Shown: piece after piece, positions 1 to 64,000 of the stretch
How positions within the stretch are numbered: position 1 is the first letter of the stretch
How the letters are laid out: each line of letters begins with the position of its first letter
Assembly (NCBI GenBank): GCA_965214705.1
Contig: OZ243972.1
Location: forward strand, 800,001-864,000
Origin: Alphaproteobacteria bacterium
GTDB lineage: Bacteria > Pseudomonadota > Alphaproteobacteria > UBA828
Direction: 5' to 3'
DNA length: 64,000 nt
Position numbers and translations under genes: made by a program
Notes under the pieces: model-generated
What the model saw: only the letters and a program-made list of their open reading frames with translations
Told to the model about the DNA's origin: nothing
The model's database searches: none

Positions 1-1
1 C

Positions 2-658
2 GCCAACCACCATCTTGGCGATATGGGAGCGACACCGACGTGCGACTTCTCCGGCTACCCGTGGAACTGGAAATCCATGCAGGAGAATGCCGTCGAGCCG
101 CATCACACGTGGTTCGTGCACAAGGGGCCACACGACTTCGCGCCGTCTCGGCTGGCCACGTTTGTCGAATGGGACGACGACGATGACGGGGCGGTCTATC
201 ACCCCACGGGATTTCTTTATAAAGACGGCGGCTTCACCGCCGGGTTTCAATCTCTGTTTCCGATCATCGAAACGCTGACCGACAACGAGCGTCAGCGGGT
301 GATGTTCGCGAGCATAATGCCCAATCTCTTCATCGGCACGGTGCCCGACGGCTGCCTCTACTACATGATCCTGCCTGACGGGGCTAACAGCCTGACCCTG
401 CGGGTGGGATACCTGTTTCCGCATTCGACCCTGGCCTTGGACAACTTCGACCTGACCTTCAAGGCCGTCGTCGACGGCATCGTCATCTATAACGACCAGG
501 ATACTGAGGCCAACACCGCCGTTCACAAGGGCTTGCGGTCGCGTTTCGCCAATCGCGGACGCTATGCGCCGTTGGAAGGGACTCTGCCGCAGATAAACCG
601 CTGGCTGGTCAAGCGCTACAAGTCATACGCGGCGCAACTGGACGCGGGATCGGCCTGA
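2..658 (+). CDS. Rieske aromatic ring-hydroxylating oxygenase alpha subunit, C-terminal catalytic domain (5' end outside window)
   Basis: NWKSMQENAVEPHH..VH mononuclear-iron motif, NDQD, and GLRSRFANRGRY..LE..INRWL C-terminus; the frame is open back to the window edge. Confidence 0.8.
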   Translation, partial: ANHHLGDMGATPTCDFSGYPWNWKSMQENAVEPHHTWFVHKGPHDFAPSRLATFVEWDDDDDGAVYHPTGFLYKDGGFTAGFQSLFPIIETLTDNERQRVMFASIMPNLFIGTVPDGCLYYMILPDGANSLTLRVGYLFPHSTLALDNFDLTFKAVVDGIVIYNDQDTEANTAVHKGLRSRFANRGRYAPLEGTLPQINRWLVKRYKSYAAQLDAGSA

Positions 659-667
659 CGCTGTCCC

Positions 668-1324
668 CTACGCCCCTATTTCCTTGGCGCGGTTTTCCAG
701 TGCCGCGATGGCGTCGGCGGCGGTCACGGCCCCGCCGGCGTTGGTCAGCGCCCGCATGAGCGTGAGCGCCGCGTCATGGCCCTGCGCACTGGTGCCGGCC
801 ACGCAGTCCTCCAGCACGTACACCCTGTAATCGCGCTGATAGGCGTCGCCCGTCGTCCACAGCACGCAGACATCACTGCAGACGCCGGCGATCAGGAGCG
901 TGTCGACACCCAGGCGACGCAGGTTCATGTCGAGCTCGGTGCCGAGGAAGATGCTGAAGCGCCGCTTGAGAACACGGATGTCACCGGGCTCGGGCGCCAG
1001 CTCATCGACGATCTCGAAGCCCTTCGTGCCTTCGATACAGGGCGGTGCCGGCGGCTCTCCGGGCGCCGCGCGGGGGTGCTTGCCGGTAACCCAGCCGCTC
1101 CGCCCATCCCAGAGGAGGCGCCCGCCGTCGAGCCCGTCGGCGCGGTGCGCTTCCTGGCTGAACACGATCGGCACCCGCGCCTTGCGGGCCGCAGCGATTA
1201 CCCGGCCGATCCGGGTCACCATGCGCTCCGCCCCGATCGCGTAGGAGCCAACATCGTCGTCGAGGAAGTCGTTCTGCATATCGACCACGGCGAGCGCTGG
1301 TTGTCCGATCTCCAGTCCGTCCAT
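668..1324 (-). CDS. Cysteine hydrolase (isochorismatase family)
   Basis: VVDMQNDF, KRRFSIF, GVCSDVCV (Asp-Lys-Cys triad); ATG at 1324 follows a GGAGG RBS. Confidence 0.9.
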   Translation of the reverse strand: MDGLEIGQPALAVVDMQNDFLDDDVGSYAIGAERMVTRIGRVIAAARKARVPIVFSQEAHRADGLDGGRLLWDGRSGWVTGKHPRAAPGEPPAPPCIEGTKGFEIVDELAPEPGDIRVLKRRFSIFLGTELDMNLRRLGVDTLLIAGVCSDVCVLWTTGDAYQRDYRVYVLEDCVAGTSAQGHDAALTLMRALTNAGGAVTAADAIAALENRAKEIGA

Positions 1325-1568
1325 CCGTGCGTCCTCCGATCCTTTCAGCCCTGTTGGTCGGGCGGGGCAGCGCTTGTCTATTGTAGCGCATAAGTAATTT
1401 GCGCCTTTGTTGCGGCCCACCGCAGCGGCCGGTAGAGTGCCGTTCCAGCCGCAAGACGCGACCAAAAGCAATTGAGATAACGTCCGTCACTTATTGGAGG
1501 CGGATGTTCGCAAACAAACACTCTTGCGGAATTGAGGTTCGGCTTTCGCGACGATGGGAGGCGGAGCA

Positions 1569-2918
1569 ATGGCCATTGGCAACTCTGTCAAGGAGACCGA
1601 GCGCTATCTCGACGCGATCGAGCGCTTCAATCCGGAAATCAATGCGGTCCTCACCAAGACCCCGGAGATGGCTCTCGAAATGGCTCACAAGGCCGACAAG
1701 GCTGCCGATGAAGGCGAGTGGCTCGGGCTTCTGCACGGCGTGCCGATGCTGATTAAAGACTGCCTCAACGTCGCTGGCACCCGGACCACGTTCGGCTCGG
1801 GAATGTATCGGGAGAACATCGCCAACTCGGATTCCGAAGTCGTCCGGCGGATCAGGAATTCGGGACCGGTGTTTCTCGGCAAGACCAATCTGCCCGAGTT
1901 CTGCTACGGCGCGACGACCCACAACGTTCATTACGGCAACTGCCTGAATCCCTGGGATACGACGCGGATACCCGGCGGCTCGAGCGGAGGCACCGCGGCG
2001 GCACTGGCGTCGGGCATGTGCCGCATTGCGTTCGGATCCGACACCGGCGGCTCGGTCCGGGGGCCGTCTGCCCTCTGCGGCATCTCGGGCATTCGTCCGA
2101 CCGTCGGCCGCATCCCCAACACCAACGCTCTGGCGCTCACGATCCACGCCGACACGATCGGCATGATGGCGCGGACGGTGCCGGACGTCGCGCGAGGCTT
2201 TGCCACGATCGCCGGTCACGACCCCGAAGACTCACTGAGCGAAGACGTGCCCCTCGAAAACTTTTTGCCGACGCTGCGGGACGGCATCGAGAATACCAGG
2301 GTCGGGATTCCCACCTCCTTCTACTTCGAGAATTGCCAACCGGACGTCGTTGCGCGCGTCATGGAGGCCTCGAAAGTCATCGAAGCCTGCGGAGCCACGC
2401 TGGTGGATATCGACATCGAGGGCGCCGAAGAGGCGCGGGTCGCTGCGGGCCCCACCATACTGGCGATCGACATGGCGGACATGCACCGCGACGGCCTGAA
2501 GAATTACCCGGAGGAATACGGCGACGAGGTCTTGAGGCGCCTACGCGCCGGCGAGCCGTTCAAGGGAACCGATTATGCGAACGCGTTGAGAATTCTGATC
2601 CGGTGGAAGCATCAGTTCAAACGCATCTTCCAAGAGGTCGACATGCTGCTGACGCCGACGACACCGATCGTTGCGCCGAAGTGGACGGACGCGGAGGACC
2701 TGCAGAAATCGACCCACTCAATTCTGCGCAACTGTTTTGGCTTCAGTTACGCGGGCGTGCCCTGCCTTAGCGTTCCCGCCGGTCTCGATTCCCAAGGCAT
2801 GCCGGTCGGCATGCAGCTAACGGCGAAATGGTTTCAGGAGCCGCTGCTGTTCCGCGCGGGCGTCGCTTACCAGGAGCGCACCGGGTTTCACAAATTGAGG
2901 CCGAAGCTTTCGGCCTAG
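1569..2918 (+). CDS. Amidase signature family enzyme
   Basis: LHGVPMLIKD, GKTNLPEF, PGGSSGG, GSDTGGSVRGPS. Confidence 0.93.
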   Translation: MAIGNSVKETERYLDAIERFNPEINAVLTKTPEMALEMAHKADKAADEGEWLGLLHGVPMLIKDCLNVAGTRTTFGSGMYRENIANSDSEVVRRIRNSGPVFLGKTNLPEFCYGATTHNVHYGNCLNPWDTTRIPGGSSGGTAAALASGMCRIAFGSDTGGSVRGPSALCGISGIRPTVGRIPNTNALALTIHADTIGMMARTVPDVARGFATIAGHDPEDSLSEDVPLENFLPTLRDGIENTRVGIPTSFYFENCQPDVVARVMEASKVIEACGATLVDIDIEGAEEARVAAGPTILAIDMADMHRDGLKNYPEEYGDEVLRRLRAGEPFKGTDYANALRILIRWKHQFKRIFQEVDMLLTPTTPIVAPKWTDAEDLQKSTHSILRNCFGFSYAGVPCLSVPAGLDSQGMPVGMQLTAKWFQEPLLFRAGVAYQERTGFHKLRPKLSA

Positions 2919-2945
2919 AGCTCGTCCGTCGCAGACGAACGCGGG

Positions 2946-3860
2946 CTAAAGCCCGCTTTCCCCACCGACCGTGTTGTTGGATCCGAACGGCACGCGCCTG
3001 CGAAAGTCCGCAGCCATCTCCGCGTGAGTGACCATCCTGGCACCCTGATGTCTCAGAATATGGTCGGCGAGGCGTTCCAGCGCCAACATGACGTGGGGCT
3101 TCGACGCGGCGTCGGGATGCATCCCTAGTGGGTACACGGCGTAGTCGTGATTGCGGTAAATCCAGTCGAAGAAGTCGATCCAGATTTGGCCGATCTGTTG
3201 ACCCGTGACCCAACCGTGGCTGTTGGGCGCGGTCTTCACGAACATTGTCGGCGGTGCATCGTCCAGGTGCCAGCTGAGGGGAATTTCGACGATGTCGACT
3301 TCCTTCCCCGGCACCCACGGCTTCATCCAGTCCGCGGCATCTCTCGTATAGTCGATCTTCGTCCAGCTATCACCGGTCCTCAGGTAGTACGGAAAGCAGT
3401 CTTCCTCCATCATGCTGTACTCGTGCGAAAAGCCGCGCTCGAGCAGCAAATCCACGGTGATGGAGGAGAATTCGGCCCACGGTGTCGCATAACCCCGTGG
3501 CCTTTCGCCGGTCAACGCCTGGCAAAGCTCGATACTCTTGTCGAGCACATCCCTCTCCTGTTGGGCGCTCATCGCGATCGGGTTCTCGTGTGAATAGCCG
3601 TGGACGCCGATCTCGTGGCCGTCCTTCGCGATCATCTCTGCCGCTTTGGGGAAGCTCTCCATCGAGTGCCCGGTAATGTGCCATGTCGTCGTGATGTTGT
3701 AGCGCCGGAAGAATTCCAGCAGGCGGGGGACTCCACGCTTCGCCGCGAAGACGCCGCGCGAAATATCGCAGGGTGAATCGGCGCCGCCAAACGAGCCGAG
3801 CCAGAGGGACACGGCGTCGAAGTGCGGATTGAAGCAAACCTGGATGTCCTTTTCTGCCAT
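2946..3860 (-). CDS. Polysaccharide deacetylase (CE4), HP0310/PgdA-like, copy 1
   Basis: DAVSLWLGSFGG.DSP.DISRG, HEIGVHGYSHEN, LDDAPP, HPD motifs. Confidence 0.88.
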   Translation of the reverse strand: MAEKDIQVCFNPHFDAVSLWLGSFGGADSPCDISRGVFAAKRGVPRLLEFFRRYNITTTWHITGHSMESFPKAAEMIAKDGHEIGVHGYSHENPIAMSAQQERDVLDKSIELCQALTGERPRGYATPWAEFSSITVDLLLERGFSHEYSMMEEDCFPYYLRTGDSWTKIDYTRDAADWMKPWVPGKEVDIVEIPLSWHLDDAPPTMFVKTAPNSHGWVTGQQIGQIWIDFFDWIYRNHDYAVYPLGMHPDAASKPHVMLALERLADHILRHQGARMVTHAEMAADFRRRVPFGSNNTVGGESGL

Positions 3861-3942
3861 TTTGCTGTCCTCCCGAAGCACTCCGCGGATTGAAACGGCC
3901 GGCCAGCGCCGCGCGGATCACGATTCTGGTGAGGGCTCCGCG

Positions 3943-4857
3943 CTACAGCCCGGCTTCTCCGCCGACCGTGTTGCTTGATCCGAACGGCACGCGCTTGCGA
4001 AAGTCCGCCGCCATCTCCGCGTGGGTGACCATCCTGACGCCCTGATGTCTCAGGATGTGGTCGACCAGCCGCTCCATCGCCAACATGACGTGAGGCTTGG
4101 CCGCGGCGTCGGGATGGAGCGCCAAAGGATAAATCGCGTAGTCGTGGTTGCGGTAAATCCAGTCGAAGTAATCGAGCCAGATCTGGCCGATCTCTTGACC
4201 CGTGATCCAGCCGTGGCTGTTGGGCGCGGTCTTCACGAACATCGTCGGCGGCGCATCGTCCAGATGCCAGCTGAGGGGAATCTCGACGATGTCGACTTCC
4301 TTCCCCGGCACCCAAGGCTTCATCCAGTCGGCAGCATCTCTCGTATAGTCGATCTTGGTCCAGCTATCTCCGGTCCGCAGGTAATACGGAAAACAGTCCT
4401 CCTCCATCATGCTGAACTCGTGCGAAAAGCCGCACTCCAGCAGCAGGTCCACGGTGATGGGGGTGAATTCCGCCCACGGTGTCGCATAGCCCCTTGGCCT
4501 TTCGCCGGTCAGCGCCTGGCAAAGCGCGATGCTCTTTTCGAGAACGTCCCTCTCCTGCTGGGGGCTCATGGCGAGCGGGTTTTCGTGGGAGTAGCCGTGC
4601 ACGCCGATCTCGTGGCCGTCCTTCGCGATCATCTCGGCCGCTTTCGGAAAGCTCTCGATTGAGTGCCCGGTAATGTGCCAAGTCGTTGTGATGCCGTAGC
4701 GCCGGAAGAAATCCAGCAGACGGGGGACACCGCGCTTCGCCGCAAAGACGCCGCGCGAAATGTCGCAGGGCGAATCAGCGCCGCCGAACGAGCCGAGCCA
4801 AAGGGACACCGCATCGAAGTGGGGGTTGAAGCAAACCTGGATGTCTTTTTCTGCCAT
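3943..4857 (-). CDS. Polysaccharide deacetylase (CE4), HP0310/PgdA-like, copy 2
   Basis: Same motifs; 304 aa, about 25 substitutions versus copy 1 by manual count. Confidence 0.88.
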   Translation of the reverse strand: MAEKDIQVCFNPHFDAVSLWLGSFGGADSPCDISRGVFAAKRGVPRLLDFFRRYGITTTWHITGHSIESFPKAAEMIAKDGHEIGVHGYSHENPLAMSPQQERDVLEKSIALCQALTGERPRGYATPWAEFTPITVDLLLECGFSHEFSMMEEDCFPYYLRTGDSWTKIDYTRDAADWMKPWVPGKEVDIVEIPLSWHLDDAPPTMFVKTAPNSHGWITGQEIGQIWLDYFDWIYRNHDYAIYPLALHPDAAAKPHVMLAMERLVDHILRHQGVRMVTHAEMAADFRKRVPFGSSNTVGGEAGL

Positions 4858-4878
4858 CTTTCAGTTCTCCTTCGGCCA

Positions 4879-5922
4879 TCACTCGCCGGCCGCCGTCTGC
4901 CCGTCGTCGCCGGCGCGCCGGGTACGCCAGATGCGTCGGCGCACGTTGAGTCCGCCGGTTCTGCTCAACTGGGCGAGCGACACGGCAATGATGAGTGCGC
5001 CGCCGTAGAAAAAGCTCTGCACAAACGTGGGCAGTCCGAGGATGGCGAGCCCCGTAATGCCGGTGACGAGGAAGTACACGGAGAGAAACGCGCCCCACGG
5101 ATTGAACTGACCCGGCATGATCGTGGTGGAGCCGAGAAAGGCCGCAGCAAAGGCCGGCAGCAGCATCGTGAGCGCAGACGTGGGGTCGACGCCCCCGGCC
5201 GCACCCGCATACATGATGCCGGCAACGGCGGCCAACACGCTGCAGGACACGAACGACAGCGTCCGAACCCGCCCGACCGCAATGCCATTGAGCTTCGAGA
5301 CTTCTCTCGATTTACCCACAAACAAATGCTGACGCCCAATGGGCGTAAATTCGAAGACGAGCCAGACAACCAAGCAAATTCCGACCGCAATGTAGAAGCT
5401 GAACGGAAGACCACCGATGTCGCGATTTGTTATCAGGACCACCAGCCAGTCGGACAAGCCGGTATAGGAGTTCGAATTACTGATCCACAAGACAATGCCG
5501 GCCAATATGGTCCCCATGCCCAGCGTCATGATGAAACTGTCGATGCCGACGAGGATGCAGAAGAAAGCGTTGACCAGTCCCACCGTGATTGCCATGCCAA
5601 TGGCAATCCCGATCGCCGGCCCGATATCCATGCCGTACCTGATGTTAAGAACACCGACGATATTGCTCGACAGAGTCATCACGGCGGCCACCGACAGGTC
5701 GTAGTCGCCGCCCCTGAGTGTGACCACCGTCGCGATGGTGAGCACAACAATCGGTGCCGCAGACGCCAGAATCGAGGTCATCGTTCTCGGAACGAGGAAC
5801 GCGTTGGGAGCCATCGCACCGAAAAATATGATGATCGCTATGAAGCACAGCGGCACGGAGAGCCGCCGCAGGAGTTGGCCGTAATCGAGGCGCGTCAGCT
5901 CCACGGTCGCACCACTGCACAC
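4879..5922 (-). CDS. Sugar-type (CUT2/RbsC-like) ABC transporter permease
   Basis: Multi-TM protein with GGDYDLSV, SFIMTLG and FAAAFLGST; exact start uncertain. Confidence 0.88.
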   Translation of the reverse strand: MCSGATVELTRLDYGQLLRRLSVPLCFIAIIIFFGAMAPNAFLVPRTMTSILASAAPIVVLTIATVVTLRGGDYDLSVAAVMTLSSNIVGVLNIRYGMDIGPAIGIAIGMAITVGLVNAFFCILVGIDSFIMTLGMGTILAGIVLWISNSNSYTGLSDWLVVLITNRDIGGLPFSFYIAVGICLVVWLVFEFTPIGRQHLFVGKSREVSKLNGIAVGRVRTLSFVSCSVLAAVAGIMYAGAAGGVDPTSALTMLLPAFAAAFLGSTTIMPGQFNPWGAFLSVYFLVTGITGLAILGLPTFVQSFFYGGALIIAVSLAQLSRTGGLNVRRRIWRTRRAGDDGQTAAGE

Positions 5923-5944
5923 AGGGTGGCTTGGCCTGCCACGC

Positions 5945-7537
5945 TCAAACCCTCGCTTCGACCGGCCGGTTCATCGAGGCCAGGCGCGAGCCCCATTCAT
6001 AGCAGGCCTCGCCGATGGAGCGTTTGTTGACCTCCGCACCGCTCAGTTCCACCCGTATGAAGCCTCCACCGAAGACCAGAACCCGGTCGCAAATTTCGGC
6101 CAACTGTTCCCAGTCAGAGCTCGCAATGAGGACGGTGCCGCCTGCCCTCGCAAACTGGTCGAGCAATTCCAGAATGTCCTCGTGGGCCGCGATGTCGACC
6201 GCTTGCGTCGGCTCGTCGAGCAGAAGCACGCGCTTGCCCGCCGCGAGCCACTTTGCGACCAGCACCTTCTGGCGGTTGCCGCCGCTCAGCGTCTTGAGCA
6301 AGGCGTTCATGGCCGGCGTGATGATGCCGTACCGAGCAACCGTATCCCGCGCAGCCGCCCCGAGCTTCGGCCGCGAGACCCACGGATTGAGGCCTGCGCG
6401 CGGCTTGAGAAGCTGGACCGTGAGATTGTCCGTTACCGAGAGCTCGAGCGCTACGCCGGCCTTGTCCCGCTCGAGGGGCACCAGGCCCACCCCCATCCTG
6501 ACCGCGTTCTCGGGACTATGGCGCTTGAGATTGGCACTTTCGCCTTCGACCCTGATCTCGCCGGATGCGTTCTCCTTGAGCCCGAAGAGCGCTTGATTGA
6601 CATCGGCATAGCCGGAGCCGACGAGCCCGGCGAAGCCCACGATTTCGCCCGCCCTCGCCTCGAACGAAACGCCATCGAGCCCGGACGCGCTCAGATCGGT
6701 CGCGCTCAGGCGAGGCTCGCCGGCCGAACGTGCTTCTCTCGGTCCGGCCTTGTCGAGACTATGCCCCACGATCATTCGTACGATCTCGGAGGGCTCCGTC
6801 GACGCCGTCTCGACCCTTCCGGCCACTTCGCCGTCGCGCAGGACCGTCGCGACGGTGGTGACTTCCATGATCTCGTCCAGGTCGTGGGAGACAAGCATCA
6901 ACGCATGGCCGGTCTCGGCAAGCGAGGCGAAGGTGCGGTAGAGATCGCGCTTCTCGTCCAGGCTCATGGCCGCAGTCGGCTCATCGAGAATGAGCACGCG
7001 GCGGCCATCGGAATTGGCCCGCCGGCCACCGGAGTCGGATCCGGATACCTCCCTGACGGCCCTCGCAATTGCGACCAACGCACGGTCTCCCAAACTGAGG
7101 GTCGAGACCGGATCTTCCGGTCGTCTGTCGATCGAATAGCGCTCCAGGACTTCTCTGGTCGCGCGGGCCATCTGCTTCCGCGACTGCTTCCGCCTCCCCG
7201 AAGCGATCTCAGAGACGAAGAGATTCTCCAGAATCGAAATTTCGGGGATGAGGGCCTTGTCCTGATGAACGAAGCTCAGGCCAAGGCCGCGCGCTTCCCC
7301 CGGCTTGAGGGGGAAGGAGAGCGGCGAACCCCACAGCGTTGCGGCCGCACCGGAGTCCGGCTCGTGGTAGCCCGAGAGTATCTTGATGAGAGTGGACTTG
7401 CCCGACCCGTTCGCGCCGAGCAAGCCGTGAATTTGGCCAGGGATGAGGTCTAAACCAACGTCCTTCAGAACCGTGTTGTTTCCAAAGGTCTTGGATAGAC
7501 TCTCAATCCCCAGCGCGACTTCAGAAGCCGACGTCAC
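5945..7537 (-). CDS. Sugar-type ABC transporter ATP-binding protein (two NBDs)
   Basis: GANGSGKST Walker A, LSGGNRQK, two LDEPT motifs. Confidence 0.92.
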   Translation of the reverse strand: MTSASEVALGIESLSKTFGNNTVLKDVGLDLIPGQIHGLLGANGSGKSTLIKILSGYHEPDSGAAATLWGSPLSFPLKPGEARGLGLSFVHQDKALIPEISILENLFVSEIASGRRKQSRKQMARATREVLERYSIDRRPEDPVSTLSLGDRALVAIARAVREVSGSDSGGRRANSDGRRVLILDEPTAAMSLDEKRDLYRTFASLAETGHALMLVSHDLDEIMEVTTVATVLRDGEVAGRVETASTEPSEIVRMIVGHSLDKAGPREARSAGEPRLSATDLSASGLDGVSFEARAGEIVGFAGLVGSGYADVNQALFGLKENASGEIRVEGESANLKRHSPENAVRMGVGLVPLERDKAGVALELSVTDNLTVQLLKPRAGLNPWVSRPKLGAAARDTVARYGIITPAMNALLKTLSGGNRQKVLVAKWLAAGKRVLLLDEPTQAVDIAAHEDILELLDQFARAGGTVLIASSDWEQLAEICDRVLVFGGGFIRVELSGAEVNKRSIGEACYEWGSRLASMNRPVEARV

Positions 7538-7578
7538 GACCGATGTTCGCGGTCGAGCGTCCCACTAAAACCCGAGGC

Positions 7579-8727
7579 CTATTCCTCGAGCCCCCAAAGC
7601 TTGAAGAACCCTTGCCTGACCTTGTCGCCATAGCCGACCGAGTAGGCTGCGGGGGTGCCGGCTTCGGTCACGTTCGACGAATCCCAGATGCGCATCGGTA
7701 TCTTCCGATCAACCGGGGGATTCTCTTCGCCGAGCAGAAGCCGAGCGGCCAGGTCAAGGAGCGACAGTCCGATGTGTTCGTTGCTCTCGCCCACATCCAT
7801 CAGCACGTAGTCACCCTTGGCAATCTCATCGAGGACCGATGGCGTGCCGGCGTAAGTGACGACGTGTACCGTGCCGGGATCCGCCAGTTGCCTGAGCACC
7901 GGCACGATGTAAGGCGTTTCCGGGTCATAGAGCGGCAGGATGTAGTTAAGCTCCGGATCGGCCAGCATCGCGCCCCGCACTGCGGCAGGCACCGTGGTCG
8001 CCCATTGCGCTACGGTCGCGTTCGCAATCGAAACTTCACAGTTCGGACAGTACTTTTCCAGCCCGTCCACGATCGCCTTGGTCTGAACCGGCGAACCGGT
8101 GATTTCATCCGACTTGATGATCAGCACATGCGCGTTGCCCTCGGAGTGCAACGCGGTGTACGCCGCTTGCAGGAGGCCGCAAATCTCGTAGGGCGCCCCC
8201 ACCGTCGCCTCGACATTGGCTGAGATACCCTGCGTGAGCCCGGACGCATGAGAATCCATCACCTTGATGCCGGCGGCCTTGGCTTCCGCGAGTTGCGGAC
8301 CCAGGAGCCGCGGATCCGAGCCTCCCGTCAGGTCGATGACCGCAGCACCATCTGTGATGGCTTGCGCGATCCCCCGCTGATGTTCGGCCAGCGATCCCTG
8401 ATTCTGCCAATCCTTGAACTGGAAGCCGATGATCGGCTCGAGCTTGCGAATGCTGGAGTAGATGCCTTCGGTGAACGGGTTGGCACTGGTCACCGAAATG
8501 CCATAGATCAACTTGCCACCGAGCGCCGCCTTGATGTCGATCGGGTCTCCCGGAGCCACAAAGTCCGGCTCGCCCCGGTAGCTGGCGATCAACTCTTCGA
8601 GTTCAGCCCTGAGTTCCGGCGTCAGGCTGGATTCTTCCGCCGTGCCATTCGACGAAAACCCAACCAACGCCACGGATGCCGCGAGCAGACCGACGGCGGC
8701 TATCCTCTTTGGTTTCAAAAAGTTCAT
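7579..8727 (-). CDS. Sugar-type ABC transporter periplasmic substrate-binding protein
   Basis: Signal peptide, PBP type 1 character, first gene of the ABC operon, GGAGG RBS. Confidence 0.82.
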   Translation of the reverse strand: MNFLKPKRIAAVGLLAASVALVGFSSNGTAEESSLTPELRAELEELIASYRGEPDFVAPGDPIDIKAALGGKLIYGISVTSANPFTEGIYSSIRKLEPIIGFQFKDWQNQGSLAEHQRGIAQAITDGAAVIDLTGGSDPRLLGPQLAEAKAAGIKVMDSHASGLTQGISANVEATVGAPYEICGLLQAAYTALHSEGNAHVLIIKSDEITGSPVQTKAIVDGLEKYCPNCEVSIANATVAQWATTVPAAVRGAMLADPELNYILPLYDPETPYIVPVLRQLADPGTVHVVTYAGTPSVLDEIAKGDYVLMDVGESNEHIGLSLLDLAARLLLGEENPPVDRKIPMRIWDSSNVTEAGTPAAYSVGYGDKVRQGFFKLWGLEE

Positions 8728-9160
8728 TGTTAGCCTCCCATGAATTTCTAGTTAGTCTTTTGCGGCAATGAGATTTAGTTCTCATGCCTTTGCCGCGACC
8801 CGAGCCCGCCAATCCCACGGGATGGTGCGTTGCCATTCTCAAGCGCGTATCGAAAGATTAGTGAGAAATGTAGCGCGATCCCCCCACTCGTGCTCTGCCT
8901 GCCTTTCAACTCAACGAATCGGCGAAAACCACGGCGCGCGCATCGCATTCGATGCAGATCGGCGGCACGCTATTAGGCTTAGCAGATGGGGTGGAGGCCC
9001 ACAAGACGAAAGGCTGGAGGACGCCGGGGAGCGAACAGGCGATGAGCCCTCATGGCAAATCGCAATGGGCGCATCAGCGAGGCAAGGCTGACTCCTCCGG
9101 CCGTACCGAGAGCTTTCCAGCCTCGGGACAGCGCGCCCGCTGCCGCAGCCGATCTTGGCG

Positions 9161-10270
9161 TCAAACCTCCGTCCGTACGGCGTCCGCCGCGAGCGGCGCA
9201 AGCCGCGCCGGACTGAAAGGCGCGAGGTCCACGCGGCTGCTTGCACCATCGGCGATCAGCTCAGCCACCGCCTCGCCCGTGGCCGGGGCGTTCAGCATCC
9301 CCCACACGCTGTGCGCGGTCGCCACATAGGCGCCTTGAATACCGGGGACGGCGCCGATGAGCGGCAACCCGTCCTCGACCACAGGGCGATAGCAGGCCTG
9401 CTCCGCCAGCACCTCCGCATCGCCGAGCGCGGGCGCAACCTGCGCCGTCATGGCGCGGAGACGGGCCGCGCCGCCTTCCTCCGGCGCCACGGCGGCAGGA
9501 TCCACCGGCAACGGCGCCTCGCTGGAAAGGCCGCAGACATATGTCGTGCCGTCGGGGCGGGGATAGACCTCCGGCGAGGCAAAGTCGCCCGTCGCCGTCT
9601 CGAGCTCCACGAAGAGCGCGTAGGGCACCGGCTTGGGCGTGTAACGGAAGACCACGCTGTGACCCTTCAGGCCGTAGATCGCCGGCAGCGGCAGCCAGCG
9701 GCTCGCGAGCACCGACCAAGGGCCCATGGCGATGACGACCGCATCGCCCGCGACCTCCTGTCCGTCCACCACGGCGCCACGCACGCCGCCGCCCTCGCCG
9801 AACATGAGGCCGTTGACGCTGCCCATGAGCAGGCGCGCGCCCGCTCCAATCGCCGCGCGCATCATGGCCTTGGTGAAGTCCGCCGGGTTGACCTGGGCCG
9901 TGGTTTCGCTGGTGCCGAGCCGGCGGTGAACGGCCGAATCCTGCGCCAGCCAGCCGGGCCCGTCGAGCCGCCGGAAGGAACCCACGTCCCGTCGCGCGCT
10001 GGCAACCACGCCGAGCGTGTCGAGCCTGCGGTAGCCCCACTCGTCGTCGATCGTCACGGCAAGCTCGGCGTGCAAGGCGAAGCTGCGCCGCGCCAGGGGC
10101 TCGACCGGCGAGCCGTCGCACCAGTCGAGCGCCAGAAACCCGCCCGACTTGCCCGAGGCCGCGTTGGCGATGCCGGTGCGCTCAATCACCACGGGCTCGA
10201 TGCCGCGCTGGCCGAGGAAGTAGGCGATCGACGTGCCGATCACGCCGCCGCCGCAGATCAAGACGCGCAT
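9161..10270 (-). CDS. FAD-dependent oxidoreductase (D-amino acid oxidase/glycine oxidase family)
   Basis: ICGGGVIG Rossmann motif, ASGKSGG, HSVWGMLNAPATG. Confidence 0.88.
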   Translation of the reverse strand: MRVLICGGGVIGTSIAYFLGQRGIEPVVIERTGIANAASGKSGGFLALDWCDGSPVEPLARRSFALHAELAVTIDDEWGYRRLDTLGVVASARRDVGSFRRLDGPGWLAQDSAVHRRLGTSETTAQVNPADFTKAMMRAAIGAGARLLMGSVNGLMFGEGGGVRGAVVDGQEVAGDAVVIAMGPWSVLASRWLPLPAIYGLKGHSVVFRYTPKPVPYALFVELETATGDFASPEVYPRPDGTTYVCGLSSEAPLPVDPAAVAPEEGGAARLRAMTAQVAPALGDAEVLAEQACYRPVVEDGLPLIGAVPGIQGAYVATAHSVWGMLNAPATGEAVAELIADGASSRVDLAPFSPARLAPLAADAVRTEV

Positions 10271-10428
10271 CCGCGCCTCGCCGCGGCCGACCATCGCCAC
10301 CAGCTAAACATTACGGCTTCCTCATTGGGCCTGAAGCATCAAACCCTGCGCTGGCCCTGCTGCGGTTGCAACAGCCAACTTGTCCGCTACAGTCGGCGCC
10401 CTTTTGACCCACGGATGGACAGACACTC

Positions 10429-10812
10429 ATGCTCAACCGCGAGGAACTGATCGCCTTGGTCGAGGACGCCTACTTCTTCAACGTCGACAACAAGAACCTG
10501 GAGCCTGCGGTCGCGTGCTTCGCGGAAGATGCCGAGATCCACGTCCAATCGGCGCACGTGAGCCATGTCGGGCACGATCAGATCAGGCGCATGTTCAAAG
10601 ACTTCATGACTGCGACCAAGATCATCTACCACGGCGATTTCAGCCACGTGGTGGACGTGGAGAGTCAGTGGATCGCCTCGCAGTTCGTCGCCCGCAATGA
10701 CTATGACGACGGCCGCCACGTGGAGATGCGCAACTGCAACTTCTTCCAGATCGAAGACGACCGCTTCAAGCGCGTGACCATCTACATGACCGACGAGAAC
10801 CCGCTGGTTTAG
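10429..10812 (+). CDS. NTF2/SnoaL-like domain protein
   Basis: 127 aa with YF..VD, FAEDA, G.DQIR, CNFFQI.DDRF..V.IY pattern. Confidence 0.75.
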   Translation: MLNREELIALVEDAYFFNVDNKNLEPAVACFAEDAEIHVQSAHVSHVGHDQIRRMFKDFMTATKIIYHGDFSHVVDVESQWIASQFVARNDYDDGRHVEMRNCNFFQIEDDRFKRVTIYMTDENPLV

Positions 10813-10889
10813 TTTTGCTCCGGTCGCCCTTCCTTGCGGCGATGGGCGTCATTCGCCAGACTCGCGGCCGGCACAGGTGAGGAACAGGC

Positions 10890-11900
10890 ATGAGCGACCG
10901 CCCGCAGATCGACCCGCCCTACCTGCTCTTCCTCGGCGACGCGCGCGACGCGCTCGCCGCCAAGACCGCGCGCGGGGTGTTCGTCTTTCGGCCGGAGTGG
11001 TGCCTCGGCCAGCTCAGGCTGCCGGGCTGCAAACCCCGCCTCGATCTGCCCGAGATGACGGTCGAGGAAGCGGCGGCCAAGGGCGCGAAGTGCCTCATCG
11101 TCGGCGTCGCCAATGCGGGCGGCGTGGTCTCAGACAGCTGGACCGCCACCCTCGTGGCGGCACTCGAAGCGGGCCTCGACGTGGCGAGTGGGCTTCATGT
11201 GCGGCTCAGCGACCTACCGGCGGTGCGCGATGCGGCCGAGGCCAACGGCCGGCATCTCTTCGACGTGCGCCATCCGTCCCAGGAGTTCAAGGTGGGCACG
11301 GGCATCCGCAGGGCCGGCAAGCGCCTGCTCACGGTGGGCACCGACGCCTCGGTGGGCAAGATGTACGCCACGCTCGCGCTCGAAGCCGAATGGCGCCGGC
11401 GCGGCGTCCCCTGCACCTTCCGCGCGACCGGGCAGACCGGCATCTTCGTCGCCGGCCGCGGAGTCTCCGTCGATGCGGTGGTGGCCGACTTCATCTCCGG
11501 CGCCACCGAGTGGCTCACCCCCGAGAACGACCCAGATCACTGGGACCTTGTCGAGGGGCAGGGCTCGCTCCACCACCCCTCCTACGCGGGCGTGACGCTC
11601 GGCCTGATCCACGGCGCCCAGCCGGACGCCATCGTGGTCTGCCACGAGCCGACACGGACCAACATGCGGGGCCTGCCGGACTGGCCGCTGCCCGAGCTCG
11701 GCGCCTCCATCGAGGCCAACCTGCAGGCGGCGCGGCTCACCAATCCCGACGTTGTCTGCGCAGGTATCTGCGTCAACACCGAGGCGCTGGCAGAGGCGGA
11801 GGCGGAGGCGTTGCTGGCTGAGTTGGGCACCGCCCACGGCCTGCCCTGCGTCGATCCGATCCGCACCGGCGTGGGCCCGATCGCCGACCGCGTGATCTAG
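10890..11900 (+). CDS. dgcN: DUF1611 family D-glutamate N-acetyltransferase-like protein
   Basis: PYLLFLGD..AAKTA, VGTDASVGKMYATL, RATGQTGI, DAVVADFISGA, EGQGSL. Confidence 0.85.
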   Translation: MSDRPQIDPPYLLFLGDARDALAAKTARGVFVFRPEWCLGQLRLPGCKPRLDLPEMTVEEAAAKGAKCLIVGVANAGGVVSDSWTATLVAALEAGLDVASGLHVRLSDLPAVRDAAEANGRHLFDVRHPSQEFKVGTGIRRAGKRLLTVGTDASVGKMYATLALEAEWRRRGVPCTFRATGQTGIFVAGRGVSVDAVVADFISGATEWLTPENDPDHWDLVEGQGSLHHPSYAGVTLGLIHGAQPDAIVVCHEPTRTNMRGLPDWPLPELGASIEANLQAARLTNPDVVCAGICVNTEALAEAEAEALLAELGTAHGLPCVDPIRTGVGPIADRVI

Positions 11901-11912
11901 GAGCCGACGCCG

Positions 11913-12896
11913 GTGAGCCGGCGCCTCGCCGTTCGCCTCGAATCCTGGCCGCTCGCGAGTGCCTTTCGCATCTCCCGCGGCGCAAAGACCGAGGCCCACG
12001 TCGTCGTTGCCGAGATCGCCGATGGCCCGCACATCGGTCGGGGCGAGGCGGTCCCCTACCCCCGTTACAACGAGACGCCCGAGGGGACGCGCGCCGAGAT
12101 CGAAGGCGTGCGAGACGCCGTGGAAGGCGGTCTCGTCCGCGAAGGTCTGCTGGAGATGCTGCCGCCGGGCGCTGCCCGCAATGCGCTGGACTGCGCGCTC
12201 TGGGACCTGGAGGCGAAGCAGGCGGGCCGCCCGGCCTGGGCGCTGGCGGGCCTGGAGGCGCCGCAGCCGTGCATCACCGCCGTGACGCTCAGCCTCGATA
12301 CGCCGGAGAAGATGGGCGCGGCCGCCGCCCGCCACGCCACGCTCCCTCTGCTCAAGCTCAAGGTCACCGGCGAAGGCGACCTCGCGCGCATCGAGGCGGT
12401 CCGTGCGAACGCGCCCGGTGCCCGGCTGATCGTGGACGCGAACGAGGGCTGGACCGTGCCGATGCTGGAGGAATATTTGCCGGCCTTTGCCGACCTCGGG
12501 GTCGAGATGGTGGAGCAGCCGCTGCCCGCGGCGGACGATGCCGCGCTCGAAGGACGGCAGTTCGCGATCCCGCTCTGCGCCGACGAGAGCTGCCACACGC
12601 GCGAAGACCTAACGCGGCTCGCCGGCCGCTACCCGATGGTCAACGTCAAGCTGGACAAGACCGGGGGGCTTACCGAGGCGCTAGCGCTCGCGATGGAGGC
12701 GCGGACCATGGGGTTCGACATCATGGTGGGCAGCATGGTCGGCACCTCGCTCGGCATGGCGCCGGCGGCGCTGCTCGCCGGCTTCGCCGACTACGTTGAT
12801 CTCGACGGCCCGCTGCTGCTCGCCCGCGACCGCTCGCCGGGACTGAGCTACGACGGCGCGGTCATGGCGCCGCCTGAGCCTGCACTCTGGGGGTAG
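11913..12896 (+). CDS. dgcA: N-acetyl-D-Glu racemase / L-Ala-D/L-Glu epimerase (enolase superfamily)
   Basis: FRISRGAKT, KLK, DANEGW, EQP, DES, NVKLDKTGG, DLDG; adjacent to dgcN. Confidence 0.85.
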   Translation: MSRRLAVRLESWPLASAFRISRGAKTEAHVVVAEIADGPHIGRGEAVPYPRYNETPEGTRAEIEGVRDAVEGGLVREGLLEMLPPGAARNALDCALWDLEAKQAGRPAWALAGLEAPQPCITAVTLSLDTPEKMGAAAARHATLPLLKLKVTGEGDLARIEAVRANAPGARLIVDANEGWTVPMLEEYLPAFADLGVEMVEQPLPAADDAALEGRQFAIPLCADESCHTREDLTRLAGRYPMVNVKLDKTGGLTEALALAMEARTMGFDIMVGSMVGTSLGMAPAALLAGFADYVDLDGPLLLARDRSPGLSYDGAVMAPPEPALWG

Positions 12897-12908
12897 CTCG
12901 CCTAAAAT

Positions 12909-12935
12909 TCTTTACCGATTGATCTATAGTAAAGA
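12909..12935. promoter_or_regulatory. Inverted repeat in the AT-rich promoter of the TA operon (possible antitoxin operator)
   Basis: TCTTTAC-N13-GTAAAGA upstream of the AbrB-type antitoxin. Confidence 0.35.
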
Positions 12936-12983
12936 TTGAAATATGGTTTGTCTGAATTGGCCGCGCAAAAATAGGACGACCTC

Positions 12984-13211
12984 ATGCCGCGCGTGAGCGC
13001 GAAGCGTCAGATTACGCTCCCCATCGATCAGTGCAGAGAAGTCGGGATCGGGCCGGGGGACGAATACCGCAGCTATGTTGCCGGTGGCCGCATCACCATC
13101 GTGCGGAAGACCGCTGGTGCCGCCAAGGGTTTCTTGCGCCATGTAGCCGGCGATCCCGCCGTCAGCGACGAGGAATCCCTGCAGGACGCGCTTGACGAGC
13201 CAAAGTCTTGA
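12984..13211 (+). CDS. AbrB/MazE/SpoVT-family antitoxin
   Basis: VSAKRQITLP...GIGPGD swapped-hairpin motif; overlaps the toxin start. Confidence 0.85.
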   Translation: MPRVSAKRQITLPIDQCREVGIGPGDEYRSYVAGGRITIVRKTAGAAKGFLRHVAGDPAVSDEESLQDALDEPKS

Positions 13212-13642
13212 TCGCCGTCGACACCAATGTCTTGCTTCGCTATCTGCTGCACGACGATGAGGCCCAGGCGGCGCGGGCGAACGCTGTTTTCGATGCTGCC
13301 GAAACCGTTCTGATCACGGACGTCGTACTTGCGGAAACCGTGTGGACGCTCTCCGGCCGCAAGTATCGGCTGGCCAAGGCCGAGCTGGCGGCGGTCCTCG
13401 AACGGCTGTTCAGCGAGCCGAATATCCGTTTCGAGGACGATCAGGTGGTTTGGCGCGCCTTGCAGGCGTACAAGAGCGCCGCGCCAGTGGACGAGGCCGG
13501 GTCGGGGAAGGGCGCCGGCTTCGTTGATGCGTTGATCGTGTTCAAGGCGCTGCGCACCGCATCGGGCTCCGGCGAGACGTTGAACGGCGTCTACACTTTC
13601 GACGCGGCCATGGGGCAGCTACCGCACACTGTATCGCTCTAG
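13208..13642 (+). CDS. vapC: PIN-domain toxin (VapC family)
   Basis: IAVDTNVLLRY, LAETVW, FVDALI, YTFD acidic residues. Confidence 0.88.
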   Translation: MIAVDTNVLLRYLLHDDEAQAARANAVFDAAETVLITDVVLAETVWTLSGRKYRLAKAELAAVLERLFSEPNIRFEDDQVVWRALQAYKSAAPVDEAGSGKGAGFVDALIVFKALRTASGSGETLNGVYTFDAAMGQLPHTVSL

Positions 13643-13752
13643 CCCCCAACTCTTATCGGGGCTGTAGCCTTGTTTCCGTGCACCCGATCTGAAATTCTGG
13701 CGGGGCAATCGGAAAGGCCCGGCCAGCACCGGGCCGGCACAGCGAGGAGGCG

Positions 13753-14406
13753 ATGGGCCGCCTGTTGGACCTCGGGGAGCGGGTGGAGCTCGTCTCCATG
13801 GACCCGCACTTCCATGACATCAGCATCTCCCTCTACCGCGAGACCGGGGAAGGCGGCGCCTCGGGCTATCTCGCGCACAGCTACAGCGGGAAGGAAGGCA
13901 CTACCGAGCGGTTGGCGTTCGTGATGCGGGCGATGGCTGTGATGGGCGGCATGGTGCCGGCGCCGGGCCAGCCGGGGCGCCTCGCTTTCGCGTGCGGCGA
14001 AGAACACCGGGCGGCGGTGAAGCGGCTTTTCCTCGAAGCCTGCAAGAAGGCGCCGGATTCCGAGGTCGCGGCACTGCCCATGAGCATCTACGACAAGAAG
14101 AACGACTTCACCATCGACGCCACAGCCACAGGCAGCGGGGGCTACCGGCTTGCTGTCGCAGGCGGTGAGGGCGATGACAAAGTGGCGCGGCGCGTGGACG
14201 GCGTGACCAGGGGGCTGATCAAGCTCGCCGAGATGGAGCCCGGCGCCGAGCTGGGCGAGGCCCGCTTCGCCTGCGGCACGACCCACGACGAGCTGGTGGG
14301 CCTCCTGCTCGGCCGGGCGCTCAACGTCCGCGCCGCCATGCGCGAGGCGGAGGCTGCGGCGGCGCGGGGCGTCCTCGCCGCGCCGAGCGCACAACAACAG
14401 ACCTGA
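13753..14406 (+). CDS. Hypothetical protein, first gene of the corrinoid methyltransferase operon
   Basis: GAGGAGG RBS, native codon usage, two FACGxxH motifs; no family recognised. Confidence 0.75.
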   Translation: MGRLLDLGERVELVSMDPHFHDISISLYRETGEGGASGYLAHSYSGKEGTTERLAFVMRAMAVMGGMVPAPGQPGRLAFACGEEHRAAVKRLFLEACKKAPDSEVAALPMSIYDKKNDFTIDATATGSGGYRLAVAGGEGDDKVARRVDGVTRGLIKLAEMEPGAELGEARFACGTTHDELVGLLLGRALNVRAAMREAEAAAARGVLAAPSAQQQT

Positions 14407-14424
14407 GGGTCGGGAGCGGAAGCG

Positions 14425-15468
14425 ATGACGGCAGTACCCTCGATGACCAGCCGCGAGCGGGTGCTCGCGGCGCTGAAACGCAAGCCGGTGGATCGCACGC
14501 CCGTGTGCAACCCCACCTCGGTCGCGACAGTGGAGCTGATGGACCTGGTGGACGCGAACTTTCCGTTCGCGAACCGCGACCCGGAGCTGATGGCGCGGCT
14601 CGCCGCCACCAGTTACACCGAGCTCGGCTTCGACAGCATCATGCCGGTCTTCTCGATCATCCAGGAATCGTCTGCGCTTGGCTGCAAGATGCAGTGGGAG
14701 CAGAAGGACAACTGGCCAACCGTGCGCATGCGCGAGCCGATCTGGGAGGACGTCGACGACATCCGCATTCCCAACGACTTCCTCCTGCACCCGGACATGG
14801 CGTGCGTAATCGAGGGGATCCGCATGCTGCGCCGCGAGTTCGGCGACGAGGTCGCGATCATCGGCAAGACCATGGGGCCGTGGACCCTCGGCTATCACTG
14901 CTTCGGGGTGGAGCCCTTCCTGCTCATGTCGCTCGACGATCCGGGCAAGACCAAGCTCGCGCTCGACCGCATGAAGGAGGCGACGATCGTCTTCGGGCTG
15001 GCACAGATCGAAGCAGGCGCGGATGCGCTCACCGTCCCCGATCACGCCACCGGCGATCTGGTGAGCGCCGACTACTACAAGCGCTTCCTCAGGGACCTTC
15101 ACATCGAGTTCGTGGAGCGCCTTCCGGTGCCGCTTATCCTCCACATCTGCGGGCGCACCGTGGACCGCATGGGCTATATCGCAGAGACCGGGATCGCCGC
15201 CTTCCACTTCGATTCCAAGAACGCACCGTCCGAGTCCATGGCGGCGATGGACGACAGAGTGTCGCTGGTCGGCAACATCAACAACCCCGAGACGCTGTTC
15301 GCCAAGGGGCCGGAGGACGTGCGCAAAGAGGTCTACGCCAATCTCGACGCCGGCGTGCAGGGGGTCGGGCCGGAATGCGCCATCCCGCTCCAGACCTCGG
15401 TCGAGAACCTGCGCGAGATTCCGCTGGCGGTGCGCGACTGGCATGCCGAGCATGGCAGCCCGCTCTAA
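14425..15468 (+). CDS. MtaA/CmuA-family corrinoid methyltransferase (URO-D fold)
   Basis: MTSRERVLAAL....VDRTPV, GPWTL, ILHICG zinc motif, LVGNINN, GPECAIP. Confidence 0.88.
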   Translation: MTAVPSMTSRERVLAALKRKPVDRTPVCNPTSVATVELMDLVDANFPFANRDPELMARLAATSYTELGFDSIMPVFSIIQESSALGCKMQWEQKDNWPTVRMREPIWEDVDDIRIPNDFLLHPDMACVIEGIRMLRREFGDEVAIIGKTMGPWTLGYHCFGVEPFLLMSLDDPGKTKLALDRMKEATIVFGLAQIEAGADALTVPDHATGDLVSADYYKRFLRDLHIEFVERLPVPLILHICGRTVDRMGYIAETGIAAFHFDSKNAPSESMAAMDDRVSLVGNINNPETLFAKGPEDVRKEVYANLDAGVQGVGPECAIPLQTSVENLREIPLAVRDWHAEHGSPL

Positions 15469-15508
15469 GGCCTTGTGACACCCTGTCCGTTTTACCACTG
15501 AGTCCCCG

Positions 15509-16258
15509 ATGGCCGAGCTTGCCGACATCGCCAACGCGGTGATCCGCGACGAGATCGAGGAGTTTCTCGAGCGCCCGGACGAGATCGAGCGCAACGTCGC
15601 GCTGTTCGCGCGCGTGCGGCCCGAGATGCAGGACATCGCTGCCGCGTTGATCGAGGGCGACAATCACACGGTGGACGCGCTCACCGCCAAGGCCCTGGAG
15701 GAGGGCACCGAGGCGCTGGAGATCATGGACGATGGTTTGATCGCCGGCATGGGGATCGTCGGCATCAAGTTCCGCGAGAATTTCATCTTTGTGCCCGAGG
15801 TGCTGGCGTGCGCGCGTGCGATGAAGGCGGGCATGGCCCATATCGAGCCGATCCTGTCGGCCTCGGGCGTCGAGCCCATCGGCACCGTGATCATGGGCAC
15901 GGTCAAGGGCGACCTCCACGACATTGGCAAGAACCTCTGCATCATGATGCTTTCCGGCGCGGGCTTCGACGTGGTCGACCTTGGCGTGGACACGTCGGAA
16001 GACGAGTTTATTGCCGCGCTCGAGGAACACGGGGCGCCGATCATGGGCATGTCCGCGCTGCTCACGACGACGATGCCGAACATGGGCAAGACCATCGAGG
16101 CGCTGATCGACGCCGACATTCGCGACGACGTGATGGTAATGGTGGGGGGCGCGCCGGTGACCCAGGAGTTCGCCGACGACATGGGCGCCGACGGCTATGG
16201 CAAGGACGCGCTCTCCTGCGTGGCGCTCGCCAAGAAGCTGATGGAAGAGCGCGGTTAG
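15509..16258 (+). CDS. Corrinoid (B12-binding) methyl-carrier protein, MttC/MtbC-like
   Basis: FIFVPEVL cap domain, GTVKGDLHDIGKN (DxHxxG), MSALLTTTM, MVGGAPVT. Confidence 0.93.
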   Translation: MAELADIANAVIRDEIEEFLERPDEIERNVALFARVRPEMQDIAAALIEGDNHTVDALTAKALEEGTEALEIMDDGLIAGMGIVGIKFRENFIFVPEVLACARAMKAGMAHIEPILSASGVEPIGTVIMGTVKGDLHDIGKNLCIMMLSGAGFDVVDLGVDTSEDEFIAALEEHGAPIMGMSALLTTTMPNMGKTIEALIDADIRDDVMVMVGGAPVTQEFADDMGADGYGKDALSCVALAKKLMEERG

Positions 16259-16266
16259 GCCGGCCG

Positions 16267-18261
16267 TTGCCGAAGATCAGCCAAGAGGACTATCAGCAGC
16301 GACTGGATCGGCTCACCGAGATCTTTGCGGATATCGTGAGCCATGCCGACGAGCAGGCGACGCACCGCTGCCCCTACCGCGACGCCCGCGACCGCTGCAC
16401 GGCGGCCTTCTCGTGCGGCAACCAGATTCCCGCCGTCGAGAAGGGCGCGCCTGCAACCTGTGGCCACGACGGCACCTTCGACTACAGCCTGGCGTGGGAA
16501 ACGGATCCGGCCACCCGTGAGCGCGCGAAGACGAAGCTCGGCGCGATCAAGCAGGCCGCCGCCGCGCGGCGGGAGGGCGCGGCACCGCCGACGGGGCCGG
16601 GCACCGTCTCCCACGACGGCAAGACTCAGCCGCTCGCCATAGGCATGACGCTCTTCGACTGCGCCGACGAGCTTGCCGTCGAGGTACCCACATCGTGCCA
16701 GCGCAACGGCCGCTGCCACGAATGCGTGGTCGAGGTGAGCGCGGGCGAGGCCGCCCTCTGCGCCCGCACCGAGGCAGAGGGATTTCTGCGTGCGCCCTAT
16801 CGCCTCGCCTGCCAGGCGATGATTGAGCGCGACGACATCGACGTGGCGTTCGCGCCGCTCCGCCGCCGACCGCGCATCCTGGTGCGCGCCCATGCCGACG
16901 CGGCCGGCGCGTCCGAGACCATCGATCCTCTCGTCACGCGGCGGGGCGACGAGGTGCTCTACGACGGCGAGGTGGTGGACCGCTACCGGGGACAGATGCT
17001 CGGGCTCGCGGTCGATCTCGGCACCACCACGGTGGTGCTCGACTTCGTCGACTTGGAGACCGGGCGGAGCGTGCACAGCGCTGCCTTCGAGAACCCGCAG
17101 GCCTTCGGCGGCAGCGACGTGATGCACCGCATCTCCTACGACCGCGACGACAAGGCCGGCGAGCTGCAGAAGGCCGCAGCGTCGGCCATCAACCGCGCCA
17201 TCGTTGACGGCTGCGCTAGGCTCGGCACCAACCGCCAGGCGATCTACGAGATCGTGATCGCCGCCAACTCCACCATGCGCGACATCCTGTTCAAGCTGGA
17301 CGTCCAGGGGATCGGCCAGAAACCCTACAAGTCCTCCATCGAGCACGCCTTCCTGGCCGGCGAGCGCGCGAACACGGCACTCAGCGCCCGCGCGCTGCGG
17401 CTTGGACTGCGCGCCAACCGCGCGGCCCGCGTCTATGGGCTGCCGTTGATCGCCAGCCATGTGGGAGGTGATGCGGCCGCCGCCTTGGTGGCGCTGGAAG
17501 AAGGCTTCGCCGACGCCGATACCGCGATGCTGGTGGACATGGGCACCAACACCGAGGTCGTGCTCAAGCACCGGGGGCGGATGCTCGCCGCCTCGTGCCC
17601 GGCGGGGCCGGCGTTCGAGGGCGGTCTGGTGCGCTACGGCATGCCGGCCTGCGACGGTGCGATCGAAGCGGTCCGCCTCGGCGCCACCGGCGAGGCCAGC
17701 TACGAGACCATCGGCGGCAAGGAACCGCTGGGCCTCTGCGGCTCTGGTTTGATCGATTTGCTGGCGGAACTTCGGCGGAGTGACGTGCTCACCGCCAAGG
17801 GCGTCTTCACCGCGGACCGCAAGCAGAGGGAGATGACCGTGGTGCCCGAGCAGGGGATCACCTTCTCCAAGGAGGACGCCAGCAATCTTGGTCAGGCCAA
17901 GGCCGCCAACTACTGCGGTCAGTACATCGTCATGCGCGCGCTCGGCGCCGATCCCGCAGACATCGAGAGCCTCTACCTAGCAGGTGGCTTCGCCAACTAC
18001 GTGAACGTGCGCAACGCCCAGTTCATCGGCCTGCTGGCGCCGGTGCCGGAGGAACGCGTCGTCAAGGCCGGCAACGCGGCGGCGCGGGGCGCCCGGGCGA
18101 TCCTGCTCTCGGCCACCCGGCGGCACGCGCTGGAGCGCGAGGTCCAGGCCATCGAGCATATCGAGCTGGAGACCACGCCCGATTTCTTCGACCTCTTCGT
18201 GGACGGCTGCCAGTTCAAGCCGATGCCAACGCACCTCGTGCCGGAAGGAACCGCCGCATGA
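16267..18261 (+). CDS. ASKHA-type reductive activator of corrinoid proteins (RACo/DUF4445) with a 2Fe-2S domain and a Cys-rich N-terminal extension
   Basis: CQRNGRCHEC..RLACQA, AVDLGTTT, NPQAFGGSDVMHRI, DMGTNTE, CPAGPAFEG, GLCGSG; probable TTG start at 16267. Confidence 0.88.
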   Translation: MPKISQEDYQQRLDRLTEIFADIVSHADEQATHRCPYRDARDRCTAAFSCGNQIPAVEKGAPATCGHDGTFDYSLAWETDPATRERAKTKLGAIKQAAAARREGAAPPTGPGTVSHDGKTQPLAIGMTLFDCADELAVEVPTSCQRNGRCHECVVEVSAGEAALCARTEAEGFLRAPYRLACQAMIERDDIDVAFAPLRRRPRILVRAHADAAGASETIDPLVTRRGDEVLYDGEVVDRYRGQMLGLAVDLGTTTVVLDFVDLETGRSVHSAAFENPQAFGGSDVMHRISYDRDDKAGELQKAAASAINRAIVDGCARLGTNRQAIYEIVIAANSTMRDILFKLDVQGIGQKPYKSSIEHAFLAGERANTALSARALRLGLRANRAARVYGLPLIASHVGGDAAAALVALEEGFADADTAMLVDMGTNTEVVLKHRGRMLAASCPAGPAFEGGLVRYGMPACDGAIEAVRLGATGEASYETIGGKEPLGLCGSGLIDLLAELRRSDVLTAKGVFTADRKQREMTVVPEQGITFSKEDASNLGQAKAANYCGQYIVMRALGADPADIESLYLAGGFANYVNVRNAQFIGLLAPVPEERVVKAGNAAARGARAILLSATRRHALEREVQAIEHIELETTPDFFDLFVDGCQFKPMPTHLVPEGTAA

Positions 18262-19286
18262 CCACCCCGCTGCTCATCGTCATCGGCGAGAACATCCATT
18301 GCACCCGCGTCGCGCTCCGCAAGGGCAAGCGCATCGCCGAACGCGACGGTGCCGAGGTGATCCTCTACGAGAGTGCCGAGGGCGAAGAACGCGCGCTGCC
18401 GGTCACGGCGGAGGCGAAGCGGACCAAGGACTACGAAGAGGGGCGGGTCAAGCACGTTCAGGTCGCGATCGAGACCGCGATGGAGACGGCGGCAGGTGAT
18501 CCGGCCGAGGGCCTGCGCTATATCGAGGCGCAGGTCCGCCATCAGGAGCGCGCGGGCGCGGCCTTCCTCGACCTCAACGTCGACGAGATCGCGCCCAAGC
18601 TCAGCGTGCAGACCGGCGCCATGGCCTGGCTTGCCGAGACAGTCCAGGGGATGACCGACCTCCCGATTTCCGTCGATTCCTCCAGCGTCGACGTGATCCG
18701 CGCTGGCCTCGAGGCCATCGCGCCGGCAAAGGTGCGCCCGATGCTCAACTCCGCCTCGCTGGAGCGGTTGGACGCGCTCGACCTCGCCCGCGAGCACGAC
18801 TGCCGCGTGGTGGTGACCGCCGCCGGCGAGAAGGGGATGCCGGATGGTGCGGACGAGCGGGTGGCGAACGCGTCCCGCATGGTCGAGGCGGCCCTGGGGC
18901 GGGGCTTCGCCGTCGGCGATCTCTACATCGACCCGCTGGTCTTCCCGATCTCGGTTGACTCCCGCTTCGGCAACCACTGCTTTGACGCGATCCGCGCCCT
19001 GCGCGCGCGCTTCGGCGGCGAGGTCCACATCACCGGCGGCATGAGCAACGTCTCGTTCGGGTTGCCGGCCCGCAAGATCCTCAACGATATGTTCGTCCTG
19101 CTCGCAATGGAGGCCGGCGCCGACAGCGGCATCCTCGACCCGGTGGCGAGCCCGCCAGAGGCGATCCTCGCCATCGACCGCACGGACCCCAACTACAAGC
19201 TCGCCGAGGACGTGTTGATGGGACGGGACGAGCACTGCATGGAATATATCCGCGCCTGGCGGAAGAGCAGGCGCAAGGCCAAGTGA
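18258..19286 (+). CDS. Methyltetrahydrofolate:corrinoid methyltransferase (AcsE/MetH pterin-binding, DHPS fold)
   Basis: IVIGENIH, FLDLNV, ISVDSS, LNSAS, IDPLVFPIS, GGMSNVSFGLPAR. Confidence 0.87.
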   Translation: MTTPLLIVIGENIHCTRVALRKGKRIAERDGAEVILYESAEGEERALPVTAEAKRTKDYEEGRVKHVQVAIETAMETAAGDPAEGLRYIEAQVRHQERAGAAFLDLNVDEIAPKLSVQTGAMAWLAETVQGMTDLPISVDSSSVDVIRAGLEAIAPAKVRPMLNSASLERLDALDLAREHDCRVVVTAAGEKGMPDGADERVANASRMVEAALGRGFAVGDLYIDPLVFPISVDSRFGNHCFDAIRALRARFGGEVHITGGMSNVSFGLPARKILNDMFVLLAMEAGADSGILDPVASPPEAILAIDRTDPNYKLAEDVLMGRDEHCMEYIRAWRKSRRKAK

Positions 19287-19299
19287 AAAAGAGACACCC

Positions 19300-19701
19300 A
19301 TGACCGAGACCGAGCGGCCGCCGCAAATCGAGCCCGCGCTTCGCACGCTGGCCATGCCCGCCGACGCCAACCCCAACGGCGACATCTTCGGCGGCTGGGT
19401 GCTGGCGCAGATGGACCTCGCCGGCGGCGTCGTGGCGGCGCGGCGCGCCGGCGGGCGCATGGTCACGGTGGCGGTGGAGGCCATGCGCTTCCACGCGCCC
19501 ATCGCCGTCGGCGACCTCGTGACCTGCTACGCCCGGGTGACGAAGACCGGAACGACCTCGATCACCGTCGACATCGAGACCTGGGCGCGCCGGCGACGCG
19601 GCACCGAGGAGGTGAGAGTGACCGAGGGCACCTTCATCTATGTCGCCATCGACGACAACGGCCGTCCCCGCCCTCTGCCCGAAGAACCGCCGGAGCAGTG
19701 A
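19300..19701 (+). CDS. Acyl-CoA thioesterase (hotdog fold, YciA-like)
   Basis: AMPADANPNGDIFGGWVLAQMDLAG. Confidence 0.92.
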   Translation: MTETERPPQIEPALRTLAMPADANPNGDIFGGWVLAQMDLAGGVVAARRAGGRMVTVAVEAMRFHAPIAVGDLVTCYARVTKTGTTSITVDIETWARRRRGTEEVRVTEGTFIYVAIDDNGRPRPLPEEPPEQ

Positions 19702-19722
19702 CGGCAGCGGCGCTCCAGCTGG

Positions 19723-21255
19723 TCAGGAGCGGGCGCTGACGGTGGGGTCGTTAGTCGGGTCCAGGCCGCGGATGACGGTGCAGGGCATCGGCGCGGCGCG
19801 GAGCACCTTGCACGCCCGGCTGGCGTCGTTCTTGTAGAGCCCGAGAAAGCGCGCTCGGTAGAGGGTGCCGCGTCCGTCTGCGAGAGGCACCAGGGTCGCC
19901 GTCGCATCGCTGAGGAGCGGGGCGCGCACCGATGCTCGGCGCATGGCGATTTCCGCCGCAGTGACCGACTCGTAGGCGCCCACCTGGATGGCCCAGGGGC
20001 CGCCCACCGCCGGTGCTGCTGCGAACGTCTTTGTCGGAGACGGCGCTGGGGTCGCGACCGCCGGCTGCGCGGCCTCAAGCGCGGCGACCTCTGGCGTCGC
20101 GGCACCGGGCTTCAACGGCGGGGGCTGGGGAGGCGGCGGGCCCGAGGCGATCTCGATCGGTGTCTCCGGTGCGCGCGGGGCCGGTGGCGGCTCCTCGGCG
20201 ATCTTAATTGGCTCGGGCGGCGGCGCTGCGTCACCTTCGACCAGCTCGGGCGGCTCGGCCGCGGCAACCATAATGGCCACTGGCTTGAAGCGCGGCGCCG
20301 GCGCGGCGAGGCCGGAGCCTCCCGGTGGGCGCGGAATGCCCGCGTAACGCACGCGGCCGCGCTTGGCATCGTTCTCGGCGATCCGCGTGAAGCCGAGGTC
20401 AAGCAGGTTGGACATGTGGGCGTTGCGCGAGCGCGCCGTCTTGCCGCCGAAGACCACGGCGATGACCCGCCGGCCGTCCCGCTCCGCCGAGGCCACGAGG
20501 TTGAAGCCCGAGGCGCGGATATAGCCGGTCTTGATGCCGTCCATGCCGCGATAACGGCCGAGCAGCCGGTTGGGCGAGCGATGCTCGCGCCCGCGATAGC
20601 GGAAGCGCTTGTCGTCGAAATAGTGGTAGCGGTCCGGGAAGTCGCGCATGAGCGCCTGGGCGAGGCGGGCCATGTCTCGTGCCGTGCTGCGCTGCTTCCG
20701 GTTCGGCAGGCCCGACGCATTGCGGAAGGTGGTTCGGGACATGCCGAGCGCCTTGGCCTTCCTGGTCATCTTCCTGCCGAACTCGACCTCCGTGCCGCCC
20801 AGCGCCTCGGCGACCACCACGGCGATATCGTTCGCCGACTTGACGACCAGCGCCTTGATCGCGTCCTCGACACGGATCGTCGAGCCGGCCCGCAGCCCGA
20901 GCTTGGAGGGCGACTGCCCCGCCGCCCGCTTCGAGACCTTCAGCTTCGAATCGAGGCTGAGCTTCCCGTTGTCGACCGCCTCGAAGAGCAGATAGAGGGT
21001 CATCATCTTGGTCAGCGAGGCCGGGTACCGCCTTATGTCGGCGTTGCGTGAGCGCAGAACCTCGCCGGTTTCTGCGTCGATGACGATGGAGGCGTAGCGC
21101 GCGTGCGCTTCTTCGGCGGCGAAGACCTGCGATATGGCGAGAATGCAGAGCGCGAGTGCGAGACTGAGGACGATCGAGCCCGGACGCAAAGTTCTTCTTC
21201 TTCGCCGTGTTCCCACGCCCGCCCCGCCGCTGCCGCCAGCGAATCGACTGAACAC
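19723..21255 (-). CDS. D-alanyl-D-alanine carboxypeptidase (S11) with Pro-rich linker and C-terminal SPOR domain
   Basis: PASLTKMMT (SxxK), SAND, KTG; WAIQVGAY...YRARF SPOR domain. Confidence 0.9.
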   Translation of the reverse strand: MFSRFAGGSGGAGVGTRRRRRTLRPGSIVLSLALALCILAISQVFAAEEAHARYASIVIDAETGEVLRSRNADIRRYPASLTKMMTLYLLFEAVDNGKLSLDSKLKVSKRAAGQSPSKLGLRAGSTIRVEDAIKALVVKSANDIAVVVAEALGGTEVEFGRKMTRKAKALGMSRTTFRNASGLPNRKQRSTARDMARLAQALMRDFPDRYHYFDDKRFRYRGREHRSPNRLLGRYRGMDGIKTGYIRASGFNLVASAERDGRRVIAVVFGGKTARSRNAHMSNLLDLGFTRIAENDAKRGRVRYAGIPRPPGGSGLAAPAPRFKPVAIMVAAAEPPELVEGDAAPPPEPIKIAEEPPPAPRAPETPIEIASGPPPPQPPPLKPGAATPEVAALEAAQPAVATPAPSPTKTFAAAPAVGGPWAIQVGAYESVTAAEIAMRRASVRAPLLSDATATLVPLADGRGTLYRARFLGLYKNDASRACKVLRAAPMPCTVIRGLDPTNDPTVSARS

Positions 21256-21377
21256 TCTTTATGGGTTGTCGGTAGCACGCCCGTCAAGCACGAGCTGTGG
21301 GAAAAGGTCTGGAAGTGCTTGATTCAGTGCAATCTCTGCCTGGCCTGGGCGCCTGCGTATGCTGTGGACAACGCGGA

Positions 21378-22772
21378 CTAGAAGTCGGGCGGCTCGACCC
21401 CGCTCGCCCGCAGCTGAGCCGCGAGATCCATCTTCATGCACTCCAGCGCTGCGGCGTCCTCCGCCTCGCAACGCGCCACCAGCATGGGCTGGGTGTTCGA
21501 TGCGCGCAGCAGCCACCAGCCGTCCGGGCTCTCGGCCCTCACGCCGTCGATGGCGGTGAACGTCGCGCCCGCAGCCGTGAGCCGGTTTCCAATTTCGTCG
21601 GCGACCCGGAACTTGCGCTCGTCCGGACAGGGAAAGCGGACCTCGGGCGTGCTCACCAGTTGCGGCAGTTCGGCCCGCAAGGCCGTGGGCGAGCGCCCCT
21701 CGCCGGCGACCAGCTTGAACAAGCGGAGAGCGGCGTAGAGCGCGTCGTCGAAGCCGTAATAGCGGTCGGCGAAGAAAATGTGGCCGCTCATCTCGCCGGC
21801 GAGCGGTGCGCCGCACTCGGCCATCTTCGCCTTGATCGGCGCATGGCCCGTGCGCCACATCAGCGGCGTGCCGCCGAGGCGGGCGATCTCGTCGAAGAGG
21901 ACCCGGCTCGCCTTGACGTCGCCGATGACGGTCGAGCCGGGCCGTTCGCGCAGCACCTCGCGCGCGAGCAGGGCCACCAGTTGATCGCCCCAGAGGATCG
22001 CGCCGGCCCCGTCCACGACCCCGATGCGGTCGCCGTCGCCATCGAAGGCGATGCCGAGATCGCAGCGCTCGGCCCGCACTGTCTCGATCAGCTGCGCCAG
22101 GTTCTCGGGCACCGTGGGGTCCGGGTGGTGGACGGGGAAGGTCCCGTCGACCGCATCGTTCAGCAGGATGTGGCGGCCCGGAAGGCGGCTTACCAGCGCG
22201 CCGAGCACCGCGCCGGTGGCTCCGTTGCCGGCATCCCACGCAACGGCGAATGGCTGTTCAACGACCTCGGCGAGAAGACGCGCGACATAGGCGTCGCGAA
22301 CGTCGTCATCCTCCGTCGCCCTGCCGGCGCCCTCGGCAAACGTGCCCTCCTGCACGATGAGCGCCAGCGCCTCGATGTCGGCGCCATGAAACGGTCCGCC
22401 GCCCAGCACCATCTTCACGCCGTTGTAGGCCGGCGGGTTGTGCGAGCCCGTAATCATTATCCCGCCGTCGCACCGGCGGTCGTGGACGGCGAAATAGAGC
22501 ATCGGCGTCGGGCCCGCGCCGATGCGAAGAACGTCGGCGCCAGCAGCGCTCAACCCCTCGATGAGATGGGCTTCCAGCTCCGGCGAGCTCAGCCGGCCAT
22601 CGCGCCCCACACAAATCTTCGGCGGCCGATCGATGGTTGCACGTTGCCGCGCGATGGTGGCGAAGCCCCTGCCGATGGCTGCCATGTCGGCCCCGCTCAG
22701 CGTCTCGCCGACGATGCCCCTGATGTCGTAGGCGCCGAGGATCGCCGGATCGAGCGTATGCCCCGCGCTCAT
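21378..22772 (-). CDS. Phosphomannomutase/phosphoglucomutase
   Basis: AYDIRG, TGSHNP, DGDGDR, GEMSGH, RASNT; ATG overlaps the ugd stop. Confidence 0.93.
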   Translation of the reverse strand: MSAGHTLDPAILGAYDIRGIVGETLSGADMAAIGRGFATIARQRATIDRPPKICVGRDGRLSSPELEAHLIEGLSAAGADVLRIGAGPTPMLYFAVHDRRCDGGIMITGSHNPPAYNGVKMVLGGGPFHGADIEALALIVQEGTFAEGAGRATEDDDVRDAYVARLLAEVVEQPFAVAWDAGNGATGAVLGALVSRLPGRHILLNDAVDGTFPVHHPDPTVPENLAQLIETVRAERCDLGIAFDGDGDRIGVVDGAGAILWGDQLVALLAREVLRERPGSTVIGDVKASRVLFDEIARLGGTPLMWRTGHAPIKAKMAECGAPLAGEMSGHIFFADRYYGFDDALYAALRLFKLVAGEGRSPTALRAELPQLVSTPEVRFPCPDERKFRVADEIGNRLTAAGATFTAIDGVRAESPDGWWLLRASNTQPMLVARCEAEDAAALECMKMDLAAQLRASGVEPPDF

Positions 22773-24085
22773 GGGGAGACCGCAGGCCGGCCGATGCTCA
22801 CGTAGCGAAGGCCGGCGGCCGCCATCTCGGCCGGCTCGTAGATGTTGCGGAGATCGACCACGAGCGGGGTTCGCAACTGGCTCTGCGCGCGCTCCAGGTC
22901 GAGCGCCCTGAACTCGTTCCACTCCGTGAGGATGACCAGCGCGTCCGCGCCCGCCATGGCCTCGTAGGAGTCGTTGCACCACACCACGCCGTCGAGCAGG
23001 GCGCGCGCTTCCGCCATGCCGGCGGGATCGAAGGCGCGCAGCGTCGCCCCTCGCTCCATAAGCCCCGGCAAAATCACGAGACTCGGGCTCTCGCGCACAT
23101 CGTCCGTGTTGGGCTTGAAGGTGACGCCGAGCACGGCGATGGTCTTGCCCGCGACAGAGCCACCGCAGGCCTGCACGATCTTGTTCACCATCGCCGCCTT
23201 CCGCGCGGCGTTCGTGCGAAGCACCGCGTCGACGATGGCGCTCGGCGCGCCGGCTTCCTCGGCGATGCGGACGAAGGCCGCGGTGTCCTTGGGGAAGCAC
23301 GAGCCGCCGAAGCCGGGGCCCGCGTGCAGGAAGTACCGACCGATGCGGCCGTCGAGGCCGATCCCCTTGGCCACGTCCTGCACGTCCGCGCCGAGGCGCT
23401 CGCAGAGGTCGGCGATCTCGTTGATGAATGTGATCTTGGTCGCGAGGAAGCAGTTGGCAGCGTACTTAATGAGCTCCGCCGTCTCCAGCGTGGTGAAGAG
23501 CACCGGCGTTTCGATCAGGAAGAGCGGCCTGTAGAGCGCCCGCATGACCGCCTGCGCACGTTCGGACTCGACTCCGACGACGACGCGGTCGGGGCGCATG
23601 AAGTCGCCGATCGCCGAGCCTTCGCGCAGGAACTCCGGGTTCGAGACCACATCGAACGCGGCGTCCGGCCGACGCTCCCGGATGATGCGCGCGATCTCAC
23701 GCCCGGTACCGACTGGCACGGTCGATTTCGTCGCGACGACGGTGTAGCCGTCGAGAGCGTCCGCGACCTGACCGGCCGCCTCGAACACGAACGAGAGGTC
23801 GGCATAGCCGTCACCCCGCCGGCTAGGCGTGCCGACCGCCAGCATCACCACGTCGGCCGCCGGCACGGCCTCGGCGATGTCGCCGGTGAAGGTGAGGCGG
23901 CCGGCGGTGACATTGGCGGCAAGCAGCGCCTCCAGCCCCGGCTCGTAGATCGGCACGCACCCCGTACGGAGCGCCGCAATCCTTTCCGGCTCGGCATCGA
24001 CGCAGGCGACGGAGAAGCCGAATTCCGAGAAACAGGTGGCAGACACCAGACCGACGTAACCGGCCCCGATCATCGCGACGCGCAT
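22769..24085 (-). CDS. ugd: UDP-glucose 6-dehydrogenase
   Basis: GAGYVG, KSTVPVGT, SNPEFLREG, GFGGSCFPKD. Confidence 0.95.
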   Translation of the reverse strand: MRVAMIGAGYVGLVSATCFSEFGFSVACVDAEPERIAALRTGCVPIYEPGLEALLAANVTAGRLTFTGDIAEAVPAADVVMLAVGTPSRRGDGYADLSFVFEAAGQVADALDGYTVVATKSTVPVGTGREIARIIRERRPDAAFDVVSNPEFLREGSAIGDFMRPDRVVVGVESERAQAVMRALYRPLFLIETPVLFTTLETAELIKYAANCFLATKITFINEIADLCERLGADVQDVAKGIGLDGRIGRYFLHAGPGFGGSCFPKDTAAFVRIAEEAGAPSAIVDAVLRTNAARKAAMVNKIVQACGGSVAGKTIAVLGVTFKPNTDDVRESPSLVILPGLMERGATLRAFDPAGMAEARALLDGVVWCNDSYEAMAGADALVILTEWNEFRALDLERAQSQLRTPLVVDLRNIYEPAEMAAAGLRYVSIGRPAVSP

Positions 24086-24125
24086 GGCGATGCTCCCCGA
24101 AAACGATCCCGCGCGAAGGGCCGCC

Positions 24126-25001
24126 CTACGAGGAGGGCGTCACCTCTCGCAGGAATGACAACAGCTCCTGCCTCAGTTCGGGCCGTTCCATGGCGCAGGC
24201 GATGGTCGCCTGAATGGCCCCCGTCGGGCTGCCGCAATCGAAGCGACGGCCGTTGAAGCGGACGCCATGAAACTGTTCCTCCCGCGCCATCGCAGCCATG
24301 GCGTCGGTCAGCTGAATCTCGCCGCCTGCGCCGGGCTCCTGCGTGGCAAGCCGTGCGAAGATGCCCGGTTGCAGGACGTAGCGGCCGATGAGCGCGAGCC
24401 GCGACGGCGCGCGCGGGGGGGCGGGCTTCTCCACCATACCCGCAAGCGGGAGGGCTCCGCCTTCATCCTCGCCCGCGACCTCGACGATCCCGTACCGGCC
24501 GGTCTCGCTCTGCGGCACCTCGGCAAGCGCCACGACGCTGCCGCCGGTCCGGCCGTGAACCTCGACGAGCTCGGCAAGGCACGGCGGGTCGTCGAGGAGC
24601 AGCTCGTCGGGCAGCAGCACCGCAAACGGCTCGTCGCCCACCAGATCGCGCGCGCAGAGAACGGCATGGCCCAGGCCCAGCGGTTCCTCCTGGCGCACGA
24701 AGGCGGCGCTGCCGGGCGCGAGCACGGCGCCCGCGGTCACCGCCAGAGCAGCATCGTCGCCGCGCGCAGCGAGATAAGCGTTGAGCGCTTCGTCATGCTC
24801 AAAATGGTCCCTGATCGTCGCCTCGCCCCGGCCCGTGACGAAGATAAATTCTTCGATCCCCGCAGCCTGTGCCTCCTCGACCGCATACTGGATGAGCGGC
24901 TTGTCGACTACCGGAAGCAACACCTTGGGCACCGCCTTGCTCGCAGGCAGGAAGCGCGTGCCCATGCCGGCGACGGGGAGCACAGCCTTCCTAACCCGCA
25001 T
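24126..25001 (-). CDS. galU: UTP--glucose-1-phosphate uridylyltransferase
   Basis: KAVLPVAGMGTRFLPASKAVPK, LGLGHAV, VEKP, GEIQLTDA. Confidence 0.95.
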   Translation of the reverse strand: MRVRKAVLPVAGMGTRFLPASKAVPKVLLPVVDKPLIQYAVEEAQAAGIEEFIFVTGRGEATIRDHFEHDEALNAYLAARGDDAALAVTAGAVLAPGSAAFVRQEEPLGLGHAVLCARDLVGDEPFAVLLPDELLLDDPPCLAELVEVHGRTGGSVVALAEVPQSETGRYGIVEVAGEDEGGALPLAGMVEKPAPPRAPSRLALIGRYVLQPGIFARLATQEPGAGGEIQLTDAMAAMAREEQFHGVRFNGRRFDCGSPTGAIQATIACAMERPELRQELLSFLREVTPSS

Positions 25002-25094
25002 TCCTCACCACGCTGACCTGGGTCGGTGGAGGCGGAGGTGTGCCACGGCGGCCGGAGCACGGCAAGCACGGCGGCACTCGCGGCGTCGCGCGAC

Positions 25095-25841
25095 TCAGCC
25101 GCCCAGCAGCAGCTCCTTCGCCTGGTTGATCTTGGCCGCGAGGTAGTTGGAGCCGCCGTGATCGGGGTGGAGCTTGCGCATGAGCGTGCGGTGCGCCTCC
25201 TTGATCTCCTCCGCCCCGGCCCCAGGCTGGAGGCCGAGGATCTCGTAGGCCTCCTCGCGGGTCATCGGCGTGCGGGCGCCAGCGGCCCTCTTGCGCCCCC
25301 AGCCCTGCCCCGTGCCGGCACCGGCGCTTTGCTCCTGCTCCGCCCGCGCCTCGGCGCGCTCGCGCCAATCGGCGCCGAGAATCCGGTCCATATAGGCCTC
25401 GAGCAGCCGCCGGCCCTCGTCGTCCCGCAAGCTGCACTCCTGGAACAACTCGAGAAGCTGCGGCTCCGAAAGCTCGTCGAGGCGGGCCCCGGCATAGCGG
25501 CCCTGGAGCACCGTGCCCTCCATTTCGCCGCTGTCATGGTCCAGCGTCATGCGCAGATAGGGGGTCTCGACATCCGATTTCTGGCCGGCCGTGGGATGCG
25601 GGTTCATCCGACCCGCGGCAAAGCGGCTCATGAGCCAGGGCAGCCCGGTGATCGCGAGCGGCAGGAAGGCGAGATTCGCCTTGCCGGTCACGGCGAGGAA
25701 GATCGTGGCCGCAGCGCCGGCAGCGATGAAGCCCCACTTGACCCACTTCGCGAGGCTCGAGGGATTGGCCGTGGCGAACCAGCGGCTGAGAAACACGACC
25801 AGCACCAGGAGCGCGATCCCGAGGAGGACGTAGGTGATCAT
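25095..25841 (-). CDS. Membrane-anchored protein with C-terminal DnaJ (J) domain
   Basis: N-terminal TM helices; [12 protein letters not shown]...KLHPDHGGS...KINQAKE. Confidence 0.85.
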
Positions 25842-25892
25842 CGGAGGGCGGGGTCTAGCGAGCCGGGCGACGGAAGCGCAGGAGGGGCAGGC

Positions 25893-26603
25893 TCATTTGA
25901 TCTGATGAGCGATCTGCAACACCGCCTCGCCGCGCTGGCGGCTGTAGTCCTTGAGCGCCTTGCGCCCGCCGGCGGCGTAGACCGCGACTGCGCCCAAGAG
26001 CTCCTTGAGCTGGCGCGCGCTCGACGCATCGAAGCGCAGATAGGCGCCGTTGGTGAGCCGCGCGATCTGGCGAAAGGCCAATGATGCCGACGGGTCCGGC
26101 CCCTCGTGGAACATGAAGGCGGGAACCCCGCGCAAGCCGAGCTCGCCGGCGATGGCGCAGAGCTCGTCCACGTTCTCTTCCATGGCGTCGCCGACGAAGA
26201 CCAGCGCGTGGACCTTCTGGACCTGAGTCTCGTCCAGGGCGTGGCGCAGCACCTTGCGGATCTGGGTGTGGCCGCCGAGGCAACGGACGGCGGTCATGAC
26301 GCGCACCAGCGCCCGCGAATCCCGCACCCACTTGCTCGCCTTGCACTCGCCGAAGCCGCGATAGTAGACGAGCTGCACCGAGAGCCCACCGAGTGAGGCC
26401 GTGGCGTCGAACATCTCCCCCTGGATCTGGCAGGCGCGATCCCAGGTCGGCTCCCGGCTCGCCGTCGCGTCCATCGCAAACATGAGGCGCCCGGTTTCTC
26501 CCTGCTTGACCGGCGGCGGGGTCGTCGCGACCCGGCGCAGGAAGGCATCCACGTCAGCGCTGTCGTTTTGGCCCTTCGTCGGCAGCTTTCGGTCACGGGT
26601 CAT
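25893..26603 (-). CDS. VWA domain protein
   Basis: FAMDATASRE MIDAS-like motif, GGHTQI, FVGDAMEE. Confidence 0.8.
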   Translation of the reverse strand: MTRDRKLPTKGQNDSADVDAFLRRVATTPPPVKQGETGRLMFAMDATASREPTWDRACQIQGEMFDATASLGGLSVQLVYYRGFGECKASKWVRDSRALVRVMTAVRCLGGHTQIRKVLRHALDETQVQKVHALVFVGDAMEENVDELCAIAGELGLRGVPAFMFHEGPDPSASLAFRQIARLTNGAYLRFDASSARQLKELLGAVAVYAAGGRKALKDYSRQRGEAVLQIAHQIK

Positions 26604-26618
26604 CGCAGGCTCCCCCTC

Positions 26619-27566
26619 CTATATGGGGGCGACCGGCAGCCGTGCCAGGCGCTCGGTCAGCATAGCGAAGAAGCCGTCGGCGTCGACCCTCTGCAGCACG
26701 TGGGCGTTGGCGGCAGCGCCGCTGCGGCCGTGCAGATCGCACACGGTCCGCCCGAAGCAGTGGCCGTTGCTCAACTCCACATCGACCCGCATGTCACGGC
26801 CCTCGAAGAGATCGGGCGCCAGAAGATAGGCGATCACGCAGGGATCGTGCATGGGCGCGCCGTGGTGATACGCCTCGATGTTCTTCTCGCCGTAGAGGTC
26901 GAGCATGCCGCAGACGGCAGCCCCCGGCGCCGTGCCCAGCGCGCGGATTGCCTCCAGCCTGGGCGGCGTCGCGATTGCCTGATGGGTGACGTCGAGCCCG
27001 ATCATGGTGAGCGGCACGCCGGCCTCGAACACCACGTGCGCCGCATGGGGGTCGGCGTGGATGTTGAACTCGGCCGCCGGCGTGACGTTGCCGAGCCCAA
27101 TCGCGCCCCCCATGGTCACGATTTCGCGCACGTTCGCCCGCATCGCCGGGTTCTTGACGATGGCGAGCGCGACATTGGTGAGGGGCCCAAGCGTCGCCAG
27201 CGTGATGGGCTCCTGCGCCGCCGTCAGCGTATCGACCAGAAAGTCCACCGCATGAGCTGCCTCGGCGGGGCGGCCCGGCTCCGGCAGGTCGGCGCCGTCG
27301 ATCCCCGTCGGCCCGTGGATGTACTCAGCGGTCTCGGGTTCGCGCACCATGGGCCTTGAGCACCCGGCATAGACCGGCACCTCGGGTCGGCCAGCGAGGT
27401 CCCTGATTCGGCGCGCGTTGCTCTCGGTCCGGGCGAGCGGCACGTTGCCCGCGACGGCGGTGATGCCGAGCAGGTCGAACTCCTCGGGGGACGCGAAGGC
27501 GAGCAGCAGGGCGACGGCGTCGTCCTGGCCCGGATCGCAGTCGATGATCAGCGGTCGCGCGCTCAT
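26619..27566 (-). CDS. Nucleoside hydrolase (IUNH family)
   Basis: IIDCDPGQDDA, GPLTN, AEFNIHADP, MHDP. Confidence 0.93.
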   Translation of the reverse strand: MSARPLIIDCDPGQDDAVALLLAFASPEEFDLLGITAVAGNVPLARTESNARRIRDLAGRPEVPVYAGCSRPMVREPETAEYIHGPTGIDGADLPEPGRPAEAAHAVDFLVDTLTAAQEPITLATLGPLTNVALAIVKNPAMRANVREIVTMGGAIGLGNVTPAAEFNIHADPHAAHVVFEAGVPLTMIGLDVTHQAIATPPRLEAIRALGTAPGAAVCGMLDLYGEKNIEAYHHGAPMHDPCVIAYLLAPDLFEGRDMRVDVELSNGHCFGRTVCDLHGRSGAAANAHVLQRVDADGFFAMLTERLARLPVAPI

Positions 27567-27696
27567 GGCAGCCCGGAATCATACCTAGCGTCGCGAGCGG
27601 CGGATAGTGCCTGCGAAGAAGAGTGTGCGTCGGTTTCCGCGTGGCCGTGCAACATCCGCGCGCGCAGCGGCGATCGGGATGGCGGTTCCGACGTGG

Positions 27697-28998
27697 CTAA
27701 TCCCGGGGATCGCGCTGGTAGCGAGCAGCGGCGCCAGCGTCGTCGGTGCCGGAGGGTCCGTCGCCGCCTTCACTCCCGCGATCCGGCGCACTAGCACCAG
27801 CGCGCTGCGGATCGGCCGTATCGCGTGGACCCAAATCGAACCGATGCCCCTGGGTGTGGCGACTCCCGCAGTCGGCGCCACTCCACCAAGCATCGGCCGC
27901 CTCGCGCACGGCGCCCCAATCCAGCTCGAAGCCCAGTCCCGGACCGTCGAGAACAGGAAGCCTGCCGTCCTGCAACGTGAGGTCGGGTCGGCTGACGATG
28001 TCCCAGGCCAGAAAATTGTTCATGTACTGGTTGCCATCGTCCAGGTTGGGAGTCATCGCCGCCGCGTGGATCGCCGCCACGGTGGTTATCCCCGTCTCGT
28101 GCAGTCCGTGGATACAAACGTCGACGTTGGCCGCCTCGGCGACGTGGGCCACCTTGCAGAAGCGCAGCAAGCCCCCGGTCTCGTGCAGGCCGACGACGAT
28201 CAAATCGGCAGCGCGCAGGCGGCAGACGTCGAAGGCGTCGCCCAGCGCGATGACACCCTGGTCCGCTGCGATCGAGATGGGACTCGCAGCCCGCACCCGC
28301 GCCAGCGCCTCGATGCTTTCCGCATCGATCGGCTGCTCCACGACTTCGATGTCAAACCGGGACAGCCTTCGCATCATGCGGGCGGCCCGGACGGGGTGCC
28401 AACGCCCGCTCGGGTCGAGGCGTAGGCGTTTGCCGGGTCCGATGGCGGCCCGGACCCGGGCGACGACCTCAGCGTCCAGATCGTCGCCCCGTCCGGCCTC
28501 GACGAAGATCACTTCGTGGCCCGAGGCCGCGAGCCGCGCCGCCTCGCCGGCAATTTCTTCGGCGGTTTCCCCTTGCGGGAAGCCGAAGTAGCGCACTTCG
28601 TCGCGAACCGCGCCGCCCAGCAGAGCGTGAACGGGGCGGTCCACAGCCTTGCCCATGGCGTCCCACAGTGCCATCTCCAGCCCCGCGAGCGCCTTGCCCG
28701 CGAATTTGGAGGCCCTGCAAGACTCCTCGCGACCGAACAGCGCGTGGTAGGCCTCGTCAATCAGGCGGGCGTTCTCGAAAGGACTACGACCGACGCAAAA
28801 GTCCGCCGCGAGCGAGATATGGGCGCGGATCGCCTCGACCGATGGCGTCGCAATCGACTCGCCATAGCCGATCACGCCCTCGTCGGTGTGGACCTCGACC
28901 AGGATTACCTCCGCGCCGTGGGTGACGCCCTGGGACCAGTGAAAGGGTTGCTCGTAGGGGATCCAGAGCGGTGTCGTGACAACCTCGCTAATCTTCAT
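27697..28998 (-). CDS. Mandelate racemase/muconate lactonizing enzyme family protein, possibly decaying
   Basis: GYGES, EMALWD..GK, EQP, ADQ, GPGLG; the KxK position reads FVEAG and the C-terminal tail looks aberrant. Confidence 0.7.
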   Translation of the reverse strand: MKISEVVTTPLWIPYEQPFHWSQGVTHGAEVILVEVHTDEGVIGYGESIATPSVEAIRAHISLAADFCVGRSPFENARLIDEAYHALFGREESCRASKFAGKALAGLEMALWDAMGKAVDRPVHALLGGAVRDEVRYFGFPQGETAEEIAGEAARLAASGHEVIFVEAGRGDDLDAEVVARVRAAIGPGKRLRLDPSGRWHPVRAARMMRRLSRFDIEVVEQPIDAESIEALARVRAASPISIAADQGVIALGDAFDVCRLRAADLIVVGLHETGGLLRFCKVAHVAEAANVDVCIHGLHETGITTVAAIHAAAMTPNLDDGNQYMNNFLAWDIVSRPDLTLQDGRLPVLDGPGLGFELDWGAVREAADAWWSGADCGSRHTQGHRFDLGPRDTADPQRAGASAPDRGSEGGDGPSGTDDAGAAARYQRDPRD

Positions 28999-29174
28999 GC
29001 CCTCTCCTCCGGCGCTCGGCGCCTTCGGTCGCCCCAAATCGATTTAGCGGGCTACGCACCGCGTTCGATCCTCGCAAATGGGGGAGTGGACGCACACCGT
29101 CCAAATGGTGGGCTTGAGAAATCACGGGTGAGGTCCCTGATGGCCAGGACTCCCCGTGTTGGTCCAGTTTGATT

Positions 29175-29251
29175 GTTCCGAACCTGGTGTGGTCGAGCAT
29201 CGCATCGTGCAACCACGCCTGGATGCGATCGAACGGGTCTCTTTCGCTCAT
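29175..29251 (-). pseudogene. N-terminal remnant of a LuxR-type HTH regulator
   Basis: MSERDPFDRIQAWLHDAMLD resembles the N-terminus of a LuxR-family regulator recalled from symbiont genomes; the reading degenerates immediately afterwards. Confidence 0.4.
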
Positions 29252-29613
29252 GATGAGCTTGCGACCCTCGTTGTCCCGGTTGCTCCTCGGGCGAAGATCC
29301 TCGCTCCATGGATTCCGGCAAAGACCGTACCTTTGAGGGACTCAAGCGTCAGTTCTGGCCATCCTCACCAGACCTCCGTGGCAACGGGGGCCGCCAGGCG
29401 GGCAGCATTTGCCGAAGAGACGAGCCCCATCGGGTGGTCTATCTCGAATACTAGTTAACCGGTCCAAATAATGCCATATCTGAGATGACTATATGATCGA
29501 TATAGAAATCGATATGTCTGTAGTGGCAGTTAAAGTGCCTTCTGGTGGGCGCGTGAGCAGCCTTATTGGCGGTGGCGCCGGCCGGGCGCCGGCACGATGT
29601 GCTATCGTGGGCC

Positions 29614-30807
29614 ATGACCCGCTCCGGCGCCCGCGACGTGGCGCTCCTCGCCATCTGCCAGGCGCTCTTCCTCACCTCGATGTCCGCGGTGGTTGCCGCG
29701 GCCGCCCTGATCGGGCACCAGCTCGCCGATACCAAGGTGCTGGCGACGCTCCCCATCGGCATCCAGTTCGTGATGACGATGGTGGCGACGGTACCGGCAT
29801 CGCTCCTCATGAAGCACATCGGGCGGCGCGACGGCTTCACCGTGGGCGCCACCATCGGGCTTGCTGGCGCGCTCCTGGGCCTCTGGGCGATCATGGAGGC
29901 GAGCTTCACGCTCTTCTGTGTCGGCCTCGCGCTGGTCGGCGCAGCCAACGGCTTCGCCCAGTACTATCGCTTTGCCGCGGCGGACGCAGCGAGCGAGGCC
30001 TTCAGGAGCCGAGCGATCTCGCTGGTGCTGGCGGGCGGCGTGATCGCCTCGATAGGCCCCCTGCTCGCCGACTGGTCCAAGGACCTCTTCGCGCCGATCG
30101 CGTTCGCGGGCGTGTTCGCCACCATGGCCGCGCTTTACGTGGCCACGCTCGTGGTCCTTCGTTTCATCACCATTCCGCCGCCGGACGAGGAGGAGCGCAG
30201 CACTTCGGGCCGACCCCTGCTCACGATCATGCGCCAGCCGACATTCATCATCGCCGTGCTCGGCTCCCTCGTCGGCTATGCGATGATGTCGCTGCTGATG
30301 ACCGCGACGCCGCTCGCCATGAAGTACTGCGGCTTCGGCTTCTCCGACTCGGCGCAGACGATCCAGTGGCACGTGCTCGGCATGTTCGCGCCCGCCTTCG
30401 TCACCGGCCATCTGATCAAGCGCTTCGGCACGAAGACGATCATGGCCTGCGGCGCGCTGCTGATCGGGCTCTGCGCCGCGTCCAACCTCCATGGCGTCGC
30501 ACTGCTCAACTTCCATGTCGCCCTGGTCCTACTGGGCGTGGGCTGGAATTTCCTCTTCACCGGCGGCACGACGCTCATAACCGAGATTCACAGCCCGGCG
30601 GAGAAGGCGAAGACGCAAGCGGCCCACGACTTCACCGTGTTCACCGGCGTTGCGGCGGCGGCGCTGCTCTCCGGTGCGCTGCACGAGGCAGTGGGCTGGC
30701 AGACGATGAACTACGCGGTGCTGCCGTTCCTCGCCGCGGTGCTGATCGGGCTCGTCTGGCTCGGGCTCAGCGGGCGAAGGGCCACCGCTTCGTCGGCGGC
30801 CGAATAG
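29614..30807 (+). CDS. MFS transporter
   Basis: About 12 TM segments, IGRRDGF, YYRFAAAD, IQWHVLGMFAP, GVGWNFLF. Confidence 0.9.
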   Translation: MTRSGARDVALLAICQALFLTSMSAVVAAAALIGHQLADTKVLATLPIGIQFVMTMVATVPASLLMKHIGRRDGFTVGATIGLAGALLGLWAIMEASFTLFCVGLALVGAANGFAQYYRFAAADAASEAFRSRAISLVLAGGVIASIGPLLADWSKDLFAPIAFAGVFATMAALYVATLVVLRFITIPPPDEEERSTSGRPLLTIMRQPTFIIAVLGSLVGYAMMSLLMTATPLAMKYCGFGFSDSAQTIQWHVLGMFAPAFVTGHLIKRFGTKTIMACGALLIGLCAASNLHGVALLNFHVALVLLGVGWNFLFTGGTTLITEIHSPAEKAKTQAAHDFTVFTGVAAAALLSGALHEAVGWQTMNYAVLPFLAAVLIGLVWLGLSGRRATASSAAE

Positions 30808-30825
30808 ACGCCTCTCGGCGCCGAG

Positions 30826-31071
30826 CTAACCGCCGCCGATCCGGGGCAGGAAGCAGACCTCGCTCTCGGGCGCGACCGCTGCGAACAGGTCGTCCTGATG
30901 GATGTGGCCGTCCACCGCGACGGCCATGCCCTCCTCCAGCTCGCGCCCGATGCCCGCGTAGCGGGCCTCGAGCGCGCGGATCACGCCGCGAATATCGGTC
31001 GCCTCGACCTCTAGCTCGGTCACCCCGCCCGTGTAGCGGGCGAGACTCGAAGGCAGGACGACCCGCGCCAA
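30826..31071 (-). CDS. MoaD/ThiS family sulfur-carrier protein
   Basis: 81 aa beta-grasp protein ending in GGG. Confidence 0.85.
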   Translation of the reverse strand: MARVVLPSSLARYTGGVTELEVEATDIRGVIRALEARYAGIGRELEEGMAVAVDGHIHQDDLFAAVAPESEVCFLPRIGGG

Positions 31072-31075
31072 CGGG

Positions 31076-33367
31076 TCAGGCGCCGCCGTTGTCGAGCGCT
31101 TCGAGCAGGCGCGGCGGCGACATCGGCAGGTCGGTCATGCGTATGCCGGTCGCGTTCTCGATCGCGTTGGCGACCGCCGCCATCGGCGGCACGATCGGCG
31201 TCTCGCCGACGCCGCGCACGCCGTACGGGTGGTTCGGGTTCGGCACCTCGACGATGACCGCGTCGATCATCGGCAGATCGGAGGCCACCGGCATGCGGTA
31301 ATCGAGGAAGCCCGGATTTTCGAGCCGGCCATCCTTGTCGTAGATGTACTCCTCGTTGAGCGCCCAGCCGATGCCCTGGGCGGCGCCGCCCTGAATCTGG
31401 CCCTCGACGTAGCTCGGATGGACCGCCTTGCCTGCGTCCTGCACCGCGGTATAGCGCAGTACGGTGACGCGTCCGGTCTCGCGGTCGACCTCGACGTCGC
31501 ACACGTGGGTGCCGAAGCCGGGGCCGGCGCCTTGCGCGTTGATGGAGGCGGTCGCCGCGATCGGGCCGCCGGTCTTGCCCGCCTGGGCCGCGATCTCGGC
31601 CATGCTCATAGGCTCGAAATCACCGGCGTTGCTGCCCGAGGGCTTGGCATAACCGTCTTCCCACTCGACCGCCTCGACCGGGATGTCCCAGATCTTGGCG
31701 GCACGCTCGCGCAACTGCTCAACGACCTTGCCCGCCGCATCGATCGCCGCCATGCCGGTGGCGAAGGTCACGCGGCTGCCACCGGTGAGGAAGGTGTAGC
31801 CGATGGTGTCGGTATCGGCGACCAGCGGACGCACTCTCTCCGGCGGAATGCCGAGCGCTTCCGCCGCCTGCAGCTGGATGGAAGCGCGCGAGCCGCCGAT
31901 GTCGGGGTTGCCCTCGATCACCGTCGCCGTGCCATCCTCGTTGACGTTGATGGTGGCGCAGGATTCGCCGCCGATGTTGAACCAGAAGCCGGTGGCGATG
32001 CCGCGGCCCTGGTTGGGACCGAGCGGGATACTGTAGTGCTCGCTGTTGCGCGCGGCCTCCAGGGTCTCGATGCAACCGACCGGGCCGAACTTGGGCCCGT
32101 AGAGCGCACGGGTGCCCTCCTTCGCCGCGTTCATCAGGCGGAACTCGGCCGGGTCGATGTCGAGCTTCTTCGCGATCTCGTCGACCACCCCTTCGGCGGC
32201 GAACTCGGAGATCGGTGCCCCCGGCGCGCGGTAGGCGGCCACCTTGGGCCGGTTCACCACCACGTCGTAGCCCTCGACCTCGGCGTTCTCGATGTCGTAG
32301 GGCGCGAAGACGCACATGCAGCCGGGCTGGATCGGCGAGCCGGGGAAGGCGCCCGCCTGATAGGCAAGCCACGCCTTGGCGGCGGTGATCTTGCCGTCCT
32401 TGGTGGCGCCCATCTTGATCGTCATGGCACCGCCAGAGGTCGGACCGCTCGCGCGGAAGACCTCCTCGCGCGACATCACGATCTTGACCGGCCGGCCGGC
32501 AAGCTGCGAGAGCCGGAGCGCGACGGGCTCCAGATAGACCACGGTCTTGCCGCCGAAGCCGCCGCCGATCTCCGACGGGGTCACGCGGATGTTGCCGATG
32601 TCGATGCCGAGCAGGTTGGCGCAGTAGGCGCGGACGGTGAACTGCCCCTGGGTGCAGCACCAGACCTCGCACTGGCCGTCCTCGCCGGCGCTGGCGACCA
32701 CCGCGTGCGGCTCGATATAGCCCTGATGCACCGGCTTGGTGGTGAAGGTGCGCTCGACGATCACGTCGGCCTCGGCGAATCCCTTATCCAGATCGCCGCT
32801 CTGGAAGTGCACCTTCTTGAAGACGTTGGACGGCGTCTCCGGCGTGGGCTCCACGCCCTGGGTGAACATGTCGTCATGCAGGACGGGCGCGTCTGGCTGC
32901 ATCGCGTCGCGCACGTCGATCACGTGCGGCAGCACCTCGTAGTCCACCTCGATCAGGTCCAACGCCTGCTTGGCGATGGCCGCCGTGGTCGCCGCCACTG
33001 CGGCAACGGCATGGCCGTCATAGAGCGCCTTCTCCCGCGCCATCACGTTCTGCGACATGTCGCGGTAGTTGACCTGCACCTCGCCCGCTGGCACCCACTG
33101 GGAGGGCACCTCGGGCATCTCGTCGCGGGTGACGACCGCCTTCACGCCGGGGAGCGCGCGGGCCTTCGACGCATCGATGGAGCGGATGCGCGCGTGCGCA
33201 TGGGGGCTGCGCAGCACCCGGCCCACCAGCATGCCCGGCAGCGAGAGGTCCGCGCCGAACTTGGCCCTGCCGGTCACCTTGTCGACGCCGTCCGGGCGCC
33301 ACGGCCGCGTGCCGACGTACTTGAGCGAGCCGTTGCCGTTACCGATCTCCTGCTTGGCGGTTGCCAT
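31076..33367 (-). CDS. Xanthine dehydrogenase family molybdopterin-binding large subunit
   Basis: DKVTGRA, RSPHAHA, IGGGFGGK, AYRAPG, GQIQGG, RGVGE. Confidence 0.93.
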   Translation of the reverse strand: MATAKQEIGNGNGSLKYVGTRPWRPDGVDKVTGRAKFGADLSLPGMLVGRVLRSPHAHARIRSIDASKARALPGVKAVVTRDEMPEVPSQWVPAGEVQVNYRDMSQNVMAREKALYDGHAVAAVAATTAAIAKQALDLIEVDYEVLPHVIDVRDAMQPDAPVLHDDMFTQGVEPTPETPSNVFKKVHFQSGDLDKGFAEADVIVERTFTTKPVHQGYIEPHAVVASAGEDGQCEVWCCTQGQFTVRAYCANLLGIDIGNIRVTPSEIGGGFGGKTVVYLEPVALRLSQLAGRPVKIVMSREEVFRASGPTSGGAMTIKMGATKDGKITAAKAWLAYQAGAFPGSPIQPGCMCVFAPYDIENAEVEGYDVVVNRPKVAAYRAPGAPISEFAAEGVVDEIAKKLDIDPAEFRLMNAAKEGTRALYGPKFGPVGCIETLEAARNSEHYSIPLGPNQGRGIATGFWFNIGGESCATINVNEDGTATVIEGNPDIGGSRASIQLQAAEALGIPPERVRPLVADTDTIGYTFLTGGSRVTFATGMAAIDAAGKVVEQLRERAAKIWDIPVEAVEWEDGYAKPSGSNAGDFEPMSMAEIAAQAGKTGGPIAATASINAQGAGPGFGTHVCDVEVDRETGRVTVLRYTAVQDAGKAVHPSYVEGQIQGGAAQGIGWALNEEYIYDKDGRLENPGFLDYRMPVASDLPMIDAVIVEVPNPNHPYGVRGVGETPIVPPMAAVANAIENATGIRMTDLPMSPPRLLEALDNGGA

Positions 33368-33370
33368 GAG

Positions 33371-33847
33371 CTATTCTCCCCTCAGCTCCGCCGCCGTCGT
33401 CATCACGGCGCGGATGATCTTGTCGTAGCCTGTACAGCGACAGAGATTGCCGGCCAGCCAGTAGCGCGCTTCCGTCTCGGTCGGGTCCGGGTTCTCTTCG
33501 AGCAGCGCCTTGGCGGCGACGAGGAAGCCCGGCGTGCAGATGCCGCATTGCAGCGCGGCATCCTCCAGGAATTGGCGCTGCAAGGGATGCAGCGTGTCGC
33601 CGTCGGCCATGCCCTCGATGGTGCCGATCTCGCGCCCCTCGGCCTCGGTGCCGAGCATGAGGCAGGAGCACACCAGAGTGCCGTCCACGGTCACGCTGCA
33701 GGCGCCGCAGTCGCCGGTGGCGCAGCCTTCCTTGGTGCCGGTGAGCTCCAGCTCGTCGCGCAGCACGTCGAGCAGGGTCTGCTCGCCTGAGCAGAGGAAC
33801 TCGGTCGGCTCGCCGTTGACGCTGGTGGTTACATGATACTTGGCCAT
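33371..33847 (-). CDS. (2Fe-2S)-binding small subunit (CoxS-like)
   Basis: GTKEGCATGDCGAC, QCGICTPG, GNLCRCTGY. Confidence 0.95.
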   Translation of the reverse strand: MAKYHVTTSVNGEPTEFLCSGEQTLLDVLRDELELTGTKEGCATGDCGACSVTVDGTLVCSCLMLGTEAEGREIGTIEGMADGDTLHPLQRQFLEDAALQCGICTPGFLVAAKALLEENPDPTETEARYWLAGNLCRCTGYDKIIRAVMTTAAELRGE

Positions 33848-34719
33848 CAGCCGTTGCTCCTCGCGCGCTCCAGGGCGATGAGCGCGGCGCGTCTCGCCAG
33901 CACCCCCGCCACCTTGACCCGGTATTCGATGGTCCCGCGCTTGTCGTCGATGGGATTGCAGGCGGCGCTCGCGGCGGCCGCAAGGTTGGCCAGCGCGTCG
34001 TCGTCCACCTTCGTGCCGATCAGCGCCTTGGCGCCGTCCTCGACCAGCAGCGGCGTGGGCGCAACCGCGCCGAGGCCGAGCCTTGCGTGGGTGCAGACGC
34101 CCGCCTCGTCGAGCGTGAGCGCGACGCCGGCGCCGACCACGGCGATGTCCATCTCGGTGCGCGGAATGAAGCGCAGGTAGGCATCGCCCGAACGCGGCGG
34201 CGGCTTGGGCATGACGAAGGAGACCACGATCTCGCCCGGACCGAGGCAGAGTTGGCCGGGCCCCGTGATCACGTCCTCCACCGGGACTGAGCGGGCGCCG
34301 TTCGGGCCCGCGACCTCGCACACGGCGCCTGCGGCGATCAGTGCCGGCACGCTATCGGCGGCGGGCGAGCCGTTGCAGAGGTTGCCGCCGAGCGAGGCGC
34401 GCCCCTGAATCTGGGTCGAGCCGATCAGCTCCAACGCCTCCACCACGCCCGGCCACGCGGCCTTCACGGTCTCGTTCTTGCCGAGCGTCGCGCCGGAGAC
34501 CGCCGCGCCGACGCGAATATCATCGCCGTTCACCGTCACGTCCATGAGCGCCGGGATACGCTTCAAATCGACGATGAGGCCGGGCCGGACAAAATCGGTG
34601 CGCAGCTGAACCAGGAGGTCGGTGCCGCCGGCGAGCGGCATGGCCTCGCTGTCGGCATCGGCGAGGAGCCGGACGGCGTCCTCGACCGTCTCGGGCGCCT
34701 CGAATTGTAGACTGCTCAT
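33847..34719 (-). CDS. FAD-binding medium subunit (CoxM-like)
   Basis: LAGGTDLL, QIQGRASLGGNLCNGSPAAD, DDKRGT.EYR. Confidence 0.93.
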   Translation of the reverse strand: MSSLQFEAPETVEDAVRLLADADSEAMPLAGGTDLLVQLRTDFVRPGLIVDLKRIPALMDVTVNGDDIRVGAAVSGATLGKNETVKAAWPGVVEALELIGSTQIQGRASLGGNLCNGSPAADSVPALIAAGAVCEVAGPNGARSVPVEDVITGPGQLCLGPGEIVVSFVMPKPPPRSGDAYLRFIPRTEMDIAVVGAGVALTLDEAGVCTHARLGLGAVAPTPLLVEDGAKALIGTKVDDDALANLAAAASAACNPIDDKRGTIEYRVKVAGVLARRAALIALERARSNG

Positions 34720-34925
34720 GTGCGGGGGGTTCCTCCTGTTGCCGCGGCACCTAGTGGGCGCCTACTTTTACCCGAAAAGGCGCAGCGGTTCACAGGGGCA
34801 AAATGGTGGCCACGACCGGCCCTCGTCCGTGCCTGCGCCTTGCGGCCGGCGGCCCCCGCCGTCTACCCTTGCGCGAAGGACACATGACCAAGGACGGGCA
34901 CCTGGGAGAGTGGGAGCCCAGCCGC

Positions 34926-37070
34926 ATGACTGACTCCATCGAAAAGACCGTCGCCGACTGGGAAGCCTTGGCTGCGGCTGAGCTCAAGGGCAGAGACCCG
35001 GAAGAGCTCGCCTGGGAGACGCCCGAGGGCATCACGGTCAAGCCGCTCTACACCGCGGCCGACCTGGAGGCGCTGGAGGACCAGCCGGGTTTGCCGGGCT
35101 TCGCCCCCTACACGCGGGGCGTGCGCGCCACCATGTTCGCCAACCGGCCGTGGACCATTCGTCAATATGCGGGCTTCGCCACCGCCGAGGAGTCCAACGC
35201 CTTCTACAAGCGCAACCTCGCGGCCGGGCAGAAGGGGCTCTCCGTCGCCTTCGATCTCGCAACCCACCGGGGCTACGACAGCGACCATCCCAGGGTGCGC
35301 GGCGACGTGGGCAAGGCGGGCGTCGCCATCGACACCGTGGAGGACATGAAGCGCCTCTTCGACGGCATTCCCCTGGGCGATGTCAGCGTCTCCATGACCA
35401 TGAACGGGGCGGTGTTGCCGGTGCTGGCGGCCTACATCGTCGCGGCGGAGGAGCAGGGGGTCGGCGCGGGTAAGCTCGCCGGGACCATCCAGAACGATAT
35501 CCTCAAGGAGTTCATGGTCCGCAACACCTACATCTATCCGCCCGAGCCCAGCATGCGCATCGTGGCCGACATCATCGCGTACACGGCCGGGCACATGCCG
35601 CGCTTCAACTCGATCTCGATCTCCGGCTACCACATGCAGGAGGCCGGCGCGACGCTGGTGCAGGAGCTCGGTTTCACGCTGGCCGACGGCCTCGACTACG
35701 TGCGCGCCGCGCTCTCGCGCGGCCTCGCCATCGACGACTTCGCGCCTCGGCTGTCGTTCTTCTTCTGCATCGGCATGAACTTCTTCATGGAGGTCGCCAA
35801 GCTGCGGGCCGCGAGGCTGCTTTGGGCGCGCTACATGCAAGGCTTCGGGGCTGAGAACCCGCGCTCGCTCATGCTGAGGACCCATTGCCAGACCTCGGGC
35901 GTCTCGCTCGCCGAGCAGGATCCGTACAACAACGTGGTTCGCACGGCCTACGAGGCGCTGGCGGCGGTGCTCGGCGGCACCCAGTCGCTCCACACCAACG
36001 CACTCGACGAGGCGGTGGCGCTGCCGACCGATTTCTCGGCCCGGATCGCGCGCAACACCCAGCTTATCCTGCAGCACGAGACCGGCGTGCCCCGCGTCGT
36101 GGACCCGTTGGGAGGCTCCTACTACGTGGAGGCGCTTACCGTCTCGCTCGCGCGCGAGGCGCAGGCACTGATTGACGAGGTCGAGGAGCTGGGCGGCATG
36201 ACCAAGGCGGTGGCCGCCGGCATGCCCAAGCTCCGCATCGAGGAGGCCGCCGCCCGCCGGCAGGCGCGGCTCGACCGGGCCGAGGACGTGGTCGTCGGCG
36301 TCAACCGCTACCAATCGGAGGCGGACGACATGCCGGCGCTGCTCGATGTGGACAACGTCGCGGTGCGGGAGGCCCAGATCGCGCGGATTAATGACGTCCG
36401 CGCCGCACGGGACGAGGCGGCTTGCCAGGCGACGCTTGACAAGCTCACCGAGGGCGCGCGCGGCGACGGCAACCTGCTGGCGCTCTCCGTGGACGCGATC
36501 CGGGCGCGCGCCACGGTCGGCGAGGTCTCGGATGCGATGGAGGCGGCGTTCACGCGCCACCGCGCGACCGTGCGCACGGTCTCCGGCGTCTACGGCGCGG
36601 CCTATGCGCAGGACGACGCTTTCCAGACCATCCGGCGTGAGACCGCGCTCTTCGCCGAGGCCGAGGGGCGCCGGCCGCGCATCCTGGTGGTGAAACTCGG
36701 ACAGGACGGGCACGACCGCGGCGCCAAGGTGATCGCGACGGCCTTCGCCGACATCGGCTTCGATGTGGATATCGGCCCGCTGTTCCAGACGCCCGAAGAG
36801 GCCGCCCGCGATGCGCTGGAGAACGACGTGCATGTCGTAGGCGTCTCCAGCCAGGCCGCCGGCCACAAGACCCTGGTGCCGGAGCTGATCGAGGCGCTGC
36901 GGGAAGCCGGCGCGGGCCACGTGGTGGTGGTCTGCGGCGGGGTGATTCCGCCGCAGGACCATGACTTCCTGCACGAGGCCGGGGCTGCGGCCGTCTACGG
37001 CCCCGGCACCAACATCCCGGCCGCCGCGCAGGACATCATGGCGCTGATCCGCCGGCCCGAGGCCGCCTGA
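34926..37070 (+). CDS. scpA: Methylmalonyl-CoA mutase
   Basis: [38 protein letters not shown]12 motif. Confidence 0.95.
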
Positions 37071-37177
37071 CGCGCGCCGGCATTTGATCCTCTCCCGCTT
37101 CGTGCTTATGTGACACGCGCACCTAACGCGCTCTGAGCCCCGCAAGCGGCGGGGCCAACGATCAGACTCACGACCCC

Positions 37178-39070
37178 ATGGTTGCTCTCGATCGCGAGGC
37201 CCGCGTGCGGGAAGCGGGAGAACACTCGCACCTGCACACCATTCGCACGCTGCTGCCCTATCTCTGGCCGCGTGGCTCGCTGGAGATGCGGGGCCGCGTG
37301 GTGCTGGCCGTGATCCTCCTCGTCGGCGCGAAGGTCGCGAACGTGTACGTGCCGATCCTCTACAAGGATGCGGTCGATATCCTCTCGGGCGAAACGGCGG
37401 CGGTCATCGTCGTGCCGGTGGCGATCCTGCTGGCCTACGGCGCGCTCCGGGTGCTCACCGTCGCCTTCGGCGAGCTCAGGGATGCGGTCTTCGCCAAGGT
37501 CGGCGAGCGGGCGATCCGCACCGTGGCACTTCAGGTCTTCAACCATCTCCACGAGCTTTCGCTCCGCTTCCATATCGAGCGCCGCACCGGCGGCCTGAGC
37601 CGCGCCATCGAGCGCGGCGTCAAGGGGATCGAGTTCCTGCTCACCTTCATGCTGTTCAACATCCTGCCGACCCTGGTGGAGGTCACCATGGTCTGCGGCA
37701 TCCTCTGGGTCCTCTACGGCGTCACGTACGCTGCGATAACCTTCGTCACCATCGGTTCCTTTATCGCCTTCACCCTCACGGTCACCGAGTGGCGGCTGAA
37801 GTACCGCCGGCGCATGAACGAGAAGGACAGCGAGGCCAACACCAAGGCGATCGACAGCCTGCTCAACTACGAGACGGTCAAGTATTTCGGCAACGAGATG
37901 CACGAGGCGCAGCGCTTCGACATCTCCCGCCGGCAGTACGAACGGGCGGCGGTGCAGAGCAAGACCAGCCTCTCGCTGCTCAACATCGGCCAGGGGATCA
38001 TCGTCGCGACCGGGCTCACCGGCATCACCATCATGGCCGGCTACGAGGTCGCCGCCGGCACCATGACCATCGGCGACTTCGTGCTGGTCAACACATACCT
38101 GCTCCAGCTCTACATCCCCTTGAATTTCCTGGGCTTCGTCTATCGTGAGATCAAGCAGTCGCTCACTGACATGGAGTCGATGTTCGGCATCCTCTCTGTG
38201 GAGCGCGAGATCGAGGACGCGCCGGACGCGCCGCCGCTCCAAGTCACGGCGGGCACCATCGAGTTCGAGGACGTGCGCTTCCGCTACGAGGAGCGGCGCG
38301 GCATCCTCGACGGCATCACCTTCCGCGTACCGCCCGGCACCACCACGGCCATCGTCGGCGCGAGCGGGGCCGGCAAGTCGACCATCTCGCGCATCCTCTT
38401 CCGCTTCTACGACATCGAGGGCGGCAGCGTCAGGATCGACGGGCAGGACGTGCGCGAGGTGAGCCAGGAGAGCCTTCGCGCCGCCATCGGCATCGTTCCG
38501 CAGGACACGGTGCTCTTCAACGACACGATCTACTACAACATCGCCTACGGCAGGCCCGAGGCAAGCCCGGAAGAGGTGGAGGAGGCGGCGCGGCTCGCTC
38601 ACATCCACGACTTCATCGCCGCGTTGCCCGACGGCTACGAGAGCATGGTCGGTGAGCGCGGCCTCAAGCTCTCGGGTGGTGAGAAGCAGCGGGTGGCGAT
38701 TGCGCGCACGATCCTCAAGAATCCCCGTATTCTGCTGTTCGACGAGGCCACCTCGGCGCTCGATTCGCAGACCGAGAAGGAGATTCAGGCGAGTCTGCGG
38801 GAGGTCAGCCGCGACCGCTCGACGCTCATGATCGCGCACCGCCTTTCCACGGTCATCGACGCCGACCAGATCCTTGTGCTGGACGGCGGGCGCATCGTCG
38901 AGCGCGGGCGCCACGCCGAGTTGCTGGTGCGGGACGGCCACTACGCCGAGATGTGGTGGCGCCAGCAGGAGACTGCGGAGCTCAGGGAGGAGCTTGAGCA
39001 ACGGCTCGCTGACGAGGAAGGCCGCGCCGCGGAGACGACGGCAGTGCCCGAGGAGACCCCGGCGCCATGA
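37178..39070 (+). CDS. Atm1/ABCB7-type ABC exporter (permease + NBD)
   Basis: LSLRFHIERRTGG, DSLLNYETVKYF, GASGAGKST, GERGLKLSGGEKQR. Confidence 0.92.
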   Translation: MVALDREARVREAGEHSHLHTIRTLLPYLWPRGSLEMRGRVVLAVILLVGAKVANVYVPILYKDAVDILSGETAAVIVVPVAILLAYGALRVLTVAFGELRDAVFAKVGERAIRTVALQVFNHLHELSLRFHIERRTGGLSRAIERGVKGIEFLLTFMLFNILPTLVEVTMVCGILWVLYGVTYAAITFVTIGSFIAFTLTVTEWRLKYRRRMNEKDSEANTKAIDSLLNYETVKYFGNEMHEAQRFDISRRQYERAAVQSKTSLSLLNIGQGIIVATGLTGITIMAGYEVAAGTMTIGDFVLVNTYLLQLYIPLNFLGFVYREIKQSLTDMESMFGILSVEREIEDAPDAPPLQVTAGTIEFEDVRFRYEERRGILDGITFRVPPGTTTAIVGASGAGKSTISRILFRFYDIEGGSVRIDGQDVREVSQESLRAAIGIVPQDTVLFNDTIYYNIAYGRPEASPEEVEEAARLAHIHDFIAALPDGYESMVGERGLKLSGGEKQRVAIARTILKNPRILLFDEATSALDSQTEKEIQASLREVSRDRSTLMIAHRLSTVIDADQILVLDGGRIVERGRHAELLVRDGHYAEMWWRQQETAELREELEQRLADEEGRAAETTAVPEETPAP

Positions 39071-40065
39071 CCGCGCGCCCGCACGGCCCCGGCCAGGTTC
39101 CGCCGGTGGCGGACATCCTCGCCGGCGACCGGCGAGCGCTGGCGACAGCGATCACGCTCATCGAATCCACGCGGGAGGAAGACCGCGCGGCGGCCGAGGA
39201 CCTGCTCCAGGCGCTGCTGCCGCACGCCGGCACGGCCGTCCGCCTCGGCATCTCGGGCGCGCCAGGGGTCGGCAAGTCGACCTTCATCGAGGCCTTCGGC
39301 ACGCGCGCCATCGCGGCCGGCCGCAGGATCGCGGTGCTCGCGATCGACCCTTCCAGCGAGCGATCGGGCGGCTCGATCCTGGGGGACAAGACCCGGATGC
39401 CGGAGCTCGCGCGGAACGACCAATGCTTCGTCCGTGCCTCGCCGACGGGCGGCACCCTCGGCGGCGTCGCCCGGCGCACGCGCGATGTCATGCTGGCCTG
39501 CGAGGCGGCGGGCTTCGACCTCGTGATGGTGGAGACCGTGGGCGTCGGCCAGTCCGAAGCCGCCGTCGCCGACATGACGGACCTCTACATGCTGCTGGTG
39601 CAGCCCGGTGCCGGCGACGAGCTGCAGGGCATCAAGCGCGGCGTAATGGAGCGCGCCGACATCGTCGTCGTCACCAAGGCCGACGGCGCCCTCGAAGGGC
39701 CCGCCGCCCACGCCAAGGCGGACTTCGAGGCGGCGCTCATGCTCCACGCGGGCGGAGGGCCGTGGACGCCCCGCGTCATCGCCTGCTCGTCGGTCGAGGG
39801 TACGGGCCTCGACGAGATCGCCGACGCGGTCGAGCGGCATCGGACGGTGATGGCGAAGGACGGCGCGCTGGAGGCCAAGCGGGCCGCGCAGGCGGGTGCG
39901 TGGCTCTGGCGCGAGGTCGAGGACTCTCTCGTGGCAGCGCTCCACGCCGACGAGCGACTGGCGCCCGCCGTCGCGGCGCTGGAGGCGGACGTGGCGGCGC
40001 AGACGCTCACCCCCGGCGCTGCCGCCCGCCGCATCGTCCAGCGCCTCCTGGAGCGCGACGCGTAG
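39067..40065 (+). CDS. meaB: Methylmalonyl-CoA mutase-associated GTPase
   Basis: GISGAPGVGKST, DPSS..SGGSILGDKTRM, ETVGVGQSE, GDELQGIKRG. Confidence 0.95.
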   Translation: MTARPHGPGQVPPVADILAGDRRALATAITLIESTREEDRAAAEDLLQALLPHAGTAVRLGISGAPGVGKSTFIEAFGTRAIAAGRRIAVLAIDPSSERSGGSILGDKTRMPELARNDQCFVRASPTGGTLGGVARRTRDVMLACEAAGFDLVMVETVGVGQSEAAVADMTDLYMLLVQPGAGDELQGIKRGVMERADIVVVTKADGALEGPAAHAKADFEAALMLHAGGGPWTPRVIACSSVEGTGLDEIADAVERHRTVMAKDGALEAKRAAQAGAWLWREVEDSLVAALHADERLAPAVAALEADVAAQTLTPGAAARRIVQRLLERDA

Positions 40066-40140
40066 AGCGGCACCGATACCGATCGTCGCACCGAGCCGAC
40101 CGTCCCGCTAGGTTGTACCGGAGAGAATGGGAGACGAACG

Positions 40141-40240
40141 ATGGCGGGGTTCGAGGAATACACGTAGTACGACGGCTTGGGGTTGGCGGCGCTGGTGCGG
40201 CAGGGCGAAGTCTCACCTGACGAGCTGGTCGCCGCCGCCT
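40141..40240 (+). pseudogene. Amidase 5' remnant
   Basis: Translates MAGFEEYT*YDGLGLAALVRQGEVSPDELVAAA, a typical amidase N-terminus with an in-frame TAG, then breaks off. Confidence 0.7.
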
Positions 40241-40316
40241 TTGCTGCGCTGTCCATATCCCGGCCTTTCATCGGTGTCGGGCCGCTCAAGATAGCGGCTC
40301 TCTTGCGAAATTGAAC

Positions 40317-40334
40317 GAAACGTTATATCATTTC
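40317..40334 (+). promoter_or_regulatory. Putative Zur box upstream of the zur-ABC operon
   Basis: GAAACGTTATATCATTTC resembles the alphaproteobacterial Zur consensus and lies directly upstream of zur. Confidence 0.6.
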
Positions 40335-40478
40335 TCTAATGCCTCACAAGTCGAGACAGACGATGACGAAACCGCCGACCCGCCCCCGGTCCTACACTGA
40401 TCTGGATTGCCGCGGGCGGCACTCGGCACGCGAACGGGTCGCGCTCGCGGTATCCATTTGCGAGGGGCGCGGCGTAAA

Positions 40479-42638
40479 CCCAAGTTGGCACTTTTCCGCT
40501 GCCTGTGTTCCCTATTGGTTTGATTCAACGCGATATTTTTCTCGGTCGATTCCAACATGGCCCCACATTTTGTGAGATTCTGTCAGCTCATCAGACGGGT
40601 CCTCGTGCGGTGGATGGCGGGGTCCACGCCCGCCGCCGAGGAGATTGCGGCAACCTCGGCGGCCGGGCGCGTGTCCTGGCGGTTGACGATCAAGGTGCCG
40701 TCGGTCTGGCGCAGGCGCGTGGTGATCCGCACCCAGGTCCGCATGCTCTCGCGGATCGACGCCCAGCACTTGTGGATGCCGCGCGCGGCCAGCCGGGTAC
40801 GGATCAGATGCACGGCGTGGTAGGCCAGCACGGCGATCAGCAGGTGGGCCGCGATGCGCCGGTCGAGCTGGTGCCAGATCGGGCGAAGGCCGAGCTCGGA
40901 TTTCAGGCTCCGGAATGTCGCCTCGATATCCGTGATCCGCCAGTACGTCCGCAGGACCGTCTCGATGTCCCAGTCGACGTGGCTGGTGCGCAGCACATAG
41001 GCACCGGCGCCCTCATCGGCCTCGTCGTATCGCGGCCTGCGCTTGAAGCGCACGGCGGTGGCATTGGGGCCGGTTTTCGCCCTCTCGACCGTGATCTCGT
41101 AGTGCCTGGCGACGGCGGAGAAGCGCTGCTTGAGGCGGCCTATGCTCTCCAGCACCTTGTCGTAGCGCTTGAGGCGGCCCTTGACCGGGAGGCCGCCGTG
41201 GAGCCTTTCCAGCGCCGCCTCGAAGCGGTTCCGCCTCAGGCCGATGATCGCGTTCTCGGCCTTCTTCTTGCCCTCGCTGACGACGTAGAGCCGCGCCTCG
41301 CCGTCCTCGCTGGCAAGCCGCCAGGCCCGCACCTCGTGGCGCGCGCTGGTGATCAGCAGGGCCTCGGGTCCGCCCTCGGGCGGCGCAGGCCTGGCACCGC
41401 GGCTGACCGCGATCCAGTCGTAGCCCTGCTCGCCCAGCCAGACGATGTTCTCCTCGGTGGCGATGCCCGCGTCCATGACCACCGTGGGCTTCGGCGCCGT
41501 GCCGCCGCACACCGCCTCGAGCCGCGCCAGCGCCTCGTGCAGCGTGCCCGGCTCGCTCACGTTGCCCGGCAGGATCTCGCAACTGCGCGGGAAGCCCGCG
41601 CCGTCGAGCGCCAGCGCCAGCGTGATGAGGGGACAGTCGTCGCGCTTCTGCTTGGAGCGCCCGAACCTGGGAAGCTCGCCGCCCGTGTGGCCGTGGTAGT
41701 GGACGTTGGTGAGATCGTAGAAGGCGATCGTCTCGGGCAGGTCGAGCAGTGCGCGCTCACGGTTGAACAGCTCCCGCTGGATGGCGGCGCGGTGGCGCCA
41801 GAGCAGGTCGCCGATGCGGTAGAGCGTCTTGCGCCGCAGCGCCTTGCGGTCGCCCTCCAGGCCCAGGAGCTCGGCGGCCGCGCTGTCGTGGCGGAGCCAG
41901 CGGCTGGTATCACGCTCGCTGGCGGGATGGACCATCCTGGCGACGATCAGCGCGCTGGCGATGCGCCCGTCGCGGCCCTTGATGTCGAGGCCGTGGAGGA
42001 TTTCGGCGAAGCCGAGGGCGTCGAGGGCCTTGAGGCACAGGCGCTCGCAGCCGACCGTGCGCGGGTTCTCGTGCTCCAGGGTATCGAGGTCGACGGTGGC
42101 GATGTCGGGCTTGCGCGCCTCTTCCTGCATCGCCTCGACGCGGAACCCCCTGGCCCTGAGCTTGGCGACGATGTCCTCGGCTGCGGCCCGCACATCCGCC
42201 TCGCCCTCGAACAGCGGCGGCTTGCCGTGAAGCAGCGCCTCGGCGAGTTCGGTGACGGCCTTCCACTTCTCGCGCGGCACCGGATAGTCGGTGCCGAGAT
42301 TGAGCAGCGTCCTGTGGCGCACCTTGTCGCCGACGCGCTGGGCGAGCACGAGGCGATGGCTTCGGACCGGCTGGCCGGCCTTGTCGGTGTGTGTCCTGGT
42401 TGCCTTGATGTACATGGCGGCGCCGTTTCTGCGATGCCTGTTTCGCATACACGGCGTTCGCGGCATCTGGCAAGAGGGATATCGACTCAACTCAAAAGTC
42501 CTGGCCCCACAATTGGCTTCCAGGACCACGAATGGCAAATGTGGGTCTCAGGTGTCCTCCAACCCCAACATCTAGTGGTTCAGCGCCGCAAAACTGGCTC
42601 GAACAGGCTCGGCTGGTCGGAAAAAGTGCCAACTTGGG
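40479..42638 (-). mobile_element. IS1634-family insertion sequence
   Basis: 17-bp perfect TIR CCCAAGTTGGCACTTTT at both ends; TAAA (or GTAAA) target duplication. Confidence 0.9.
40583..42415 (-). CDS. IS1634-family transposase
   Basis: YDLTN, FGRSKQKRDD, VMDAGI, IEATFRSLKSELGLRPIWHQ. Confidence 0.92.
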   Translation of the reverse strand: MYIKATRTHTDKAGQPVRSHRLVLAQRVGDKVRHRTLLNLGTDYPVPREKWKAVTELAEALLHGKPPLFEGEADVRAAAEDIVAKLRARGFRVEAMQEEARKPDIATVDLDTLEHENPRTVGCERLCLKALDALGFAEILHGLDIKGRDGRIASALIVARMVHPASERDTSRWLRHDSAAAELLGLEGDRKALRRKTLYRIGDLLWRHRAAIQRELFNRERALLDLPETIAFYDLTNVHYHGHTGGELPRFGRSKQKRDDCPLITLALALDGAGFPRSCEILPGNVSEPGTLHEALARLEAVCGGTAPKPTVVMDAGIATEENIVWLGEQGYDWIAVSRGARPAPPEGGPEALLITSARHEVRAWRLASEDGEARLYVVSEGKKKAENAIIGLRRNRFEAALERLHGGLPVKGRLKRYDKVLESIGRLKQRFSAVARHYEITVERAKTGPNATAVRFKRRPRYDEADEGAGAYVLRTSHVDWDIETVLRTYWRITDIEATFRSLKSELGLRPIWHQLDRRIAAHLLIAVLAYHAVHLIRTRLAARGIHKCWASIRESMRTWVRITTRLRQTDGTLIVNRQDTRPAAEVAAISSAAGVDPAIHRTRTRLMS

Positions 42639-43129
42639 TAAAGATGACAGAGCTGCGGAGGCGTGTCCTGGAGCTGCTTTGGGCGAGCGGTCGGCCGACG
42701 GGCGCCTACGAACTGATCGAAGCGGTCAAGCTCAGAGACTCGCGTCCGGTCGGGCCGCCGACCGTGTACCGGGCGCTCGAGTTCCTGATGGCGCAGGGCC
42801 TCGTTTCCAGGATCGAAAGCCTGAACGCCTACGTCCCGTGCGCCCATCCCGAGCGCGACCACGATTGCCTTTTCTTCATCTGCAGCGGCTGCCGGGCATC
42901 GGTCGAGCTCGAGGATCCGCGGATCGGAGGACTACTTGCCGAGGATGCCGCCGTCCTCGGGTTCGCCGCGACACGTCGAATGGTCGAGGTCCAGGGCACG
43001 TGTGCACAGTGCGCAGAAGCCGGCGCGGCGTAGGCGGAAACGAGGAGCTCCACCCAGGGAGAGCCGGTATCCGGATGGAGCGTCGCGGCGGCTGGACGCA
43101 GGCGCCGCCGCTCGGCGGGGAGCGCTGAC

Positions 43130-43264
43130 ATGAGAACGCGGTACACCCCTTCAATCCGACTGCTGCCGCTCGGCGCCGGCCCGCGGCTGCTCGGGGCGGC
43201 CCTGATCGTTGCCGCGCTCTGGGGCGCGTTCTTCTGGGCGACGTCCACGCCGGGGGGGCCGTGA
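43130..43264 (+). CDS. Small (44 aa) single-TM protein preceding the Zn ABC ATPase
   Basis: MRTRYTPSIRLLPLGAGPRLLGAALIVAALWGAFFWATSTPGGP*; GGGGAG RBS; GTGA overlap with the next gene; below the ORF-track cutoff. Confidence 0.65.
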   Translation: MRTRYTPSIRLLPLGAGPRLLGAALIVAALWGAFFWATSTPGGP

Positions 43265-44004
43265 CCTACGCCCTCAAGTTTCAGGACCTGAGCCTCGGCT
43301 ACGACCGGCATCCGGCCGTGCATCGCCTGCACGGCGAGATCGCCGAGGGCAGCCTGACGGCCATCGTCGGACCCAACGGGGCCGGTAAATCCACGGTGCT
43401 GAAGGGGGTGACCGGCTCACTCCGCCCGCTCGAAGGACGGATCGCCTTCGGCGGGGTCGCGCGGGACGACATCGCCTACCTGCCGCAGCAATCGGACGTC
43501 GACCGGTCTTTCCCGATCGTAGTCTCCGACCTCGTGGCGATGGGCCTCTGGCGGGAGATCGGCGGCTTTGCGGGCTTGCGGGCCAGTCACCGCTCACGCG
43601 TCGCCGACGCAATTTCCGCGGTCGGCCTCGAAGGGTTCGAGAAGCGGCCGATCGGGTCGCTGTCGGGCGGGCAGTTACAGCGTGCGCTGTTTGCCCGCCT
43701 GCTGCTGCAGGACGCACGGCTCGTCCTGCTTGACGAGCCCTTCACGGCAATCGACGCGAGAACGGTGGCGGACCTGATCGGCGTGGTGCGGCGCTGGCAC
43801 GGCGAAGGCCGCACGGTGCTCGCCGTCTTGCACGACGTGGACACGGTACGGGCTCACTTCCCCCGCACGCTGATGCTGGCGCGCGAACTCGTCGCCCACG
43901 GACCCACGGCGCGGGTGCTGACGGCCGAGAACCAGTTCCGCGCGCGCCAGATGTGCGAGGCCTGCGTCGGCCCGCCGCATACTTGCGGGCGAAGCGCTGC
44001 ATGA
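43261..44004 (+). CDS. Zn/Mn ABC transporter ATP-binding protein (AztA/ZnuC-like)
   Basis: GPNGAGKST, YLPQ, LSGGQLQR, LDEPF, VLHD. Confidence 0.92.
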   Translation: MTYALKFQDLSLGYDRHPAVHRLHGEIAEGSLTAIVGPNGAGKSTVLKGVTGSLRPLEGRIAFGGVARDDIAYLPQQSDVDRSFPIVVSDLVAMGLWREIGGFAGLRASHRSRVADAISAVGLEGFEKRPIGSLSGGQLQRALFARLLLQDARLVLLDEPFTAIDARTVADLIGVVRRWHGEGRTVLAVLHDVDTVRAHFPRTLMLARELVAHGPTARVLTAENQFRARQMCEACVGPPHTCGRSAA

Positions 44005-44870
44005 TGTGGGAGCTCCTCGTCCAGCCCTTCGCCGATTTCGGCTTCATGCGGCGCGCGCTGATGGGCTGCATTGCGATCTCGGTCGGCGCGACACCGGTCG
44101 GGGTATTCCTGATGCTGCGCCGCATGAGCCTGACGGGCGACGCGATGGCCCATGCAATCCTGCCGGGTGCGGCAGTCGGGTTTCTCGTCTCGGGCCTCTC
44201 GCTGGGGGCGATGACCATCGGCGGGCTGATCGCAGGCATGGCCGTGGCGCTCCTCTCGGGCTTCGTGACCCGATTCACGGCGCTGCGCGAGGACGCGAGC
44301 CTGGCGGCCTTTTACCTGATCTCACTGGCGGTGGGCGTGCTGATCGTGTCCACCCGGGGCAGCAATGTCGACCTGATGCATGTGCTCTTCGGGACCGTGC
44401 TCGCGCTCGACGACGACGCCCTGACTCTGCTCTGTTCCATCGCGAGCATTTCGGTCTTCGCGCTCGCGGCCCTGTTCCGGCCGCTCGTGCTCGAATGCGC
44501 GGATCCGCAGTTCCTGCGCTCGGTGAGCGGGCTCAGCGCCATGACGCATTTCGCGTTTCTTGCTCTCGTCGTGCTCAACCTCGTGGCCGGCTTTCACGCG
44601 CTCGGCACGCTGATGGCCGTCGGCATCATGATCCTTCCCGCCGCCGCCGCGCGGTTCTGGGCCGTCGGCATCGGCGCCCTGATCGCCGTCGCGGTCTCGG
44701 TCGCGATGCTCTCGAGCCTGAGCGGCCTTCTGCTCTCCTACCACTTCAGCCTGCCCTCCGGGCCGGCGATCATTCTTGTCGCGGGTCTCGCCTACGCGCT
44801 GTCGCTGGTCTTCGGACCGGTGGGCGGTCTCGCCGGGCGGGCCTTCCCGCGTCGCCATCTCGAAGCCTGA
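44001..44870 (+). CDS. Zn/Mn ABC transporter permease (AztB/ZnuB-like)
   Basis: LRRMSLTGDAMAHAILPG, HVLFG, LPSGPAI. Confidence 0.92.
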   Translation: MMWELLVQPFADFGFMRRALMGCIAISVGATPVGVFLMLRRMSLTGDAMAHAILPGAAVGFLVSGLSLGAMTIGGLIAGMAVALLSGFVTRFTALREDASLAAFYLISLAVGVLIVSTRGSNVDLMHVLFGTVLALDDDALTLLCSIASISVFALAALFRPLVLECADPQFLRSVSGLSAMTHFAFLALVVLNLVAGFHALGTLMAVGIMILPAAAARFWAVGIGALIAVAVSVAMLSSLSGLLLSYHFSLPSGPAIILVAGLAYALSLVFGPVGGLAGRAFPRRHLEA

Positions 44871-44881
44871 AAGGAGTATCA

Positions 44882-45964
44882 ATGCTCACCCGCAGAACGC
44901 TTCTGATATCCGCCACCGCCCTCTTCGCCCTGTCGCTCGCCGCTCCGGCCATCGCAGAGACCGACAAACCGACCCCGGTGGTCGCCACCTTCTCGATCCT
45001 CGGCGACATGGTGAAGCGGATCGGCGGAGAGCACGTCGCTCTCACGACGCTCGTGGGCCCCGACGGGGATACGCATGTCTACCAGCCGACCCCCGCCGAT
45101 GCGCGGGCCCTCAGCGAAGCGAGGATCCTTGTCGTCAACGGGCTGCAGTTCGAAGGCTGGCTGGACCGTCTGATCGACGCTTCGGACTTTCGCGGTATCC
45201 GGGTGGTGGCGACCGACGGCATCGAGCCGATCGCGTTCGACGATGAGCACGGTCACGATGACGACCACGAAGAGCATGCGGAGGAGGTCGGGCATGACCA
45301 CGATCACGATGACCAGGCCGAGGTCGATCATGATGATGAGCACGAGGAGCATGCCGAGACGGCGATGCACGATCATGACGACGACCACGATGACGAGGCG
45401 CATGCCGAGGCAGGCCACGACCACCATGACCATGGCGCTTTCGACCCGCACGGCTGGCAGAGCCTCGGCAACGCCGTAGCCTATGTCGACAACATCACTG
45501 CCGCTCTGGCTCAGGCCGATCCGGCGAACGCGGCCGACTTCTACCAAAGCCGCGCAGCTTATGTCGCCGAGATCGAGGCGCTCGATGCAGAGATCCGCGA
45601 GATCATGGCAGCCCTGTCGGCCGATCGCCGCATCGTCGTCACCTCGCACGACGCGTTCCAGTATTTCGGCGGCGATTATGGGCTGACCTTCATCGCGCCG
45701 CAGGGGCTCAGCACCGAGTCGGAGGCATCCGCAAAGGATGTCGCCCGCCTCATCCAACAGATCCGTGAGCGGGGCATTCGTGCCGTCTTCATCGAGAACA
45801 TTGGCGATAGGCGCCTGCTCGAGCAGATCGCCAACGAGACCGGGGCCACCATCGGCGGCACGCTCTATCCCGGTGCGCTGTCCGGCCCGGACGGTCCGGC
45901 ACCGACCTACCTCGACATGATGCGGCACAACGCGACGACGCTCGCGCAGGCGCTGGCTTCGTAA
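44882..45964 (+). CDS. Cluster A-I metal (Zn) solute-binding protein with long His/Asp-rich loop
   Basis: VVATFSILGD, DTHVYQPT, DPHGW, TSHDAF, His-rich insert. Confidence 0.92.
   Translation: MLTRRTLLISATALFALSLAAPAIAETDKPTPVVATFSILGDMVKRIGGEHVALTTLVGPDGDTHVYQPTPADARALSEARILVVNGLQFEGWLDRLIDASDFRGIRVVATDGIEPIAFDDEHGHDDDHEEHAEEVGHDHDHDDQAEVDHDDEHEEHAETAMHDHDDDHDDEAHAEAGHDHHDHGAFDPHGWQSLGNAVAYVDNITAALAQADPANAADFYQSRAAYVAEIEALDAEIREIMAALSADRRIVVTSHDAFQYFGGDYGLTFIAPQGLSTESEASAKDVARLIQQIRERGIRAVFIENIGDRRLLEQIANETGATIGGTLYPGALSGPDGPAPTYLDMMRHNATTLAQALAS
45241..45435 (+). repeat. Low-complexity His/Asp/Glu repeat coding segment
   Basis: GAC/CAC/GAT/CAT-rich; HEEHAE occurs twice; about 18 His by manual count. 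Confidence 0.8.
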
Positions 45965-46141
45965 GGTTTGGCGCACAGCCTTCGAAAGCCGGGACGCCGG
46001 ACTTCCAGGGACGAGAGGGACAGGTCGGCACACCACGCATGAGGTCGTGTCCCGAACAGCGCTTTCAGCCAGCATCTACGAACGGAGTAGAGGCCGCTGG
46101 GTGCGACTGAACGACTTCAAAGATTGAAGGAGACGGAATCC

Positions 46142-47098
46142 ATGAACCAGATCCCCGTTACCGTTCTGACCGGCTATCTCGGCGCCGGCAAGACAACGCT
46201 CCTGAACCGCATCCTGACCGAGGAGCACGGCAAGAAATACGCCGTGGTCGTCAACGAGTTCGGCGAAATCGGCATCGACAACGACCTCGTGGTCAACGCC
46301 GACGAGGAAGTGTTCGAGATGAACAACGGTTGCATCTGCTGCACCGTACGCGGGGATCTGATTCGCATCCTTGGCGGTTTGATGAAACGGCAAGACGGCT
46401 TCGATGGAATCCTCATCGAGACCACGGGCCTTGCCGATCCCGCGCCCGTCGCCCAGACCTTCTTCGTGGACGAAGACGTTCGGCGACGGACCTGGCTCGA
46501 TTCGATCGTAACGGTGGTCGACGCCCGCCATGTCGTCCGGCGGCTGGAAGACAGCCATGAGGCGCTGGAACAGATTGCCTTTGCCGACGTCATCCTTCTC
46601 AACAAGACGGATCTTGTGCCGGCCGATGAGCTGGCGCAGGTGGAAACGCGCATCCGTTCGATCAATGCGACGGCGGCTATCCATCGCACACAGCGATGCG
46701 AGGTGGGTCTCGACACGGTTCTGGGGCGCCGAGCCTTCGATCTTGATCGCATCCTGGCGATCGAGCCGGACTTTCTTTCGGAAGACGACCATGAACACGA
46801 CGATGCCGTGAAGAGCGTCTGCCTGCGCACCGACCGGCCGTTGGACGGAACCCGCCTCACAGGGTGGTTGCAGCGCCTACTCGCCGAGCGTGGTCAAGAC
46901 TTTCTGCGAACCAAAGGGATCCTGTCGATCGCCGGTCAGGACAAGCAGTTTGTCGTCCAGGCGGTCCATATGCTGATGGAGGGTAATTTCACGAAGCCGT
47001 GGAGCCCTAACGAGAAACGAGAGAGTCGCTTGGTCTTCATCGGACGAAACATCGATGAGCTGGAGCTGCGTCAGCAGTTCGACGCCTGCATCGCATGA
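46142..47098 (+). CDS. COG0523/CobW family GTPase (metallochaperone)
   Basis: GYLGAGKTT, NEFGE, GCICC, ETTGLADP, NKTD, CobW_C region. Confidence 0.92.
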   Translation: MNQIPVTVLTGYLGAGKTTLLNRILTEEHGKKYAVVVNEFGEIGIDNDLVVNADEEVFEMNNGCICCTVRGDLIRILGGLMKRQDGFDGILIETTGLADPAPVAQTFFVDEDVRRRTWLDSIVTVVDARHVVRRLEDSHEALEQIAFADVILLNKTDLVPADELAQVETRIRSINATAAIHRTQRCEVGLDTVLGRRAFDLDRILAIEPDFLSEDDHEHDDAVKSVCLRTDRPLDGTRLTGWLQRLLAERGQDFLRTKGILSIAGQDKQFVVQAVHMLMEGNFTKPWSPNEKRESRLVFIGRNIDELELRQQFDACIA

Positions 47099-48150
47099 GC
47101 TTGTCCGCTGAGCTGGACAAGACGTCGCTGCTCGATCGTATCGGCACCGGCCGCTCGCTCGACGCTTATGTGGTGGGCGTTGCGTTCCTTGAGGAGGGAT
47201 TGCTCGCGGCTGCACTCGGGGACGGTCGGGTCGCGTTCATCGACAGCGAGAGCACGAATCCTCCCTCCTTCGTTTCGGTGCACGACGGGGCTTGTCTGTC
47301 GCTGGCCGTCGACTTGGGGCAGCAGCGCGTTCTGACGGGCGGAGACGACGCTCGGCTGGTGAGCACCGATACCGACGGCGAGACCACCGAAATCGCAGCC
47401 ATTGCGGGGCGATGGGTCGAGCCGATTGCCGTGAGCAGGGCATCCGGACTATGCGCTGCGGTCTTCGGCAAGACAGTTTCCCTTTTCGCGCAAGATGGAA
47501 GAGCGGTTGGAGCGTTCGATCATGCGAACACGGTCGGCGGTCTGGCATTCGACCCGAAAGGGCGGCGGATCGCTGCCGCGCACTACGGTGGAGTCAGCCT
47601 CTGGTGGGCGAAGCCCAGCACGCAGAAACCCAAACGACTCAGCTGGTCGGGTTCGCACCTTAGTCTGACCTGGAGCCCGGACGGGAAATACATCGTCACC
47701 GCAATGCAGGAGAACTTGCTGCACGGTTGGCGTATCTCCGACAGCGCCGATATGCAGATGCCTGGCTACCCGACGAAGGTCAAGTCGATGAGCTGGCTGC
47801 CGAAGGGAAGGTATCTGGCGACCGCCGGCGCGGAGTCCGTGGTTTGTTGGCCATTCCACGGCAAGGGCGGCCCACTGGGCAAGGCGGCGCTCGACCTCGG
47901 GTGGGGCTTCGAGGGTGTGGTGACGGTGGTGGCTGCCCACCCCCGGCATGACGTTGTCGCCGCCGGATACGAGGACGGTGCCACCATCCTCGTGCAGATC
48001 GACCGCGATCATCCGGTTGTGGTCAAGCGACCCGGCAAGGGCGCTGTGACCGCACTCGCCTGGTCGGCAGATGGGCAGCATCTCGCACTCGGTACCGAGA
48101 GCAGCTTTGTCGGCCGAATTAGCCTTTCCGACTGGCGGACTCCATCATGA
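47095..48150 (+). CDS. WD40 repeat protein (typical CobW neighbour)
   Basis: TGGDD, WSPDGKYIVTAMQEN.LHGWR, M.GYP.KVKS, WPF.GK.GP. Confidence 0.85.
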   Translation: MSLSAELDKTSLLDRIGTGRSLDAYVVGVAFLEEGLLAAALGDGRVAFIDSESTNPPSFVSVHDGACLSLAVDLGQQRVLTGGDDARLVSTDTDGETTEIAAIAGRWVEPIAVSRASGLCAAVFGKTVSLFAQDGRAVGAFDHANTVGGLAFDPKGRRIAAAHYGGVSLWWAKPSTQKPKRLSWSGSHLSLTWSPDGKYIVTAMQENLLHGWRISDSADMQMPGYPTKVKSMSWLPKGRYLATAGAESVVCWPFHGKGGPLGKAALDLGWGFEGVVTVVAAHPRHDVVAAGYEDGATILVQIDRDHPVVVKRPGKGAVTALAWSADGQHLALGTESSFVGRISLSDWRTPS

Positions 48151-48184
48151 GCGCGAACAGAGGAACTCCAATCGAGGTTCTTCC

Positions 48185-48394
48185 ATGAAACGGAGGGCAA
48201 AACGCGCGCAATCCCCATGCATCGACGTCTGCCGACTCGACCCGAAGACGGGGTGGTGCCTGGGCTGTGGCAGGACCGCCGCCGAGATCGGAGAATGGCG
48301 CAAGCTCACACCGTTCCGCCGAGGCCGGCTTGAACGGGAATTCGCGCGGCGCCTGGTGAAGCTCGGACAGCGCACGCCATTGGAACACGAATGA
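48185..48394 (+). CDS. DUF1289 family small Cys-rich protein
   Basis: SPCIDVCRLD....WCLGCGRT..EI..W. Confidence 0.85.
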   Translation: MKRRAKRAQSPCIDVCRLDPKTGWCLGCGRTAAEIGEWRKLTPFRRGRLEREFARRLVKLGQRTPLEHE

Positions 48395-48509
48395 AACGGT
48401 TGGCGATCACTATTCACGATCCATGAACCCAGTTTCTGGCGGTTTTTGTGTGCGAGGCGTACCCCGGAGATAGCGATCTCAGAAGTGCCGATTTGGGTCG
48501 GGCTCGTTG

Positions 48510-48701
48510 GGCCGAAGGAGGATTCGAGAGCGCCGCCCGCGCCGGCCATCCGGCCGCGACGCTGTGCCCCGCGAGGACGAGGCGCGCGCGGCCGACGAGC
48601 TCGATCTGCTGCCGGACGGGTCTGCCATCGCCGAGATGCTGGGCGACCATGCGGTGATTCGGGAGCAGGCTCGGGCGTGCGCTGATCACAAGACCAGGTA
48701 G
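48510..48701 (+). pseudogene. Possible prophage small-protein remnant (lysis-cassette type)
   Basis: TLCP in one frame, then ARAADELDLLPDGSAIAEMLGDHAVIREQARAC in another; resembles small alphaproteobacterial prophage proteins from memory. Confidence 0.3.
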
Positions 48702-48722
48702 AGCCAGCAAGCCCGCATCGGC

Positions 48723-49142
48723 TCAGGAGAAGGAAGTCTGGCCCTCTATCAATTCGTGGGTGCAATCGAGCGGCGGAATACGCGCAAGGATGCCGCTTCG
48801 CATGCTCGGGGGCCGCTTGTTACGCTCCACGAACCCATCGCTTCGCGACAGCCACATCCGGACTGCTACGAGAATATCGTCGACGTGGCGTGCCGGATCC
48901 AGGTCGCCGAACAGGTATGTGAATCGGTCGCGATGAGAGAACGCAATAACGCAGGGGCGCAAACACTGACTCATGCAGCGTACGCGGCGCAGATTGAAAG
49001 GTGGCGGCAAAACTGCACCAAATAGGGACTGTTGCAATGCACTCGCCAGCACCGCGCCAGGGCGCTGGCGGTTTGCAGTGTCTGGCCAGCCCTGCGGTCG
49101 ACAGCGCGTGCATACCGAAATGGTCGGTAGCTCAATAATCAT
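48723..49142 (-). CDS. DUF1636 family metal-binding protein
   Basis: VCTRCR, CMSQCLRPC.IAF, YLFGDL, RP..MR.GILARIPP. Confidence 0.85.
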   Translation of the reverse strand: MIIELPTISVCTRCRPQGWPDTANRQRPGAVLASALQQSLFGAVLPPPFNLRRVRCMSQCLRPCVIAFSHRDRFTYLFGDLDPARHVDDILVAVRMWLSRSDGFVERNKRPPSMRSGILARIPPLDCTHELIEGQTSFS

Positions 49143-49852
49143 GATAGCGGCGTCTCGTGTTCGACCCCTCTCGGCCACGGCTCCGGAGATGCGTCCGATC
49201 GCTTGTTGAGGGAGAGCAGCAATCGCGTGCAGCCAGTGCCCGCGATGGGCGGCGAGCGGTGCACGATTCCGCTGCCTGGTCCGGCGCAGTTTCCCTTGAA
49301 TATCGCCACGTCGTTGCCACGGATGTGCTCTAGCGGCCCTTTGAACCGCTTCTGTGCGCGCAACGCCCGCTCGGCGTGGATCGATTGGACCCACTCGGTG
49401 CCGGGACCGCGGTACGTTGTCAGGAGGCGCGCCTCCACGTAGTCCCGGTGGAACTTCCAGCAGGAATCGTGGCTGACGCGCGCCAGCCTTACATCAACGA
49501 GATCACTCCGGGCGATGCCAGCAAAAGCCGAGACGAGATCATCGACGTCCCCGACCAGCAGGTCGCGCATGTCTCCGGCAGGCATACCAATTTCGTCCAA
49601 ATGCGGTTCCACCGCACGTCGAAGGTCGCCGGGCCGGACAAGAATACGCAGGTCGGGAAGACACGAAGCATCCATTCGGTCGAGCCATGTCTGCAGGCAC
49701 ATGGGAAGCGCGCGCCGCCAGATCACGAGCTCCATGTTGGGCTTGTTAATGGCGGCGAGGCCTTCCGCTGCGTCGCACGTCGCGATGCCCACGCCCAACG
49801 TGGCGGAGGTCCTAACGGACTCACCTTCCAGGGATACCGACGGAACGGTCAT
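49139..49852 (-). CDS. DUF1826 domain protein
   Basis: LVIWRR, CWKFHRD....[20 protein letters not shown]....RLLL. Confidence 0.88.
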
Positions 49853-51081
49853 GACGGCTCGGCCCGCTTCCAGACCGGGAATGGATCCTTGAGCTTTTTC
49901 CAGGCAGCAGGCTGCATGGCTTTGGCGTTGGCATCGCCGACAAGGCAGGCGTCGAGCCGGCGTCGGATCGCGGCCTCGTCCATGTCGGTGCCGATGAAGA
50001 CGATTTCCTGGTGGCGGTCTCCGTAGACGGGATCCCAGGATTTGGCGATGTTCCGACGCCATTCCGGGTGATCGGGCCAATGTTCCTTGGGGGCGTTCGC
50101 CCACCAGAAGCCCACGGCCCTATGGCGGACAAGCGCGCCGGCCTGGCTCAACTCGCCGACCCATTCAGGACGGTTGGCCAACCAGAAGCGCCCCTTGGCA
50201 CGAATGACCCCCGGCCACGACGAGTTGATGAAGGCGTGGAATTTCTCGGGATGAAAGGGACGGCGTGCCTGATACACGAAGCTGCGCACCCCATACTCCT
50301 CGGTCTCCGGCTTGTGCTCGGCGAAGCCGTATAGCTCCTTGAACCAAAGCGGGTGTTCCTGAGCCTTGTCATGGTCGAACCGGCCGGTGTTCAGCACCTT
50401 GTCCAGCGACACACGGGACATGCTGGTCTCGATGAGTTCCGCATCGGTGTTGAGCGACCGGATGATCTTGCGCGCGGCATCGAGCTGTTCGGGCCTTGCC
50501 GCATCGATCTTGTTCAGAATGATGACGTCGGCGAATTCGATCTGATCGACGAGCAGATTGACCAGCGCGCGGTTGTCGTCCTCGCCCAGCGCCTCGCCCC
50601 GGTCCTTGAGGAAATCGGTTGATGCGTAGTCGCGCAGGAGGTTTGCGGCATCGACCACGGTCACCATCGTATCGAGGCGCGAGACATCCTCCAGGCTCTC
50701 GCCCTCTTCCGTCCGGAAGTTGAAGGTGGCCGCTACGGGCAGCGGCTCGGAAATGCCGGTCGATTCGATGAGAAGGTAGTCGAACCGGCCATCCTGAGCG
50801 AGCCGACGCACCTCCTTGAGAAGGTCATCGCGCAACGTGCAGCAGATGCAGCCATTGGTCATTTCGACCAGAGTCTCTTCGGTGTGGCTCAGATCTGCGC
50901 CGCCGTCGCGGATGAGATCGGCGTCGATGTTCACCTCGCTCATGTCGTTGACGATGACCGCGACGCGCTTGCCTTCGCGGTTGTTAAGGATGTGGTTCAT
51001 CAGCGTGGTCTTGCCGGCGCCAAGGAAGCCGGAAAGTACGGTGACGGGCAGAATGGGTCGTTCCAGGGGCTGGGTTGTCAT
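49849..51081 (-). CDS. zigA: Zinc metallochaperone GTPase (COG0523, ZigA/YciC-like)
   Basis: [57 protein letters not shown]. Confidence 0.9.
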
Positions 51082-51153
51082 GGCAATTCTTCAGAGCGTG
51101 ATTGCGACGTCGGGGGCGCTGGGTGCGAGCGCCGCCTGGCTCGTTGGAGACCC

Positions 51154-51657
51154 TCAAAGCTGCGTCGGATTCGGCGCGTCACCGTAGACGTCCTTTGGAT
51201 CAAAGGACCTCCGTGACTCCGCGAACACGAGTCGAACAGGTCCACCAGAAGGGCCGCCGAGCTCAACCGACCGGTAGAAGCAGGAACGGTATCCGACGTG
51301 ACAACTGGCGCCCGAACCGGCGACCCGGACGCGCAGCCAGACGGCGTCCTGGTCGTCGTCGATGCGCATCTCGACAACCTCTTGGACGAGGCCGCTGGTT
51401 GCGCCCTTGCGCCAAAGGCACTGGCGGCTTCGGCTCCAGTAGTGCGCTTCGCCGGTCGCGATCGTTCGCTGCAGAGCCTCACCATTCATGTAGCCCAGCA
51501 TCAACACTTCGCCCGTGTTGGCGTCGGTCGTGATGCAGGGGAGCAGTCCGTCGGCATCGAACTTGGGTGCCAAGGCGAGGCCTTCCTCGACCTGCTCGAC
51601 CGTCGTCCGGGCAGCGAAGGCGGCGACGGCTGCTGGAACGGATTTGTCAGGAGCCAT
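51154..51657 (-). CDS. hisI: Phosphoribosyl-AMP cyclohydrolase
   Basis: [36 protein letters not shown]. Confidence 0.92.
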
Positions 51658-52300
51658 TGGAGCCGCTTCGGGGGCTTCCGATCATCGCGAGAAACTCCCG
51701 GCGGGTCGCCGGGTCGTCGCGAAAGGAGCCGAGCATGCGGCTGGTCACCATGCTGACACCCGGCTTGCGAATCCCGCGCGTGGTCATGCATTGGTGCGCC
51801 GCCTCGATGACGACACCGACACCGCGCGGCTTCAGCACCTCCTGTAAGGTATCCGCGATCTGCGACGTCAGCGCCTCCTGGATCTGCATCCGCTTGGCGA
51901 GCACCTCGACAAGGCGCGCAAGCTTGGAAATCCCGACGATGCGGCCCGCCGGCAGGTAACCGATATGCGCCTTACCCAGGATGGGAACCATGTGGTGCTC
52001 GCAGTGCGATTCGAGGCGGATGTCGCGCAAGACGATCATCTCGTCGTAGGCGGCGGTCTCCTCGAACGTCGTCGCAAGCAGCGCGACCGGATCTTCGTTG
52101 TATCCGGCGAAGAACTCCTCATAGGCCCGCACCACGCGCGCGGGCGTGCCTGCGAGGCCTTCGCGGTCGGGGTCGTCGCCCGTCCATTCGATCAGCGTCC
52201 GCACCGCCGCTTCCGCCTCGGACCGGCTGGGCCGTCGGCGCCCGCCCGAGCCGGTGAACACTGATTCTGTGGGCCGGCTTCCGACCACCGCTGTGTCCAT
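51647..52300 (-). CDS. folE: GTP cyclohydrolase I (type IA)
   Basis: [34 protein letters not shown]. Confidence 0.95.
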
Positions 52301-52347
52301 GTCAAACCCTTTCCGGCGGCCACGCCCGGCTCTTGAGTAACTTCTCT

Positions 52348-53772
52348 CTAAGCCGTTGACATAGAGGCATTTGTGTTTTTGTTGTCGTCGTCGATCTCGA
52401 CCAGTTGGAAGCCGAGCTTCTTGGCCTGTCGACGGAGCGAAGAGAACTTTCGGTCCAGGCGTCGGCTCTCGTAGACCTCCATCCCCTTCTCGGCATATTG
52501 CTGGCCGCGGGTCACCATCAGGTAGATCAGGCAGGCGAGTTCTCGGGCGGTGGCGACAACGGCTACGCTGGTGTCCATCCGGGCGAGGCGGCTGCGGTGC
52601 TTGGCGCCGATGAAGGTTTGGCTGGTGCGAGCGGTCATGGCCGCCATGCGCAGTGCCTGGCCAACGCGGTTGACCACCTTGGGCCCCCGGCCCGGCAACG
52701 GTTTGCCGCCGCTGATCCTGGTCCCAGGCGCCAGCCCCAGCCAGGAACTGAAGTGCTGTGCGGAGGGAAAGGCGGAGAAGTCAGGACCGATCTCGGCGGC
52801 GATCACCAGGGCAGTGTTGACGCCGACGGTGGGGATTGCGGTGAGATCGACCCCCATCATCTTATGCAGCGCCATAGCCATGGCCTTATCCTGCCCGCGG
52901 AGCGCCCTGCCGCTGCTGCTTGGGGTCTCGTTCGACGCCGTGCCCGATGATCCGACACTGGGAGTGTCCTCGGGCGTACCCTCATCCGTCGGATCGTCCG
53001 GCGGGGTCAGGTGCTCAACCTCCGCCATGATCCGCGCCTCGCAGTCCGCGATCTGCTGCTCCAGAAAGTCGTAGCGCTGCATCGCCTGCTCAAGCGCGAA
53101 CAGGTGCTCCTCGCGCCAAGTGCCCTCCAGGCTCGCGGCAATCGTGTCGGCGCTGGCCTTGATCCGCCTGTCGCGAAGCGACGCCAGCCGCCCGGGGTCG
53201 CGCTCGCCGGCGATGATCGCCCGCAGGATGCGCTCACCCGTCTTCCCCATGATATCGCTGATCACCGAGTCCAGACGCACGTTCATCTGGGTCAGCGCCT
53301 TCTGCATATGCAGCACGCAGCGAGAGCGGTCCTCGATCAACTGCTTCGCCTGGCGCATGAAGGAGCGCAACGGGCAGATCGCGTCGCCCGGCCGGAAGGC
53401 GCCGCGCAGAAGGCCGTAGGACATCAGCTGCCAGATCCACTGGCAGTCCAGCACATCGCTCTTGCGCCCGCCGATCTGCTTCGTCATCCGGGGCGGCACA
53501 AGCATCACCTCGAAGCCGGCTCGATCCAGGACCTCGTAAACCGGGATCCAGTAGACCGAGGTCGACTCCATCGCCACCTTCGTCACACCGCACGACTTCA
53601 GCCACTCGGCCATCGCATCCAGGTCGCGCGTGAACGCGCCGAACTCCCTCACCGGTTCCTCGGCTCGCTCCGGATCCACCGCCACGAAGTGCCGGTCCTT
53701 GCCGATGTCGATCCCGGCGCAATTCGGGTGCACTACCTTGAGGCGCTGCCTCCTTCTCCGCTTGCGCGCCAT
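52348..53772 (-). CDS. IS110-family DEDD recombinase/transposase
   Basis: [35 protein letters not shown]. Confidence 0.93.
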
Positions 53773-54015
53773 CGAGAGCCCCCCCAAACTCCGTTGACGT
53801 TGCGGGTGGGGAGGAACCGCGGCGAAGTCTCAATCTCTTGAACGAGGTCACGGGCGAACCCGCGCCATCAGTGACAGAAGCCGATCACGGTTCGGGCCAA
53901 GCTTCCAAACGGGTGCCCTCGCACGCCACTGAAGGGACGGCCTCGTCTGCCCTACCCGCTACCACTTCACGCTTCAACCGTCGAAGACTCAACCCCAGTC
54001 GAAGACTCTACCCCC
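53773..54015 (-). ncRNA. Candidate IS110 bridge/seek RNA region
   Basis: Non-coding IS end containing TCAAGAG (minus strand, 53835-53841), identical to the other IS end plus core; structure not computed. Confidence 0.4.
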
Positions 54016-54093
54016 AGTTACTTCAGCGACTGAGCCGCTGCGCCGCAGTGGTGGTGGCTTCCAAGGGGGGCTGGGCGCTTGCAATCGATCAAC

Positions 54094-54111
54094 GCAACGT
54101 TATAGCGTTGC
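54094..54111. promoter_or_regulatory. Putative Zur box for the folE-hisI-zigA operon
   Basis: Palindrome GCAACG-TTATAG-CGTTGC shares the AACGTTATA core with the 40317 box; it would lie about 90 nt from the folE start in the empty site. Confidence 0.6.
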
Positions 54112-54357
54112 ATACTCAAAGCGCAATAGAGATCAAGCCGATGACGCTCCCGTCGACCCAGCCTCGGCACTGCACCGTGTTGTTAAGCACGCTTTGTTGA
54201 CCCCCCACAATCCGGCCAGATCAATGGGTTACTGCGCCGATCGGCACCGAACCCGTACGCCAATCAACAAACTGACTGACCACGCCACTCAAACCGCCCC
54301 TCTGAAAGTGGTTATCACCCAAATCCACATAAGAGCGCTGGCTGACGGTCGTGCAAC

Positions 54358-55389
54358 TCAGTCGGGCTTGCGGGCAAGGAAGCAATAGAGCGGAGTGAAT
54401 ATGCCCAATTTGCCGCCCGCGACATAGGCGTTCGCCGTGCGGTCCATCAGTTGGACAACGGCCGCTGAACCATTGGGAAAGAGCCGGAGCACCTCCGCCA
54501 TCCGCAGACCCGCGAATATCGCCCTGCGACCCAAGGGCGTCCTGCGAAAAGCGTTGCCCAATGTCCCGCTCCGGCCTTCCATTGGCCGATGCCACGGTAT
54601 GCCCTGGCCTTCCCTGTCGTCCCTGTTCGCTGCTTCGATGACGTCGAAGCCCGCAGCCTCAAGCGCGCGATTCACCTCCGAGAACGTGGCGATCTCTTTC
54701 AGGGCAATTCCCCGCTTGAGTTCATCCTTGATAGTGCGGTGACGGCTGTCGCTGGGGTCAAACTTTTCCGTCATGCACATCTCCTGACCCCACAGCAGGG
54801 CTCCCGGTTTGAGCACACGATATATCTCCGCAAACGCGCGCTCCTTGTCCGGCGCGTGGCAGGTCGACTCGATGGCATAACCCGCATCGAACGAGTTGGC
54901 CTCAATCGCACTCATATCCATGAAGTTGCATTTGATATACTCCGCCATATCGTCGAGCCCCGTCTCGATATTCCTCCGCTTGGCCTGTTCCAACTGCTGT
55001 TCGTTATTGTTGAGGCCGACAACCCTGGTGCCGCCTTCGCGGATGACCCGCCGCATGGGACCGCCCACGCCGCAGCCGACATCGACAACCACCATGCCCT
55101 CTCGTAATTCCAGCTTCTCGATCATCAGACGCTGATGGCGAACGACCGAGTCCTCCAGAGATTCCTCGCGCGTCAATGGCGCGAAATGCAGGGACTCGCC
55201 CCACCCGAATTGCATGATTCCGCTGCACAGCTCGTAGTAATCGTTCACCGTCTCGGTGAAGTCATAATCGCCGTCATCGGCATCGGCCCGCTCCATTCTG
55301 TCGAATCGATCACCGAAGCGTGCTACACGACCTCTGACGTCCCGGACTTGGTAAAGGATCCGCAGGTATCTGGACAAACTTGCTAACAT
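54358..55389 (-). CDS. Sterol C24-methyltransferase-like SAM-dependent methyltransferase (ERG6/SMT family)
   Basis: VNDYY....GWGESLHFAP, VDVGCGVGGP, GLNNN..Q, AIESTCHAP, EIYRVLKPG, AGGKLGIFTP.Y..ARKP. Confidence 0.88.
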   Translation of the reverse strand: MLASLSRYLRILYQVRDVRGRVARFGDRFDRMERADADDGDYDFTETVNDYYELCSGIMQFGWGESLHFAPLTREESLEDSVVRHQRLMIEKLELREGMVVVDVGCGVGGPMRRVIREGGTRVVGLNNNEQQLEQAKRRNIETGLDDMAEYIKCNFMDMSAIEANSFDAGYAIESTCHAPDKERAFAEIYRVLKPGALLWGQEMCMTEKFDPSDSRHRTIKDELKRGIALKEIATFSEVNRALEAAGFDVIEAANRDDREGQGIPWHRPMEGRSGTLGNAFRRTPLGRRAIFAGLRMAEVLRLFPNGSAAVVQLMDRTANAYVAGGKLGIFTPLYCFLARKPD

Positions 55390-55825
55390 GTGCTGCCTCG
55401 TTTATTGTCCATCTCGCAGTTTAGCTCTTTGGTAGCGGATGGCAACGACGCCGGAAGCATTTGCTAGTCTTACAGCGGCTTGTCTCCACATCACAAGGGA
55501 GGGATCCAGGCGAGGGGAGGCGCCCTTCGCCGCCGGCACCGGGGAAAAAACTAAGCGAAGCCGGTTGACGGCTGGTGCCGGGACCATCGACATGGCCCTG
55601 CTGTCGGGCTCATGCGCCGTCCATTTCGCTGACGAACTCAACGGTCGTTTCATTACACTAAAGGCGCCGAGCACGGGCCACTAGCAATGCAGGGGCCGTC
55701 GAGGCGACCCCAAAGACGTGACGGGTGGCGAAAACCGGGCTAAATTTCGCGCGACATGGTGAGAGGGGGCGCTTGTCTGGGAACGATCGGCCCCCATCTC
55801 AGCTCTTATGGGAGGCCTTGGCCCG

Positions 55826-57613
55826 ATGCCCGACTCGGCCGCTACGGCCCAAGAGCTGCGTCTGCCCGAGGAGCTTATCCTGATGCTCCTCAACGAGCAG
55901 AACGGCTATTTCCACCAGGTCCCCGGCTGGAATCTGAACTGCGCGGTGGTGGGCGCGGTGCTCGCGGAACTCTCCCTGCTCTCGCGCATTGACACTGATC
56001 TCGATTCGCTGATCCTCGCCGATTCAGCGGAGACAGGCGATCCGGTGCTCGATCCCGTCCTAAAGGAAATCGCCGGGGAGTCCGTTCAACGGGACGCCGT
56101 GTACTGGATCGAACGGCTTGCCAGCAAGGCGGAGTCGATCATCGACCACACCCTCGAACGCTTGGTCGAGCTGAAGATCCTGGAGCATCACGACGGCGAT
56201 TTCTGGACGCTGGCCGCCGCGACGTGGCGCGAGGAGTTGTCCGGTGGTTCCCAGGAAGGCACCGTTGGCCAGTTCGTAAAAACGCGTGTCCTCAAGGCGC
56301 TCTTCACCGAAGAGATTCCCGACCCCAGGGACATCATCGTCATCTGCCTCGTCAATACGTGCGACGTCTTTCGCTTCATGTTCGAAATCGACGACGAGAC
56401 CCAAGAGCGGATCGATTTCATTTGCCGGATGGATTTGATCGGCCGTTCCATCGCCGCCGCGGTCGAGCACAACATCTCCAGCCCGTCGCTGCGGCCTTCG
56501 GCGCTGACTAAGAAAATACCCGTCGTCCCCCTGCACAAGCTCTTGCTGAACCCGCGTCTTCGGGGCGGCAACATCGCCGCCATTTTCGCGCACATCGCGG
56601 AAGAACACGGTCCGGTTTTCCAAATCCGTCCTCCGTTCCAGGAACCCACGACCTTCCTCGCCGGGCCCCAAGTCAACCGTTGGATACACCGGAACGGGCG
56701 CATGTATCTGCGGTCCAGGGACTATTTCACCGACATCGAGAAGGTTTATGGCGCGTCCGGGGTGATTGCCTCGCTCGACGGGGCCGACCATTTTCAACTG
56801 CGCAAGGCGATGCAGCCGGGCACTTCCCGCGGGAGGCTGGAGGATCGACTGCATGACCTCTACGGCCATGCTCGCGCGTTTATGGCGGACTGGAATGTGG
56901 GATCGTCGCTGCCGGCGACCAGCATGTGCCGACTGATGATCAACGCGCAGATATCCCCGCTGGTCATCAGCATTGATTCACAGGACTTCGTGGAGGACCT
57001 GATCAGATTCAAAGAGCGCGCGCTCACCACCCACGTGGCCAAAGTTCTGCCCAAGTTCATGCTGAACACCCCATCGATGAAACGTGCGTCAAGGGCCATC
57101 GACGTCGGGGTACAGCGGATCCTGGGCCTCCACACGCCCGCCCAGCGGGTCGGTTGCCCGCGGGATCTCGCCGACGACCTGCTCAGCCTCCACGCCAGTG
57201 ACCCGCAGTTCCTGCCCGAATCGAACCTGGCCTTCGCTCTTTCGACGCCCATGCTGGCTAGCATGTATCTGGGAGACGCGTTCGGCTGCGCGCTCTACGC
57301 CATGGCGTCGCAGCCTACGCTCTACGAACGGATCCGTGCCGAAGCCGACGCCCTCTTCGAGAACGGCGATCCGGATGCCAAGGACTTCGCCGACGAGTCC
57401 ATCGACGTTACGCGGCGCTTCATCTTGGAATGCCTGCGCATGTACCCCATCGTGCCCGCGTCCATCCGCAACGTCATGAATTCATGCGTTGTCGAGGGCC
57501 ACGAGCTGCCCGTGGGGGCGCGCATCGCCATCGCCTCGACGGCGCCGCATTACATGAGCGACGTCTTCCCGGACCCCTTCACATTCGACATCGACCGCTA
57601 TCTGCCGCCGCGT
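55826..57613 (+). pseudogene. GPP34/GOLPH3 domain-cytochrome P450 fusion, 3' truncated (no heme-Cys motif)
   Basis: N-terminal LPEELILMLL...GAVLAEL....RID...TGDPVLD (GPP34); C-terminal ECLR (ExxR) and FDIDRY; the sequence switches to ISAs1 DNA before FxxGxxxC. Confidence 0.8.
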
Positions 57614-58980
57614 GCGCGCCCCGGTCGAGCAGGTAGCGGGCGAACTTGCGCTGGGTTAGCAGCGCGTCCGTCGTGACCGTCTTGCCCGCGATGTTCGGGA
57701 TCAGGTCCACCAGCGCCGTCACGGTGCCGATCTCGTTGGTGCGCTTTGTCTCCTCGTCGGCCCCGACTTTCAGGAGAAGTTTTTTTGGGCGAGCGTGGCC
57801 TTGGTCTCGTGCCCGACCGCGCTCATGACATGAGCCTGGGTCCCGTCCTCGTCGATGGCCCCCCTCAGGGTCTTGCCGTCGATGGCAAGCGCCGCGTCGC
57901 CTGAGCCGTGGGCCTCCTGCCACTTGCGCAACGCCTCGTCCAACTGGTCCGGGTCCACCCGGATCACCACATTGCGGATGGTCGACATCGAAGGCGGCCG
58001 GCGCACCCCGTCGCGCAGCCGCACGCCGAAGCGGGCCAGCGCCTTCTCGCCGAGATCGTCGACCCACTCGGAGATGGCCTTCCAGCCTCGCATGCCGCAG
58101 AGCGTCGCGCCACTCGCAAGCGCGAGCACGCTGGGCAGCGAATGCCGCCGTCCCTTGCGCGTGCGGGGGTCGTCGATGTCCTTGAAGTAGGCGTAGAGCG
58201 ACTCTTGCTGAGCGGCGCTGATCATGGTTCTCGGAACTCCTTTCTTCCACAACTCCCGATCCAGCCCGGCAGCGGACAGCCGGCGGCAGGCGTCGGGAAC
58301 CAGGGGGCGCAGCAGCACAAGCTTCGGCGTCGAGCCGGCGACATAGCCCGAGCGGTGGCGCCGGAAGCCGCGGGTCTGGCCGACCGCCAGCCATCCAGCC
58401 GCCCGGTAGACCGTGCCCCGGAACCTCGCCGCGTCCACGAATGTTTCCAGCATCAGCACGGGGTGGCCGAAGCGGGCCGGCCAGTCGCGCGCCAAGCGCC
58501 GCGCGCAAAGCCCCAGCACCCGCGAGCCGAGGTTCGGAACACCCCGTCCCGGCAGGATCAGGAAGCGCGCGTTGTTCGCGATCAGATGCAGCCGCCCGTG
58601 CTGCGTGCGGAAGTCCCAGCCGATCCACTCGTCCCGCGCCCGGCACTTGCGCGCCGCAGCCGAAAACACGGCCAGCGCCAGCCACTCGCCGCGCCGATGG
58701 GCGACGTACCACGCCGTCGCCCCCACCTTCGCAGACGCACCCAGGTAGTGATGCCCCTCCATCAGCGCGCGGAACCGGGCCTCGTCCTCCGGCCGGACAG
58801 CAGCGACATCGACCTCGGAAAGATCCACCGTAGAAACCGTCCCCCTGCTCGAAGCCGATCCGCAGCAGAACACCGCGAATCCAGTCGCCTCAATCCATAG
58901 CAGGGTTGGCGCGCGCTGACCAGACCCAAGGTCAACTCGTAGCGCAGAACTCAAAATCAGGCTTGGACAAATTCGCCCTG
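57612..58980 (-). mobile_element. Truncated ISAs1-family element (DUF4338 + transposase, -1 frameshift site)
   Basis: HHYLG, NNARFLIL, LETFVD (DUF4338); DPR..KG.RH, AIDGKTLRG, NEI, TTDALLTQ; slippery A-AAA-AAC at 57779-57786; CAGGG end at 58980; 3' half missing. Confidence 0.8.
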
Positions 58981-59302
58981 CCGTCGGCCCCATGGCGGCT
59001 TGACTGGCCGCACGTAATGCAGAACCCTGCTGCCATGTTGATCCTCAGCGCTCCCACCGGTCGCAGGGACGGCAGAGGCAGGTATGACACTGGCGCCTCT
59101 TGCGCAGCGAACGCGTCGGCGGAAAGGTACGCTGAGTCACATCCTTCAAGCCAAGTACCGACCTCGCTGACGTTGCACGGTGTCAGCCAAGAACGGTGGA
59201 GAGGACACAAACGTAGTGCCATAATCCAGGGCCGAGAATAATTTAACGCCGCCTTTTCAACAACTTGGACCTCGCGCTCGGACTAAAATGGCGAAGATGG
59301 GT

Positions 59303-59831
59303 CAAGAACAAACGTCTCGTCAGCCTCGACGATCCCGGCAAGCCGGTCCGGCGCCTGGCGCACCGCCGCCAGAAAGCGGTGGCGCCAGCGATGCGCCGTG
59401 CTCGGCGCAATCCCGCAGCGCGCGGCAGACTCCTTGATCGTCTCGCCCTCGGCAAGCGACGCGCCAAAGGCCAGCCAGCGCTCCTTGTGGTGAAGCCCGG
59501 ACAGTGCCGTGCCCGTGAGCGCACCGAAGGTCTTGCCGCACTCCTTGCACCGGAAGCGGCGAAGACCGCGCGCCTTGCCCCGCGACACCGCCCCGCCGGC
59601 GCCGCAATGCGGACAGCGCCGCTCGTCATCCACGCCCAGCTCGATCGCTGCCAGCGAGGCCGCGCCCTCCGGCGGGTCCGACAGCACCGCCGCGACCTCC
59701 TTGCGCTGCGACGCCGTCAACTCATCGACACGCGAGAACCAGTCCCGAAACCGCTCGTGATCCATCTCTCTGACCCCCAATGCGAATCGGGAGCGATTCT
59801 ATCACGGTGCATACGTTTCACGAATTGAGCC
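59303..59831 (-). mobile_element. Truncated IS1595-family element
   Basis: CPHC..RFRCKEC zinc ribbon, HTH, GIVEADET then break (ORF 59765-59283); GGC-starting end at 59831. Confidence 0.8.
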
Positions 59832-59897
59832 TTAGAAAAAGGCACTAGTCTAGAGCCAGCAAAACCGGTGTGAAGCAGGAAGGTATAGACCCTGCTC

Positions 59898-60109
59898 GGG
59901 TGTAGTTCTCGTATGGCGATGATTGACTCGGCTTGATCCATGAGTTCCTGCGGTGCGGAGCATCCTCACCTCCCGGTGACGCCCACTGTCGTGACAAAAG
60001 CCCGCCCTGGAACGGGCGATTGTCACGAAACTACGATTTCGCCTGTTTGCCTCGACCCATGAACCACGTTGTATCAATGGCTTACGATTGCCATACGAGA
60101 ACTACACCC
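59898..60109. mobile_element. MITE / internally deleted ISKra4-related element (212 bp)
   Basis: 20-bp perfect TIR GGGTGTAGTTCTCGTATGGC; interior is homologous to 62350-62516 of the neighbouring IS. Confidence 0.75.
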
Positions 60110-60290
60110 CGTCGTTGAGCTTCGCGATGCCGATGAGGGTGTACATCACCGCCGCTTGCTCGCCGCCAAGATCAGAGCCGGCGCACAGCCAGGAATTGCG
60201 TCCGAGTGCAATACCGCGAAGCGCTCGCTCGCCCGCGTTGTTTGTCAGGCAGATGTGGCCATCATCTAGGAAGCGGGCATACCGACAAAC
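60110..60290 (-). pseudogene. IS66 TnpC fragment
   Basis: FLDDGHICLTNNAGERALRGIALGR..WL.AGSD.GG..AA.MYTLIG.AKLND. Confidence 0.85.
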
Positions 60291-60311
60291 CAAAGCCGCT
60301 GGCTGCCCTCG

Positions 60312-60837
60312 TTAGAGAGCAATCGCAGCCAAGAACATTATGCCGCCTTCGACGCGCTGTTGGATGGTCTGAAGCTTGGCGAAACCGTGCTTCCCGGCCG
60401 CACCGTGAGTTGCCTCGTTGAAGATGTGGAACAGCTGAAGAATGTCGTCGATATCCTTTTCGACGAACCCGAGTATTTCTGGCGAATCGACACCCTTCCG
60501 CTTCAGCAGGTAGCGAATCTTGGCGCGGCGCGATGGCCCAGTTCTATTGGGCGTAAGCTCGCAGTTAGGGTCGGCTTCCAAGACATCCTCGTTGTCCGCC
60601 CATTTGTCGAGAATCTCCGTGAAAACCTCTCGCGCACTGGTGCAGAAGTGCCGCCCGGCGTCCGGATTATCCGGATTGAGGGAAAAGAGCGCCCCACGCC
60701 AGCGGTCGCAAAGGTCCTGAGAGAACCCAGATAAGTACTCCAGGATTCCGGAGTCCTGAACGCTTTCGGAAACCTTTGTCTGTTCCACAATGAGGGCTTC
60801 AGCCACCGCCGCACTGTTGCTAGCTTCCTTCTCCGAC
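60312..60837 (-). pseudogene. Predicted pPIWI-associating nuclease-like protein, 5' truncated by IS
   Basis: RWRGALFSLNPDNPDAGRHFCTSARE...RRAKIRY...FNEATHG; the frame runs into the IS end at 60838; lower GC. Confidence 0.6.
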
Positions 60838-62516
60838 GGGTGTGATTCTCGTATGGCGATATGCCAGTCGTGATGGCACTAAAGGATATGGGCTGGTTCA
60901 TTTTGGTCAAGCAGCGAGTGCCAGGACTTCGGTTGGGCTGATGTTGTCGTTAGCTGGTCCGGATCGGGCGTCCATGAGCGCATCCCATGCCCGGTCGAAG
61001 AGGCCGGATTTGATCAGGGCGCGGAAGGTCAGAACCGCCTGCCCGCCGTCGATCCGCCAGCGCATGCCCGAGCGTTTCAAGCGCTGCGCGACGAGGGTCT
61101 TGCAGGCCGCCTCGACCACACCCGAGCCGATGGCGATGCCCTCTTCCTTCAGGGCGTGGTAGCGCATCCGATGGCGGTGCTTTCGGAAGAAGGCCAGCTC
61201 GCGCTCGATCTCGGCCGGGTCCCCCTTTGCCCTGTCCAGGAGGTAGCGCAGTGCCCGGATCACCTTGTCGACGCCGCGGGGGTCGTGGCGCAGGATTTCG
61301 CGGTGCTTCTCGAACCAGTGGCGCGCCACCGCATGGTCAGAGGCCACGCGGAGATGCTCGCAAGCGTGCCAGAAGTCGATGACCTCGGTCTCGGGCGAGA
61401 GGCTTTCGAGGAAGGTCCAGTTGTCGGCGGCCCCGTCGGCGACGGCGCCGATCCTGATCTTCGGGCTCACACGGCGGATATGGGCGACCTCGCTTGCAAG
61501 TTGCGCTTTCAGCGCGGCCTTGCCGCTCTCGGGCATACGGCCGAGATAGAGGGTCTTCAGCCGTTGGCCCTCGGCGTCGTGGAAGGAGACCGTGCCGCAA
61601 GAGGCCTCGCGCCAGCACGCCTCGGCACGGCCGTCCTCGCCGGCCCGCAGCGCCACCATGACGCCGTCAAGGGAGACGGACGCGGTGACCGCATCGGGCG
61701 GTATGCCCTGGGTTTCACGGATGCTGGCCAGCGTCTCCGGGGCGACGCTCTCCCAGTGCTCATGCATGCTCAGGGCCAGGCGCTGCAGCGTGCTCACCGA
61801 CGGCGTCATTCCGCCCATTTTCGCGAAGAACTCCTCCGCTTCACGCGGCGTACAGTGGCCCATCATCATCAGCCCGAGCTGCGCCGCCGGCCGCGTCAGG
61901 TAGTCGTCGATGAGGCCCAGGCTCTCGTCCACCGGCACCAGCGACGTGCTGCTCGCGCCGCTGCGATAGCGCGCACGCCGATAGGTCACGGGACCGAGCG
62001 TCGTCATGATCGTCTTCGGCGTCGCCGCCACCCGGACCCAGCTCTGTCCGTCGCGCTCGATCCGGCTCGCACCGTCGTCGCGGCTCTCGGCGAAGGCCCC
62101 AAGGAGCTTGCAACCCAAGCCGTTCATGGCGTCCCGCAGCCCCGTCTCAACCGTTTCGAACGTCTCGGCAGACGGGTCAGACCCAGCCTGTTCGCGACAG
62201 AACTCCACCACCTGGGCGACCGCTTCGGCGACTTCGGCAGGCAGGCCCAAAAGGTCGATGGACGAGGCGATGAGAGACTGCGACACTGGCATGGGAACGC
62301 TCCTGATGTTGGGTCTGATGTTGGGTTGTCGGCGCGGCATCCTACCGCATCTCGCGGTGCGGAGCGTTCCCACCCACCACTGCTGGATGCCGCCGTTGTG
62401 ACAAAATCCGGCCCTGCACCGGCCGATTGTCACGAAAACCCGATTCTGGCTGCCTACGGCCACCCGCCAATCGCGCTAAATCAATGACTTACGATCGCCA
62501 TGCCAGACCTACACCC
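60838..62516 (-). mobile_element. ISKra4-family insertion sequence
   Basis: Imperfect TIRs GGGTGTGATTCTCGTATGGCGAT and GGGTGTAGGTCTGGCATGGCGAT. Confidence 0.8.
60907..62292 (-). CDS. ISKra4-family transposase
   Basis: SLDGV, ADGA..NW, DFWHACEHL, IGSGVVEAACK....RLKRSGMRW. Confidence 0.85.
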   Translation of the reverse strand: MPVSQSLIASSIDLLGLPAEVAEAVAQVVEFCREQAGSDPSAETFETVETGLRDAMNGLGCKLLGAFAESRDDGASRIERDGQSWVRVAATPKTIMTTLGPVTYRRARYRSGASSTSLVPVDESLGLIDDYLTRPAAQLGLMMMGHCTPREAEEFFAKMGGMTPSVSTLQRLALSMHEHWESVAPETLASIRETQGIPPDAVTASVSLDGVMVALRAGEDGRAEACWREASCGTVSFHDAEGQRLKTLYLGRMPESGKAALKAQLASEVAHIRRVSPKIRIGAVADGAADNWTFLESLSPETEVIDFWHACEHLRVASDHAVARHWFEKHREILRHDPRGVDKVIRALRYLLDRAKGDPAEIERELAFFRKHRHRMRYHALKEEGIAIGSGVVEAACKTLVAQRLKRSGMRWRIDGGQAVLTFRALIKSGLFDRAWDALMDARSGPANDNISPTEVLALAA

Positions 62517-62669
62517 CAACGACGTCGACACCCAGGCGGCTCGAAGACATCCTCGATCGCATCGCCAATCTGCCTCAGACCCGGCTACACGAGCTCCTGC
62601 CCTGGCATTGGAAGGCTGATCGCGAACAGGCCCTAGCTGCATAGGCTGCGGCCTACGCCGGATGTTTAC
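62517..62669 (+). pseudogene. IS66 TnpC C-terminal tail and right end
   Basis: NDVDTQA / LEDILDRIA...RLHELLPWHWK; ends GCCGGATGTTTAC (IS66 GTAA terminus on the minus strand). Confidence 0.8.
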
Positions 62670-62772
62670 GAAGGACGGTACGAATCACCTTACTGAAGTC
62701 TACGTCGGCACCTCTTTCTTGCCGTCTAGCTTCACTTTCTTGCTTCGCGTGTTGAAGAGAAGGTCAGGAGAC

Positions 62773-63375
62773 TCAACGTCCAGCAGACCTAGCCGCAGCT
62801 TCTATCCAAGATCCAATGTTCGTGCGACCGTCTTGGTTTACAAAATCATAACTTCGGCAGTGTCTGGATAGTGGCGTAACCTGGTTGGTGGTAGGTGCGC
62901 GGCACCAAAGGTCAGCTTCCGGTATTGCGCGAGTGTAGTCGGAATACTGCACCCACTTCCCGCCCTTTAGTTCGGCCAAGTATATTCGATCATTGGACTT
63001 ATACAGGCCTACCTTCGACATTGGGTCGGACCCTTTCTGTGACGTTTGTTTTTTTCTATCTCTTACTCCATGAATGAAGACCGTTAGGAGACCATTACCC
63101 TTGATAATGCTACGAGCAATTTCGTAGCGTACCCATCGTCGTTCGGAAGTTCTTGCGCCGGTAAGTACGCAAGTGACAGACGTATTGTTCATGCCCTTGC
63201 GGAGAAAGGCCTTTAGTACATCATCGCTCTCTTTCTTGCTGGCTTCAAAGACACTGCTATCAAAGAAGCCCGAAGAGATTTGGTCTTGTGGTCTCACAAT
63301 CCAACAGTTACGTACATTCCACGCACGCCAGGCATCGGGTCCGTAGTGGAAGGAAAAGAAAGTTCGTCTAGCCAT
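62773..63375 (-). CDS. TIR-domain protein, Thoeris ThsB/DUF1863-like
   Basis: RRTFFSFHY..D.WR, SVTCVLTG..T..RRWVRYEI..S...GNGLL.V.IH with catalytic Glu; low GC. Confidence 0.8.
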   Translation of the reverse strand: MARRTFFSFHYGPDAWRAWNVRNCWIVRPQDQISSGFFDSSVFEASKKESDDVLKAFLRKGMNNTSVTCVLTGARTSERRWVRYEIARSIIKGNGLLTVFIHGVRDRKKQTSQKGSDPMSKVGLYKSNDRIYLAELKGGKWVQYSDYTRAIPEADLWCRAPTTNQVTPLSRHCRSYDFVNQDGRTNIGSWIEAAARSAGR

Positions 63376-64000
63376 CGAGAGTCCTATTTGATGCCGAGGC
63401 GTGGCTCGCTCTTGACCGAGCGCATGCGAATGATAAGTGTTGCTACGGCCCGTGATACTGTCAAGACGGAATCAGTTGAGGCAGCACAAGACCGGCGGGA
63501 AGAGGGGGCGCAACGCTTGAGTTGGTGTGCGCAGGGTGGGCAGAGCCGGACGGCCGGCTAGGCGAGGTGATCGCTTCCCGAGGCTGGGGCATAGCGCCTA
63601 GCTGGTACGGAATGCTCATCGAAGCTCTTGCGAGCATCCTTTGTGCCGGTTATCCGGTGGGTGCACGGCGCTGATTGATTCGAGCGGGAGTGGTGTGGAG
63701 GGTAGCTGTAATTTGGCCGCCGCGGACCGGAGTAGTTGAAACTCTCCGCCGGTGCGTGCAAAGGGCTGATGCCGAAGCGATCTGTGTAAGGGTTCGTTCG
63801 ACGGTGGACGTCCAGATTGCGCGAGGCGGGGAATGACGGCTATGTCCGCAAACGCGGTAGTTGTGACTGTCCACTAATTACGAAGACTAGAGACACGGCT
63901 TCAATCAGGATTTGGTACGGGATAGAGATTTTTCAATCTTAGCTAAGGAATCGGCAATTTTTGAAAGAGGAGAGAATAGCGAACTGGTTGGAGGAATTCC

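Follow-up and report, generated by a model that had tools for sequence, protein, structure and literature searches.

An MtaA-like zinc enzyme and an undescribed partner protein in a corrinoid methyl-transfer gene cluster of uncultured bacteria

Within the window, the 64 kb stretch of DNA analysed here, five intact and tightly spaced ORFs lie co-oriented on the plus strand in the order ORF1, MtaA-like enzyme, corrinoid protein, RACo-type activator and AcsE-like protein, and a sixth co-oriented gene begins 13 bp 3' of the last of these:

13753..14406, + strand: ORF1, 217 aa, fits no described family
14425..15468, + strand: MtaA/CmuA-family (UroD-fold) zinc corrinoid methyltransferase (URO-D, E 3e-64; TIGR01463)
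15509..16258, + strand: corrinoid-binding methyl carrier (Pfam B12-binding and B12-binding_2; DxHxxG)
16267..16572, + strand: four-cysteine domain fused to the N-terminus of the activator, no family (Cys35, Cys44, Cys50 and Cys65 invariant)
16267..18261, + strand: RACo/RamA-type ATP-dependent corrinoid reductive activator (Pfam Fer2 and ASKHA, the latter as RACo middle and RACo C-terminal)
18258..19286, + strand: AcsE/MeTr-like methylcorrinoid:tetrahydrofolate methyltransferase (Pterin_bind, E 2e-21)
19300..19701, + strand: YciA-like acyl-CoA thioesterase (4HBT; PRK10694, 151 bits against a cut-off of 162)

Our ORF calls, the Pfam matches and intergenic gaps of 18, 40, 8 and -4 bp confirm the five tightly coupled genes that a first-pass annotation had described, with TTG at 16267 as the likely start of the activator. 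The thioesterase gene, the activator's four-cysteine domain and a conserved N-terminal extension of the carrier (~37 residues) were absent from that annotation. Its claim that no MttB/MtaB-type MT1 is present holds for the 53 translated regions of the 64 kb window (13 + 40, chosen from a simple ORF caller) that were scanned with Pfam, and neither MttB nor MtaB nor another family of substrate-side methyltransferases turned up among them; the MttB family (PF06253) was likewise missing among the neighbours shared across lineages. No sigma-70 promoter or terminator signal exceeded shuffled sequence, and Rfam gave no match in the window and tRNAs alone in 7/80 related loci, so that no riboswitch was seen.

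These related loci, which extend no more than 10 kb on either side, are 80 of the at least 513 GTDB loci that encode the MtaA-like enzyme. They come from uncultured bacteria of six phyla at 78-98% identity, and as 48 are from Poribacteria and 18 from Pseudomonadota, the 'proteobacterial' route first proposed for the cluster is too narrow a label; the accompanying proposal that the cluster is undescribed agrees with the literature searched, where we found no description of it. All 80 loci gave a single tblastn match to the enzyme, and in 79/80 ORF1 lies 5' of its gene, making ORF1 and the MtaA-like enzyme the fixed unit of the cluster. The thioesterase gene, probably accessory, occurs in only 4/80 loci, each of them closely related to the window.

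The enzyme scores 247.4 bits against the MtaA/CmuA model TIGR01463 (cut-off 235.4) and falls below the equivalog cut-offs of both MtaA (222.9 against 400) and MtbA (188.5 against 600). Its top PDB match is M. mazei MtaA (4ay7, E 5e-52), at ~32% identity over 338 residues as counted by eye, and its His240, Cys242 and Cys318 line up with the His-x-Cys...Cys motif of that structure, the zinc ligands of MtaA. Both ligand motifs are kept in 199 of 200 relatives. Relatives carry the database name 'methanol corrinoid:coenzyme M methyltransferase', and the plasmid collection contained no close relative of the enzyme and no CmuA. His-Cys-Cys is the ligand set of sulfur and selenium methyltransferases, unlike that of O-demethylases (PMC10418091). 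As a diagnostic of sulfur, however, it is weakened: the halide enzymes CmuA and MecE show the same His-x-Cys...Cys by eye, and the motif is therefore no proof of a sulfur donor.

This shared motif, and the inclusion of CmuA and MecE in the TIGR01463 family, would also suit a split CmuA that dehalogenates methyl chloride, bromide or iodide and passes the methyl group to folate. Methyl halides are strongly downhill as methyl donors. However, the best solved relative of the enzyme is a methanogen MtaA, its N-terminal region is close to MtaA while its resemblance to CmuA and MecE is poor (judged by eye only), and no fused enzyme-corrinoid form such as CmuA (~617 aa) was found in a search for longer relatives that ran from 635 residues up and came back empty, which is weak evidence. 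The neighbours shared across lineages include no mec-cassette sensor kinase, transporter or MtrH-like gene, and the FadR-type regulator described below and the retention of the enzyme across many Poribacteria would fit a gaseous halide poorly. We therefore consider the halide route quite improbable, and the likeness to a split CmuA drawn in the first-pass annotation, which named a methyl halide or a methylthiol as the donor, is not supported.

ORF1, the constant partner of the enzyme, is matched by no NCBIfam model, nor by Pfam above cut-off, and among its 740 homologues (228 representatives after 50% clustering) any one Pfam family was matched by at most one of 42 members. It is built from two tandem alpha/beta repeats (internal duplication by hhalign: probability 97%, E 6.5e-11), each with an F-x-C-x-x-x-H motif (Cys81/His85 and Cys174/His178), followed by a conserved C-terminal tail; the four Cys/His residues are 94-98% conserved across 130 sequences, and Arg and Asp residues are conserved as well. 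A confident structure model (pLDDT 91.9) gave no Foldseek match at E 0.001 and a top VIA match of Z 6.6 (rmsd 3.1, 91 aligned residues), although this lack of a clear fold match is not proof of a new fold. The protein Atlas yielded no usable match for ORF1, the plasmid collection contained no relatives of it, its genomic context was assessed with distant relatives (25-36% identity) left out, and a complex prediction with the MtaA-like enzyme scored 0.01 and gave no verdict. The invariant pairing, the two Cys/His motifs and the conserved Arg and Asp could be read as the marks of a new kind of MT1, with the MtaA-like enzyme keeping its classical MT2 role and methylating a thiol carrier. We regard this as very unlikely, because ORF1 is the least conserved gene of the cluster (median identity 47% versus 80%) and is modelled as two small alpha/beta repeats with no TIM barrel, whereas the corrinoid methyltransferases known to us are barrels. 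Our guess is that ORF1 is a metal-binding accessory subunit.

The carrier aligns with PDB 1y80 from residue 38 onwards (top match, E 6e-60), has a median identity of 80% in distant loci, and stays below the cut-offs of the MtgC models (201 against 370 for the best model, and 177 against 310). The activator matches PDB 3zyy (E 2e-64). Its four-cysteine domain is fused to the activator in 17/36 loci, is a separate ORF in 16/36 and has no adjacent activator in 3/36; it gave no Pfam, PDB-sequence or Foldseek match (the latter with a model of pTM 0.38), which again does not prove a new fold. The AcsE-like protein reaches 203 bits against PRK07535 (cut-off 259), has 4o0q/4o1e/4o1f as its top PDB match (E 1e-31) with the DPL and SNxS stretches aligned, and carries a ~60-residue insertion close to its N-terminus.

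Across the survey it is the methyl exit that varies. Among the 25 fully flanked loci with a corrinoid gene, 15 have only a folate methyltransferase, 6 only a homocysteine methyltransferase, 3 have both and 1 has neither, and in Alphaproteobacteria the corrinoid loci have the folate enzyme in 17/17 cases and the homocysteine enzyme in 0/17. In 9/9 aligned cases the homocysteine enzymes of the related loci retain their Cys and CysCys motifs. This exchange of exit enzymes around a constant set of ORF1, MtaA-like enzyme, carrier and activator supports a donor-side role for the MtaA-like enzyme. This makes the substrate-side placement given in the first-pass annotation the most likely one, as in 6/25 loci the homocysteine acceptor enzyme is the sole other methyltransferase found. 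On the other hand, 36/72 loci with enough downstream sequence, all of them from Poribacteria, have no corrinoid gene nearby, which counts against the corrinoid hub proposed below; as the loci comprise 10 kb flanks only, the missing partners may lie elsewhere in the genome.

The folate enzyme, carrier, activator and a His-Cys-Cys thiol methylase would on paper also complete a new split methionine synthase, with the MtaA-like enzyme as its non-orthologous homocysteine module, and UroD-superfamily methionine synthases do exist (PMC10418091). An enzyme that is ~80% identical across phyla, with a quick tree that largely follows those phyla, would suit such a housekeeping role. We nevertheless consider it clearly unlikely, since a PF02574 homocysteine enzyme is already present in 11/38 corrinoid loci (one of the 11 cut by the locus end), the MtaA-like enzyme matched no MetE-type Pfam or NCBIfam model, and the carrier falls well short of the best MtgC model. 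The first-pass annotation had weighed its proposal against a grouping with a split methionine synthase, and here the picture is mixed: the modules of one are found in the cluster in other phyla, with stand-alone pterin, cobalamin and homocysteine modules together in 4/38 corrinoid loci, and the homocysteine module is absent from the window.

FadR-type regulators are known as sensors of small organic acids, and one is encoded divergently in 12/80 loci; 11 of these 12, as against 0/67 of the others, have an operator-like palindrome no more than 350 bp from ORF1. Apart from the core, just two enzymes recur in at least three of 22 hand-defined lineages, a 2-hydroxyacid dehydrogenase and an acyl-CoA ligase, the latter near 4/18 alphaproteobacterial loci and absent from the window. 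Its best NCBIfam model is the MMPA-CoA ligase PRK07008, whose cut-off of 822 bits the three scanned miss at 610-639 bits; a Thermus long-chain ligase is closer to it (552 bits) than DmdB is (486 bits), and its MMPA-binding residues are also present in the Thermus enzyme, so that its identification as DmdB is weakened. No methylsulfur-specific enzyme was found among the neighbours shared across lineages, and this, together with the ligase scores, speaks against a methylsulfur substrate. A role in methyl-selenium salvage, which has been proposed for the type 1 mlp clusters that share the ligand set and family (PMC10418091), appears the most remote of the readings weighed here, as the window has a single Mlp alongside a folate methylase and no selenium gene is found among the cross-lineage neighbours.

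Taken together, these observations lead us to favour, at a probability of roughly 45%, a cluster in which ORF1 and the MtaA-like enzyme form the substrate module of a modular corrinoid hub that moves methyl groups from a methylsulfur compound to folate or methionine. The His-Cys-Cys ligands, the nearness to methanogen MtaA, the FadR-type regulator and a weak linkage to the acyl-CoA ligase point to a methylthio compound. The genes present, their motifs and their linkage are shown here, and we infer the donor class and the direction of transfer with some uncertainty. Judging from what is known of its family, the RACo protein would use ATP to reduce the carrier cobalt to Co(I). The zinc enzyme might then bind the sulfur of the methylated compound and move its methyl group to Co(I); the likeliest such compound would be a small methylthio-carboxylate (MMPA, for example) or the methanethiol that derives from it. 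Again going by the families, the methyl group would then leave to tetrahydrofolate via the AcsE-like enzyme, giving C1 units, in the window and in every one of the 17 alphaproteobacterial corrinoid loci, or to homocysteine via the stand-alone PF02574 enzyme, giving methionine, in other phyla. There is precedent for such a donor-side step in MtpA, an MT2-family protein serving as an MMPA-specific MT1 (bioRxiv 548461).

Transfer in the opposite direction is thermodynamically favoured: methyl-tetrahydrofolate would, via the corrinoid, methylate a thiol or sulfide, and the methylthioether or methanethiol so made would serve detoxification or the synthesis of methionine. The overall transfer from a thioether to folate costs about +30 kJ/mol. 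The step from MMPA to cob(I)alamin is given as about +20 kJ/mol (bioRxiv 548461), and as thioether demethylation is thus uphill, the forward route would need a strong pull. The constant folate enzyme of the alphaproteobacterial loci suits this reversal too, as does ClMlp2, which acts on selenide and, at a lower rate, on sulfide as a methylase (PMC10418091). We find it unlikely all the same, because loci with a homocysteine acceptor enzyme only would have no in-cluster donor and FadR-type control suggests induction by substrate.

If the donor is indeed methylsulfur, the cluster would mark, in Poribacteria, Alphaproteobacteria and a further four phyla, a B12-dependent sink for methylated sulfur that has gone unrecognised, and the database names noted above would mislead. 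It would also be a candidate for bacterial demethylation of MMPA to mercaptopropionate, an activity observed in cultures for which we know of no gene. In its boldest and rather doubtful form, ORF1 and the MtaA-like enzyme would be a two-subunit, B12-dependent enzyme that demethylates MMPA or a related methylthio acid in hundreds of uncultured species, the bacterial counterpart of archaeal MtpA, sending DMSP- or methionine-derived methyl groups to folate and methionine and freeing a thiol such as 3-mercaptopropionate, with ORF1 and the four-cysteine domain as new corrinoid components. Whatever the donor, two undescribed protein families gain a concrete genomic context and the concept behind MtgBCDE, a common corrinoid hub whose input enzymes can be exchanged, is broadened.

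Several known systems resemble the cluster in part, as described in the available portions of their sources. MtpA/MtpC and MtsA/MtsB of Methanosarcina similarly use an MT2-family zinc enzyme as methylsulfur MT1, paired with a cognate corrinoid protein (bioRxiv 10.1101/548461), although these are archaeal, have coenzyme M as final acceptor, and are alike by description rather than by sequence comparison; M. mazei MtaA itself (PDB 4ay7/4ay8) is an acceptor-side coenzyme M methylase. Type 1 mlp clusters bring together in bacteria an MtaA-like protein with His-Cys-Cys, a corrinoid protein, and an activator of the Ram/RACE type (PMC10418091), and here too the corrinoid protein and activator are co-oriented and within 2 kb; however, those clusters require at least two Mlps where the window has one, have no tetrahydrofolate methylase within 20 kb where here an AcsE-like gene sits in the operon, and occur in obligate anaerobes. 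A keyword search of the PMC10418091 supplements found no mention of Poribacteria or Alphaproteobacteria. UroD-fold MT1, corrinoid protein and folate MT2 make up an architecture with precedent in Cdm and O-demethylase systems (PMC13222342). It is shared by CdmBCA, CmuAB and also the mec cassette (PMC13222342; bioRxiv 2021.08.30.458270), none of which is described with ORF1 in these portions. CdmB differs in being O-demethylase-like and free of zinc (PMC13222342), CmuA in being fused to its carrier, here a separate ORF, and the mec cassette in combining MecE, MecC, MecB, an MtrH-like MecF and sensor genes (bioRxiv 2021.08.30.458270), in place of which we find an AcsE-type acceptor, a single UroD-fold enzyme and no sensor among conserved neighbours. 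The closest parallel is the MtgBCDE hub of Ruegeria pomeroyi and the split methionine synthase of Phaeobacter, where one carrier is tied to folate and homocysteine methyltransferases, a RamA-type activator and MetF and is fed by a separate substrate enzyme (PMC12478193). C1 genes are also reported around mtgBCD (PMC12478193), and MTHFR (in 9) and formate-THF ligase (in 1) among our 38 corrinoid loci match them. CmuB, for its part, is MtrH-like. Unlike MtgBCDE, whose substrate enzyme belongs to the MttB family (PMC12478193), the cluster has a UroD-fold enzyme, a carrier below the MtgC cut-offs, no homocysteine module in the window, and ORF1 and the four-cysteine domain as new parts; it thus follows the logic of the MtgBCDE hub with MtgB replaced and two components undescribed.

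Taken together, our family scans, structural comparisons and locus survey bear out the first-pass annotation's proposal of a corrinoid methyl-transfer operon, its five genes lying on a single strand with intergenic gaps of 18, 40, 8 and -4 bases:

13753-14406, + strand: ORF1, without a match in the family scans
14425-15468, + strand: URO-D-fold, MtaA-like zinc enzyme (solved relative M. mazei MtaA, E 5e-52)
15509-16258, + strand: corrinoid protein, the carrier (solved relative 1y80)
16267-18261, + strand: RACo-type activator (solved relative 3zyy), with an N-terminal four-cysteine domain (16267-16572)
18258-19286, + strand: AcsE-like pterin-binding methyltransferase, the folate enzyme (solved relative folate methyltransferase 4o0q)

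The family scans agree with these four identities, and the catalytic motifs are intact. The zinc enzyme scores above the MtaA/CmuA (TIGR01463) cut-off and, though a member of that family, falls outside the MtaA and MtbA equivalogs. As also proposed, none of the 53 scanned regions of the 64-kb window holds another corrinoid substrate methyltransferase family. A GTDB scan with the zinc-enzyme alignment found at least 513 loci, of which the best 80 were studied (Poribacteria 48, Pseudomonadota 18, Acidobacteriota 4, Gemmatimonadota 4, Latescibacterota 3, Lentisphaerota 2, 1 other); zinc-enzyme identity among these is 78-98%, the nearest being an alphaproteobacterial MAG at 98%. Given this spread, the route is not specifically proteobacterial, contrary to the first-pass annotation. 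In a quick tree of the 80, the members of most phyla group with their own kind, which fits long inheritance without being proof of it. The cluster is real, intact and widespread, a variant among the modular corrinoid methyltransferases; two of its components, ORF1 and the four-cysteine domain, are undescribed. Full-text searches on the cluster and its chemistry found no description of it, which is weak evidence of novelty as most subscription journals lay outside their scope.

Among the best 80 loci ORF1 lies upstream of the zinc enzyme in 79, the remaining one having just 90 bases of upstream sequence, and a corrinoid gene lies downstream in 38; it is absent from 36 of the 72 loci whose downstream sequence extends 1.2 kb or further, all 36 from two Poribacteria groups. 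ORF1 and the zinc enzyme are therefore the unit, and the carrier may be elsewhere or missing. ORF1 has 740 homologues, and its model folds with confidence into a pair of repeats that both contain a conserved Cys-X3-His; a fold search gave no outstanding match. That ORF1 is itself the substrate-side methyltransferase (MT1) we consider highly improbable. A RuvC-like gene cluster occurs in nine of the 80 loci (L022, at 9337-9852, and eight other Poribacteria loci); in L022 it lies between ORF1 and the zinc enzyme, and nine loci have a gap of 600-970 bp at that place. Of 36 loci with the four-cysteine domain, 17 have it as part of the activator and 16 as an ORF of its own, while 3 have no activator next to it; its retention in clusters missing the activator gene (L008, 5041-5367; L066, 11857-12156) suggests a role of its own.

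Exit enzymes vary: the 25 corrinoid loci that extend the full 10 kb on either side carry the folate enzyme only (15), a stand-alone homocysteine methyltransferase only (6), both (3) or neither (1). Their companions are MTHFR, a small protein of family PF13769 and, in a single case, formate-THF ligase. All 17 alphaproteobacterial corrinoid loci among the best 80 are folate-only. L033 (15083-16693) and eight other loci encode a 530-550 aa MTHFR fused to an MTHFR C-terminal domain that we take to be MetV-like. In the homocysteine-only loci the MtaA-like module is the sole candidate donor enzyme within the 10 kb flanks, our best argument that it acts on the substrate side. Strong conservation would suit a methionine synthase; however, 11 of the 38 corrinoid loci among the best 80 already have a homocysteine enzyme, and this reading is distinctly unlikely.

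Both motifs of the His-Cys-Cys zinc site occur in 199 of 200 zinc-enzyme relatives, and Kountz and Balskus link this site to S- and Se-methyltransferases (PMC10418091); a selenium substrate is scarcely probable. MtpA illustrates that such an enzyme can serve as an MT1 specific for the methylthio acid MMPA (bioRxiv 548461). A halide donor would be compatible with the same motif in CmuA and MecE, whose supplement sequences we read by eye, but zinc-free CdmB shows that halide transfer can dispense with it (PMC13222342). We regard a halide donor as very unlikely. Twelve of the best 80 loci encode a FadR-type regulator that has a palindrome of its own; in 11 of these 12 the palindrome is no more than 350 bp from ORF1, against 0 of 67 others, and none precedes the window's ORF1. 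When neighbours were compared across 22 hand-defined lineages, just two non-core enzymes recurred in three or more. One is a 2-hydroxyacid dehydrogenase, with three orthologues at 60-63% identity right beside the cluster; the other is an acyl-CoA ligase, transcribed divergently from ORF1 in three loci and nearby in a fourth. Regulator, dehydrogenase and ligase together suggest a small organic acid as substrate. The ligase scores below the cut-off for DmdB, the MMPA-CoA ligase, and is closer to a Thermus fatty-acid ligase; it keeps the DmdB binding residues, yet these are not diagnostic. We tentatively favor a methylsulfur donor with the zinc enzyme on the donor side, at slightly under even odds (roughly 0.45). 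MMPA demethylation onto cobalamin costs about +20 kJ/mol (bioRxiv 548461), so the reverse course, methylation of a thiol from methyl-folate, is easier in folate-only loci, the window's included; we judge it unlikely.

The window holds further genes around the cluster:

2946-4857: two near-identical polysaccharide deacetylase-family genes in tandem
10890-12896: the gene pair dgcN-dgcA for D-glutamate utilisation, immediately upstream, each gene scoring over its NCBIfam cut-off
12984-13642: small antitoxin-like ORF and VapC/PIN gene, between dgcA and ORF1
34803-40065: methylmalonyl-CoA mutase and MeaB
40583-42538, 52348-53787, 57770-62463: several transposase-like genes
43261-52300: clustered ABC metal transporter genes, two CobW-type GTPases, WD40 protein, hisI and folE
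54358-55389, 55808-57676: adjacent genes for a methyltransferase carrying the C-terminal domain of sterol methyltransferases and a GPP34-cytochrome P450 fusion
60312-60806: pPIWI-associating nuclease domain gene

Only close relatives share the dgcN-dgcA pair near the cluster. The antitoxin-like ORF, presumably AbrB-like, has no Pfam match; it and the VapC/PIN gene are absent from L001, where the flanks are directly joined. Methylmalonyl-CoA mutase and MeaB mean that B12 is used elsewhere in the host too, and the 43261-52300 cluster resembles a zinc-limitation locus. Bacterial sterol methyltransferases occur in sponge symbionts.

Compared with known systems, the window's cluster departs from the type 1 mlp definition in two respects, and lacks the CmuA fusion, the mec gene set and MtgB, the substrate enzyme of the Ruegeria hub MtgBCDE. 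Genetic evidence from Ruegeria has a single carrier serving three partners there: the substrate enzyme, a folate enzyme that works reversibly, and a homocysteine enzyme (PMC12478193); the likeness lies in varying exit enzymes around one carrier, with the MtaA-like module at MtgB's place. By analogy the layout would work like MtgBCDE or Cdm, while being a member of neither.

Follow-up and report, generated by a model that had tools for sequence, protein, structure and literature searches.

A broken GPP34-cytochrome P450 gene beside a sterol methyltransferase-family gene as a pointer to a candidate lipid-tailoring cassette of sponge-associated bacteria

The window analysed here, a stretch of 64,000 nucleotides of contig OZ243972.1 from an alphaproteobacterial genome, contains a gene of the sterol methyltransferase (SMT) family and, divergent from it, a gene that fuses a GPP34 domain to a cytochrome P450, both identified at the family level (Table 1). 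The methyltransferase is intact and of the SMT family, as the original prediction had held. Its 343 residues equal the length of its many relatives, and a class I SAM methyltransferase domain (Methyltransf_11, 2.5e-19, aa 102-199) is followed, as expected of SMT/ERG6 enzymes, by Sterol_MT_C (aa 280-342; 2.1e-16, with 60.2 bits where the cut-off is 21.7), a domain precomputed in all 120 SMT relatives among the matches listed. A near-identical related locus (L025) carries a copy that is 99% identical, and the SMT paralogue in the genome's own sterol cluster shares 45% identity with the window SMT. The sterol-binding Region I reads MQFGWGESLHF, with a Phe placed by eye at position 83; propylation has been tied to Phe at 81 and/or 83 of this region in the searchable text of a recent preprint (10.64898/2025.12.19.695621). 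A PDB search found no solved SMT structure. The gap between the two genes, predicted at about 440 bp, measures 418 bp to the first ATG of the fusion reading frame (55808..57676, plus strand), or 436 bp if the fusion is taken to begin at the Met with which its intact relatives start, and it holds one sigma-70-like site on the minus strand (55445..55418; consensus match only, with 0.1 expected in shuffles). Neither a cyclase nor an epoxidase gene was found by Pfam among 45 ORFs of the window, in keeping with the prediction.

Table 1. Features at the SMT/GPP34-P450 locus, in window coordinates
Feature	Position	Strand	Basis
IS110-family transposase on the SMT-proximal flank of the pair	52348..53787	-	Pfam DEDD_Tnp_IS110 4.5e-23, Transposase_20 3.2e-12
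Intact sterol methyltransferase-family gene, clade A member	54358..55389	-	ORF (343 aa), Pfam, SMT tree
Divergent intergenic region, SMT/fusion	55390..55825		ORF ends and start Met of intact relatives
GPP34-cytochrome P450 fusion ("GPP34_L"), truncated pseudogene	55826..57612	+	Pfam, alignment with intact relatives, end of homology to L025
GPP34 domain of fusion	~55862-56467	+	Pfam, aa 19-220, 1.6e-27 (97.3 bits; cut-off 29.1)
P450 domain of fusion	~56558-57610	+	Pfam p450, aa 251-603, profile positions 18-393 of 462 only
Insertion sequence, 1,369 bp, end abutting the cut P450	57612..58980	-	blastn of window against genome

The P450 copy in the window is broken, as had been claimed. In an alignment that includes 11 intact relatives (670-676 aa), the fusion diverges after the motif RYLPPR (aa ~601) and stops short of the heme-cysteine loop, lacking that loop and everything C-terminal of it (~72 aa), and an insertion sequence abuts the cut. 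The otherwise near-identical L025 locus matches at the DNA level only up to 57612, and a search of the 7.92-Mb genome located no copy of the ~72 codons lost from the 3' end. The insertion sequence has ~20 further copies in the genome at 99.6-100% identity, all beginning at the same base, its ORF (57770..58993) encodes DruA-like and DDE_Tnp_1_assoc domains, and the 21-aa read-through tail that it lends to the fusion has 18 further matches. One contig of sequencing run X1 spans the junction between fusion and insertion sequence with zero differences, so the break cannot be put down to an assembly error confined to this record. Contigs from a sponge metagenome of a separate study (X12) continue beyond 57606 into the heme-loop codons, indicating that an intact fusion allele is present there. 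Contigs from an RNA library labelled coral metagenome (X20) also show 90-99% likeness to parts of the fusion and to the 3' end of the SMT gene; since these are contigs and DNA carry-over is possible, they are not taken as expression. An intact relative of 673 aa, 99% identical to the window fusion, is also on record (P0001). Both domains occur in all of the best 120 fusion relatives, most of which are 654-704 aa long, and the heme-ligand Cys does not vary across a 53-row alignment of intact relatives, so that the fusion family has the fold and the Cys loop of a P450 whereas the window copy lacks the loop. With GPP34 and P450 in one protein of sponge-associated bacteria, the gene belongs to the published GPP34_L family, a size class of 620-700 aa according to the supplement of PMC11706023, as a truncated member. 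The published GPP34_L genes number roughly 650.

That the N-terminal domain is GPP34 was borne out by the HMM search proposed with the original prediction and by structure. In addition to the Pfam match, a profile of 19 sequences hit GOLPH3 (2.2e-14) and Vps74 (2.2e-10) in the PDB, and the predicted structure of aa 1-231 (pLDDT 83) matched GOLPH3 (3kn1) with a Z-score of 17.4 and an rmsd of 2.7 A over 191 residues, and 2zih with a Z-score of 17.2, the next-best fold scoring only 5.1. For the PI4P pocket of human GOLPH3, Wood et al. (PMC2806290) name W81, R90, R171 and R174. In HMMER alignments that are distant, weak and not final, R90 stands opposite Ala, Val or Ile and R174 opposite Ile or Val, R171 falls in a 10-residue stretch absent from the bacterial GPP34 family, and a Trp of that family lies within two positions of W81. 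As the pocket residues are mostly not conserved, PI4P targeting by the fusion is doubtful; a more general docking to membranes or lipids may still apply. A two-domain AlphaFold model of the fusion is confident (pLDDT 89.6, pTM 0.87).

The best match of the P450 domain among solved sequences, and its top fold match (TM 0.81 on target), is CYP51 of Methylococcus capsulatus (6mcw/7jj1; 3.3e-17), but the identity is only ~20%, P450 BM3 scores alike in the fold comparison, and the window genome holds a separate P450 in its sterol cluster, to which the fusion P450 is likewise only 20% identical. The usual rule for naming a P450 family is ~40% identity, and membership of the CYP51 family is accordingly not indicated, nor could the domain be assigned to another sterol P450 family. 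The C22 desaturation of the CYP61/CYP710 type that had been suggested for this domain found no tie in a comparison that covered CYP51 structures and the genome's own cluster P450, in which CYP51 at ~20% is the nearest solved relative, and the I-helix is atypical. The acid-alcohol pair of that helix (Asp/Glu-Thr) serves oxygen activation in P450s, and most P450s have the Thr. The clade of the window P450 lacks the pair and reads A-S-x-Y-L-G-D, with a one-residue gap, a motif present in 124 of 126 fusions aligned from the loci; in the 53-row alignment, the Thr column holds Tyr in 15 rows and Thr in 32.

The pairing of SMT and fusion extends far beyond this window. A total of 137 related loci with a fusion gene were compared, comprising 73 genome loci and an independent set of 64 metagenome loci. 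As the check proposed at the outset required, genomes from eight phyla were found in which an intact GPP34-P450 gene adjoins an SMT gene. Tblastn placed a close relative of the window SMT in 43 of 76 related genome loci, and among the 73 with a fusion ORF, the neighbourhood held an SMT in 42, a Rieske oxygenase in 51, an MMPL/SSD transporter in 42, a flavin oxidoreductase in 31, an ERG4/24 reductase in six and an SE-OSC fusion in five, with at least one cassette gene in 68. The SMT is the fusion's immediate neighbour in 36 of these 73 loci, in four different gene orders, and in 31 of the 73 no SMT lies within ~8 kb of the fusion. The metagenome loci gave a similar picture (SMT 21, Rieske 25, MMPL 23, any of these genes 49). 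The pairing is far above chance; as the loci are related and have spread as a block, their counts overstate the number of independent events. Beyond the cassette, the flanks vary between loci. One locus (L160) was omitted from a separate alignment (A3), since the coordinates chosen for it ran into a stop codon. This usual co-location in a sterol-flavoured cassette suggests a lipid-remodelling role for the fusion.

Among the other cassette genes, the one for the Rieske protein encodes an enzyme whose best solved relatives over its full length are 3-ketosteroid 9-alpha-hydroxylases (KshA; 4qdf, 2zyl; E 1.7e-26; Pfam KshA_C 1.5e-17); the gene is absent from the window, and the window genome has no close copy of it (best 29% identity). 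The transporter matches the Sterol-sensing (7.6e-10) and Patched (5.6e-11) models; its match to HpnN models is weak (4.2e-26, short of the cut-off by a wide margin), that to BstA reaches only 1.1e-07, and the flavin oxidoreductase resembles LkcE-type amine oxidases. No NCBIfam equivalog scored above cut-off for any cassette gene. The KshA-like gene also prompted the idea that the cassette serves steroid catabolism, which was dropped: an SMT is anabolic, KshA works in steroid breakdown together with KstD and Hsa genes, and no ring-cleavage gene or cluster of that kind was found among the gene clusters common to at least 3 of the 76 genome loci.

The SMT tree shows two clades. In clade A, to which the window SMT belongs, 52 of the 59 rows adjoin a fusion, whereas in clade B, which includes the paralogue in the window genome's sterol cluster, only one of the 13 does, and the split between the two has a support of 100. 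Within the window's genus, seven of the eight genomes with a clade A SMT also carry the fusion, although the two genes lie far apart in three of the seven; in 40 genomes outside the genus, no full-length fusion was found. At 60-70% identity, 72 fusion rows from eight phyla are interleaved, and the SE-OSC and oxidoreductase of the window alphaproteobacterium are 73-79% identical to copies from Nitrospirales or Dehalococcoidia. Fusion and SMT distances are correlated (r 0.65), as shared history alone would give. The titled fusion relatives are all MAGs, some with sponge-derived taxon names, and the run labels include "sponge metagenome".

The proposal that the module acts on host or dietary sterols fared unevenly. 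A full-length SE-OSC was present in nine of 48 carrier genomes searched, the window genome among them, while 16 had only cyclases of the hopene-cyclase type and 23 had none with this query; 15 of the 16 hopene-type cyclases have DxDD where the OSC of the window genome has DCTAE. The absence of an OSC from 39 of the 48 carriers fits action on host-derived sterols. The window genome, however, has its own de novo sterol cluster on another contig, where the SMT paralogue, an SE-OSC fusion, a P450, an ERG4/24-family reductase and a Rieske/VanA_C oxygenase lie side by side with a 3-beta-HSD-like gene ~4 kb beyond, and its substrate therefore need not be a host sterol. All cassette-linked cyclases are SE-OSC fusions, never hopene cyclases. 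The transporter occurs in 1/9 OSC-bearing versus 20/39 OSC-less genomes (p 0.058) and the Rieske gene in 3/9 versus 30/39 (p 0.018), weak trends among kin that are not independent.

Much of this has published counterparts, and the system is only in part undescribed. The survey of PMC11706023 (Microbiome 2025) describes GPP34_L proteins, with GPP34 and P450, as exclusive to sponge symbionts, proposes for them PI4P binding and escape from phagocytosis, and reports GPP34-Rieske fusions as well as P450 genes near short GPP34 genes. The family studied here shares their two-domain architecture, length, habitat and spread over many phyla; it differs in its sterol-flavoured surroundings and in a PI4P pocket whose residues are mostly not conserved. 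Neither "sterol" nor "methyltransferase" occurs in the main text of that paper, and sterols are likewise absent from its xlsx supplement, the flanking-gene figure being in a PDF supplement outside this search. SMTs of sponge symbionts have been shown to alkylate sterols in vitro (PMC10070321, Nat Commun 2023). They and those of the preprint cited above share the Methyltransf_11 and Sterol_MT_C domains and the habitat of the window SMT, and the searchable text of both sources makes no mention of P450 or GPP34 neighbours of SMTs. The contig of the propylating enzyme, JGIcombinedJ30088_10000835 (Brown et al.), is not among the 68 metagenome loci. The window genome's clade B SMT, beside SE-OSC, P450, ERG4/24-family and Rieske (SdmA-like) genes, sits in a cluster like the published ones, whereas the clade of the window SMT is a different one, associated with the GPP34-P450 gene and not with a cyclase. 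Likewise, horizontally transferred steroid biosynthesis clusters have been described in sponge MAGs of ~ten phyla (PMC9531527, Microbiome 2022), and the sterol cluster of the window genome is of this kind; the published clusters comprise the core pathway (ERG24, CYP51, lanosterol synthase), whereas the present cassette is accessory and resides mostly in genomes without it. What is new is the link between fusion and SMT, which the searchable text of neither PMC11706023 nor PMC10070321 makes.

With a probability of roughly 0.65, the window pair is best read as the remnant of a horizontally spread cassette for tailoring lipids, either sterols or triterpenoids, in sponge-associated bacteria. The family-level gene identities, the break, the conserved linkage and the distribution are observed, whereas the substrate, the reactions and the part played by GPP34 are inferred. 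When complete, the cassette comprises the flavin oxidoreductase, the KshA-like Rieske oxygenase, the GPP34-P450, the clade A SMT and an RND transporter of the MMPL type that has a sterol-sensing-like domain. Sterols would be the bacterium's own where an SE-OSC cluster exists, as in the window genome, and the host's in genomes that lack one, which are the majority of the carriers searched. The MMPL transporter may move these sterols, the SMT may alkylate their side chain, and the P450 and the Rieske enzyme may then oxidise or rearrange them. GPP34 would be a fixed non-catalytic module of the P450, serving in membrane docking or lipid hand-over and possibly replacing the membrane anchor of eukaryotic P450s. 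In the window strain the P450 step has been lost, as the insertion sequence removed the heme-binding end, while the intact SMT probably still acts on products of the genome's own sterol cluster. With its P450 dead, the module is not functional as a whole in this window, and the window copy is a pointer to the cassette only.

An unlikely alternative is that the cassette tailors a bacterial isoprenoid other than a sterol, such as squalene, hopanoids or another polyprenoid, with the SMT acting as a triterpene methyltransferase and the transporter as an HpnN-like exporter. Squalene methylation by SMT-like enzymes occurs in a green alga. Hopene-cyclase-type genes in 16 of the 39 OSC-less carriers, the transporter's weak HpnN match and the inactivity of several metagenomic SMT homologues on both sterols tried, desmosterol and 24-methylenecholesterol (Brown et al., PMC10070321), would also fit. 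It sits poorly, however, with the 23 carriers that yielded no cyclase at all, with Sterol_MT_C well above cut-off in the window SMT and present throughout its listed relatives, with a Rieske protein nearest to steroid-nucleus hydroxylases, and with a cassette-linked cyclase that is never a hopene cyclase.

Quite unlikely is the published interpretation (PMC11706023) as applied to this locus, in which GPP34 proteins, including the long form, bind host PI4P, disturb phagosome maturation and block digestion, the SMT being incidental. The true GOLPH3/Vps74 fold, the report of the long form from sponge symbionts only, the sponge-labelled MAGs and runs, and the 0/40 count outside the genus all accord with such a role. 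Nevertheless, R90, R171 and R174 of the GOLPH3 pocket are not matched (in the weak, not final alignment), a single confident model joins GPP34 to a heme enzyme, which has to be assembled in the cytoplasm, the aligned starts show by eye no hydrophobic signal-like N-terminus, the neighbours conserved among the loci comprise lipid enzymes together with a transporter, and the main text of that source mentions neither sterols nor methyltransferases. Finally, it is very improbable that both genes merely co-travel on a mobile island, a notion to which the position of the pair between insertion sequences and the spread of non-independent loci across phyla lend some colour, but which is opposed by the four gene orders of the adjacent SMT, its dedicated clade, the retention of both genes though unlinked in three of seven co-carrying genomes of the genus, and flanks that vary by locus outside the cassette.

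A broader form of the lipid-tailoring reading is tentative, and as a whole it is possible rather than probable. Bacteria of at least eight phyla that are unable to make sterols might share the SSD transporter, clade A SMT, GPP34-P450 and KshA-like oxygenase to take up, alkylate, oxidise and return sponge sterols, so that symbionts would share in producing the unusual sponge sterols that serve as animal biomarkers. GPP34 would then help membrane oxygenases to handle lipids instead of acting as a PI4P effector, and the P450, with Tyr for the I-helix Thr, might catalyse something different from ordinary hydroxylation. Side-chain-alkylated steranes, namely 24-isopropylcholestane and its relatives, are taken as the oldest chemical trace of animals, and that reading hinges on which organism makes the parent sterols in sponges. 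If a cassette with its own SMT clade is indeed widespread in sponge bacteria without sterol synthesis, symbionts could remodel host sterols, a route that lies outside the argument about de novo bacterial synthesis. For GPP34_L, the most striking of the families reported as exclusive to sponge symbionts, the cassette would provide a testable alternative function, with its partners named.

The window holds an SMT-family gene divergent from an ORF that fuses a GPP34 domain to a cytochrome P450 (hereafter, the fusion), as the original prediction had observed. In Pfam, the SMT combines a class I methyltransferase domain with Sterol_MT_C (2.1e-16; 60.2 bits versus a cut-off of 21.7), and the fusion carries GPP34 at aa 19-220 (1.6e-27) and a P450 match limited to profile positions 18-393 of 462. 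An IS110 transposase gene (Pfam) lies on the opposite flank of the pair. All other scanned ORFs of the window belong to housekeeping functions or mobile elements, and none encodes a sterol enzyme.

Coordinates of features in the window and elsewhere in its genome (window positions unless a contig or locus is named; L025 is a near-identical relative locus, P0001 an intact 673-aa relative of the fusion)
Feature	Position	Strand	Remarks
SMT-family gene	54358..55389	-	ORF, 343 aa
GPP34-P450 fusion	ORF from 55808; start Met of intact relatives at 55826	+	Pfam
P450 I-helix site	~57240-57290; residues ~475-490 of P0001		fusion-family alignment A2
IS element	57612-58980		1,369 bp; begins where L025 identity stops; ~20 further genome copies, 99.6-100% identity
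RACo-like protein	15808-18261	+	817 aa; RACo middle and C-terminal (ASKHA) domains, corrinoid-activation type
Zinc-economy-like cluster	43261-52300		ABC ATPase, ZnuA, two CobW-family GTPases, PRA-CH (HisI-like), GTP cyclohydrolase I
WD40-repeat protein	47095-48150		mid zinc-economy-like cluster
Segment missing from L025	48430-54269		~5.8 kb
pPIWI-associating nuclease domain (predicted)	60312-60806	-	2.1e-37; amid transposase fragments
SE-OSC	contig C3, minus strand, L019:12631-16089		squalene epoxidase and oxidosqualene cyclase as a single 1,152-aa protein
Stand-alone P450	G000:C1:1113360-1114589 (L020:8193-9788)	-	34% identical to fusion's P450 domain; C-terminus intact; kept in nearly all congeners beside luciferase-like monooxygenase and SDR genes
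Three stand-alone GPP34 genes	L003-L005

The central prediction, that fusion and SMT co-occur in other genomes, was strongly borne out. A word-indexed search returned both domains in all of the best 120 relatives (68-99% identity), and an exhaustive search yielded 400 representatives at E <= 1e-30, several dozen of them full-length fusions of 26-55% identity. Loci were drawn from a scan of species-representative genomes (409 relatives, 76 loci retained) and of JGI metagenomes (68 loci); their ORFs were called and clustered, and the clusters named with Pfam. An SMT neighbours the fusion in 42 of the 73 genome loci and 21 of the 64 metagenome loci with a fusion ORF, many of the latter lying on short contigs. 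Over the same two sets, the other recurrent neighbours are a Rieske oxygenase with KshA_C (51 and 25), an MMPL transporter with Sterol-sensing/Patched matches (42 and 23), a flavin amine-oxidase-like protein (31 and 10), an ERG4/24 reductase (6 and 3), and the SE-OSC fusion (5 and 2); at least one of the six is present in 68/73 and 49/64 loci, respectively. The SMT lies directly beside the fusion in 36 genome loci, in four orientations/sides, and in 17 metagenome loci, and the most frequent gene order of this cassette is oxidoreductase (forward), Rieske (reverse), fusion (forward), SMT (reverse), and transporter (reverse). Two fusion ORFs are adjacent or close in L056, L062, L070, L118, and L144, which could reflect either tandem duplication or a split gene. 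Distant fusion subfamilies in L157 and L158 adjoin AcrB/HlyD efflux genes, with no SMT beside them.

The SMTs themselves fall into two groups. A tree of 72 SMTs separates clades A and B with 100* support; clade A, which includes the window SMT, comprises 59 rows, with 52 adjoining a fusion, four in loci without a called fusion ORF, and three further off, and clade B comprises 13 rows, including the window genome's second SMT and copies beside SE-OSC, with only one adjoining a fusion. Among the 21 genomes of the window's genus, a fusion of this clade is present in 10 and a clade A SMT in eight, seven of which also have the fusion; in four of these seven, the two genes lie side by side or no more than ~2 kb apart, and in three they are far apart. 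No full-length fusion was found in 40 searched genomes of other genera. Pairwise distances among fusions correlate with those among their adjacent SMTs (r 0.65, 51 loci), although shared history alone would yield the same. The 72 fusion rows span eight named phyla at 60-70% identity, and in the fusion tree (FastTree) Gemmatimonadota nest inside Chloroflexota, a Nitrospirota row lies amid Pseudomonadota, and Pseudomonadota occupy two places. Together with the 73-79% cross-phylum identity of the other cassette genes, this interleaving points to transfer of cassette genes among sponge bacteria. The window stretch is present in runs of nine studies, with labels that include 'sponge metagenome' and 'coral metagenome'.

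In the window strain, the P450 step has been lost to an insertion sequence, and the copy is indeed broken, as originally noted. Compared with 11 intact relatives (670-676 aa), the fusion diverges past 'RYLPPR' and lacks the heme-cysteine loop and last ~72 residues; nucleotide identity to L025 (98.8% identical) stops at 57612. The lost 3' end was found nowhere else in the 7.92-Mb genome, a contig from sequencing run X1 spans the junction with no difference, and contigs from run X12, another study's sponge metagenome, continue past the break site into heme-loop codons. The break is therefore real and strain-level, and two congeneric genomes hold an intact fusion at 99% identity. The IS ORF combines a DruA-like N-terminal region with a DDE_Tnp_1_assoc domain and has no Pfam match to a DDE catalytic domain, and its ~21 near-identical genomic copies indicate a recent burst. 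The loss fits a genome with many recent IS copies that, at 7.9 Mb with an estimated contamination of 8.7%, is larger than those of 20 congeners (2.8-6.3 Mb).

The three-contig genome has a sterol biosynthesis cluster on C3, where SE-OSC is accompanied by a second SMT (sharing 45% identity with the window SMT), a P450, an ERG4/24-family reductase, and a Rieske/VanA_C oxygenase; the cluster's 3-beta-HSD-like gene lies past an IS91-type transposase and an integrase. Two further genes lie on contig C1: an ERG4/24-like reductase (72% identity to cassette genes of other phyla) and a flavin oxidoreductase (79%). On these gene contents, the organism probably makes its own sterols, with the genes scattered over the genome. 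The SE-OSC fusion is already implicit in print, since ERG1 and ERG7 share one gene id in several clusters in the available part of the Brown et al. supplement (PMC10070321).

Other carriers of the fusion differ. The SE-OSC protein was searched against the whole genomes of 48 of the 76 loci, chosen to favour long contigs (28 were left out). Nine genomes of several phyla carry a full-length SE-OSC (64-98% identity, in one case with an internal TAG). In 16 others, similarity is confined to the cyclase half, at 25-36%, and the remaining 23 gave nothing at E <= 1e-20. Aligned to the window genome's cyclase, 15 of the 16 weaker cyclases carry DxDD, the hopene cyclase motif, opposite DCTAE, that of oxidosqualene cyclases; the sixteenth was translated in a wrong frame. 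With only 9/48 positive, most searched carriers seem unable to make sterols, a reading limited by MAG incompleteness, although many of these genomes are chromosome-scale. The proposal that the substrate is host or dietary sterol fits the 39/48 carriers without SE-OSC; in the window genome, its own cluster offers another source. The transporter is found in 1/9 genomes with OSC versus 20/39 without, and the Rieske gene in 3/9 versus 30/39, but the tendency of both to accompany OSC-less genomes is only suggestive because kin are not independent.

The predicted GPP34 identity of the N-terminal domain holds by fold as well as by Pfam, with Z scores of 17.4 to GOLPH3 and 17.2 to Vps74 (next chain, 5.1), and AlphaFold models the whole fusion as one confident body (pLDDT 89.6, pTM 0.87). 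The P450 domain is closest to bacterial CYP51 (3.3e-17 by sequence, ranked first by fold), at only ~20% identity and with P450 BM3 scoring alike. In 124/126 aligned locus fusions, the I-helix reads A-(S/A/G)-x-Y-(L/V/M)-G-D with a one-residue gap. The Tyr of this SMT-linked clade, which replaces a Thr seen in 32/53 A2 rows (more distant subfamilies, which retain the canonical Asp/Glu-Thr pair), hints at unusual oxygen chemistry. The top full-length solved relatives of the Rieske neighbour are 3-ketosteroid 9-alpha-hydroxylases (1.7e-26), and the flavin protein resembles LkcE-type amine oxidases; NCBIfam names no cassette protein above cut-off.

The components were known, and the SMT-fusion link is new as far as searchable texts show; the system is therefore undescribed in its linkage, not in its fusion or its symbiont SMTs. 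In the available text of PMC11706023, the fusion (GPP34_L) accounts for 656 of 663 long forms and is described as confined to sponge symbionts, across many phyla. 'Sterol' and 'methyltransferase' do not occur in that main text, nor 'sterol' in the text-searchable supplement, outside of which lies a flanking-gene PDF figure. Sponge-symbiont SMTs alkylate sterols in vitro (PMC10070321), and core sterol clusters have been horizontally transferred in sponge MAGs (PMC9531527). The available text of the former and its follow-up preprint mentions neither P450 nor GPP34, and that of the latter does not mention GPP34. Literature searches on GPP34 + sterol + sponge and GPP34 + P450 + fusion found no paper joining them.

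The simplest account, partly supporting the original interpretation through the co-occurrence with SMT, is that the cassette tailors sterols. This is suggested by the dedicated SMT clade, the steroid-type Rieske, the SSD-type transporter, the occasional ERG4/24 and SE-OSC, and the fusion of GPP34 to P450 or, as reported in PMC11706023, to a Rieske domain. A non-sterol triterpenoid substrate is a real alternative. The published proposal that GPP34_L binds PI4P and interferes with phagocytosis (PMC11706023, available text) is weakened, though it may still hold; of the GOLPH3 pocket residues named in the accessible part of Wood et al. (PMC2806290), R90 and R174 face hydrophobic residues in the bacterial family, and R171 falls within a segment missing there (distant profile alignment). 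Under sterol tailoring, GPP34 would serve as a membrane or lipid module of the oxygenase, and the host would supply sterol where no cyclase exists; in the window strain, sterol could come from the bacterium's own cluster.
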